DNA of 41,971 bases, from positions 1 through 41,971 of the IMG/VR virus record IMGVR_UViG_3300050015_000014, one strand, 5' to 3'. Each line of letters begins with the position of its first letter. Position 1 is the first letter of the stretch. The stretch comes from a virus (lineage: Duplodnaviria; Caudoviricetes). The notes beneath the pieces were generated by a model. It saw only the letters and a list, made by a program, of their open reading frames with translations, did no database searches and was not told the origin of the DNA. This document shows positions 1-41,971 of the stretch, in pieces. Both the position numbers and the translations under genes were made by a program.

Positions 1-951
1 TTTAGAACTTATATCCGATATATCTCCAGAATCTGAAAATGACACTGGAGCAGTTGGAATAATTTCATTTGATTTAAGGTTTGGATAATTTGGATTTTTC
101 CATTTATCACTATTATCGTTTATAGTTAAGAAATCAGTATCAGAAGAAACTATTTCCATACCCATAACTATTTTTTTAGGCGTAAACATTTTCTCAACGG
201 TCAGTTTATGTTGATCCAATTTCGTCATTGTATCTGGAAGGATATATCCGTGAGTTGTAAGATCAAATTCGGTTTTTACAATTCTATCTTCACTTGCTTG
301 AAGTTCCGTAGTATGTCCATATCCTCCGTTTACTTGAGTACGAAATTTAAATCCTTTCTTGCTTCCCCAATAATCTTTTGTATTGAATTGAAACGATTCT
401 ACCAATCCATTCATTTGTTCAACTAATTCAGTCCATATTATGAACTTATATGTAAGAACTACATGACTTGGGATTACTATGTTATATACTTCATTAACAG
501 GAGCATTTTTTCCAATCAGAGTATTAAACCTGGTATATTTGTTTTTCTCCGAGTATGATTGTAAAAATGAAGCATTTAAATATCTATTAAAAAATTTTAA
601 CGTATCATCCGATTCGGAATTGGTTCTTTTAAAAATAATAGCTGGAAGAATAATTTTTCCTTGTTTATCTCGTATATATCCATCACGTTGGGCAGCGACC
701 CATTTTTCTGGAGATCCGAAAAATATAGGAACTTTGACTTTTTTACCAACATCCGTAACTTGTAATTGTAATTGTTCCAAATGAGTTAAAATTGTTTCAT
801 CAATATCATAAAGGGTAATTGTATAATCTTGATTAGTGTCTGTATCTCTCCTTACTTGTGAGGCACGGTTATCCGCAATAATTTTTTCAGAGCGTTCTAT
901 TGGCTCTTGAATATTGTTTGGAGGTCTGTTAGTATTATCACCTTTCCACAT
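1..951 (-). CDS. gp15: T4 gp15-like tail terminator / tail-sheath stabiliser (3' end runs off the window)
   Basis: Absent from the ORF track because it has no stop in the window. Manual translation from ATG 951 (MWKGDNTNRPP...) is open to base 1 and contains KVPIFFGSPEKW...GKIILPAIIFKR and IWTELVEQMNGLVE. Lies downstream of gp13/gp14-like genes. Confidence 0.7.
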   Translation of the reverse strand, partial: MWKGDNTNRPPNNIQEPIERSEKIIADNRASQVRRDTDTNQDYTITLYDIDETILTHLEQLQLQVTDVGKKVKVPIFFGSPEKWVAAQRDGYIRDKQGKIILPAIIFKRTNSESDDTLKFFNRYLNASFLQSYSEKNKYTRFNTLIGKNAPVNEVYNIVIPSHVVLTYKFIIWTELVEQMNGLVESFQFNTKDYWGSKKGFKFRTQVNGGYGHTTELQASEDRIVKTEFDLTTHGYILPDTMTKLDQHKLTVEKMFTPKKIVMGMEIVSSDTDFLTINDNSDKWKNPNYPNLKSNEIIPTAPVSFSDSGDISDISSK

Positions 952-952
952 A

Positions 953-1558
953 TTATCCTCTCGATCCGTATATTAATCCATCATCTCCAAGATATAAACT
1001 AAATTCTCCAAATGAATGTGATGCTTTAATTAACATCTCTTTAACATCTTCAAATTGTTCTTCTGATATACCATGATTCAATTCTTGATCTAATTCATTC
1101 ATTTCTCGGTCTTGAAACCCAGCACCATGACGATTTCTGGTTAACCAAAAATCATGTGCTGCCAAATCATCTGCCCATCCAGCTTTATGGTACAATTCGC
1201 TATATTTGTTATAGAAATCATTACAGTCAGATTTCATTTTTTCCAATGTTTCTGTTGAAAAATCATTAATATTATATGAAGTTTTTGTTGGACGAGGAGT
1301 TGGTTTTTCTGGAACTGGTTTCCATTCATCACCTTCTATATCATCATCCTCCTCTTCTTCGGGTTCTTCTTCGGGAGGAGCATTTATATTGTCAGTATCC
1401 GTCCATAAAGCAGTTATAATATATTCTTTAGTAAAATAATCCAAACCATTTACTACACTGTCTTTATTAATTTTTTTCATAATATTCATTCCGCCACGAG
1501 TATCTACTCCATGCGGAAGAATTTCATTTATTAAATCTTTTAATTTAATATATTTCAT
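953..1558 (-). CDS. Phage hypothetical protein with IKLKDLINE leader and HDFWLTRNRHGAGF motif
   Basis: 201-aa ORF abutting both neighbours; acidic/Pro linker; N-terminus MKYIKLKDLINE matches the shared leader. Confidence 0.75.
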   Translation of the reverse strand: MKYIKLKDLINEILPHGVDTRGGMNIMKKINKDSVVNGLDYFTKEYIITALWTDTDNINAPPEEEPEEEEDDDIEGDEWKPVPEKPTPRPTKTSYNINDFSTETLEKMKSDCNDFYNKYSELYHKAGWADDLAAHDFWLTRNRHGAGFQDREMNELDQELNHGISEEQFEDVKEMLIKASHSFGEFSLYLGDDGLIYGSRG

Positions 1559-2031
1559 TACGATTGTCTTTCTACTACATCAACTTTTGATAATCTGGTA
1601 TAATGACAATTTATAATAATTGAAAAACTATTATCGGGTTGTCCTCCAAGAAATTGTTCTTGAACAACATCATCAATTTCATGATAACGTTCATTGAAAA
1701 ATATCAAATCGCCAGAACTTGGAAATAAATTAATTGCCTGTAAATCTTTTTCCATGAATTTAAATACTACATTTTGTTTTCTATCTGGACCAAAATCGTC
1801 AGCATCATTAGCAATTTCCGATCTATCAATATAAGCCAGAATATCAATTCCAGGATAAAACGTTTTTCCAATGGATGGTTTACTTTCCCCATAAATATTG
1901 GTTTGAGTATTCTCTGCTGAAAATTTAAAAATCGTAACTTCGGTTTGAATAATATCACCCAATAATTCATTATTTATACCATTGATAAATGACATATCTC
2001 TGTCCGAAAAATATCTTCCATTGCGTGACAT
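1558..2031 (-). CDS. gp14: T4 gp14-like neck / head-completion protein
   Basis: Likely start ATG 2031 (MSRNGRYF), 1 nt after the upstream stop. Motifs TNIYGES, DDFG, PSSGDLIFFNERYHEID; located between gp13- and gp15-like genes. Confidence 0.7.
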   Translation of the reverse strand: MSRNGRYFSDRDMSFINGINNELLGDIIQTEVTIFKFSAENTQTNIYGESKPSIGKTFYPGIDILAYIDRSEIANDADDFGPDRKQNVVFKFMEKDLQAINLFPSSGDLIFFNERYHEIDDVVQEQFLGGQPDNSFSIIINCHYTRLSKVDVVERQS

Positions 2032-2032
2032 A

Positions 2033-2491
2033 TTATTTCTTACTGTGTAAGGAAACAAGTTCATTCGCCAACTCGAGTACTTGTTGTACATTATCCCCTA
2101 TATCGTCGCCCGAGTCCATTACACCTTGAAGTAAGTCGATTATCTTATTACCAATTTGTAATTCACGACTTTCTTCTGGATTTGACGTATTATATTCTGG
2201 ATTAGATACTTCCGTCTTTACAAATTTTTGATTACATTCATCATTTTCATATCCAAATTGGGATGCTAAATTTTGTGCTTCTTGTAATGCACATTTATCT
2301 GCTTGTGAAATACTTTTGATATATCCACGTCCAACGTTTTGTAATTTTTTATATGAAATCTCATTATGTCCAGAAGTAAATACTTTTTTAAGTCCTTCAC
2401 GAACAAGTTCAGATCCACTAATTACCTCGGTTACACTTTCGGTTATCAATTTAAATTGATTTCCATTTACATTTTGAAATATTTTTTTCAT
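2033..2491 (-). CDS. Hypothetical protein, possibly head-associated
   Basis: Probable start ATG 2491 (MKKIFQNVNGNQFKLITES), which avoids overlap with gp13. Confidence 0.65.
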   Translation of the reverse strand: MKKIFQNVNGNQFKLITESVTEVISGSELVREGLKKVFTSGHNEISYKKLQNVGRGYIKSISQADKCALQEAQNLASQFGYENDECNQKFVKTEVSNPEYNTSNPEESRELQIGNKIIDLLQGVMDSGDDIGDNVQQVLELANELVSLHSKK

Positions 2492-2507
2492 AATTTTATA
2501 AGTTATT

Positions 2508-3680
2508 TTATCCAATATAAATACACATTGGAACACGTTTAAGAGTTTCTTGCATTTGATCTGCCATAAGTGCCTGTTTTTCCATTTGACCAAATCTTCC
2601 AGCAGCTTCCAATTGTTCTTTGAGAGTATCTAATAAACGTTCTTTAGTTTGTTGTGCTTCGGCTCGAAGTTCGGCACCATCCATTGTCACTTCTCCTCCA
2701 GGAATTGGTAACGTTTGATATTTTTGACGAACAGAACCCAAAATTTCTTTACAAATTGCAAGAAAATAATCACGTATCCATTGTTTACCAGCATCATTTA
2801 TATCACTATATGAATGGTTTTTATATGGTATATTTGAAAAATCAGACGCAACTTTATGGTTCATTGGCGTCAACATTCCATCTTCAAATACTTCCGTATC
2901 ATTTGTATATTCCAACCAAAGTTTATATCCATATGTTGGTATTGGCATAATACGTAACTTATTGTTTTTAAGTTCAAATGAATATTGACTTTTACGAACC
3001 ATATCATTAAATTGAATTGCTTGCATACGCAATAAATCTTCAAATATAGGTGTCATAAGAAACTGAGTTGCAGGAGAGTATGCCCCAAATCCCATTTCTT
3101 GTAAAACATTTGAATAGCTCATTCCAGTCATTGAAAATGGATCATAAATACGTGCCGAGGCTGGGGGTCTATCATGAAATATACGACGAATTGTAATTCT
3201 ATCACAATTTTCTTTAGTATTTCCTATTAACGCTTGAAGATCATAATCTTGAACTCTATCCTGAATATCAATATATGTTTTTTTCCAATCTACATTTCCA
3301 CCAGTTCCTGCCTCCGTTCCATATCCTCTTGCCAATGCACATACAAATTGAACTCCAGTTCCCATAACATATCTGTTTTGAAGTCCGCCCATAGAATCTA
3401 TACGCTGTCCCTGCAAAGCAAACATGTTATTAATCATGTTATATTCATTTATTTTAGCATTATAAACATTAACTGCTTCTTCAAATGCTGCATAAAACTG
3501 AACATCTGACATTTCTATAGCAATAGATGGATATCCCAATCTTCTTGCCGCCCAAATCATTGCATTATAACAATCTATTAAAAATGATGGATCTGAATCA
3601 TATGATCCAAATGGTGTTTTCCCTGGAACTGATGAACCACTTCCTTGAAAACGTATAATATCTTGGTTTGATACGGCCAT
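2508..3680 (-). CDS. gp13: T4 gp13-like neck protein
   Basis: RRLGYPSIAIEM..QFYAAFEEAV and WIRDYFLAICKEILGSVRQKYQTLPIPGGEVTMDG are typical of gp13-family adaptors. Confidence 0.85.
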   Translation of the reverse strand: MAVSNQDIIRFQGSGSSVPGKTPFGSYDSDPSFLIDCYNAMIWAARRLGYPSIAIEMSDVQFYAAFEEAVNVYNAKINEYNMINNMFALQGQRIDSMGGLQNRYVMGTGVQFVCALARGYGTEAGTGGNVDWKKTYIDIQDRVQDYDLQALIGNTKENCDRITIRRIFHDRPPASARIYDPFSMTGMSYSNVLQEMGFGAYSPATQFLMTPIFEDLLRMQAIQFNDMVRKSQYSFELKNNKLRIMPIPTYGYKLWLEYTNDTEVFEDGMLTPMNHKVASDFSNIPYKNHSYSDINDAGKQWIRDYFLAICKEILGSVRQKYQTLPIPGGEVTMDGAELRAEAQQTKERLLDTLKEQLEAAGRFGQMEKQALMADQMQETLKRVPMCIYIG

Positions 3681-3707
3681 AAAATTTATTAAAATAATTG
3701 TCTAATC

Positions 3708-3759
3708 AATAAATATAGAAAGAAAACCCTTTACGTCAAATCCCATATATTTATTTATG
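3708..3759. promoter_or_regulatory. Divergent putative late-promoter region (TATTTAT on both strands)
   Basis: TATTTATT on the minus strand (3715-3708) ahead of gp13; TATTTATT/TATTTATG on the plus strand (3748-3759) ahead of the 3795 cassette. Confidence 0.5.
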
Positions 3760-3794
3760 TCCAATTCTTTACATAAGAAAGTATATGCATTTAT

Positions 3795-5108
3795 ATGTTT
3801 CCAATTATTAACTATAGAAGTTTTTTTAATGAAGATGACACCAAATATTGGGGCGAAGAAGCTGCTGGGTGTATTTTTGTTGCAAAAGACACGGGAAGAA
3901 TACTTCTGGCACACCGAAGTGCCAAAGTTGAATTTGAACCCAATACGTGGGCAACGTGGGGTGGTAAAATTGATAATGGAGAATCGCCCAAAGATGCCGT
4001 CGAACGTGAAATTGAAGAAGAGACTGGATTTAACGGAAAATATAAAATTTCATTATTATATGTTTATAAAGATGGAGATTTTAGTTATCACAATTACTTA
4101 ATAGCGGTTCCATTTGAATTTCAACCAGAATTAAACTGGGAAAACAACAATGCTGCTTGGGTTGAATATGGTGATTGGCCAACCCCTCTACATTTTGGAT
4201 TAAAAGCATTAATTGAACACGCTGGTAATAAAATAAAAAATGTTGTTGATCTAATTAAAAAAAGAAAAGAAAAAATGGTAGAAGTTGCGGACGTTCCTCC
4301 TGCAATAGTTCAACCGTCAAATCCATCTCAAAATCCAACTAAAACAATAAATCAACAACAATTAAAAGATGCATATGTAGTTGCTGCTACCTTATGGGGA
4401 GAAGCGAGGGGAGAAGGAATAGATGGAATGCAGGCAGTATTAAATGTTGTTATGAACAGAACCAAAGGAAATTTTGATAAAGCAAAAGATGCTGTTCTTA
4501 AACCAAAACAATTTTCTATGTGGAATAATGTTAAAAATCCAGAAAAAGTTTCATTGGAATTAGCACAAAAACAACGTGGTGATAAAACATATATGGCTGC
4601 TATTAAATTAGTAGATGCTGCTATGAAAGGAAATTTACCAGATATTACAAATGGAGCAACATTTTATTATAATCCTAAAAAAGCAAATCCATCGTGGGCA
4701 AAAAGTATGATTAAAACGAAATCCATTGGAAACCACGATTTTTTAAAATTACCTTCCAAAAAACAAATAAAAGAAGAAATAGATAATATAGAAATTATTA
4801 ATCAAGGATTGATAGATGATGACATATATGGATATGAATTAAAATCCCCATATTCTTATTTAAGATATGGACACGAACCTTCTTCAAAAACGTATTATAT
4901 TTTAAACATTGGAACACCCAAAGAAGAAGACAAACACAAGGGATATGCCTCCCAACTATTAAATAAATTATTTAAAATAATATCCGATTCTAGAGGAAAT
5001 ATTGATGCTGGATCTTTTACAACGTCTGGTCAAGATTTTATAAAACCAGTAATAGACAGATTATCTAAACAGTTTGGAGTTAGAATAGTTCAAGGGAAAG
5101 AATGGTAA
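3795..5108 (+). CDS. Three-domain protein: Nudix hydrolase + SleB/Hydrolase_2 cell-wall hydrolase + GNAT-like domain
   Basis: Nudix box GGKIDNGESPKDAVEREIEEETG; SleB motifs TLWGEARGEG..GMQAVLNVVMNR, QFSMWN, GATFYYNP, IGNHDF; C-terminal KHKGYASQLL resembles the GNAT acetyl-CoA motif. Confidence 0.85.
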   Translation: MFPIINYRSFFNEDDTKYWGEEAAGCIFVAKDTGRILLAHRSAKVEFEPNTWATWGGKIDNGESPKDAVEREIEEETGFNGKYKISLLYVYKDGDFSYHNYLIAVPFEFQPELNWENNNAAWVEYGDWPTPLHFGLKALIEHAGNKIKNVVDLIKKRKEKMVEVADVPPAIVQPSNPSQNPTKTINQQQLKDAYVVAATLWGEARGEGIDGMQAVLNVVMNRTKGNFDKAKDAVLKPKQFSMWNNVKNPEKVSLELAQKQRGDKTYMAAIKLVDAAMKGNLPDITNGATFYYNPKKANPSWAKSMIKTKSIGNHDFLKLPSKKQIKEEIDNIEIINQGLIDDDIYGYELKSPYSYLRYGHEPSSKTYYILNIGTPKEEDKHKGYASQLLNKLFKIISDSRGNIDAGSFTTSGQDFIKPVIDRLSKQFGVRIVQGKEW

Positions 5109-6746
5109 ATGATTAAACTAAAATCAATCCTAACTGAAAATACCAATAAATCATTCATCGTTTATCACGGCACTGATATTAAATTTAATAAGTTTAATCT
5201 TAATAAATCTGCCCAAGGTATTATATGGTTTACATCTGATAAAGATAAAATTTTAAAAGGTGAAGCAGGTGCATCTGGAAAAGGATATATTGTTACTGCA
5301 CAAGTAACCATTAACAATCCCGCCGAATGGAATGAATACCAACAATATATGTTGGGGCAACTAAAAAATATGGGGTATGATGGTGTAATTTTACCTGAAA
5401 ATAATGAGTTTGATTGTTTTGTATTCTCATTAAAACAAATAAAAATATTAAAAGTTGACAAAATACAACCCACAAACATTGATGAAGCAAAAAAATTAAA
5501 TTTGGATAATAAAGAAGATGCTGCCGAATATTTTATCCGTCAATCTTGGAAACTTATGCCACCAAAAGATAGATATGATGAATATCAATTTTTTCTATGG
5601 GCGGATAATGAGTCAAATTTACAAGATATAAAAGAAAAAATTGCACAAAAACTTTTTCCCAACGATGATTCATACATTGAGAAATTTGATGATATAATAT
5701 CCGATAAGTTAGATGTGCTCAATAAAGAGAAAACAAATAGATTATCAAAAAAAATAAATCCAAATGACCCGTTGGCAATTCTAAAATCTGTTGTTACTGG
5801 AAAAACTTATGAGGGTGCTAAACAATCGCTTTTAAAAAATTCTATTGGAGGTGCAATATATAAAGGTGGTAAGATAACGGATGAAGAAGCAGATACTGTA
5901 TTTAATCGTCTATATAGAAGTGCAATGGGTGAAACGATGTATAATCTCAATTCAGAAAATAGATATGGAAGATTATCAGATTTACGCAGAAATTCAAACT
6001 CCAAAGATTTTGAAGTTCGATATATGAACGATTTTATAGATCATTATGCTGGTCATAATGCAGACAGATTCGCAGATAAAGTTAAAGTTTATCGTGGAGT
6101 AAATAATCCACACGTTCCAATACGTCCAGGAGATTTTATTACATTCGATAAAGATTATGCTGCTTCATATAAAAGAGGTAAATATGGAACGGTAATAGAA
6201 GATATTTTAAATTCCAAAGATTTAATTGTATATATAATAAATCGTGAAAGTACCGAATTAGTGTATTGGCCAGAAGGACATCAAATTAAAAAATATACTG
6301 GAGAAATACCAACATTTAAACAATTTTTTGCTCAAGCAAATTATACTGGATTCCCCGACTCAATACAAGAAACTTATTATAATAAACTGTCAGATGATGA
6401 ACATGATGATTTAGCAAATACATATTTTTCAATTGGACAAGATGAAAATGTAGATGATAGTTTTTGTTGGATTTGGGATTGGTCTTCTCTATCAATAAAA
6501 ACAAAACAAGGTGGAACTCATGCTTGTAATTTTGGATATAATACAAAGGACCACACTTATAGTGGTTGGTATGATCCAGATAAAAATATTATATCTATTG
6601 TATTCCCCGATAATGAACTTAGAAAACTTGGTGATAGAAAACCTACCGAAGATGATATTCCACAACAAGTATATAAATCTTTAATAAGTAAATTTTCTCA
6701 TTCAATGCCAGAACCAAAATTTGTAGTATTTGAAAATAAAATATGA
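5109..6746 (+). CDS. Polyvalent protein with two ADP-ribosyltransferase-like domains and further unknown domains
   Basis: Domain 1: VYHGT..FNKF..IWFT..GYDGVI..VFSLKQIK. Later domain: KVYRGV..IRPGDFIT..YA..Y..ELVY. Leader MIKLKSILTE. Confidence 0.7.
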   Translation: MIKLKSILTENTNKSFIVYHGTDIKFNKFNLNKSAQGIIWFTSDKDKILKGEAGASGKGYIVTAQVTINNPAEWNEYQQYMLGQLKNMGYDGVILPENNEFDCFVFSLKQIKILKVDKIQPTNIDEAKKLNLDNKEDAAEYFIRQSWKLMPPKDRYDEYQFFLWADNESNLQDIKEKIAQKLFPNDDSYIEKFDDIISDKLDVLNKEKTNRLSKKINPNDPLAILKSVVTGKTYEGAKQSLLKNSIGGAIYKGGKITDEEADTVFNRLYRSAMGETMYNLNSENRYGRLSDLRRNSNSKDFEVRYMNDFIDHYAGHNADRFADKVKVYRGVNNPHVPIRPGDFITFDKDYAASYKRGKYGTVIEDILNSKDLIVYIINRESTELVYWPEGHQIKKYTGEIPTFKQFFAQANYTGFPDSIQETYYNKLSDDEHDDLANTYFSIGQDENVDDSFCWIWDWSSLSIKTKQGGTHACNFGYNTKDHTYSGWYDPDKNIISIVFPDNELRKLGDRKPTEDDIPQQVYKSLISKFSHSMPEPKFVVFENKI

Positions 6747-7780
6747 TCAAACTGAAATCCATATTAGAAAATGTAGATGAGATCCAAGCATATCATGGTA
6801 CTCCTCATAACATACAAGGTGGATTTAAACTACAAAAAGTGGGTAGTGGCGAAGGTTCTCAAGTATTCGGATGGGGGTTATATTTTTCTGAAAACCCCGA
6901 AGTAGCAAATGCATATAAAACTGGTCTTGCCAAATATACATTGGATGGAGAAAATATCTATGATTATTTTAAAAAACAAAATTATCCTGATAGTGCAATG
7001 GATTTGGCACATAAGAAAAAAATAACAATAGATGCCGCTGTAGATGAATGGAATAAAATGGTTCCAACAATGTTAATGTTGGATTATATTCATACATATG
7101 GTGATAATGCCGAGTATATGTTAAGCACAAAACATTATCAATCATCCATCGACTTATTACACACTCTTGAAAAATCTGGAAGATTAAAAAAACAAAGTAA
7201 TTTATATACTGTAGATATAGATGTAAATTTAGATACTTTGTTGGATTGGAATGAACCATTAAAGTCCCAATCTTCATATGTTCAGAAACATATACGAAGA
7301 ATACTACCCAAAACAAAACATCCAAAAATTCTTAAATCTGAACCAAATCCACATACTGAATATGGTGGGGAAAATTATAAATGGATAATTATTGCAAAAA
7401 CGCCATATGGTGAATCGACGTTTCATGGAAAAGATGAGAATGATACTTTGGACGCCATTGAAAAATACACTAAAGAAGAAAATGAAAAGTTTGATGATAA
7501 AGGCGGGGATTATATTTATCATTATATACAACATAGAGGAGATCCAAAAAAACAATCTTGGACGAATTCATTATATGTATCATCAATGATATTATTAAAA
7601 TTAGGAATTCCAGGAATAAAATATTTGGATAAGTTCTCAAGAAAACTTAATAGGGGAACTTATAATTATGTTATTTTTGACGAATCCAAAATAAAAATCA
7701 TTGCTGCTAATGGAATTTCAATATCTCCAAAACAGGCAGAACAAGATGATTTAATAATGAAAATAAATTCAAATGATTAA
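6743..7780 (+). CDS. ADP-ribosyltransferase-like protein of the polyvalent-protein type
   Basis: AYHGTPH..F..VGSGEGSQVFGWGLYF, NLYTVDI..LLDW, GIPGIKYLD..SR..GTYNYVIFDE. Leader MIKLKSILE. Confidence 0.7.
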   Translation: MIKLKSILENVDEIQAYHGTPHNIQGGFKLQKVGSGEGSQVFGWGLYFSENPEVANAYKTGLAKYTLDGENIYDYFKKQNYPDSAMDLAHKKKITIDAAVDEWNKMVPTMLMLDYIHTYGDNAEYMLSTKHYQSSIDLLHTLEKSGRLKKQSNLYTVDIDVNLDTLLDWNEPLKSQSSYVQKHIRRILPKTKHPKILKSEPNPHTEYGGENYKWIIIAKTPYGESTFHGKDENDTLDAIEKYTKEENEKFDDKGGDYIYHYIQHRGDPKKQSWTNSLYVSSMILLKLGIPGIKYLDKFSRKLNRGTYNYVIFDESKIKIIAANGISISPKQAEQDDLIMKINSND

Positions 7781-9659
7781 ACTTACACATTTATTGGGGG
7801 ATAAATATTATAGGATGATGAGTATTGACAAATCCTATAGATGGAGTAGATTAAACGAATCTGTTAAAAAAGATGCTCCTCCAGTTATTTTAGGAGCAAT
7901 TTCATCTTATGGTGAAATTAAAGCAGTCGCTGGTATGGATGATAATTCAAAACATCCACCAGAATGGAGATCATATGATAAATGGAGATATGTTCCTGAT
8001 ATTGAATATTTGAATTTTTGGGAAACTCCTAGTGATAAAGAAAAAGAGTTAGTAAAAGATTATTTGGAAAGTCGTGGATATCCAGTAAAATATTTTAATG
8101 TTTATACTGCAAAACCTATTGAAGAAGAATTAGTTATGGAAGCATCAAAAGATAAAGAAGCATTGGATTTTTTAAAGAAAATGGTTCAGATTGGGCCATT
8201 TAAAAATAAAGTATTTCTCGCTGGTGGGGCAGTAAGAGATATGGAATTGGGGAAAACTCCAAAAGATTTGGACGTTACCGTTATAGGTGATGTTAATGGA
8301 GGACTGAATTTTGCAATTTGGCTCGCAAAACAAATGGGTAATTACAAAGGACCATCCAACCCATTGCCTCCCCCTCCACATAATGTAGAAGTTGATTCTA
8401 GAGGTGTACCCTCTTTTAGTGAAGATGCTGATGCGTTGGGAGCATACTTAGAAGTTTATAATAATTATTATTCACAGTTTTCAAATCCAGTATTATTTCC
8501 TAAGTTTGGAACCGCAAAAGTAAGTTTAAGTGGACAGCACAATGGGGTTTCACTTGATGGGATGGATGTTGAGGCAGTTGCTTCTCGTAAAGAAGTGTAC
8601 ACTCCTGGTTCTAGGAAACCTCAAGTATTTCCTGGAACATTGGAAGATGATGTACTTAGACGAGATTTTACTACCAATAGTCTTTTAATGGATTTGACCA
8701 CGGGAGAAGTACTGGATTTAACTGGACATGGAAAAGAAGATATAAAATTAGGAATTCTTCGCACAACGTCAAATCCAGAGGTAATCTTTAGAGAAGATCC
8801 CTTGCGCATGATGCGTGCGGTAAGATTTATGGTTCAGAAAGGATGGAAAATAGATCCAACCACAGAAGAAAGTATTCGTAAAAATGCCGAATGGTTAAAA
8901 CATATCTCTAAAGAACGTATTCGTGACGAACTTAGCAAAATGTTAGTAACATCTAATCCTGAAGGAGCCATACGAAAATTACGTGATTTAAATATGCTTC
9001 CGTTTATTGCTCCCGAATTACAGCAAGCAATTGGAATGACTCAGAATGTACATCATACTCATGATGTATTTGATCATACAATGGAAGTATTAAAAAATAC
9101 TAATCCTGAACTTGTTCAGAGATTAATGGCATTATTCCATGATATTGGAAAAATAGCAACTCGTTCGGAAACACCAACGGGAGTGCATTTCTATGGGCAT
9201 GAAGATGCTGGTGAAGATATTGTTGACAATATATTGCGAAATTTAAAATACCCAGTTGAAATAATTCAGGCAGTAAAACAGGGGGTTAAAAATCATATGC
9301 GTCTGAAACAGGGTGGTGATAATGCAATCAAATTATCTGATAAATCATTGCGCAAATTTAAAATTGAACTTGGTGATAATTTGGAGAATGTTTTGAACTT
9401 AATCCATTCGGATAATATTGCTCACGCTTCAGCGTCTAGTATGCCGAATCAGATAGATATTGTTCGTAAACGTCTTAAATCACTTGATGTACAGGTGAAA
9501 AAACCAAATTTACCTATTAATGGTAATGATATTATTTCAATGGGTGTTCCCGCTGGTAAACGAGTTGGGGAAATATTAGCGGTTATTACTGACGCATGGT
9601 TTGAAAACCCCAATCTAACAAGAGAAGATGCAGTTTCTATAGTACAGAGAATGATATGA
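7773..9659 (+). CDS. cca: Class II CCA tRNA nucleotidyltransferase with HD domain and ~120-aa N-terminal extension
   Basis: FLAGGAVRD..PKDLDV, RRDFTTNSL, EDPLRMMRAVRF, ISKERIRDEL; HD domain HHTHDVFDHT, LFHDIGK, HFYGHE; C-terminal PINGNDII..G..VGEIL. Confidence 0.92.
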   Translation: MIKLTHLLGDKYYRMMSIDKSYRWSRLNESVKKDAPPVILGAISSYGEIKAVAGMDDNSKHPPEWRSYDKWRYVPDIEYLNFWETPSDKEKELVKDYLESRGYPVKYFNVYTAKPIEEELVMEASKDKEALDFLKKMVQIGPFKNKVFLAGGAVRDMELGKTPKDLDVTVIGDVNGGLNFAIWLAKQMGNYKGPSNPLPPPPHNVEVDSRGVPSFSEDADALGAYLEVYNNYYSQFSNPVLFPKFGTAKVSLSGQHNGVSLDGMDVEAVASRKEVYTPGSRKPQVFPGTLEDDVLRRDFTTNSLLMDLTTGEVLDLTGHGKEDIKLGILRTTSNPEVIFREDPLRMMRAVRFMVQKGWKIDPTTEESIRKNAEWLKHISKERIRDELSKMLVTSNPEGAIRKLRDLNMLPFIAPELQQAIGMTQNVHHTHDVFDHTMEVLKNTNPELVQRLMALFHDIGKIATRSETPTGVHFYGHEDAGEDIVDNILRNLKYPVEIIQAVKQGVKNHMRLKQGGDNAIKLSDKSLRKFKIELGDNLENVLNLIHSDNIAHASASSMPNQIDIVRKRLKSLDVQVKKPNLPINGNDIISMGVPAGKRVGEILAVITDAWFENPNLTREDAVSIVQRMI

Positions 9660-10147
9660 TTAAACTAAAATCACTTTTAAAAGAAGATTCTGGAGGATAT
9701 GAATTTGTTGGATTCCATCGTCAACAACACGCCAGACCTTCTAGTAGAGATGATGTGTTTTTAGTATCCAAAGGCAATGGGGGGAATTATTATGGTAAAG
9801 AGTACTTCATAGAAATATTAGAATCATTATATAATAATGATAGAAACGAAGCAGCGCAACTAGGATGGATGGATTATGATTGGTCAAATGTTTATTCTGA
9901 TGATTATGAAGAAATGCAATCTAAAGTATCTGACTGGTTAAATGGAAAAGGATATAGATGGATATTTGTTACCGAATCCAGACCCCACGATATTGAAGGA
10001 TATGGAAAATATATATATAAAATATTCTTTAAACCATCAGATATTCTCCATGTGTTTGATGATCCTTTTGGTGCAAATGATATTGCATATGCATATGTAT
10101 ATAATATAAAAAATCCACCACGATTTGAAAAATATGATCAAACTTAA
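9656..10147 (+). CDS. Hypothetical protein with MIKLKSLLKE leader, possibly divergent ART fold
   Basis: ATGA-coupled to cca. The strand pattern VGFH...WIFVT...YGKYIYKI only loosely resembles ART folds. Confidence 0.65.
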   Translation: MIKLKSLLKEDSGGYEFVGFHRQQHARPSSRDDVFLVSKGNGGNYYGKEYFIEILESLYNNDRNEAAQLGWMDYDWSNVYSDDYEEMQSKVSDWLNGKGYRWIFVTESRPHDIEGYGKYIYKIFFKPSDILHVFDDPFGANDIAYAYVYNIKNPPRFEKYDQT

Positions 10148-11219
10148 ATTTATGCTGAGTGAAGGTGTTCGACTTGATTTTATAAATAATAAAATACGAG
10201 CACTGGAAGATGAATGGGATAAACTTGATTCTCAAGGAAGTGGATTTTCACGTCAACAAGAAATTGCAAAAGAAATAACAACATTAAGAAACGAGAAACA
10301 AAGTTGGGAAGATTATTATAAAATACATAATGGATCTTTAACAGAAGATACAAATAATAATTTATCAACCGAAGTTAAAAACTTAGAAACTCAATTAATA
10401 TCTGAGTTTCCCCAAATAGATATATTACAATTATATCTTAGAGTAAATGGAAGTTTGTATATTGGAAATATTAAAATAAAAAAAGAATTTCGTGGGCAAG
10501 GAATTGGAAGACAAATTATAAATAGAATTAAAAAATTTGCAGATAATCATGGATTAATAATTTCACTTACACGGGAATCAGAACCCGAGTATAAAGAAAA
10601 ACTGAGAAAATTTTATAAATCAGCAGGATTTATAGATAATAAAGGTAGAAATAGAGACGACTCTTTATCTAGTATGTTTGGGAAATCCATGTACAGGAAA
10701 CCTAATGTGAATGAAGAATCCAATAATAAAATAGAGGTTCCAGAAGAACCAGGAACAGTTTCCATTCCATCAAACTATATTAGATTATATCATTATACAA
10801 AAGCAACTGATATGGACAAAATAAGAAAAGAAGGATTGAAATTATCAAATGCTAGAGGACATACATATGGAGAACCTGATGTTATATGGTCTTCTACTTA
10901 TAAACCAGAAAGATATCCATTTGTAGAATTTGCTGTTGCAATTAATGATCCAAGAATTTCCAGAGATGCTAATATAATTGATAGGGAAACTCCCACAGAA
11001 GTAATGAATAAAAATTTACACATTACATTTCGTGGAGATATATTACCATCAGAATTCATAGCAATACATGAAGGTTGGCATAAACACTATAGATATATAA
11101 TTAATGAAAAAGATGTTGTTGAAGAAGTCCTTAGTGGAAAACTTGATTATTTAATAAATGACAAATTTCCAGATGAAGCTAAAGCAATTTTAGCAATAAA
11201 ACAAAACTTTGGAAAATAA
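10134..11219 (+). CDS. GNAT acetyltransferase + ART/Tpt1-like domain fusion
   Basis: Probable start ATG 10134 (MIKLKFMLSE). GNAT: IKKEFRGQGIGRQII..LRKFYKSAGF. Second domain: RLYHYT..IRKEGL..VIWSS. Confidence 0.75.
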   Translation: MIKLKFMLSEGVRLDFINNKIRALEDEWDKLDSQGSGFSRQQEIAKEITTLRNEKQSWEDYYKIHNGSLTEDTNNNLSTEVKNLETQLISEFPQIDILQLYLRVNGSLYIGNIKIKKEFRGQGIGRQIINRIKKFADNHGLIISLTRESEPEYKEKLRKFYKSAGFIDNKGRNRDDSLSSMFGKSMYRKPNVNEESNNKIEVPEEPGTVSIPSNYIRLYHYTKATDMDKIRKEGLKLSNARGHTYGEPDVIWSSTYKPERYPFVEFAVAINDPRISRDANIIDRETPTEVMNKNLHITFRGDILPSEFIAIHEGWHKHYRYIINEKDVVEEVLSGKLDYLINDKFPDEAKAILAIKQNFGK

Positions 11220-11222
11220 AGT

Positions 11223-12779
11223 TTATCTAGTTTTTGTAAAATTAACAGGATCAATAACTGCTTGCGGTTTGCCTTGAACACTTTTTGGATATCCTTTATC
11301 GTCATATACTCTTTGATGGTATGGTTGACGAATATATTCTTGAAGTTTTGGATGTTCCAATGCTTCTTTAAAACTATCCTTCCAACTTTTTTGAACTGGA
11401 TTGCAAGCATTGGACAATTGAACATCTCCATGAATTTCACTTGCTAAAGATTTCCAAGTAGTAAATGCTCTACGTCTATGTTTCTCTCGGTCTTCACCGT
11501 GTTTGTTATGATAATGAACTTCAAATTTTAATTTACTATTATCTTCAAATACCGCAATAATATGACTGTTTCCCTCATAGAGTCTATATTCTTTGTTTAA
11601 ATGATGATAATCTTCCATTAGATCACGTTTAGGATCTTTCTCTACATCATCTTCACACATTACATCAAATGATGGGTTTGATTTAGCAAATCTATCTAAT
11701 ATTTCATATAATCTACCAACTCCTTCTTGAAGACTACCAGTTCTACTATCTGAATATGTATCTCCTGGTTCTGGAGCATCGGTTGTGGTTGGTGTCTCTG
11801 GAGTTATTGCTTGTTTTGATGATGGTTTAGTTACAGGATGTTGTGGTTTATCTTCTGGTTCTGGTGCATCTGGTTCAATTTTTGTTTTTAAATATTCTGA
11901 TAATGCACATAAATGTTTGCAAAGTCCTACTCCAAAATCCCCAACTCCTCCCTGAGAACGTGGTTTCCATTTTTGACCATTGTTATCATTTCCATGTCTC
12001 CAGTCTGGAGTTCTTCCAATTCTTCCTACATCTGCCTTTGCATTGTTATATGCATATCTAAATCTATAATCTGGACAATCACAATCAACCATACAATCCA
12101 AATCATCCGCACTATCTTTTTTAGATACATCATCTTTAAAGAATTGAACATACCCATGCCAAGGATTCCCCGTTGTAGATGGATTTGATTTATATCTAAA
12201 TGTCCATGCTTCTTGTCCATCTATTGTAATTACTTTTATTGGTCTAACATTAACATCATGTTTACCACGCTCCTGTCTTCCCGATTCACTTCCCGCTAAT
12301 AAAGCTCTGAATGACATTCTTTCTGTCAATAATTGTGTAAGAAGATTTGAAAATGATAATTTAGTTTCAATTAAATCATCGTGAGGAATATCAGCACCAG
12401 TATAACCAAACTGTAGTTTTAAATATGGTTTTTCAGGAACCGTTCCTGACAAAATCTTATTCCCCATTATTTCATATCCACCAGTAGAAGTATCATATAA
12501 CCATCTTCTTTGATAACGAGTTAGTTTTTTCCACGGTATGTTTAAAGTATCAAAATATAAAACACCTTTTGAAGGATATATCATAATCCTAACCCATCCC
12601 ATATTATATATCTTGTCGGAAATTTGAATTCCATGTTTAAGTGATTGTGGGGATTCATCATTATTCCATGGTATTTTTAAAAATCTTGCTGCCCAATCCG
12701 TATGGGTATCATTTACATAATGACATGTGCCACTTGGATCTAACCATCCCGCTACAAAACCGTTTACAGATTTACTCAT
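11223..12779 (-). CDS. Multidomain protein with SWIM zinc finger
   Basis: VDCDCPDYRFRY...GLCKHL (CxCx(n)CxH); N-terminal GWLDPSG..H..GWVRI domain; Pro/Thr linker. Confidence 0.7.
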   Translation of the reverse strand: MSKSVNGFVAGWLDPSGTCHYVNDTHTDWAARFLKIPWNNDESPQSLKHGIQISDKIYNMGWVRIMIYPSKGVLYFDTLNIPWKKLTRYQRRWLYDTSTGGYEIMGNKILSGTVPEKPYLKLQFGYTGADIPHDDLIETKLSFSNLLTQLLTERMSFRALLAGSESGRQERGKHDVNVRPIKVITIDGQEAWTFRYKSNPSTTGNPWHGYVQFFKDDVSKKDSADDLDCMVDCDCPDYRFRYAYNNAKADVGRIGRTPDWRHGNDNNGQKWKPRSQGGVGDFGVGLCKHLCALSEYLKTKIEPDAPEPEDKPQHPVTKPSSKQAITPETPTTTDAPEPGDTYSDSRTGSLQEGVGRLYEILDRFAKSNPSFDVMCEDDVEKDPKRDLMEDYHHLNKEYRLYEGNSHIIAVFEDNSKLKFEVHYHNKHGEDREKHRRRAFTTWKSLASEIHGDVQLSNACNPVQKSWKDSFKEALEHPKLQEYIRQPYHQRVYDDKGYPKSVQGKPQAVIDPVNFTKTR

Positions 12780-12812
12780 AATATTTCAACATATAAATAT
12801 CAAATTTTAATA

Positions 12813-13487
12813 TTAAAACTTCTCTTTATACTGTTTCTCTTTAATCCATTTCCACCCAAGAGTAAGAAATTCCGCATACTCTTCATGTTTTTGTCCATAC
12901 CATCCACATGCAAACGGAGGATGTGACTCAATAAGTTCAATATCTCCATTTTCAAATGATCCAAAATCCGCAGTCCCACACCAATTTTCTGGCCATTGTA
13001 TATCAAGACTTGGTGCATTAATAGGTTCATCATCATCTCCCCAATACCAATATGCTCCTATAAGTTTACCATATGCAATATAATATCTCCATTCATTTGT
13101 AAATTTTACTATATCAGAACATATAAATGGTCCTTTCTTTTTACCATGATATTTTCCAGATGTTATAAAACCAGTAAATCTCTTATGTCTATCAGATGGT
13201 TTTATAAATACTTTTTCAAGTGGCCATTTGTCTTGTGTCCATACGTTTCTAGTAACCCATTTACTTAAAAACTTTGGAAAATAATCAGGAGTAATAGTCT
13301 CTCCAATAACTTCAGATACCCAAGGAACAGTTCCACTCGGAACCCATCCTTCAGGTACATCTTTTGATCTATATATCATTTTTACTGGAATTTGTTGTAA
13401 TGCTCCAACAATAGATAAACTTTTACCTTCCCAATCAGTTAGAGTTTTCTGTATAGCAAATCCGTTACAATAATTTTTCCAATTCAT
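12813..13487 (-). CDS. ATP-grasp protein (R2K clade / DUF4343-like)
   Basis: VFIKPSDRHKRFTG, NEWRYYI, ADFG..LIESHPPFACGWYG. Probable start 13487 by ATGA overlap. Confidence 0.75.
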   Translation of the reverse strand: MNWKNYCNGFAIQKTLTDWEGKSLSIVGALQQIPVKMIYRSKDVPEGWVPSGTVPWVSEVIGETITPDYFPKFLSKWVTRNVWTQDKWPLEKVFIKPSDRHKRFTGFITSGKYHGKKKGPFICSDIVKFTNEWRYYIAYGKLIGAYWYWGDDDEPINAPSLDIQWPENWCGTADFGSFENGDIELIESHPPFACGWYGQKHEEYAEFLTLGWKWIKEKQYKEKF

Positions 13488-14308
13488 GATATCACATTCC
13501 ACTCTATCCAATCATTTTCAACAATTTCAGATAGTTTATTAACCACTTTATTTTTATCACACGCATACAATCCCGCTGAAGAAAATGAATTGATTTCTAA
13601 TAACCAATAATTTCCATCACTATCTTGACAAATATCTATACAAAATATAGAATCTGGATAATATCCTATTTTTATAAGTTTATTACATAGTTCTATAGAT
13701 TCTCTCGGAACACTTGGAGTAACTACAGATTTTCCATCTTGTCTATATGTTGATTGTGCTATAATTTCTCCATCTTTAGATACTACAAACCTTCCCTCCC
13801 ATTGTATATTTTTAGGAGTAGATACTACAACCAAATCATGTTCTATAAATTTCTGTGCCTCACAAAATCTATCAATATCTCTTGTCTCTATTAATTTTGC
13901 TTGAAACGTTTTCTGTCCACTGTCGGGTCTTAAAAAAATATATCCTTCTTTTCCATATATATTTATAAAAAATTCTTTTTGTCTATGAAATTCTTTAAGT
14001 GAAATAATGGAATATTTATCATTAAATAAATACTCTCCAAAATGAGTCATGTATTTTGAACAAAGATACTTATCATTACTCCCATATGAAACTGGAAAAC
14101 AATGATGTAAATGTTGTTGTACGATTGCAGTCATATTTATAGATCCTAAAAATATAACTGGTTCTTTATCTGTATAACCATCCAACATTGAATATTTAAA
14201 ATCTCTCTTAATCTCTAATAAATCTCCACCCTGCTTCTTAATCTCTTTCACTAAATCCATATAGCTGGATTCATGTGTAAAATTTTCTACTATAAAACGT
14301 GTTTTCAT
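13484..14308 (-). CDS. ATP-grasp protein (R2K clade / DUF4343-like)
   Basis: IFLRPDSGQKTF, WEGRFVV, CIDIC..WLLEINSFSSAGLY. Confidence 0.8.
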   Translation of the reverse strand: MKTRFIVENFTHESSYMDLVKEIKKQGGDLLEIKRDFKYSMLDGYTDKEPVIFLGSINMTAIVQQHLHHCFPVSYGSNDKYLCSKYMTHFGEYLFNDKYSIISLKEFHRQKEFFINIYGKEGYIFLRPDSGQKTFQAKLIETRDIDRFCEAQKFIEHDLVVVSTPKNIQWEGRFVVSKDGEIIAQSTYRQDGKSVVTPSVPRESIELCNKLIKIGYYPDSIFCIDICQDSDGNYWLLEINSFSSAGLYACDKNKVVNKLSEIVENDWIEWNVIS

Positions 14309-14451
14309 AATTTATTTTTTATATGTTGTAAAGCACATTGTCTCGTAATACAATAATCTTGTTTTTTACTACTCTATTCTTTTCGACATAAATGAGACCA
14401 TTTAAACCTCCGTTTACAATATGGACATTTTACTTTTGTTACAGTTTTCAT
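14305..14451 (-). pseudogene. Small CxxC ORF interrupted by one in-frame TAG (or a 1-nt frameshift)
   Basis: MKTVTKVKCPYCKRRFKWSHLCRKE*SSKKQDYCITRQCALQHIKNKL; ATGA overlaps at both ends if the TAG is ignored. Confidence 0.4.
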
Positions 14452-14549
14452 AATTTATTTTTTTTACGATTCACCAAATACCACTCCAACGGTTCCCATA
14501 TAATAAAATAACATACTACTAAACCAATTATTATACAATCAAATATCAT
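14448..14549 (-). CDS. 33-aa putative membrane peptide
   Basis: MIFDCIIIGLVVCYFIIWEPLEWYLVNRKKNKL; ATGA-coupled at both ends; hydrophobic stretch followed by a basic tail. Confidence 0.55.
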   Translation of the reverse strand: MIFDCIIIGLVVCYFIIWEPLEWYLVNRKKNKL

Positions 14550-15310
14550 AATTTATTATCTCTTATTTTCTTTTTATAATATTTCACTGCCGTCATCCCT
14601 ATACTATATTTATCGGCAATATTTTTCATACTATACTTACCAGATTTTATATCTGTTATTACTAATGGTTTTATTTCCCTCATACGAGATTTAACTTCTG
14701 AAATTTTATCACGAGTTTTTTGTGGTGTAACCCCCTTTGGAACTCCTTTTTGACCATTATCATATATATGGTTTATATCTCTATTCATCAACATTGATCT
14801 TCGGTTATTAAACTTTTTCTTTCCTTCTCTTATACCACATCTATCAACAAACCATTCTAAAGTATATCGTCCAACTGCTTTGTTTTTCTGTTTTTGTATT
14901 GCTTCATCACTATGAGTTTTTCCAAACATTCCATTGTTTTCCCCGTGACTGACTATTTTCATTTTTTCTATGAAAGCATCTCTGTTTGGATTATATGTTA
15001 TATTATCCCCACCTTCGGCAACAGGACATATATTATATCCAATATTTCTTTCATAAGGTTTTAATGTATCTAAATAATATTGCTCTCGCTCAAACAATTT
15101 GATTTTATATGGTTCTACTACTTCAAGTATTGTAAATACAAATTTGTCCTCTCCGTGAGAATTCCACGAATGCTGTAGTTTAGGATTTATATGAATGTTA
15201 AGTGTTAATTCTCGTTTATGATCATACCATCGCTTATCAAAATTTTTAGCACTGCCGATGTAAAATTTTCCATTATCCATATTTGTTATCTTATATATTC
15301 CACTACTCAT
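14546..15310 (-). CDS. GIY-YIG homing endonuclease with NUMOD3-like repeat
   Basis: SGIYKITN..GKFYIGSA..R..H, REQYYLD, GYNI, GENNGMFGKTHS. Confidence 0.9.
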   Translation of the reverse strand: MSSGIYKITNMDNGKFYIGSAKNFDKRWYDHKRELTLNIHINPKLQHSWNSHGEDKFVFTILEVVEPYKIKLFEREQYYLDTLKPYERNIGYNICPVAEGGDNITYNPNRDAFIEKMKIVSHGENNGMFGKTHSDEAIQKQKNKAVGRYTLEWFVDRCGIREGKKKFNNRRSMLMNRDINHIYDNGQKGVPKGVTPQKTRDKISEVKSRMREIKPLVITDIKSGKYSMKNIADKYSIGMTAVKYYKKKIRDNKL

Positions 15311-15317
15311 AATAATA

Positions 15318-15346
15318 AATATAACAGAGTTTTATGGATTGGTCAA
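15318..15346 (-). promoter_or_regulatory. sigma70-like promoter TTGACC-17-TATATT with extended TG
   Basis: -35 at 15346-15341, -10 at 15323-15318, 7 nt before ATG 15310; overlaps a TATTTATT motif. Confidence 0.6.
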
Positions 15347-15354
15347 CTTATTAT

Positions 15355-15385
15355 AAAATAAAAAGGACTTCCATTGGAAGTCCTT
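15355..15385 (-). terminator. Rho-independent terminator after the major capsid gene
   Basis: Perfect stem AAGGACTTCC / GGAAGTCCTT (15363-15385) followed on the minus strand by a T-rich run; 27 nt past the gp23 stop. Confidence 0.85.
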
Positions 15386-15412
15386 CGTGATTAAATATTT
15401 ATACGTTAAATA

Positions 15413-17152
15413 TTAGACCTGATTTGTATCAGATACATATATAAGTCCGTAAAATTCGGGGCGTACAATTTTCTTTGCATACCTGGTCATGACACCCCGT
15501 CTCGGTGTGAAATTAACAGGATCATACACTAAAGGTGTCTGAATCAAAGGAATGTATGGAGCATACACTGCACCAGTTTCAAGGAAGTTATTTCCACGGA
15601 AACCGAGCAAGATCAAATTTTCTTGCATGTATGGATTTTTGTAAACTTGGAAGCGACTTGCGAAGCTACCAACTCTACTTACGCCCATTGCGAACTTAGC
15701 GGAATCACCATCGGTATTAACAACGAATCCAGGGATTGATTCCAAGATAGTTGCAACATCTGGTCCTACGACCATGAAGTTAGCACCACCACGGAGGGTC
15801 AATTGGTGAATTTTGTTAGATACTTTTTGGATCTTGTTACCAAGGGTTTGGTACCAAGTTGCTTTGGTGTAATATCCACCTGCGCCTGCGGTAACTTGAT
15901 CAACAACTTGATAGCTGTTAAGACCAGTCTTCATAATCTCACGATTAAGACGTGCGCTCCAACGTTCTTTGTTAATGTTTGGGGCATTAACAATAAGCAT
16001 GTCCAAGATTTCCAAGTCAATTTCCATGGAAACATATTCAGACAATAATGCTGTTAATTCTGCTTCAGCATCAACACTATGGTAAGCATTAAGATCTTGA
16101 GCAAGCTCAGGAGTCCATACTGCTTTCAATTTACGTGTTTTTGCGACGATAGGCTCAGAACGCAATTCAAGGTTGACTTCAGGAATACCGATATCCTTAT
16201 TCAATCCAGTATCCGTTGAACTAGATTTTCCAAGTTTATCTTCAAAGTCACCACGATTTTCTGGTGTAGGTTGCAAACTCAATACAACAGATGCAGTTGC
16301 TGCCCCTGCGGCCAACGCTGCCATATTTGCATTAGATGCAGAAACAACGAATGTTATCTCCTGTCCATTGATACGAGTAAACCCTGGAAAATACGTGACG
16401 AATGAGCCTGCGGTTCCAGCATTAACTGGAACGAAACTACGTGCTGCGCTATAATCAGGATACGATGAAGAAGCTGCTAATACTGTGGATTTAAGAGCAG
16501 ATGTAGTAAGAGTATATAAATACCCCGATGCTAATGATGAAGATATGTTTGATCCAACTGGGTCATTTGCATTACCAGTATCAAAGTTAATATCTGCAAT
16601 AGATGCTGTTCCAACACTAACGGTAAGGCCATTAATTGTTTGGTCATTGATTGTATAAGAATAACGACCAGGACCATATAAACCACCAACTGGAGCATTG
16701 GTTGAACCAAGTTTCCATTGACCATTTACATCATTACTACCACTAATCCCACCGAATAACGATGAATAGTTAGTTGCGGAGTCTGCTGAGAACGGTCCCG
16801 CATTTGTTCCATACTTGAAATCAAGATAGAAGACTAATCCACTAGGAAGATTCATTGGTTGAACCGAGACGAATTCCTTTGCGGCGATTTCAGCAAACAC
16901 ACGGCGAACTAGTGGGAGAGCTACCCCTGCCCATTGTTCTGAGTTGGTTTGAGTACCCGTTACTGAGGACTCTTCAATAAGTTGTTTTGCTTGGTTTTCA
17001 AGCAAGACTGACATATTAGATTTTTCCATGTCAGTCTTAAGTCCTTCAAGCAACCCAGTTTTGTCCCATTTAGAGACTAAACCACGGGTTTCCGCCATCA
17101 AGCGAGCTTGTGGATTAAGAGCATTTGTTAATAATTCTTTTACATTATCCAT
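15413..17152 (-). CDS. gp23: Major capsid protein (T4 gp23 family)
   Basis: LLENQ, LPLVRRVF, VSVQPMNLPSGLVFYL, AKTRKLKAVWTPELAQDLNAYH, YAPYIPL, FTPRRGVMTRYA. Confidence 0.97.
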   Translation of the reverse strand: MDNVKELLTNALNPQARLMAETRGLVSKWDKTGLLEGLKTDMEKSNMSVLLENQAKQLIEESSVTGTQTNSEQWAGVALPLVRRVFAEIAAKEFVSVQPMNLPSGLVFYLDFKYGTNAGPFSADSATNYSSLFGGISGSNDVNGQWKLGSTNAPVGGLYGPGRYSYTINDQTINGLTVSVGTASIADINFDTGNANDPVGSNISSSLASGYLYTLTTSALKSTVLAASSSYPDYSAARSFVPVNAGTAGSFVTYFPGFTRINGQEITFVVSASNANMAALAAGAATASVVLSLQPTPENRGDFEDKLGKSSSTDTGLNKDIGIPEVNLELRSEPIVAKTRKLKAVWTPELAQDLNAYHSVDAEAELTALLSEYVSMEIDLEILDMLIVNAPNINKERWSARLNREIMKTGLNSYQVVDQVTAGAGGYYTKATWYQTLGNKIQKVSNKIHQLTLRGGANFMVVGPDVATILESIPGFVVNTDGDSAKFAMGVSRVGSFASRFQVYKNPYMQENLILLGFRGNNFLETGAVYAPYIPLIQTPLVYDPVNFTPRRGVMTRYAKKIVRPEFYGLIYVSDTNQV

Positions 17153-17183
17153 ATATTTTTTTATTTAAGTTATTCCCGCAAAG

Positions 17184-18629
17184 TTATTTCTTTTGTTCAC
17201 TACGAATGCCTGCGAGTTGTTTCATTCTACTAGCGAATTTGCCTTCAGAAATAATTTCCTTTGGCTTGGTTGAGCCGACTGGCTGGGATGAGAGACCTTC
17301 AGTGATGCTTCGAACTGTAGAATTGGTCGTTGCTACGACTTTCTTCTTCATTTCACTTCCACCGAAATTTAATGACTCTGCAATGTTAGCGTAAGTCAAC
17401 TTCACTTCACGAACGTTTTTGGCAAGGTCAAACATTTCAACGATACGCATTTTATGTGTATTATTCATGTTGTATTCTTTAAATAGCTTGTTCGTGTAAA
17501 GCAATTTAGCATTCAACAAGTTGACCTCATTAAGTTGTCCTTTAACATATCTAATGACATCTTCTGCTTCATTAAGTTGTTTATGTAAAGATTGATTTTC
17601 TTGCAAAGCCACGGTGTTTTCAAATTCACCTTTTGAATTTGGACGTGTCGCTTTGAGTAATGGACCAGATGTTCCACCAAAAGATGGTGTGGACAAATTA
17701 GATGATGTAGCATTTTTCGCCTGATTTGGACGAGTTGCTTTAGTTGCATCTTCTGGACCAACTTTAGTTCCTTCTGGAGAAGGCATACCTTCTTGTTTAA
17801 TTCCACCAGTTTCAAGTTTTGAAGTAGAATTTGCAGATGCTGATGGTTTCTTGTTATCAGATCCACCTGCTTTTCCACCAATTGCGGAAGAAGATAATTT
17901 TTTCTGTTCATCAAGTTTATCTTCTTTTTCCTTCTCGTCTCCTTCAACTTCGTCTTTAAGACTTTCCAAAAGTTCATTTAAATCAACATCTTCATCCGTT
18001 TCTTCTTCACCAGATACTGGTGGAACATCAGAAGGAGGAGTTGATTGTGGGACTTCTCCACCCATTGGTGCGGCAGGTGCTCCTGGTGCTTCTCCTGGTG
18101 CTCCAAATTGTGGTGGGACTTCTCCACCCATTGGTGCAGGTGCTCCAAATTGTGGTTGGGTACCAAATGGTGCAGGTGCTCCAAATTGTGGTGGGACTTC
18201 TCCACCCATTGGTGCTCCTGGTGGAACTCCTGGTGCCGTTGGCATAGGAGGAGGTACAGATCCTGGTGCTCCGAATGGTGATGGTGCGGCAGGTGCTCCA
18301 AATTGTGGTTGTGCTACAGGTGCTCCTGGTGCTCCGTCCATAGGTGCGTTATCCCCATCTGGTTCTGCATGAGGTTCTTCGCCTACTTCAGATTCAAGTT
18401 CTTTAATAAGTTCATCAATTTCTTGATCTGATACATTTTCTTGAGATTTCATTTCTGGTTCCCCATTTGAGTTAGATCCCATTTCGGCATCTTCTTTTAA
18501 TTTTTCAGCAAACATCGCTTGATATCTCTCGGAGAATGCTTCTTCAAGAGCTACTTTTGCATTTGCAAGTGCGGTTTGACGTACTGCTTTTGCATCGGCA
18601 ATTGCTTCTTTTAACAAATTACTATCCAT
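17184..18629 (-). CDS. Prohead core scaffold protein (gp22 analogue) with Pro/Gly/Ala repeats
   Basis: Directly upstream of gp23; LLKEAIADAKAVRQTALANAKVALEEAF, acidic low-complexity middle, coiled coil EVNLLNAKLLYTNKLF, C-terminal RMKQLAGI. Confidence 0.85.
   Translation of the reverse strand: MDSNLLKEAIADAKAVRQTALANAKVALEEAFSERYQAMFAEKLKEDAEMGSNSNGEPEMKSQENVSDQEIDELIKELESEVGEEPHAEPDGDNAPMDGAPGAPVAQPQFGAPAAPSPFGAPGSVPPPMPTAPGVPPGAPMGGEVPPQFGAPAPFGTQPQFGAPAPMGGEVPPQFGAPGEAPGAPAAPMGGEVPQSTPPSDVPPVSGEEETDEDVDLNELLESLKDEVEGDEKEKEDKLDEQKKLSSSAIGGKAGGSDNKKPSASANSTSKLETGGIKQEGMPSPEGTKVGPEDATKATRPNQAKNATSSNLSTPSFGGTSGPLLKATRPNSKGEFENTVALQENQSLHKQLNEAEDVIRYVKGQLNEVNLLNAKLLYTNKLFKEYNMNNTHKMRIVEMFDLAKNVREVKLTYANIAESLNFGGSEMKKKVVATTNSTVRSITEGLSSQPVGSTKPKEIISEGKFASRMKQLAGIRSEQKK
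18046..18333 (-). repeat. Coding imperfect tandem repeats (APMGGEVPPQFGAP units) in the scaffold gene
   Basis: Identical 41-mer at 18097-18137 and 18175-18215, partial copy near 18047-18071, several PQFGAP copies. Confidence 0.9.
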
Positions 18630-18780
18630 AATTATTTATTTCCTTATTAGGTGTCTGAACTTATTGGAAGTTCAATTAAGGTTATTTGTGAAGTAATTTA
18701 AACATATTAAATTATCACAATTTAAAACGGCGACCTTAACGGTCATTTGGCGGCATATGAGAAATGCTGCATTTCTAAGA
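18630..18780 (-). promoter_or_regulatory. ~150-nt structured 5' leader of the scaffold-capsid operon
   Basis: Four inverted repeats (18656-18674, 18686-18720, 18731-18745, 18760-18776) between TATTTATA (18788-18781) and ATG 18629. Confidence 0.6.
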
Positions 18781-18830
18781 TATAAATATGAATAAAAAAG
18801 TGAAAATGATAAAAAAATATGATATTTATT
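18781..18830. promoter_or_regulatory. Divergent TATTTAT motifs (putative late promoters)
   Basis: TATTTATA on minus (18788-18781) and TATTTATT on plus (18823-18830) at a strand switch. Confidence 0.6.
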
Positions 18831-18956
18831 AATATGAATGAGAAATATCGTTCATATAATCGTAATATTGGAAGAATAATGCATCTATAAATAAAAGAAC
18901 ATAACTTATCCACCAATGGTGCTAATACTTATAGGTAGTTCAATATTTATCTGTTA

Positions 18957-19658
18957 ATGAAGGGAAAGAGTAATTCGATGTCATCTAAACTAAAAAAAAT
19001 TAAACAACTAATTAAAGGCGGAACTTTGTCAGAAAGACAGAAAAAAATGCTTTTGGTTGGATTAAAAAAAATAAAAGAATGCACAGGAAATATTGGTGGA
19101 GAAACGGATATTACAAATGCCGACAATTTAGTAGCGGAGGATGAATTTACTGCGGCAACCAAACCAGAAAGAAATATTATTGCTAAAACGTTTGATACTA
19201 AAGCAGATTTTGATAGTTATGTTAATCAACGTAGAGGAATAGAGATGACTTCTAAAGAACAAGAAGCATTAATAACAGAAGAATTGCCATCACAACAATC
19301 AAATTCATCTGGAAATCCTGAAATGAATAATACAAATGGAGAAGAAGATTTTACCGTTAATGATCCAATTCGTATTACAAAATCTATTACTTTTGTTGAT
19401 GATACTGAAGGAGCAGATATATTGGCAGATTTAATTGAAAAATTGGAACTCCAAACATCAAAACCAACTCAACAAGATAAATTTTTTGTTAAATATGAAA
19501 TAACTGATAATTTTGGAAAAAATGAAACAACGGTTATTAAAAAATTAAAAGAAGGTAATCAATATTGTTGGACTGCATTTTCTAAACATGAAAGTGCAGA
19601 AGATGAAGGAAAACCCGAAGGTTCTGAAGAAGATTCACAAGAATTAAACAATAAATAA
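18957..19658 (+). CDS. Hypothetical protein
   Basis: 233-aa ORF preceded by TATTTATC (18944-18951). Confidence 0.75.
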   Translation: MKGKSNSMSSKLKKIKQLIKGGTLSERQKKMLLVGLKKIKECTGNIGGETDITNADNLVAEDEFTAATKPERNIIAKTFDTKADFDSYVNQRRGIEMTSKEQEALITEELPSQQSNSSGNPEMNNTNGEEDFTVNDPIRITKSITFVDDTEGADILADLIEKLELQTSKPTQQDKFFVKYEITDNFGKNETTVIKKLKEGNQYCWTAFSKHESAEDEGKPEGSEEDSQELNNK

Positions 19659-19662
19659 ATAT

Positions 19663-20211
19663 ATGATTATATATAAAACTACTAATCTTATAAACGGGAA
19701 AATTTACGTTGGAAAAGATGTTAAAAATAATCATTCCTACATTGGATCTGGATTTATTTTTCGTATATCTGTGGAAAAATATGGTAAAGAAAACTTTAAA
19801 AAAGAAATATTAGAATATTGCCATACAATAGAAGAATTAAATAAAAAAGAAAAATATTGGATTAAAACTTTAAATTCTACTGATAAAAATATTGGATACA
19901 ATATAATGGAAGGTGGACAGGGTGGAAATTGTCATAACTATAAACGTGGACCAGAACATTATCTTTATAGGAAACCCTTGCCACAAAAAGTTAGAGATGC
20001 CGTATCATTAGCAAATACACAAAGACCTAAAGTATATGGAGAATGTAATAAAACTTACAAAAAAGTAGATGATAAAATAAAAATAATGATACTGGATTTA
20101 TCCAAAAATATGGGAAGAGACAAAATATACAACACATTGACAAGTATGGGGGTTAAATGTCCTCCTAGAAGAACTATTGGTCGAAGATTGAAAGAATGGT
20201 CTATTGCCTGA
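19663..20211 (+). CDS. GIY-YIG (Seg-like) homing endonuclease
   Basis: MIIYKTTNLINGKIYVGK, YIGSG, YGKENFKKEILE, EKYWI, GYNI..GG. Confidence 0.9.
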   Translation: MIIYKTTNLINGKIYVGKDVKNNHSYIGSGFIFRISVEKYGKENFKKEILEYCHTIEELNKKEKYWIKTLNSTDKNIGYNIMEGGQGGNCHNYKRGPEHYLYRKPLPQKVRDAVSLANTQRPKVYGECNKTYKKVDDKIKIMILDLSKNMGRDKIYNTLTSMGVKCPPRRTIGRRLKEWSIA

Positions 20212-20223
20212 ATATTTATTATT

Positions 20224-20550
20224 ATGATAAAACTTACAGAGTTAATGCATTCCATTAAAAATGAAGAACAATCGAATTTGATATCGGTGGACGATTGGCG
20301 TTGGCCAGATGTAGAACATCTTGTAAACATGGGATTTGAGTTTGGCGACGATTATACAATGATAACTACCAAAACCCCAAAATTAAAAATTTACAAAAAG
20401 AAAGATACGGATGAAAATAAAAAAATAACATCCTATTTCTATATTGAAGAAGAAGATAAAGATAGAAAACCAAAAAGATTCAAAACTTTTAATGATGTCA
20501 TTGATTATTTTGATACTTATTCCCAACCCGAACTAGATAAAAACAAGTAA
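20224..20550 (+). CDS. Hypothetical protein with MIKLTELM leader
   Basis: 108-aa ORF; TATTTATT ends 3 nt before the ATG. Confidence 0.75.
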   Translation: MIKLTELMHSIKNEEQSNLISVDDWRWPDVEHLVNMGFEFGDDYTMITTKTPKLKIYKKKDTDENKKITSYFYIEEEDKDRKPKRFKTFNDVIDYFDTYSQPELDKNK

Positions 20551-20581
20551 TAATGACATTGTCAGATATATTTATAATCAT

Positions 20582-21211
20582 ATGAGCATTCCTAAAACGA
20601 CAAAATTTACACTAAAACGAATTGTAGAAGGTATAACCAATGGTACTATTCCTAACAATGGGTTTGGTGAAGAAGTAAAACGACTAACGCCAGAACAAAA
20701 AAATAGATTGGTAGAGATGGCATCTAATTTTGAAAACTATGGCGAATGTTTAAGAAATGAAGAATCTATTGTTAATTCGGCTAAAGGATTAACAGAGTTG
20801 TCTGAATTGGCAGAACAATACGCATTAAATGAATGTGGTGACGCTTTCCAACGAAATATCGTGGAAAGAGACATGAAAGAATTGAAGAAACGTGTAATGG
20901 AACATACCAAAATTGCTAAAGAATGTTATGCTCGTATGCAGCAATTAGGAGTATCTTATCAAGACATTGGACATATACTTGGACGTTATTATAATTTGAA
21001 AAAAGCAAAATCAATGGATCAAGATTATACTTCTCCAGGAGATTCTAAAGTAATGAATGAAGGAGATCATGTATGCGCTTGGTGTAAGAAAACATTAACA
21101 CAGAATGCTATCAATGGAAAACGTGATACCCACGGAATTTGTCCAGAATGTAAATCTAAATTTTTTGGTTCAGGAGATACTTCTAAAAAAGAGATTCCTG
21201 TTTCCAAGTAA
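20582..21211 (+). CDS. Helical hypothetical protein with C-terminal CxxC...CxxC zinc-binding module
   Basis: FTLKRIVE near the N-terminus; CAWC...THGICPEC after VMNE; TATTTATA at 20569-20576. Confidence 0.75.
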   Translation: MSIPKTTKFTLKRIVEGITNGTIPNNGFGEEVKRLTPEQKNRLVEMASNFENYGECLRNEESIVNSAKGLTELSELAEQYALNECGDAFQRNIVERDMKELKKRVMEHTKIAKECYARMQQLGVSYQDIGHILGRYYNLKKAKSMDQDYTSPGDSKVMNEGDHVCAWCKKTLTQNAINGKRDTHGICPECKSKFFGSGDTSKKEIPVSK

Positions 21212-21242
21212 TTATTTTAAAGCATAATTAAAATTAAAAGTT

Positions 21243-21521
21243 ATGGCAAGAGGACATCAATATTATATTGAAAACAAAGAGAAAATAAAAGAACAACAAA
21301 AACAATATTGTATTAAAAATAAAGATTCCATACGAGAACGAAAACGACTAGCACATTTTAATAGAAAGTATAATTTGTCTATATATCAATATGAACAAAT
21401 GTTTACATCTCAAAATGGAAAATGTGCTATATGTGATGTTGATTTAAAAACTCTTGATAGAATCAATATTCATATAGATCATGATCATAAAACAAAATTT
21501 GTTAATACCAATGTGAATTGA
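21243..21521 (+). pseudogene. Truncated endonuclease VII-type HNH endonuclease
   Basis: KYNLS..QYEQM..QNGKCAIC..IDHDHKT is present, but the expected VRGLLCxxCN half is missing. Confidence 0.75.
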
Positions 21522-21820
21522 TTTGCCATTTGAAGAATATTTTCAAATGCTCTTTTTTTAACTTCTAAATCATCATTATTGATATATTCTTTTTCTTTTA
21601 CATCTTTTAATTCTTCGGATTTAAGTTTTAAATTCCAGAATTGATAACCTCCTCCATTCTCTCTACCCTTGGCATCAACAATGATAATTGCTTGACGTGA
21701 AGTATCAAAACAAAGTTTTCTTAGTTCTTCTGCTTTCTCCAATATCATTGCTTCAACATCCGATAGTCTATCGGTGTCAGTTATTTTTTCATCAGAAACG
21801 TTTGTGTGTTTAATAATCAT
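21485..21820 (-). CDS. Hypothetical protein, C-terminus possibly truncated
   Basis: 111-aa ORF whose 3' end overlaps the convergent endonuclease fragment by 37 nt. Confidence 0.6.
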   Translation of the reverse strand: MIIKHTNVSDEKITDTDRLSDVEAMILEKAEELRKLCFDTSRQAIIIVDAKGRENGGGYQFWNLKLKSEELKDVKEKEYINNDDLEVKKRAFENILQMANQFTLVLTNFVL

Positions 21821-21822
21821 AA

Positions 21823-21941
21823 TTAAAATAAATCTCCTCGTTCAATCATTTTTAAATCTTTTCTTACATTCATTAAAATTTTACCCAAATTATTTTCTCC
21901 ATTACCATCTACATCAGTTCCCAAATTATGTTATTAGACAT
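21823..21941 (-). pseudogene. C-terminal remnant of a NADAR (YbiA-like) gene
   Basis: Frame 21924-21823 reads LGTDVDGNGENNLGKILMNVRKDLKMIERGDLF*, matching the NADAR WG...G.N.LG..LM.VR motif; the N-terminal part is absent. Confidence 0.7.
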
Positions 21942-22716
21942 ATTTTTCCAGTTTTTTGGTTCTTTCATTATATCTGTAAAAATCACACCTGAGATACTCC
22001 ATTATTTCTCTCATTCTTTCAACATCTCTTTTTTTGAGAGAGTTATCAATGTTATAGTGTTTCTTTTCATCATACTCTACTATGATGTTTCGGGTTGGTT
22101 CGTAATAATCAACAAAATATCCAAGATGTTGAACAAAAAATTCCCCATTCTTCGACGCATATAATCCATTCCATCCCATTTCCTTCTCTAAGATATTAAA
22201 ATATTCACATGCTCGTTTGTTATATCGTGGAGCGATAGACCCATTATTTTCAATGATATGTCGTATTTTCGCCAATCTCATTTTTCGTTTTGTTTCGGGT
22301 GATTGTATCCTCCCAATCAATCCTTCGCTGATATGTTCTCTATGCTCTTGTGAGATTGGCACTGCCCATCTTAACTCGTGTAGTTTTTGTTTATGTTCTT
22401 CTGAACAATGGGAACCAAAATTTGGACATAAAGAACCTGTCAACCCAAACATGGGATTTCGTTCCCCTAAAAATCTATTTCGTTTTTTGTTTCTCGTTTC
22501 TTCACTATCAACTCTACCCGTATGAGTTATTCTGGCTATTTCCCTAACATATTCTGGACAAGGTTTTCCATAGTTTGGATTATTTTCACCGAGGTTGGAA
22601 CATCTTTTACAAACTTGATTCAGTTTGTTTGCTACTTTCAATCCTTTTTTGGAGGAATAATAAAGAACGTTTTTACAACTCGGACAACTACGATGATATT
22701 CACTTTTAGCAATCAT
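21934..22716 (-). CDS. Putative homing endonuclease: Zn ribbon + NUMOD3 repeats + PD-(D/E)xK/Vsr-like nuclease
   Basis: CPSC..CKRC; GENNPNYGK, SEETRNK, GERNPMFG, SPETKRKM; GYFVDYY..NIIVEYDEKKH. Confidence 0.8.
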   Translation of the reverse strand: MIAKSEYHRSCPSCKNVLYYSSKKGLKVANKLNQVCKRCSNLGENNPNYGKPCPEYVREIARITHTGRVDSEETRNKKRNRFLGERNPMFGLTGSLCPNFGSHCSEEHKQKLHELRWAVPISQEHREHISEGLIGRIQSPETKRKMRLAKIRHIIENNGSIAPRYNKRACEYFNILEKEMGWNGLYASKNGEFFVQHLGYFVDYYEPTRNIIVEYDEKKHYNIDNSLKKRDVERMREIMEYLRCDFYRYNERTKKLEKYV

Positions 22717-22781
22717 ATATATAAATATAATGCCAATGGGTTAAACATCTAAATACTCCAAAAAATATTCATCATCTTCTA

Positions 22782-23036
22782 TCATACTTCACCAGCTTTC
22801 TGACATTCTTCAAAATATTTTCCTTCTTCACCACAAGCATCCGTGTCTGCGTAAGGTTCTCGTTCCATCCAACAATATAATCGACCCACCACCGTTTCAT
22901 CTCCATTTATTAAATTTATTCGTATATCCGGAGGAATTCTTAAACACGGAACACTTGAGAGAGTATAATATCCAAAAATTTTATTATAATCGGGTTGATT
23001 ATATCCACAATGCTTACAATTTTTACACAATTTCAT
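22782..23036 (-). CDS. Small Cys-rich hypothetical protein
   Basis: MKLCKNCKHC...CGEEGKYFE; ATGA-coupled to the upstream gene. Confidence 0.7.
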   Translation of the reverse strand: MKLCKNCKHCGYNQPDYNKIFGYYTLSSVPCLRIPPDIRINLINGDETVVGRLYCWMEREPYADTDACGEEGKYFEECQKAGEV

Positions 23037-23446
23037 AATCCTCTAAAACTTGTTATTTCAAGTGCTTTCCAACAAAGTTTACAGTATTTAATTCCATCAC
23101 GTATATAATTCTGATTTTCTGGATGGGGACACGTATGTTGTTTTAATTCGTGATATAAATCATGATCTACTACAATATTACTCTTGGCACCTTTATCAAC
23201 TGTTTCATCTACATAAGAATGTGCGATTTGATTGATAATAATGAATTCATTATCCATAATTTCATCACAATTATGTATAAATTCACATCCTGCTTGAAAT
23301 TGTTTTTTATCTTCTTCAGTTGGAACAACAATTGTGAAATCTACAAATGGAATTTTAGAAGTATCCTTAATATTCTTTTTATACTTTCGCATTCTTTTTT
23401 CGGGTGGAACCCATTGAGAATCGTATTTTTTAGTTATTTTTTTCAT
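23033..23446 (-). CDS. Hypothetical protein with C-terminal CPH...CxxC motif
   Basis: 137-aa ORF, ATGA-coupled on both sides. Confidence 0.7.
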   Translation of the reverse strand: MKKITKKYDSQWVPPEKRMRKYKKNIKDTSKIPFVDFTIVVPTEEDKKQFQAGCEFIHNCDEIMDNEFIIINQIAHSYVDETVDKGAKSNIVVDHDLYHELKQHTCPHPENQNYIRDGIKYCKLCWKALEITSFRGL

Positions 23447-24165
23447 AATTTAATCGAATTTAAAATTGGCATATATAAATCATAACATATTTTATTAGCA
23501 ACATTTTTATCATATTCATATATAACCTTAATATTATTATATGATTCTATTAAATTTTTTTCATACATATCCATTAAACTTAATATATCTTCTTTATTAT
23601 AGATTCCGGGTGTAGTTTTAATTTTAAATAATATATCGTCTAAATCATATTTTCTAATGTTAACAGGAAAAATTCCACTTTGAAAGAATATTTTCCCACA
23701 TAAACACAATCTTAAATATTGAACTAAATTTTTATGACTATATCCATACTTATCTAGTGATTGTTTACGTTTACTGCCCAATAATCCAGTTCTTTCTCCC
23801 AACACCAATCTTTTTTCTGAAAAACAATATCCTTTTAAACATTTGAATAGTTTGTGTGAGTCAATTAATTTATCTTTATATGATTGTATATGTTTAAATT
23901 CATCTGTGATTTCTATCCATTTTTCATTATACAACATTTCTAAACACATTGTATTTCCATTGGAAAGTAAAAATAAAAAGTGACGCAATTCCCACCCAAA
24001 AGAATCTTCTTCGGCAGTTTGTTTTGATTGATGATCATGTCTTTCTAATCCAAAAATCTTGGATGGTTCATCATGAATAAAAACATACCGATCATCTATA
24101 TCAGATGATGGGGTGTTTAACCCATATGAATAACTTCCGCCTAAATATTTTGCTAATATTTTCAT
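23443..24165 (-). CDS. Pol-beta-superfamily nucleotidyltransferase (YcgL/RlaP-like)
   Basis: GGSYSYGLNTPSSDIDDRYVF, WELRHFLFLLSNGN..LEML, GSKRK..YGY..K. Confidence 0.85.
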   Translation of the reverse strand: MKILAKYLGGSYSYGLNTPSSDIDDRYVFIHDEPSKIFGLERHDHQSKQTAEEDSFGWELRHFLFLLSNGNTMCLEMLYNEKWIEITDEFKHIQSYKDKLIDSHKLFKCLKGYCFSEKRLVLGERTGLLGSKRKQSLDKYGYSHKNLVQYLRLCLCGKIFFQSGIFPVNIRKYDLDDILFKIKTTPGIYNKEDILSLMDMYEKNLIESYNNIKVIYEYDKNVANKICYDLYMPILNSIKL

Positions 24166-24177
24166 TTTCTAACACAC

Positions 24178-24205
24178 AATATAACAGATTGTAGAATACT
24201 GTCAA
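24178..24205 (-). promoter_or_regulatory. sigma70-like promoter TTGACA-16-TATATT with extended TG
   Basis: -35 at 24205-24200, -10 at 24183-24178, ahead of ATG 24165. Confidence 0.65.
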
Positions 24206-25068
24206 CTCCAAGTTTTCACTTCCTCATCAAGATTATTTAATTCTTTTTCCGTAACAATATAATAATGATATCCAAATTCTTCACAATATTTTTCTGCGGC
24301 AGCTTTTTTCTTTATATTGTTATTATATGGCATCATACTTATGGGTTTTATTTCTATTATATGATTACCATTCACTACAAAATCGGGTATATATTGGTGT
24401 ATATTATTATCATATATATATGGAATAGAAAATGATGGTTTAGTCAATGTTTTTATAGCAGAACAATTTTCACAAAATTTTAAAAAATTTTCCTCATAAG
24501 AACTTTGAAAATAGAAATTTATATTGAATTTTTCGCTATAAAAATAACCAGTTTTACAATTGCTATATGGATTTAACTTCCCATTTAAATATGCCTTGGT
24601 TGCTTTATCAGATGCCATTTTACTCCACTTTTTATAATATTCTGGATTTTTAAGTTTTTCCTTCATGTTCTTACTTATATTTTCAGAATATATTTTTCTA
24701 TTATTTGGACTTTTATTCAACCATTTAACAAGTGGATTTTTGTCTCCATTAAAATCGGCGTGATTTTCGGACATTTGTTTTTTCGTTTTTCGAGAGTGTT
24801 TTTTTCCATAAAATGGATTTTTCTCTCCCATCATTGCATCCGATATTTTTTTCTTTTGTTCTTCTGATACCACAAATCCGGGAATTCTTCCACAATTAGC
24901 ATCTATACATGATTTGGATACTTTAACTTTTACATTATTAGAAACAAATTTTGTATTTGGATATTTTTCTAATATTTCTGTCGGAGTTATATCGTGTATA
25001 ATTCTTATGTGAGACATTAAAGATTTAAATTTTTTATAGCAAATAGGACAAGATATTAATTTATTCAT
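24202..25068 (-). CDS. Putative homing endonuclease: Zn finger + NUMOD3 + TnsA-like PD-(D/E)xK nuclease
   Basis: CPIC..HIRIIH; GEKNPFYGKKHS; FQSSYE..YIPDFVV..IIEIKP..K..AA..YC..VTEKEL. Confidence 0.8.
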   Translation of the reverse strand: MNKLISCPICYKKFKSLMSHIRIIHDITPTEILEKYPNTKFVSNNVKVKVSKSCIDANCGRIPGFVVSEEQKKKISDAMMGEKNPFYGKKHSRKTKKQMSENHADFNGDKNPLVKWLNKSPNNRKIYSENISKNMKEKLKNPEYYKKWSKMASDKATKAYLNGKLNPYSNCKTGYFYSEKFNINFYFQSSYEENFLKFCENCSAIKTLTKPSFSIPYIYDNNIHQYIPDFVVNGNHIIEIKPISMMPYNNNIKKKAAAEKYCEEFGYHYYIVTEKELNNLDEEVKTWS

Positions 25069-25118
25069 ATGTTATAAATATAAGCATATCCAGTAAAAGT
25101 ATATAATATTTATAAAAT

Positions 25119-25146
25119 AATATAACAGATTATGAAGTGTTGTCAA
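25119..25146 (-). promoter_or_regulatory. sigma70-like promoter TTGACA-16-TATATT with extended TG
   Basis: -35 at 25146-25141, -10 at 25124-25119; shares AATCTGTTATATT with the 24178-24205 promoter. Confidence 0.6.
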
Positions 25147-25148
25147 AT

Positions 25149-25679
25149 TCATTTTATCTCTTTGAATGGAGGAGGGCATAGAAGATTTATATATATCATT
25201 ATTTTATTATAAACCATATCATCTTTACAAAAATTATATTTTTTTGTGGAAATTTCATTAACCCATTGTCTAAGGTCTGTCCCAAATTCTTCACTTCTGG
25301 CTTTGGCATCGCAACAAAACTCTGCCAAATATACCTCGGGCATATCTCTTATCCCGCCAGCCCATGATTCAGGATGATGTTTGTTTGTTTTTTGATGATG
25401 TTGAATTGCCATTCTCATTTTAAGTTTAGCATTTTCCTGTTTAATATCTGATGGTTCTGAACTGGATAAATTATCAAATTCTATTCCATAAAATTTACTT
25501 GTATCATGAACGTATCCATTAGCAATTAACTGTCTCCCCAAGTCTATTTGACCATTTTCTATAAGTTTCTCACCCAAAACGAGACAATTATCTTCTACAT
25601 TTCTAATATGCCGAGTCAAACCACGGATTTTATCCATAGTTATTTCGGCTTCTTTTTTAATACGGTCAATACGTTTCAT
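25149..25679 (-). CDS. HD-like (DUF5662-type) putative phosphohydrolase
   Basis: RHIRNV, HDTSK, AIQHHQKTNKHHPESW, MPEVYLAEFCCD..AR. Confidence 0.7.
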   Translation of the reverse strand: MKRIDRIKKEAEITMDKIRGLTRHIRNVEDNCLVLGEKLIENGQIDLGRQLIANGYVHDTSKFYGIEFDNLSSSEPSDIKQENAKLKMRMAIQHHQKTNKHHPESWAGGIRDMPEVYLAEFCCDAKARSEEFGTDLRQWVNEISTKKYNFCKDDMVYNKIMIYINLLCPPPFKEIK

Positions 25680-26056
25680 ATATTTTCTTTTGGTCTATGA
25701 CGGATTACCAATCCTGAAATTGTATAGGTATCATCAACCATATGTGTATCTTGGTTCACTGATCCATGCCCCTCGGGGCGAATAGTTATTATTTCTCCCT
25801 CCTCACCAACTTCAGACATTTTTTCTTCAAAAAACCCAATCTCTGCCATAAGATATCCATCTTCAATCCTAAAATTTTCTGCGACACCTACGATATCGGT
25901 TTCTACATGAGTCATTGCGGGGGCGTTGAAAATTAACATTTTTGGATTTTTGGTTATATCAAAATGCTGTTTTAACGCATTCTCTACCACAGCACGAGGA
26001 TAAATTGTTCCTCTATTAGTGGGATGATATATTTCTAATATTTTTACTGTTACCAT
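25676..26056 (-). CDS. Degenerate paralogue of the gp21-type prohead protease
   Basis: PTNRGTIYPRAVV vs KNQNGRIYPDEIL; FRIEDGYLMAEIGFF vs MHWQGDDLIGTVEIL; IRPEGHGSV vs ISSRGLGTL. Confidence 0.6.
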   Translation of the reverse strand: MVTVKILEIYHPTNRGTIYPRAVVENALKQHFDITKNPKMLIFNAPAMTHVETDIVGVAENFRIEDGYLMAEIGFFEEKMSEVGEEGEIITIRPEGHGSVNQDTHMVDDTYTISGLVIRHRPKENI

Positions 26057-26062
26057 GCAGGA

Positions 26063-26091
26063 AGTCTAACAGATATTACGAAAGGAGTCAA
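26063..26091 (-). promoter_or_regulatory. sigma70-like promoter TTGACT-17-TAGACT with extended TG, probably leaderless
   Basis: -35 at 26091-26086, -10 at 26068-26063, 6 nt before ATG 26056. Confidence 0.6.
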
Positions 26092-26113
26092 GAAGAGATG
26101 AAATTAACTCATT

Positions 26114-26755
26114 TTAAAATGGATTTTCTCCAGTTTTTATAACCGATTTTATTTTATTTAATGTATTTTTATAAATCACATCTACCCTTGATCTATTTAA
26201 TCTAAACATAGTTCCAATATCAGCTAAAGAATATCCTTTATTCCGCAGACATAATATCCGATGTTCTCTTTCGCTAAGACCAGTGAGGTTCATATAATAA
26301 TCTAATTCTGGGGTTCCACTTGAAAGATCTTCAAAATCTTGTTTTATATTTGGATTTTTTTGATAGAAATTTCTCCAAAACTCATTTTCTTGTTTTTTCT
26401 TTAATAATTCCCGCTCTTCTTTTCGTTTTTTTCTTGTAGCAACCAGTTCTGGTGAAAGTGGAATTTTTTCTTTTTTAACTGGTATTATGTTTGACATCGG
26501 AGGAAAGGGTTCCCATTTTCCCATATGTTTAAACATCCACGTCCCTTTATAATTCGCTATCAATCTACCATTTCCTCCAGTATAAAATTCTCCGTCTTCA
26601 GTCAAGAGATAAAATGTAACTGTTGGATCAACTGGTGAAATTTCTTTTTTTATAATTTTCCACGACGAACCAAAACTCCTGTTTACAAGACGAATTGCCA
26701 TTGCTTCATCGGAATAGGTATCATCTTCTAAAAGAATGTCAGTCAATCGTATCAT
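26114..26755 (-). CDS. Protein with MIRLTDILLE leader and C-terminal sigma70 region-4-like HTH
   Basis: LSEREHRILCLR..GYSLADIGTMFRLNRSRVDVIYKNTLNKIK. Confidence 0.75.
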   Translation of the reverse strand: MIRLTDILLEDDTYSDEAMAIRLVNRSFGSSWKIIKKEISPVDPTVTFYLLTEDGEFYTGGNGRLIANYKGTWMFKHMGKWEPFPPMSNIIPVKKEKIPLSPELVATRKKRKEERELLKKKQENEFWRNFYQKNPNIKQDFEDLSSGTPELDYYMNLTGLSEREHRILCLRNKGYSLADIGTMFRLNRSRVDVIYKNTLNKIKSVIKTGENPF

Positions 26756-26756
26756 A

Positions 26757-27344
26757 TTAACCTACACTGCGTTTATACTTGCAATCTGGACATTTGAACA
26801 CCATCTCATTCATATCTGTATCTGGATGTTCTTCTGTATGATATGCATTGTGTTTTTTACACGAAGGGCATTCATAAAGCTTTCTTTTCTGAGGAACATA
26901 CTTTTCACCCAATCCAAATTTTGCTAAGAAATCATTCTTTTGATCTTCAGACATTCCATTTACAGCGAATTTATTTGGGTCAAATTGTCCCGATCCTGCT
27001 TCTTGTGCATAACGTCCGTGATCTCCTTCTTCTTCTAACTTACGCATACGAGAATTTATTTGCGGATATGGATTATCTTCAACTGGGTTCGGTCCTTGTG
27101 AAAGAGGATCAAACCCCTCTGTTAATGTTTCTTTTAAAACATCCATTACACATTCTTTTATAAGTGATGTAAACTCGGATGACTTCTTTCCTTCAACAGT
27201 AAATTCACCAGGTATTTTTTTATCAAATGTATCTGTCCACTTTTCATGTGGCATATCAAGTTCATTTACATTTGTTGAAGGTTCTGCCAACACTTCTGCA
27301 ATACATTCTTTAATTAAATTTTTGAATGATTGTTTGGATATCAT
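26757..27344 (-). CDS. Hypothetical head-region protein with duplicated FxxLIKECxxxVLxE motif and C-terminal Zn ribbon
   Basis: SFKNLIKECIAEVLAE and EFTSLIKECVMDVLKE; CPSC...CPDC. Confidence 0.75.
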   Translation of the reverse strand: MISKQSFKNLIKECIAEVLAEPSTNVNELDMPHEKWTDTFDKKIPGEFTVEGKKSSEFTSLIKECVMDVLKETLTEGFDPLSQGPNPVEDNPYPQINSRMRKLEEEGDHGRYAQEAGSGQFDPNKFAVNGMSEDQKNDFLAKFGLGEKYVPQKRKLYECPSCKKHNAYHTEEHPDTDMNEMVFKCPDCKYKRSVG

Positions 27345-27348
27345 AATA

Positions 27349-27972
27349 TTATCCCAATTCCGTTAAAATATTTCTAATAATATCATCAGTACGTTCCCAT
27401 TTATTGGTTACTGGATTTCTTACAATACCTTCAGCAATAGGAACTTGTCCACTTGGAAACATAAATGCTCCTTGTGTTGATGGATTAGATACAAAATCAA
27501 ATGCGATTAATTCAAAATCATCACCGACAACTGCTGAGTTTTCAGAAATCTTTTTAAGGGTTCCAAGTCCACGACTAGAAATACCTAATTTAATACCGTT
27601 TCTAAAAAGTTCACGAAGAATGTTTCCATTTGGAGTTGTCAAAATTTCAACAGTTCCAATCAAATCATCACCTTGCCAATGCATCTCAACAACGTTATGA
27701 GATACGTTTTTAAGATTAACGACTGAAGATTCTGGATGGTCTAATTCACCCATTGCCCTACGATCGGCAATGAACGTTTGAGCATATTTTGCAGCTTCAC
27801 GTATTAAAATTTCATCAGGATAAATCCTACCATTTTGATTCTTTTTGCCTTTACGTTGCAAAACACCAGATACTTTAAATGGTTGATTTGGATGGTCGGA
27901 TGATTCTCTTAGCAGTCTGGGATCTGCTTCAAAAGTTATGCATTCTACTAAGAGTTTTTTATCTATGTTCAT
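27349..27972 (-). CDS. gp21: Prohead core protease (T4 gp21 family)
   Basis: NQNGRIYP, AMGELDHP, VSH, TPNGNIL, LGISSRGLG, FDFVSNPSTQGA. Confidence 0.96.
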   Translation of the reverse strand: MNIDKKLLVECITFEADPRLLRESSDHPNQPFKVSGVLQRKGKKNQNGRIYPDEILIREAAKYAQTFIADRRAMGELDHPESSVVNLKNVSHNVVEMHWQGDDLIGTVEILTTPNGNILRELFRNGIKLGISSRGLGTLKKISENSAVVGDDFELIAFDFVSNPSTQGAFMFPSGQVPIAEGIVRNPVTNKWERTDDIIRNILTELG

Positions 27973-28823
27973 ATGCTTTTATTAGTCATTGTTTTTCTGA
28001 TCCTAACGTTCCATTCGTCGTGGGTTTCATTAGGTTCCATTTCTACTAAATTATATTTTATATCAATTTTACTAACTTCAAAAAGTATTTTTTCAACTTC
28101 CATTGAATTAATTGGAGATTTTAAAGAATTGAATGGTATTTTTAAATCAAACATTGCAATATTTGTTTCATTGTTTAATTGTTTTTGCCATCCCAATCCC
28201 CGAATAAAATCTCTCAAAACAGTTTCTGGTTTTATTAATAACGATGGCAACCAAGGTTTAATATCTTGTGTTATATTATCAATGGAATATGCATCATAAT
28301 AACCATATCCTTTAGTTTCTTTCAATGGTTGTTCCGATGGTGTATTTCCCATTGGTGCTTGTGCCATTGGTTGTTGTTGTGCCAAGTTTGGATTTTCTCT
28401 TGGTTGCACTGGGTTAGGAATTTCTTGAGGTTTTTGATCTCCTGGTTTATCTCCCTTTTGAGGAGATGGTTGTCCAGTTGCTGGTCCTATAATTTGAATT
28501 TTAAATCCAGATTTTAAAAAATATTCTTTTGGTTTTGGTGTTGTATTATCATGAGCAACGACTACATAATTATCGTAATAATCATCCAATGTTACTTTAA
28601 CTACATCAAACTCATAATCTTTAACATATTGTTTATATCCTCTAGACGCTCTAGCTTTAATACGTTTTCCTACCAGTTTTGTAGCAATCGCTTGTTCAAA
28701 TTTTTGTTTAATTTGATCATTTGCCCCATTAATAGTCCTTGTGAAATTAGAAAAATCCTTTCCAATATCATAGTATTGACCTTCCGCACCCTGTTGTTCT
28801 ACTATTCGGGATAAACTTATCAT
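27969..28823 (-). CDS. Hypothetical protein with MISLSRIVE leader; two domains joined by a Pro/Gln linker
   Basis: 284-aa ORF, ATGA-coupled to gp21. Confidence 0.75.
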   Translation of the reverse strand: MISLSRIVEQQGAEGQYYDIGKDFSNFTRTINGANDQIKQKFEQAIATKLVGKRIKARASRGYKQYVKDYEFDVVKVTLDDYYDNYVVVAHDNTTPKPKEYFLKSGFKIQIIGPATGQPSPQKGDKPGDQKPQEIPNPVQPRENPNLAQQQPMAQAPMGNTPSEQPLKETKGYGYYDAYSIDNITQDIKPWLPSLLIKPETVLRDFIRGLGWQKQLNNETNIAMFDLKIPFNSLKSPINSMEVEKILFEVSKIDIKYNLVEMEPNETHDEWNVRIRKTMTNKSI

Positions 28824-28841
28824 AATAATATCTTATTTATT

Positions 28842-30080
28842 TTATAACAATTTATCTGCTTTTTGATCCATATCCTTCTTACCAGTGGGTGTTAGTTTAT
28901 ATCCCAATGCAGCAGATACTTCTATACCTTTTTTACTTCCGCCCTTCGTTGAAAATGCGCTAGGAATATTGTATCCAGGAGTGCCTGCACTAGAATCCTC
29001 ACCGTGAGAAGTAGTAGTCATTTCGGAAATTCGTATATCTGTATCTGTTGGTACTGGTATAAATTTTGATCTAATACCTCCCTCGGAAGTTCTCCACCAT
29101 TTACCATCACGACTTTTAAATATAAAATCATAATATGTATCTCCAGAATCTACTTTAAAATACGTACCTCCATTACTGGTTTGATGAGGTGTTGCAGATG
29201 TTACACCATTCCCCCATATTTTTTTAGCAACCGCTATAGCTTCTTCCGAATCTGAACTTTTTACTTTGGAAGTATCATTTTTTGGTATATTACCAACATA
29301 ATTATCTTCTTTAACATTTTTTTTCTTAAATGCAAATGGAGTAGTAATAGGAGATATTGATGCAGTTGTCGTTTCCTCTTTAACGTTCATTTCACTAACT
29401 ACTTTTTTAACAATATGTTGAATAAGTTCAGTTAAAGCACTTTTTTTAATATAATTCTCATTAAGAGGTTTAATTGTACTTAAAAACTTTAATAATTTCT
29501 GATTACCTTCTTTTTTAGCTTTAAGACCTATGGTAATCATATCGTCCGATGGAAGAGTTTTTCTTAATCCCGCTTTTTTTGTAAGTTGAGCAATTAAAGC
29601 ATCGGTTGGATCTACATTTTTTGGTTCTGCATCATCAGATCTAACTCCAGTTCCATTAAAATTAATAGGACCATTATCAACACCACGTTCATCATTTGAT
29701 GTTGTTACATCTCCTCCTACCGCTTTAGTATATATTTCTATAAATTTATTTGCTTTACCATCTGGATATTTTTCATCCCCCTGAACCCATTTTTGTAAAA
29801 CTTTGGCATCTTTTAATGGTCTAAAAACTGAATTATCCCATAACCATATACATACATTCTGTTCTGCTATATAATAAATTACTTGATTTTGAAGAGTATA
29901 ATTATTACTTCCATCATTCCATTGATACCCAGCACCAACCAAAATAGGATCCATATCTGCGGGAGCCTTATCTCCTGGATTGTTTGCAATAAATTGTTTT
30001 ACCTTTTCTCCAACTCCTTCTAATGGATATACACCAAATGTTGGTCCCAATTTTGTGAGAACTTTAATATCTACTTTCAT
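28842..30080 (-). CDS. Hypothetical head-region protein with repeated E-x-TTT...P-x-AF motif
   Basis: VKEETTTASISPITTPFAF and ISEMTTTSHGEDSSAGTPGYNIPSAF. Confidence 0.75.
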   Translation of the reverse strand: MKVDIKVLTKLGPTFGVYPLEGVGEKVKQFIANNPGDKAPADMDPILVGAGYQWNDGSNNYTLQNQVIYYIAEQNVCIWLWDNSVFRPLKDAKVLQKWVQGDEKYPDGKANKFIEIYTKAVGGDVTTSNDERGVDNGPINFNGTGVRSDDAEPKNVDPTDALIAQLTKKAGLRKTLPSDDMITIGLKAKKEGNQKLLKFLSTIKPLNENYIKKSALTELIQHIVKKVVSEMNVKEETTTASISPITTPFAFKKKNVKEDNYVGNIPKNDTSKVKSSDSEEAIAVAKKIWGNGVTSATPHQTSNGGTYFKVDSGDTYYDFIFKSRDGKWWRTSEGGIRSKFIPVPTDTDIRISEMTTTSHGEDSSAGTPGYNIPSAFSTKGGSKKGIEVSAALGYKLTPTGKKDMDQKADKLL

Positions 30081-30958
30081 TGTCTATCTTTCACTTGATT
30101 TTGGACTTCTTTTAATAATTCATAAGAAAGCATTAACACCATAACGTGGTTATCTTTAACTATTTTTCCAGGATTTATTTTATCTAATTGATTAATAACT
30201 TCTTGAATTTTAATTTTAATAACGTCAGATCCTTTAACATTTTTAATGGTTTCTTGAAGAGATTTTTTAATTTCCGTTACTTTAGTTTTAACAAAAACAT
30301 CAAAATTATTAGTATTTGCTATGTTACAAATGTATTCCCTCAAAACAGTTTTCTGTTGATCATCTAATACACTCGAATATTTATCATTGAATTTTTCACA
30401 AAGAAGTTTATAAGTAAGAAGTCGTATATCTTCTGTTTGAGTTTGATAATAAGTGAACAAGTCATTATCTGAATGCGCTATAGATGGTTTATTAACTATA
30501 TACTCAACAATACAATTCTTAGCTTGATATAATTCATTTACCTCAAATTTACTATCGGGAGATACAACATTTTCAAATATTTTATAAATGGATGCTAAAA
30601 CTCTGTAGTTTCTTACTGGAGATTTTAACATTTCTTCTATGGGATAAGAATTTTTAATTTCTTTTATTAACTCATATTTAAGCTGTGCCAGTTTTTTATT
30701 ATTAAGTTTTTTACGAGCTTCTATTATAATAGAAAAAAACCTCTCTGCGTGAGGTTCATCTTTTATACTTTCGTTTAACAATGTGCTATACATTTGCCAC
30801 TCTTTACATAGTTCCGTGTTTTCACGGAAATATTTATAGAGTAAATCTTTAGCGATTGATGTCTCTTTGCCAGCAATAATATCTGCCGTTATTTGCTTTG
30901 TTAGCAATTCGAACAGAATGCCGGTATTTTTAAATTTGGAATGGCGCATTTTCTGCAT
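30077..30958 (-). CDS. Helical hypothetical protein between portal and protease
   Basis: 293-aa ORF starting RHSKFKNTGILFELL; TATTTATA upstream (30994-30987). Confidence 0.8.
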   Translation of the reverse strand: MQKMRHSKFKNTGILFELLTKQITADIIAGKETSIAKDLLYKYFRENTELCKEWQMYSTLLNESIKDEPHAERFFSIIIEARKKLNNKKLAQLKYELIKEIKNSYPIEEMLKSPVRNYRVLASIYKIFENVVSPDSKFEVNELYQAKNCIVEYIVNKPSIAHSDNDLFTYYQTQTEDIRLLTYKLLCEKFNDKYSSVLDDQQKTVLREYICNIANTNNFDVFVKTKVTEIKKSLQETIKNVKGSDVIKIKIQEVINQLDKINPGKIVKDNHVMVLMLSYELLKEVQNQVKDRQ

Positions 30959-30990
30959 AGTATTATACTTTGCTTTTCAACTTATTTATA

Positions 30991-31027
30991 AATATAAACT
31001 TATAATTGTAAACTCCAAGTTTATATT
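30991..31027. other. 11-bp inverted repeat after the portal gene (possible terminator) overlapping a TATTTATA motif
   Basis: AATATAAACTT (30991-31001) / AAGTTTATATT (31017-31027). Confidence 0.45.
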
Positions 31028-31044
31028 GATATACACACTACTAA

Positions 31045-33207
31045 TTATAAAATATTTCTTTCATCCATCAAAGATTTACTACCAGAATTCATATTTTTTT
31101 TGTTCTCTTTAATAAGTTCTTGCTTAGTATCTTGACGAGTTTGTGATAAAAATGCAGATAAACTGCTAATTACTTCGGAATCTACACGTTGTTTATTGCG
31201 ATCTTGATCTTTAATTTTGGGTAACATTGGTAATTTAGTTTCTTTTAAACTAAGTGGTGACCCACCTTCAAAATTGTGTGTTAATGCACTAACTCTTCTA
31301 CCTTCACTTTTTTTACGAGTTTTTGCATTCATTGCATCTTGTCCAAGTGGATCTTCTGACATAGGATGATCTCTTCTTGCATCATGCTCTCCACTCTGAT
31401 CTCTATCACTCTGATCTCTATCAGTTCTATCTTGTATAGGTTTTTTTACTTCTTTCACAAGATCTTCTATATCAGTATTTTCTTCATCATCTTCTCCGTT
31501 TTTAGATGATTTTTCACCTGGAATACCTTCGTCTCCTTCTTCATTGTCTCCCTCTTCTCCACCCAAATCTCCAAAATCTGGCATTTTTCCTCCCCCGCCA
31601 CTATGACTTCCTCCCCCACCGCCACCACCAATTTTTCCAATATCGCCCAAATCATCATCCCCACCGTCCCCGCCATCATCCCCACCTATCTTTTTAAATG
31701 GTTTAGCAATATCATCTCCATCTTCTTCTATGTTTGTGATACGATATCTCTGTTTAGCATCTTCAATAACTTCATCTTTGACAATTTTAATATCATCTTC
31801 AGACATATTGAAAATATTTTTATATATCCAATTAAAAGAGAAAAATTTATTTTCTACCATATCCGTTGCTACAGATACTTTATCTGACCATATTTCAATT
31901 TTTTCTTTTTCAAAAATAGTTGATGGATTGGTAAGTTCTAGTTCAAAATCTACTAGACTTTCATCTCTATAACCTTGTGAATATAAATGAATAATTGCAA
32001 TTTTACTTAATTCTGAAGAAATGATGCGTTGAATGCGTTGAATAGTTCTGGCAAACCGTACATCTTCGGAGGCAAGGGTTGCTTTACCAGAAATACCTTC
32101 TTCATATCCGAGGAATGCTTTAGGTATTTTTAATGCTGCCATTAATTTATTTTTAAGATATTCAATATCTTCTGTACCAGTCCATTCCATACCTCCAAGG
32201 GTATCAATTTTAGTTCCACTATCTCCACCACGAACTGGAATAAAATAATCTTCTACCATGTTTTGTAGATTAAATCTAAGATTATATTCCCCAGATTGTT
32301 CATCCATATAAGGAACTTTTTTCATCTTAGATATCATTTTCTCCATATATGTATCTACTTCTGCTGGAGGAATGTTTCCAATATCAGTATAGAAAATACG
32401 TTTTTCAGGAGCACGCATAATACGATGAATTAACATTGCGTCTTCCATTAATGATAATTGTTTCCATACCCTACGACCACCCTCAATCATGGATTTACCA
32501 TAAGGAAGGAAATTACTATCAGACATTAAACGGAAATGTGCCATTTCATAATTTTCAAGTACTTCTGCTTGTGCTGTATCGGTAGGACGAAGTTGAAATT
32601 TTACATAACGTTTATTATATGGATCTGAATTCTCAATTCTTTCTACATTATATGCAGAAATGGGTTCAACCATATAAACACCATATTCAGGCGTAACATA
32701 TAGTTTTAAGTAGAAATCACCATATTTGCACATGTTTCTAACCCAAGACCACATATTAAACCTAACATTCAATACTTCATTGAATAAATTCTCTAATATT
32801 TTTTTAACATTGTTGTTATTAGAATGAACGGTAACCATTTTACCAAGTTCATTATATGTTAAACATTCATCTGCATAAATATCTAATGCAGAAGATATTA
32901 TGGGATCCATATCCATTGTATCATAATCACGGAATAGGTCCATTCGTGCTGCTTGATATGATAATGCAAAATCACGAGTATATGCATTATATGCTGTTGA
33001 ACGAATGCGGTTGAATCGATCTCTTAACGAGTTTCGATCCGTTGCTGCCATTATGTTGTCGGTATCTTTTATTTTAAGTTGTTTACCGCCAACATTTCTA
33101 ACAATTACGTCCGTCGAAAAAAGTCTCTTTAATCTTGCATAAAGAGATTGTTTCTTAACATCCAATATTTCATCGTCAAATGGTTTTAATGAAGGGTTAT
33201 TAGCCAT
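31045..33207 (-). CDS. gp20: Portal protein (T4 gp20 family) with long acidic/Gly-rich C-terminal tail
   Basis: ALDIYADE, KQLSLMEDAMLIHRIMRAPEKRIFYTDIGNIP, EDYFIPVRGG, DIEYLKNKLMAALKIPKAFL, EDVRFARTIQRIQ. Confidence 0.96.
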   Translation of the reverse strand: MANNPSLKPFDDEILDVKKQSLYARLKRLFSTDVIVRNVGGKQLKIKDTDNIMAATDRNSLRDRFNRIRSTAYNAYTRDFALSYQAARMDLFRDYDTMDMDPIISSALDIYADECLTYNELGKMVTVHSNNNNVKKILENLFNEVLNVRFNMWSWVRNMCKYGDFYLKLYVTPEYGVYMVEPISAYNVERIENSDPYNKRYVKFQLRPTDTAQAEVLENYEMAHFRLMSDSNFLPYGKSMIEGGRRVWKQLSLMEDAMLIHRIMRAPEKRIFYTDIGNIPPAEVDTYMEKMISKMKKVPYMDEQSGEYNLRFNLQNMVEDYFIPVRGGDSGTKIDTLGGMEWTGTEDIEYLKNKLMAALKIPKAFLGYEEGISGKATLASEDVRFARTIQRIQRIISSELSKIAIIHLYSQGYRDESLVDFELELTNPSTIFEKEKIEIWSDKVSVATDMVENKFFSFNWIYKNIFNMSEDDIKIVKDEVIEDAKQRYRITNIEEDGDDIAKPFKKIGGDDGGDGGDDDLGDIGKIGGGGGGGSHSGGGGKMPDFGDLGGEEGDNEEGDEGIPGEKSSKNGEDDEENTDIEDLVKEVKKPIQDRTDRDQSDRDQSGEHDARRDHPMSEDPLGQDAMNAKTRKKSEGRRVSALTHNFEGGSPLSLKETKLPMLPKIKDQDRNKQRVDSEVISSLSAFLSQTRQDTKQELIKENKKNMNSGSKSLMDERNIL

Positions 33208-33298
33208 ATTATTTATTTCTTTTCTTTGTGTATGTGTATTTTAGGAACTAATGTTCCCATTATAAATATATGATAGAAATTCATTATGTTATAACTAC

Positions 33299-34939
33299 TT
33301 ACAATAGCCATTTGAGATCCTCTTGATTCTGGTTACCAAATCCCTGTCTTCCAGTTTTCATTGTCCATGATTCGGCACCAGATTGAACTAACCTTGTTTT
33401 ATAATATGGCGTTTGATCCATTTTTGACATATTAATATGCCCCAATGTGGCTCTAGTTAGATCAATACCTTCCTGTCTTAGTCTTAATGCCGTATCACGT
33501 ACCCACAATCCAATTGCCAATGACATAACCAAATCGTCGTGATACGCATCCATTGCCTGAGCTTTTCCATTTTTCCAAATGAATGTTTCTAGTTCAGATA
33601 GTGTTCTCTTGGAATAAATTTCAATAGCCATATTTCTAAAATATAAATCTAAGTTGTTTACTACCAGAGGTCTAGTTTTCATATTAGTGCTAAATCCAGG
33701 CACTATTTTCTTTTCTTCACTATCATATTTATTGGATAATTGTCGTTGAACATCAACATACTTAAGATCTGCTGAACTATAAAACGTGTTCTTATAATCT
33801 CTATCAATAATTTGTTGAAGTGTTGCCCATCCAACATTTTCACGTTCTACTATTAACAATGCATCATTATATTTTGTTGCCAGTGCTACCAAAAAATTTC
33901 CAAAATCTTTAGTTCCAAGACTTCCTTTATACTCAGCAACTTGTATAGGACATTCGCCCGTAATATCCAAAACGTGACACGCAGAGAAATCTTCTCCATC
34001 TCCACGGGCAACGTCCGCAGAAACAATATATGAGTGGGAATAGTTTACTTCTTGCCAAGTCCATAACCCATGGTCTATTCCACTAATATCTAAAGGATCT
34101 TTTGCTCGGGTCTTTTTGTAGAATTCTATGATGTTTAAATCAATAACGTTATCACCAGATGCGAGAAAGTTACAATCATATTCTTGCGCAGCTTTTTTAG
34201 GATTTCCTTGTTTTTCTCCTTCAATACGTCTCCATTCATCGTCTCGTTCTGGATGTAATTGCCAAGGAAGACTAATTGGATGAAATCCATTTTTTCCTAT
34301 TTTTCCATCATTATTCTCTTCGGCACCTTGCCACATTTTATGAAACCAATTTCCAACACCTCTAGGTGTAGAAAGAACTATTGCGTTTCCTCCTGTGCTT
34401 AGGGTTGGTTGGGCAGATGTCCACAGTTCTCCTGCTTCTTCAATAAGTGCAGCTTCGTCAATGATTAGAAGAGAAAGTGCCTGACCAACTCCAGATTTTT
34501 TGGTAGTTGATGCTGCTTTTATTTGAGAACCATTTTGAAATTTTAATGATAATCTATTGTCTTCAATACATTTTACTTTTAACCAAGTAGGAAGTTTTTC
34601 ATTTGCAAACCTAACTTTTGTAATAATGTCTTTAGCATCTTCCTGACGTAATGAAACTATTAAAATATTTTTGTCTTTATTGAAAATCATTACCCACAAT
34701 GCATATACCGATACTAACGTAGAAATTCCCATTTGTCGGGATTTTAATATAATGTTGAATTTATAATCTGCAAAAGATTGAAGCGTTTCCTTTTGGAAAT
34801 CAAATAAATCAAACAAAATTTCTCCACGAACTGGGTGCTGAATTTTTACATAATGTTTCATGAAGTACACTGGAGATTCCATGCACTTTTTATATTCTAC
34901 TTTTAATAAATCTTGATACGATATTTGAGGATTAGACAT
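33299..34939 (-). CDS. gp17: Terminase large subunit (T4 gp17 family)
   Basis: LKSRQMGIST (Walker A), LLIIDEAA (Walker B), STPRG, SADVARGDGEDFS, HDDLVMSLAI. Confidence 0.96.
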   Translation of the reverse strand: MSNPQISYQDLLKVEYKKCMESPVYFMKHYVKIQHPVRGEILFDLFDFQKETLQSFADYKFNIILKSRQMGISTLVSVYALWVMIFNKDKNILIVSLRQEDAKDIITKVRFANEKLPTWLKVKCIEDNRLSLKFQNGSQIKAASTTKKSGVGQALSLLIIDEAALIEEAGELWTSAQPTLSTGGNAIVLSTPRGVGNWFHKMWQGAEENNDGKIGKNGFHPISLPWQLHPERDDEWRRIEGEKQGNPKKAAQEYDCNFLASGDNVIDLNIIEFYKKTRAKDPLDISGIDHGLWTWQEVNYSHSYIVSADVARGDGEDFSACHVLDITGECPIQVAEYKGSLGTKDFGNFLVALATKYNDALLIVERENVGWATLQQIIDRDYKNTFYSSADLKYVDVQRQLSNKYDSEEKKIVPGFSTNMKTRPLVVNNLDLYFRNMAIEIYSKRTLSELETFIWKNGKAQAMDAYHDDLVMSLAIGLWVRDTALRLRQEGIDLTRATLGHINMSKMDQTPYYKTRLVQSGAESWTMKTGRQGFGNQNQEDLKWLL

Positions 34940-35582
34940 AAATTTCTATTTTATACTTAGTTGCTGCTTCTACATATTTTTTCTCGGCATCCTTTACAAC
35001 TTTTTTAACTTCGGACACTTTAGCATTTGCCAATTTTAAATCATTTTTTGCATAATTTAAAATTTCATCTTTGTTTGTATTTTTCCATCTTTCCAAGAAC
35101 CCTTCCGAATTGCATATCATTTCTACGTCTCCAGAATTTTTAGAAAAGAATTTAATAACTTCTTTAATTTTATCCCTAGCATCTTTCAAAAATCCAAGTT
35201 GATATGATAATATTTTATACTTCTCATAATCATCATAAATTCCTAAAATTCTAAGGTTTGTTTCATATGAAATAACACAATTTTCACACATTCCAGTTCT
35301 ATTAAAAAATATTTTATCTAACCTACTTCCCCATTTTATTACTTGCCCACATTTACATTTATCATTGATTGCACTTCTCACAATGTCCGCAACCCTATTA
35401 ACTCGTACTGGTCCTGAAATTTTCTGCTCCCAATCAATACCTTTTATATCAGTCCATTTATCTCCGACATTTCGTTTAACATATTCTTTTCCAGTATATC
35501 CAAATTGAATAAATGGTCTTTCGCCATTCAAATATGATTTTACTATATCAATATTACTTTTTCCTTTATATTTCTTTTCCAT
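34932..35582 (-). CDS. Hypothetical protein with Cys motifs and coiled coil, coupled to terminase
   Basis: GDKWTD..G..WEQK, CKCG...GMCENC; 8-nt overlap with the gp17 start. Confidence 0.75.
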   Translation of the reverse strand: MEKKYKGKSNIDIVKSYLNGERPFIQFGYTGKEYVKRNVGDKWTDIKGIDWEQKISGPVRVNRVADIVRSAINDKCKCGQVIKWGSRLDKIFFNRTGMCENCVISYETNLRILGIYDDYEKYKILSYQLGFLKDARDKIKEVIKFFSKNSGDVEMICNSEGFLERWKNTNKDEILNYAKNDLKLANAKVSEVKKVVKDAEKKYVEAATKYKIEIYV

Positions 35583-35587
35583 AACGT

Positions 35588-35749
35588 TTATTTTATATCA
35601 GATTTGAAAGATTTAACTTGTGAAACCTCAACCAAAATTGTTCCAGTTTTTGTTTGAACTGACGGCACAGGTAGTTTTCCCGCCTTAAACCAGTTCCAAG
35701 CGGTTCTATAAGAAATACCTTGTTGTTTTGCCCATGTTGATAATTTCAT
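35588..35749 (-). CDS. 53-aa stand-alone MerR-type HTH resembling the N-terminus of IS607 TnpA
   Basis: Not in the ORF track: MKLSTWAKQQGISYRTAWNWFKAGKLPVPSVQTKTGTILVEVSQVKSFKSDIK*; no recombinase catalytic domain follows. Confidence 0.8.
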   Translation of the reverse strand: MKLSTWAKQQGISYRTAWNWFKAGKLPVPSVQTKTGTILVEVSQVKSFKSDIK

Positions 35750-35770
35750 ATCAATTATAAGTATTAATAC

Positions 35771-35803
35771 TTTTCTATAAAATACAATATTTTTCTATAA
35801 AAT
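35771..35803. repeat. 13-bp direct repeat with 20-bp period upstream of the IS607-like HTH
   Basis: TTTTCTATAAAAT at 35771-35783 and 35791-35803. Confidence 0.75.
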
Positions 35804-35807
35804 TACA

Positions 35808-38570
35808 TTACGATATAAACTTTGTTCCACTTAAATTAACATATAAATGTTTTAATTTTTGAACTGAAATAGATTGTCCAGTCGATTCTATACCATTAGT
35901 ATCAACTGTACTTAAGGATATATAATCTCCACTATCTATAAAAAGTTTTGATATGTTTGTATAATAAAGTTTCCCAGAAGTTGATTGTCCATTTGGAAAC
36001 GTCCATCCCACCAATCGCAATGGTTCTCCATTGGTTAATTCTAGGTTTGGAAGATATAAATTATCTACTATATTTACTGTACTATTAATAATTGTAGTAT
36101 TCCCTGTATTAGTAGATTCATCTGGGACAACACTGATTGCAGTGGTTAAATTGTCGAAAGGATTAATGCTATTTCCATCTATATCAAACGTTTGATTAAC
36201 TCTTAAATCCGAATAAACAACATTTGAGTTAATATCAAATAATTCTGATTTTAATTCAAACGCTTCGTTTTTAACATTTATTGGAAATGGAATTCTAATG
36301 AATAATACATCTGGAGAATATCCATAATCTCCATAAACTTTTAACGACATTTCAGATATTGTCACATTACAATGATATGGAACAACAACCATAGTTCCAT
36401 AATAATCTTCGGTTGGTGTAAAATAAAATATTTGTTTATCATTAAAATATTGTATATTTGTTTTTTTATCCGAAAACACTTCCCCTAACTTTAATCCATA
36501 TGTGGAGTTAAAATCTTTCTCTAGTTTTAATTCTGGTATAGAACTTGTAAAATAAAAAGATATTTTTGCATCTGTATTGTTATACTCTTTTTCAACAATG
36601 ATATTAGTAGAAAGACTATATAACGAACCTTTTTTTAAACTTATAAAATTGGAATTATACGAACTCCCCGATAAATTATTAAATTCTACTGAATTATATG
36701 GATAATATTTATTGTTATGCTCCGTTCCAATAGAATCCGTTTTTAGAATAACATATTGACTTCCATCCATACTAGATGGAATAGATGAATTTATATATGC
36801 TGAATTAATTGGGGAAGTTTTTGCTGTTATAGATATATCGTTGGATCCAGTGTTCCAATATTTATCAATATGGAATTGATTATAGAATACTCCGAGTTGA
36901 TTACTTGTTTTATTAAACGTAATTATATCAGATAAAAGTTCAATTGCATTTAACGGTTCATCCGATATTAACTGAAAATCACCAGGATGAAATAAACTTC
37001 TTCTATATAGTTTATGTCTCGCAACAAATCCAGAATATGTTTTTAGGTTTCTATATGTAATTTCGGCATAAGACTGTTTTAAAGATATTGGAGTTGCACT
37101 ATCAGCAGCTTTGTATGTTAAATTTGATTCGGGATTCGTGTTATATAGAATAAAATTATATGATGATGTAAAAGATGCATTTATTATGTCAACAACGAGT
37201 TTATCTTTCCCAAAAATGTAATAAAATGGAGTATCTAAAATTATAGTTGTACTATCAACTACTTTTTTAATAGTAAATGTTTTATTAACGATATTATTTT
37301 CATCTATTAATATTTCTTTTTTAGAAGATGGATCTTGTATTGTTTGTACATTAAGTTGAATCAACGATCCTTCCATTTGTGTATTAAACGATCCAGTAGG
37401 AATCATAGATGGACTAATAGCCACATTTGATAATTTGTTTGCAACTAGTCTATAATCAATAGACTCTCTTTTTTTATCCACCAACAATGCATTTGTACTA
37501 CTCAATGGACTTACTGCATATGAATAAAACGATGATGATAACGTTATTGGAGTATTGAGTGTTGGTATATTTTTTACATTTGGAGCAGAAAATGTAACAT
37601 TTGGAGAAGTAACATATCCATATCCTCCATTTGTTACTGCAATGGATACCACTTTTGTATCAACAATTGTTGCTATAGCTTCTGCACCTGCTCCAACTCC
37701 AAAAAATGAAACTTTTGGGGATTCTGAATATCCTTCCCCAGGAGATACAACATCAATTGATTTAACTATACCAGTAATATATGCGGTAGCTGTGGCTATT
37801 TCTGTAGGAATATCTGTTCCAACGGGAGTAAATGATACTATTGGAGCAGTTGTATAACCACTGCCTCTGTTTGTTATAACTATATTGGTTACTATTCCAG
37901 AAGAAATGTCTATAATAGACGTTGCAGTAGCTCCACTTCCTCCTCCTCCCGTTATATTAACATTTGGTGGAGAAATATATCCAGATCCCCCATTTGTAAG
38001 TTTTATATTATTAACAACATTTGTTATATTTGATTTAGCAACTGGATATTTATAAACTTTTGGTGGGACATCTAAACTTGCAAGGTTAACATCCACAACT
38101 GGATATAACAAAGATCTTGCTTCTAAAGTAGGAGTTGAATAAAACCTTACTTTAGATATATTGTTTTGGGTTTTATCTATTGTAATATTACCACTCCAAC
38201 GTACTATTTCATTATTTTTTGTAGTTCCTACAAAAATCAATTTTCCTGCACCATTATATGTATCAGAAAATATATGAATAGAAATTACAAATTTGGATGT
38301 ATCGGAGAATTGAGAATTGTGGGATTTAGCTTGTTCAACGTATAGCGAGTTTCCATTAGAATCTAAACATTGAATTTTAATTTCACTTCCAGTTTTTAAT
38401 AGAATGGACCCATTAAATCCTACTGAATTCTTACCAGCCGTAAATACGGGATTAAATTCCGAAATATTAAAATATTTAGATAAATGTGCAAAATCTTCTA
38501 TATCAACTTTCATAGTTGATAATCCAAGATCAACTCCCTTTTTACCAAAGCTAGGCAATAATTGTGTCAT
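35808..38570 (-). CDS. Large structural (baseplate/tail-associated) protein with G-x-GY...P-x-V repeats
   Basis: 920 aa, Ser/Thr/beta-rich; four units NGGSGYISPPNV, NRGSGYTTAPIV, PGEGYSESPKV, NGGYGYVTSPNV. Confidence 0.7.
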   Translation of the reverse strand: MTQLLPSFGKKGVDLGLSTMKVDIEDFAHLSKYFNISEFNPVFTAGKNSVGFNGSILLKTGSEIKIQCLDSNGNSLYVEQAKSHNSQFSDTSKFVISIHIFSDTYNGAGKLIFVGTTKNNEIVRWSGNITIDKTQNNISKVRFYSTPTLEARSLLYPVVDVNLASLDVPPKVYKYPVAKSNITNVVNNIKLTNGGSGYISPPNVNITGGGGSGATATSIIDISSGIVTNIVITNRGSGYTTAPIVSFTPVGTDIPTEIATATAYITGIVKSIDVVSPGEGYSESPKVSFFGVGAGAEAIATIVDTKVVSIAVTNGGYGYVTSPNVTFSAPNVKNIPTLNTPITLSSSFYSYAVSPLSSTNALLVDKKRESIDYRLVANKLSNVAISPSMIPTGSFNTQMEGSLIQLNVQTIQDPSSKKEILIDENNIVNKTFTIKKVVDSTTIILDTPFYYIFGKDKLVVDIINASFTSSYNFILYNTNPESNLTYKAADSATPISLKQSYAEITYRNLKTYSGFVARHKLYRRSLFHPGDFQLISDEPLNAIELLSDIITFNKTSNQLGVFYNQFHIDKYWNTGSNDISITAKTSPINSAYINSSIPSSMDGSQYVILKTDSIGTEHNNKYYPYNSVEFNNLSGSSYNSNFISLKKGSLYSLSTNIIVEKEYNNTDAKISFYFTSSIPELKLEKDFNSTYGLKLGEVFSDKKTNIQYFNDKQIFYFTPTEDYYGTMVVVPYHCNVTISEMSLKVYGDYGYSPDVLFIRIPFPINVKNEAFELKSELFDINSNVVYSDLRVNQTFDIDGNSINPFDNLTTAISVVPDESTNTGNTTIINSTVNIVDNLYLPNLELTNGEPLRLVGWTFPNGQSTSGKLYYTNISKLFIDSGDYISLSTVDTNGIESTGQSISVQKLKHLYVNLSGTKFIS

Positions 38571-38601
38571 AATACAAGTATAAATACCTATATTATGACA
38601 C
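38564..38601 (-). promoter_or_regulatory. Hairpin covering the start codon at 38570, with TATTTATA in its loop
   Basis: Perfect 11-bp arms GTGTCATAATA (38564-38574) / TATTATGACAC (38591-38601); motif at 38586-38579. Confidence 0.75.
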
Positions 38602-38615
38602 TTTAATTATTTTAT

Positions 38616-41600
38616 TTATTGGAAAACAACATTGCTCATATCACCATTTTTTAAAATTTCTATCTGTTTATCTACCGAATCTTTTAAAGTATCCAAATGG
38701 GAAATAATAACTATAAAATCAAAATTATTCTTTAAAAATGAAAATAGAGGATACATACACGCCAAGTTGTCCGAATCTAATGTTCCAAAACCTTCGTCAA
38801 TATATAATCCATTCGTCTTCGGAAGGTTAGATATGTTTGTTAATGCAATCCTAATTGCAATACTCGCAACAAACCGTTCATATCCAGATGTTAGTTCAAT
38901 TGGCCATCTTCCATGAGAATATACAATATATGGAATAAGATTTTTCCCATCCGTTTCAATTTCTATGGTATAATCTGCTACTTGGTTTAGAATTGCATTT
39001 ACTTCTTTTTCAATTTCTGGAACAGTATTACAAATAACTTGATATGGTATCCCATCCCTTCCTACCGCCATTAAATACTGTTGATAAGAGTCATATTCAT
39101 CTTCCATACTCGTTACATTCCTCAATGTATTGGTCAATTGTTCTATATTGGATTTAAATAATTCCCGTTTCCCAGCAATTTCCATAAGCATTTTATTTTG
39201 TTTTTGGAACTCTTCATTCAGTTTTGATAATGCATTTCTATAAGTGGATATTGTTGATTGGATTTTGTTATTCACTTCTACAGCAGCTTCATTTCTTTGA
39301 TAAAGCTCAATTTGATGTATAATTGTATTGTATGATGTATTTAACTTTTCCAATTCGTTGGTGGAAATAATAATATTCTTACTTAAATTTGAACATATAT
39401 CTTTAAGTTTGTTTCTATCAGTTAACAATTTTGTATATTTTTCATAAGTTTCTTCAACCCATTTAAACTTTTCAAACTCTATATTATATTCATCCAATGA
39501 TACCAATATTTTATCAGTTTCTTTTTTATCATTAACCAACTCGGTTTTTGCATTCATTGCATCTTTAACAAACGAGTTGTTAACACAAAATTTACAGTTT
39601 GGATCATATTCATGTTTTTCCAACCTGGAAACCTTTTCAAGTTTGCCTTTTATTTCTACCTTTTTTAGATCTATTTTTTGTTTAAGATTACTTATTTTAT
39701 CTGTTAATAGTTTATATGTTTTATGACTCTCCGTTAAGTTTGAAGATTCTATTTTCCCAATTTCATCATTTATTTTAGAAATTTCTCCCTCGGTTGAATT
39801 TAGTTTTTCTTTGGTGGATTTAATATACTCATTTTTGTTTTTAAGTGTTTCCTCGGCAGTGAGTTTTCTATTTTTTATTACCGAAATGTTGGTGGGAACA
39901 TCGGAATCCAATTTTATCATATTGGATGTTTCGGCAATAATTTGGTTATTAACATCAGAAATTTGTTTCTGAAGACTATTAACAACATTGTTTATATCAG
40001 AAAACGTTGATTCTGCGTGAATTAGAAAATTTTCATTTTGTTGTATTTCATATTGATAATTTTTATCTTTGTGAAGTTTTAAAATAGAACATAATTCTTT
40101 ATTTCTTTCTCCAGCAGATTCGTGTAGTCTATCAAATACATTTAATCCAAGAAATTGAACTAACAAATCTTTTCTCTCACTATTCCCCATATCGATAAAT
40201 GATGTCTGATTTTTAGCAGTTTGAAAGGATGCCGATGTTATAATGAAATCTTCATAAGTTCCTACATAATCACGAATAATATCATTTGTATCTCTTCTAT
40301 CGGTTCCATGAAGTTCCTCTTTTTCACCATTAACTAATTTCCAAAAATGAACATCCACTTTTACATTTCCAGTTTTGGTAGTATTGCCTTCTCGTTCTAT
40401 AAAATATCTAGTTCCCGATATTTCCAATTCCAATTTGCATTTAAATGATGTTTTTTGAATATTTAAAACACTAGATCCTTTAAATCCTCTATCAAATTTA
40501 TCAAACAAACAAAAAATAAGTGCTGATAAAATACTTGATTTCCCACATTTATTTGGACCAAATATTCCATATACCCCGTTCATGTGTGTAAAATCAATAA
40601 CGTTGCCTTCTCCATATGTAAACATGTTGTCCCATTCAAACCGTATGGGTTTCCATTTTAAATTTCTTGAGAATTCATCCCGTTTTATAAGAGAATTTGT
40701 ATTAAGATTGATTTTTAATATATCATTAATTTTTTTGGAATTTATAATTCCCAATCGTTGAGTAATAAATTCTTTAATAAGATTATTTTGATAGTTAACA
40801 TTCGTCAAGTCATTTAAAATAATATCTTTACATAATGGAATAATGTTTTTATTTTTAACATCTTGATCCATTCGCATTATAGATGTTTCTACAATTTGAG
40901 ATTTTTCTTTAATAAACGCTATTACCGTTTTTATTTCTGAAATATTACTATCATAACTTTTAACTCTTAAATGCACTTTAGATGGTAAATTATCCAAACT
41001 TGTTTCTAGTTTTCCATTGTGAATTTCTACAGTAAAATATCCAAATGAATTTTCTATTTCATGAAATGTATAATTACGTTTTTCCAAATCCCACAATGAA
41101 TATCCATGGTTTTTTAATGATTCTCCATGATTTTGCATAACAAGACTGCCAACATAATGTATGCATGGTTTATGATTTTCCGAATCATACTCTTGCATAT
41201 CTTGACGTTTGTGAATATCGCCAAGCAATGCCATATCATTATAATCAAATAATGGGTTCATTATGGCAGGATTACTTATAGAATATCCAGAATCCAATGA
41301 TGCTCTATCTACTGGTCCATGAAATAATGCAACGATATGTTCATATTGATTCCTATAAATATTTGGTATATCTTTTCCCAAAGTATAAGTTTCTGGTAGA
41401 TCAAATATTCCCATATTGTTGAATAGGATATTCCCCATACCATATAAACCAGTATTTTTTAAATAATACAAATTAGGATGATTAAGAGCATCTACTATTG
41501 GAGTTAAACTATCCAATCTATTTTTATTAGATAACGTTGCGTCATGGTTTCCTGCTACTAAAATCGTGGGTCTAAGATTGGCGACATTAGTAAACAAATC

Positions 41601-41822
41601 ATATGCCATTTGAATACATTCAGGACTCAAATCAGATTTGTTATGAAATATATCTCCCAGAAGTGCTACAATGGTTGTTTCTGGTGTTTTCTTTATTTCA
41701 TCATATAATTTGGAAAATACCTCTTCGTATTCTAAATGTCTAGAATTAAGGCGGACGTGTATATCCGCAACATGGATAATATGGGTAAACTTTTTTATAT
41801 TATTTTTTAATATATTTATCAT
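38616..41822 (-). CDS. Fused Mre11/SbcD nuclease + Rad50/SbcC ATPase (T4 gp47-gp46-like)
   Basis: ADIH, GDIFH, GNHD, FHG, LGDIH, YVGSL; then Walker A GPNKCGKS, coiled coil with CKFC zinc hook, TSGYE signature, IDEGFGTLD, IISH. Confidence 0.93.
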   Translation of the reverse strand: MINILKNNIKKFTHIIHVADIHVRLNSRHLEYEEVFSKLYDEIKKTPETTIVALLGDIFHNKSDLSPECIQMAYDLFTNVANLRPTILVAGNHDATLSNKNRLDSLTPIVDALNHPNLYYLKNTGLYGMGNILFNNMGIFDLPETYTLGKDIPNIYRNQYEHIVALFHGPVDRASLDSGYSISNPAIMNPLFDYNDMALLGDIHKRQDMQEYDSENHKPCIHYVGSLVMQNHGESLKNHGYSLWDLEKRNYTFHEIENSFGYFTVEIHNGKLETSLDNLPSKVHLRVKSYDSNISEIKTVIAFIKEKSQIVETSIMRMDQDVKNKNIIPLCKDIILNDLTNVNYQNNLIKEFITQRLGIINSKKINDILKINLNTNSLIKRDEFSRNLKWKPIRFEWDNMFTYGEGNVIDFTHMNGVYGIFGPNKCGKSSILSALIFCLFDKFDRGFKGSSVLNIQKTSFKCKLELEISGTRYFIEREGNTTKTGNVKVDVHFWKLVNGEKEELHGTDRRDTNDIIRDYVGTYEDFIITSASFQTAKNQTSFIDMGNSERKDLLVQFLGLNVFDRLHESAGERNKELCSILKLHKDKNYQYEIQQNENFLIHAESTFSDINNVVNSLQKQISDVNNQIIAETSNMIKLDSDVPTNISVIKNRKLTAEETLKNKNEYIKSTKEKLNSTEGEISKINDEIGKIESSNLTESHKTYKLLTDKISNLKQKIDLKKVEIKGKLEKVSRLEKHEYDPNCKFCVNNSFVKDAMNAKTELVNDKKETDKILVSLDEYNIEFEKFKWVEETYEKYTKLLTDRNKLKDICSNLSKNIIISTNELEKLNTSYNTIIHQIELYQRNEAAVEVNNKIQSTISTYRNALSKLNEEFQKQNKMLMEIAGKRELFKSNIEQLTNTLRNVTSMEDEYDSYQQYLMAVGRDGIPYQVICNTVPEIEKEVNAILNQVADYTIEIETDGKNLIPYIVYSHGRWPIELTSGYERFVASIAIRIALTNISNLPKTNGLYIDEGFGTLDSDNLACMYPLFSFLKNNFDFIVIISHLDTLKDSVDKQIEILKNGDMSNVVFQ

Positions 41823-41971
41823 AACTTGTTTATAACTTCTTCTCTATTCATATCTTTCTTCGTTGAAGGGAAAAAAATATCAGAATATCCTTGGTCCCAA
41901 CATTTTTCATTATCTTCATCATGATGTATAAGTCTTAAATCACAACTATAATGTAATGATAACCATTGCTG
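41819..41971 (-). CDS. 3' end of a hypothetical gene entering the window
   Basis: Open frame ...QQWLSLHYSCDLRLIHH...NREEVINKL* ending in an ATGA overlap with the nuclease gene. Confidence 0.55.
   Translation of the reverse strand, partial: QQWLSLHYSCDLRLIHHDEDNEKCWDQGYSDIFFPSTKKDMNREEVINKL

Follow-up and report, generated by a model that had tools for sequence, protein, structure and literature searches.

Six plus-strand genes beside the neck gene of a phage that is probably Far-T4-like encode, in the most likely reading, late-made cargo: the products would enter the prohead, be split by its protease into their single modules and then, probably, be ejected. This reading comes from the sequence of a 41,971-nucleotide stretch of viral DNA (the window) and of its relatives. 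That these genes encode a packaged toolkit is likely, since their leader peptide matches the T4 capsid-targeting sequence (CTS) in register and ends in a prohead-protease motif. The six open reading frames abut or overlap one another between gp13 and the head genes, and their coordinates bear out the first-pass annotation, which had described such an arrangement between gp13 and the capsid region. The features are as follows.

2508-3680 (-), gp13-like head-tail adaptor (phrog_211, E 3e-13)
3709..3715 (-), TATTTAT directed towards gp13; one of a conserved divergent pair of putative late promoter elements
3748..3754 (+), TATTTAT directed towards the cassette; putative late promoter element
3795-5108 (+), gene 1
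3795..3833 (+), gene 1 leader, MFPIINYRSFFNE, in register with the T4 CTS (Y4, F7, hydrophobic 8, E10)
3834..4283 (+), Nudix hydrolase (PF00293, E 3e-15), Nudix box intact; terminal predicted site MVE
4284..4775 (+), SleB-type cell-wall hydrolase (Hydrolase_2, PF07486, E 5e-19); terminal predicted site IKE
4776..5108 (+), GNAT-like module, C-terminus of gene 1; weak assignment
5109-6746 (+), gene 2
5109..5138 (+), gene 2 leader, MIKLKSILTE
5139..5486 (+), ART-PolyVal (PF18760, E 1e-10, above cut-off); terminal predicted site IDE
5487..6371 (+), gene 2 middle, helical plus predicted ART-like (KptA-like); terminal predicted site IQE
6372..6746 (+), gene 2 C-terminal orphan module
6743-7780 (+), gene 3, leader MIKLKSILE plus probable ART-PolyVal with a large insert
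7773-9659 (+), gene 4
7773..7859 (+), gene 4 leader, which is extended (MIKLTHLLGD ... LNE29) and has Asp10
7860..8141 (+), 94-aa module, stand-alone or fused in relatives; predicted site VME at its end
8142..9659 (+), CCA-type tRNA nucleotidyltransferase plus HD domain
9656-10147 (+), gene 5, leader MIKLKSLLKE plus predicted divergent ART-fold protein
10134-11219 (+), gene 6
10134..10346 (+), gene 6 leader MIKLKFMLSE plus 61-aa module (likely coiled coil); terminal predicted site LTE
10347..10715 (+), GNAT acetyltransferase (PF13508, E 1e-8); terminal predicted site VNE
10716..11219 (+), predicted ART-like (DarT-like), C-terminus of gene 6
11223-12779 (-), opposite-strand modular gene with internal LTE, LQE and LME sites; leader begins its homologues
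15413-17152 (-), Gp23 capsid
27349-27972 (-), gp21-like S77 prohead protease (PF03420, E 3e-24)

Gene 6 starts at the ATG at 10134, where its leader begins, and not at the TTG at 10125. Portal and terminase genes are also among the neighbours in the window. The strand skews reverse across ~4-11 kb, as plus-strand coding predicts, and the GC content of the cassette (28-36%) is similar to that of the remainder of the window. The S77 prohead protease, in which His/Ser/Asp catalytic motifs are present, is the predicted processing enzyme of the cassette products; its own N-terminus, compared with those of four homologues, ends in LLVE at residue 10. The opposite-strand gene at 11223-12779 likely belongs to the cassette system, judging from its sites and the leaders of its homologues. 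The best records for gp23 were Mel-JY01 (51.5%), LR756508 (50.4%), RM378 (41.7%) and immuto (64.9% over half only). A cultured member of the clade, or a proteome of one, was looked for and none was found. The DNA datasets listed with the window sequence were five, all peat metagenomes and two of them perhaps its source, and no RNA datasets were listed. A host hint from capsid matches in binned genomes was set aside as likely binning noise.

The leader and its likeness to the T4 tag

Five of the six cassette genes begin MIKL, and gene 1 carries an aromatic variant (YRSFFNE). This refines the earlier claim that all six genes are leader-tagged, the leader of gene 1 being different. The leader consensus among relatives was M-I-K-L-K-x-L/I-L/I-x-E. 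In 113 unique leaders, collected with a seed pattern that left Glu unspecified, 98 had their first Glu as residue 9 or 10, which is core position 8 or 9; L/I/V stood two residues ahead of the Glu in 99/106, and no conservation was seen downstream of it. Gene 4, with its earliest Glu site at residue 29, is an exception to Glu at ~10. The cargo behind the 113 leaders comprised Nudix, ART, GNAT, CCA, 2H, DnaJ and unknown proteins, most of them without a match in a Pfam scan. Gene content varied, and comparison of the locus across relatives agreed with the expectation of variable cargo behind constant leaders. The leader is specific to N-termini, a score of >=8 being reached by only 1/2587 internal-Met controls. 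It also occurs outside the cassette in the window, at 953 (-), 20224 (+), 26114 (-) and, weakly, 26757 (-). Leader-scoring genes were cassette, head-region or scattered genes, and none carried a PHROG label for tail, baseplate or replication.

In the sequence record, the N-termini of T4 IPII and IPIII read MKTYQEFIAE. According to the accessible part of PMC9026906, targeting in T4 depends on residues 4 and 7 and processing is governed by residues 8 and 10, gp21 cleaving after L/I-X-E. MIKLKSILTE follows this pattern in register, with hydrophobic residues at positions 4, 7 and 8 and Glu at 10. The T4 CTS (IPI-IPIII, Alt) is likewise a 10-residue N-terminal tag with these features, is likewise placed before unrelated cargo that includes an ART, and is likewise accompanied by an S77/gp21-type protease in the same genome. 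T4 IPII and IPIII are aromatic at positions 4 and 7, whereas the MIKLK class has Leu and Leu/Ile and is aliphatic and basic; only the gene 1 class is aromatic. In contrast to T4, many predicted enzymatic cargoes stand here in one late-type cassette adjoining gp13. A literature search, with most subscription journals outside its reach, found no description of the leader or of such polyprotein cutting.

Predicted internal cut motifs and the modules between them

The terminal motif of the leader, hydrophobic-x-Glu, also marks the starts of internal modules, a point absent from the first-pass annotation. It was found at 28/36 internal sites in ~14 module families (null 7.5±2.3), at 59/62 homologue junctions in 6 module families (null 17.1±3.5) and at 16/16 sites from a separate database search; these counts are of related sequences and not of independent events. 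As the module boundaries of the window were themselves set at Glu sites, the test of the cut-site idea rests on the homologue counts only. The CCA module carried the motif at 45/45 internal copies (null 5.9±2.3) and at 59/61 N-terminal copies. The gene 6 module in 79 unrelated proteins without leader served as a control; there the motif stood at 13/79 against a null of 19.9±3.9, indicating that the motif tracks the phage group and not the domain. Stand-alone copies elsewhere bear T4-type leaders (P0072, P0083, P0153). L/I-x-E was depleted within cargo domains (O/E 0.55, versus 1.18 in other proteins and 1.0-1.3 for control motifs); in the GNAT-like module it was enriched (O/E 1.67). The predicted scaffold was dense in L/I-x-E (3.1 per 100 aa). 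The cut motif is short, and several matches fall within folded domains.

The first-pass annotation had pictured individually tagged modules in place of a single giant protein. As worded, this was not supported, since four of the six cassette genes are polyproteins with internal cut motifs, and in 5/30 relatives Nudix, SleB, GNAT and CCA are fused into one protein of 1,033-1,390 aa. An entire internal leader was retained in four fused proteins. Together, these fusions and retained leaders indicate that tagged genes and polyproteins interconvert. A contig comparison of near-identical strains did not find a module swap.

The same annotation had listed Nudix, SleB, two GNATs, four to five ART-like domains and a CCA-adding enzyme. 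Scores above the Pfam cut-offs were obtained for Nudix, SleB, CCA-HD, one of the GNATs and one of the ARTs; the four other ART-like calls, out of five, lie under curated or significance thresholds, and the second GNAT is weak. Nudix is the constant first module of the cassette, present in 30/37 gp13 groups. A Nudix homologue of a cultured phage (45%, no room for a leader), too distant to weigh, is not marked as detected by LC-MS/MS, unlike its neighbours. The SleB junction motif was present in 12/14 homologues. The GNAT-like module of gene 1 was kept in 26/30 relatives, with the junction motif in 20/20; the window copy had no match, PF13508 was matched by 3/26 aligned members, the best GNAT-family E was 2.5e-4 and the hhalign probability was 32%. 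The ART-PolyVal of gene 2 is a tagged stand-alone gene in 3 loci, and that of gene 3 scored under the PF18760 cut-off (E 5e-6, 27.8 bits against 31.2). The middle of gene 2 has 44 homologues with conserved R-G, F-V-T and E, and its model (pLDDT 92) is predicted to be KptA-like, with a VIA Z of 5.1 and an rmsd of 2.6 across 68 residues. For the orphan module, no homologue was found in the loci compared and Pfam gave no meaningful match.

The 94-aa module of gene 4 had the junction motif in 7/7. The CCA head and HD domain of gene 4 score above Pfam cut-offs, and DxD, RRD, EDxxR and HD motifs are present; the best NCBIfam match was TIGR02692 (233.6 bits against a cut-off of 438.8), and CCA- and A-adding activities are not told apart by sequence. 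Gene 5 has 15 homologues, every one starting M-I/F-K-L, and its model (pLDDT 79) suggests an ART-like fold (best VIA Z 5.6). In gene 6, the junction of the 61-aa module was E|G in exact register in 6/6 internal copies, and the GNAT is a tagged stand-alone gene in one locus (L096). The C-terminal module of gene 6 has 470 relatives, with an ESM value of 0.93 to the DarT/PARP cluster, and a PDB search gave DarT1 at E 0.071. Foldseek returned nothing at E<=0.001 for the models of gene 5 and the gene 2 middle. PDB sequence searches with alignments of the gene 6 ART-like module (4 rows), the gene 1 GNAT-like module and the gene 4 N-terminus gave nothing meaningful, and the ART-like module of gene 2 failed to align with that of gene 6. 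PADLOC gave generic Nudix and HD matches only, and a viral-contig scan with the Nudix module gave no match.

Predicted packaging and competing explanations

The cassette would be transcribed late from the divergent motif beside gp13. The TATTTAT pair was found in 31/31 locus rows (27 distinct contigs). This late-type upstream motif is common to the cassette and structural genes, and was missing ahead of 6/6 labelled replication genes of G004; in the window, none of the capsid, scaffold and portal genes has it within 50 nt. A sigma-70 promoter scan was uninformative (61 sites versus 56.8 expected). A 5' UTR hairpin of some relatives was dropped, because consensus folding and pair counts were unsupportive and it was unstable in the window. 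Hydrophobic leader residues 4, 7 and 8 would bind the core and load the products into the prohead, the S77 protease would cleave after Glu to give single modules, and these would be ejected into the next host. SleB may help to breach peptidoglycan upon delivery (its counterpart in one relative is a phage lysozyme), CCA-HD may restore tRNA 3' ends in the new host, Nudix and the 2H phosphoesterases of relatives may remove nucleotide signals or ADP-ribose, and the ARTs and GNATs may modify host targets. Leader addition would bring in new cargo; adjacent genes would fuse, the leader decaying into an internal cut site. Against this reading, a cell-wall hydrolase freed from inside the head must somehow reach the periplasm, the leader is aliphatic where that of T4 is aromatic, and leader-bearing head-region genes may encode core proteins destined for degradation rather than ejection.

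The products might instead fill the core or serve assembly, being tagged, loaded and cut, with most modules staying in the head or being cleared, undelivered. Head-region genes near the portal, protease and scaffold bear the same leader, and the accessible part of PMC9958956 describes multi-site degradation of core proteins by T4 gp21. We consider such a role unlikely, as the sites separate domains, most of which are internally depleted in them, Nudix and CCA-HD retain intact catalytic motifs, and the cargo is variable and enzymatic, whereas the scaffold is conserved.

The products might also never be packaged: the prohead protease or another Glu-specific protease could activate late enzymes in the producer cytoplasm, or the leader could localise them to the assembly site. 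A CCA enzyme, Nudix and ARTs could all work in the infected cell, and the portion of PMC7824862 at hand presents jumbo-phage CCA enzymes as tRNA repair with no mention of virions. This is nevertheless quite improbable, because the conservation of residues 2-7, which fit the positions used for targeting in T4, goes beyond the requirements of cleavage, and because T4 gp21, in the excerpts consulted, is active within the completed prohead.

The identical 18-mer at starts 5109 and 9656 is real, and its proposed role as a recombination seed gained little support: identical leader DNA is commoner within genomes (4/17 pairs versus 6/298 between genomes; Fisher p 0.001), an excess that fits local copying or codon bias, but conservation is at the protein level and synonymous codons are free, all six Leu, both Lys and both Glu codons being in use. 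That the shared start works at the DNA level, as a seed for shuffling or as a signal for coupled translation, with an incidental peptide, is very improbable and, as the sole explanation, is largely refuted: starts of 18-30 nt identical within genomes and the stop/start ATGA overlap in 42/113 tagged genes, which favours Ile as residue 2, speak for it, but leader codons vary synonymously and the Glu motif recurs within ORFs, in register, with unrelated flanks.

Relation to polyvalent proteins, giant-phage ejection proteins and jumbo-phage CCA enzymes

MPTase, MuF or LPD domains are common but not universal hallmarks of polyvalent proteins; Pfam found none in the six proteins or among the families shown for the 113 relatives. 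No processing peptidase domain was detected in the six cassette proteins. Packaging and delivery are predicted for the multi-domain polyvalent proteins of phages and conjugative elements (Iyer et al. 2017, PMC5512222); neither SleB nor CCA is mentioned as a term in the main text of that paper. As in the cassette, ART-PolyVal and GNAT domains occur there in multi-domain chains. Genes 1, 2 and 6 each combine at least two conflict-related domains, including ART-PolyVal or GNAT, in one chain (relatives up to 1,390 aa), and the cassette is linked to phage packaging genes by its place between gp13 and gp23. The C-terminal module of gene 6 also occurs in giant polyvalent proteins, as long as 3,673 aa, from other elements. 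Unlike in polyvalent proteins, processing here is predicted to occur in trans by the head protease, and the unrelated proteins sharing the gene 6 module have no Glu junction motif.

The giant-phage papers, as far as their text was accessible, describe ejection proteins of phiKZ, 201phi2-1 and SPN3US that are processed by the prohead protease at S/A/G-X-E, with many head proteins cut after Glu, as predicted here; identical N-termini on diverged paralogues were proposed as targeting signals (PMC5694885). These phages differ in lineage, in the P3 residue and in their long propeptides, and the same text reports no release of several enzymes from one chain. The cleavages described for T4, phiKZ and SPN3US in the accessible texts remove terminal propeptides or degrade core proteins, whereas here the motif also lies between enzyme domains.

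A broader reading, which we hold to be evenly poised, is that in a widespread ~350-400 kb T4-like clade the prohead protease acts as a polyprotein processor: one tag would load a chain of mutually unrelated enzymes, which would be split into effectors that are delivered separately, among them a CCA/HD tRNA repair enzyme carried in virions, a muralytic enzyme for entry and members of several new ART families, and the leader would be a handle for listing a large, mostly unannotated day-zero anti-defence library. If so, the reach of the T4 tag would grow from a handful of small internal proteins to a modular library of effectors, a head protease would perform virus-style polyprotein processing, polyvalent proteins would originate from and be resolved through tagged-gene fusion with leaders decaying into cut sites, and the leader would offer an easy way to pick out candidate counter-defence proteins that are injected. 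The cut positions are predicted exactly and can be tested.

Jumbo-phage CCA enzymes (PMC7824862; RaK2 gp031, PMC3622015) combine a class II nucleotidyltransferase with HD, like gene 4; virion carriage is not described for them in the accessible parts of these papers. Likewise, no passage in those parts of the CBB and RaK2 papers puts a Nudix or CCA enzyme in virions. Among close homologues of the cassette CCA enzyme, a leader or an internal Glu site is present in 104/106, which points to virion carriage. The cassette relatives encode ~26-33 tRNAs.

Cassette genes and variable cargo

All six abutting plus-strand genes reported in the first-pass annotation (3795-11219) were present at the positions claimed, with gene 6 starting at 10134. 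The domain mix claimed for them stood in part. Nudix, SleB, ART-PolyVal (gene 2), CCA plus HD, and GNAT (gene 6) scored above the Pfam cut-offs, whereas four ARTs and the GNAT of gene 1 stay "predicted," since the Z values fall in the range that the structure tool calls common. Gene 3 matched ART-PolyVal below the Pfam threshold. For the model of gene 5 (pLDDT 79), AvrPphF ORF2 was the best match (Z 5.6, rmsd 3.4 over 92 residues), followed by nine others (Z 2.8-3.6) that likewise have ART or NADase folds. The middle module of gene 2 was modeled with a pLDDT of 92, and its C-terminal part, with conserved R, T, and E, resembles KptA/Tpt1 (Z 5.1, rmsd 2.6 over 68). The last module of gene 6 showed a weak likeness to DarT. 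In a contig from run X3 (depth 5), 160 nt of gene 3 are missing (window 7279-7440), owing to either a disrupted allele or a misassembly.

The 41,971-base record carries terminase, portal, an S77 prohead protease (27349-27972, minus strand), the Gp23 capsid gene, and a gp13-like neck gene. As judged from the best capsid matches, i.e. Microcystis phage Mel-JY01 (51.5%), an uncultured 484-kb phage, RM378, and Flavobacterium phage immuto, together with the available text of PMC4360716, the phage is a candidate member of the Far-T4 neighborhood. Its DNA is contained in peat metagenomes, and one contig, which may be the window's own source, is identical to it across 1500-13500. Because five relative contigs of 76-121 kb were rated 22-34% complete and the contigs that carry homologous cargo reach 401 kb, genomes of the clade probably measure ~350-400 kb. 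Among the head genes, without leader, are the following.

12813-14308, 23443-24165, and 25149-25679, minus strand: two R2K-clade ATP-grasp genes, RlaP nucleotidyltransferase, and DUF5662

Loci were fetched in sets of 36, 34, and 9 and yielded 37 gp13 groups, the window among them. The Nudix gene was seen in 30 groups besides the window and was divergent from gp13 in 31/31 locus rows holding both genes. Within the 30 groups, GNAT-like (26), SleB (19), CCA (17), and gene 4 N-terminal (10) modules were joined by the rarer coiled module (5), gene 6 ART-like module (3), and gene 2 ART (2); as many fetched loci are incomplete, these counts are lower bounds. None of the remaining window modules was found in the cassettes of these groups. 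A scan of 113 proteins from relatives revealed additional 2H phosphoesterases, one of which matches Acb1 slightly below the cut-off (E 5e-6), DnaJ domains, PARP/Tpt1-like domains, and phage lysozyme replacing SleB.

L029 1688-2551, L079 5851-6372, and L001 2609-5197 (relatives' loci): tagged 2H phosphoesterases, weak Acb1 similarity
L021 7902-9896 (a relative's locus): first gene with phage lysozyme in SleB's place

The comparison bore out the expectation of variable cargo behind constant leaders. The view that the toolkit consists of separate modules rather than one giant protein gave way to a continuum: 5/30 relatives fuse the core modules into a single Nudix+SleB+GNAT+...+CCA protein of 1,033-1,390 aa, and four fused proteins (L096, P0249, P0276, and P0317) keep a complete internal leader. 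A fifth pattern match to the whole internal leader was unrelated. In 42 of the 113 tagged genes the start overlaps the upstream stop as ATGA. These overlaps and the leaders kept inside fused proteins suggest that loss of a stop codon would turn a leader into a linker. The spacer between gp13 and Nudix is enlarged to 630-1,580 nt in six loci (L012, L022, L087, L092, L100, and L105) and in L012 and L022 contains an extra ORF resembling a homing endonuclease.

N-terminal leader and internal Glu sites

The seed I-[KRS]-L-[KRSTQM]-x-[LI], in which Glu was not required, was run on 1,579 ORFs (duplicates included) and gave 197 matches, 113 of them unique, with the consensus M-I-K-L-K-x-L/I-L/I-x-E. 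The first Glu occupied core position 8 or 9 in 98/113 leaders, compared with a Glu background of 7.4%, and conservation did not extend beyond it. A score matrix trained on 75 leaders derived from the loci passed 1/2,587 internal-Met controls versus 9/40 window ORFs; in five relative contigs it passed 14/103, 6/91, 8/71, 4/82, and 5/75 ORFs. PHROG labelling covered 91 proteins from two contigs, and no gene labelled as tail, baseplate, or replication passed. Additional genes bearing the leader, or one closely similar to it, lie beyond the cassette, most of them in the vicinity of protease and scaffold.

953-1558, minus strand: tagged gene
20224-20550, plus strand: tagged gene
26114-26755, minus strand: tagged gene, sigma-70 region 4-like domain
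26757-27344, minus strand: tagged gene
27969-28823, minus strand: tagged gene

T4 IPII and IPIII start with MKTYQEFIAE. According to the available text of PMC9026906, residues 4 and 7 of the T4 capsid-targeting sequence (CTS) serve targeting and residues 8 and 10 processing, gp21 cleaves after L/I-X-E, and Asp at position 10 blocks cutting while targeting is kept. This register is shared by the window leader, though with aliphatic residues; a T4-like aromatic pattern is found in the gene 1 leader YRSFFNE. The gene 4 leader carries Asp10 and, later, LNE29. N-terminal sites of a matching kind are also present on the protease (LL-M/V-E near residue 10, 4/4), the capsid (L-M-A/T-E21), and the predicted scaffold.

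Where a module stands behind the leader in one phage and internally in another, [LIVM]-x-E appears at the projected leader end. Such sites lay within ±6 of this point in 28/36 cases (null 7.5 ± 2.3, maximum 16; random positions in the same proteins), the internal-site counts here and below coming from related sequences rather than independent trials. For the window modules, with self-hits and near-duplicates removed, 59/62 had a site within ±10 (null 17.1 ± 3.5, maximum 30), and two of the three misses were T-x-E. The middle module of gene 2 had 44 homologues; its 16 internal copies all had the site, and of the remaining 28 copies 23 begin with one. The CCA homologues (119, of which 13 without the anchor motif were excluded) had it in 45/45 internal (null 5.9 ± 2.3) and 59/61 N-terminal copies. 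The gene 6 module served as a control: among its 150 relatives, the 79 internal copies in proteins lacking the leader had 13 sites versus a null of 19.9 ± 3.9. Within cargo domains L/I-x-E was depleted overall (89 seen, 162 expected), the GNAT-like module being the exception; neither 236 other proteins nor four control motifs showed such depletion. The homologues of a modular gene that converges on the cassette start with the leader. In the relative contig G004, the last module of this gene stands alone as a tagged gene.

11223-12779, minus strand: internal LIE/LTE, LQE, and LME sites; weak SWIM-like Cys/His motif (E 0.12)

In proteins without an MIKLK leader, an HPRDxxG(K/R/Q)F-type motif often lies just upstream of the gene 6 ART-like module (P0080, P0085, P0089, P0130, P0140, P0141, P0146, and others) and may represent another type of linker or targeting signal.

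Upstream motif and proposed course

TATTTAT, which corresponds to the T4 late consensus in reverse complement, occurs at 3748 (plus) and 3715 (minus), and the divergent pair was found in 31/31 locus rows (27 distinct contigs). In the window it precedes 12 of the 24 genes having an upstream gap, gp13 included. It was seen upstream of 0/6 labelled replication genes in G004, but it also did not occur within 50 nt of the window capsid, scaffold, and portal genes. The motif is a putative late promoter. It lies directly upstream of three of the four homing-endonuclease-like genes in the head region.

14546-15310, 19663-20211, 21934-22716, and 24202-25068: homing-endonuclease-like genes

Several relatives have a GC-rich hairpin between the motif and the Nudix start. 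It was significant singly in 2/8 sequences folded, showed no covariation, and was absent in the window.

L001 7470-7513, L021 9892-9934, and L010 9888-9935 (relatives' loci), minus strand: GC-rich hairpin

At the level of sequence, the cassette pattern is real and strongly patterned. It is likely that the cassette proteins would be synthesized late, directed by the tag into the prohead core, and cleaved after the Glu sites to release modules of 60-500 aa. The freed modules would probably be ejected, like T4 IPI and Alt (PMC9958956 and PMC5512222, available text). That they are packaged and stay undelivered is improbable. Slightly less probable still is late processing in the cytoplasm. The leaders use every synonymous codon, and a signal at the DNA level only is very improbable.

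Each ingredient is known by itself: CTS tags, Glu-specific head proteases, polyvalent proteins, and phage CCA enzymes. In the literature searched, mostly titles and opening lines of abstracts, neither the leader nor cleavage between domains to yield several enzymes was found described; PMC10052503 and PMC5694885, in the text available, describe terminal propeptides only. About 26-33 tRNAs are encoded by relatives, and a loose test suggests that in most of them the CCA is itself encoded, which favors repair over maturation as the role of the CCA-HD enzyme.

A second shared-leader family consists of nine tandem small genes starting with MK(I/T)RxxFVSNSS(S/T)S, located between the protease and scaffold genes of the relative contig G001 (83972-87626; L043 15972-19626). 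Hydrophobic-x-Glu N-termini similar to the cassette leader were observed on genes near terminase and capsid in Flavobacterium phage immuto (L038; 2262, 7632, and 8633) and in L037 (21741), and these leader-like N-termini make the two cultured relatives candidates for a proteomic test.
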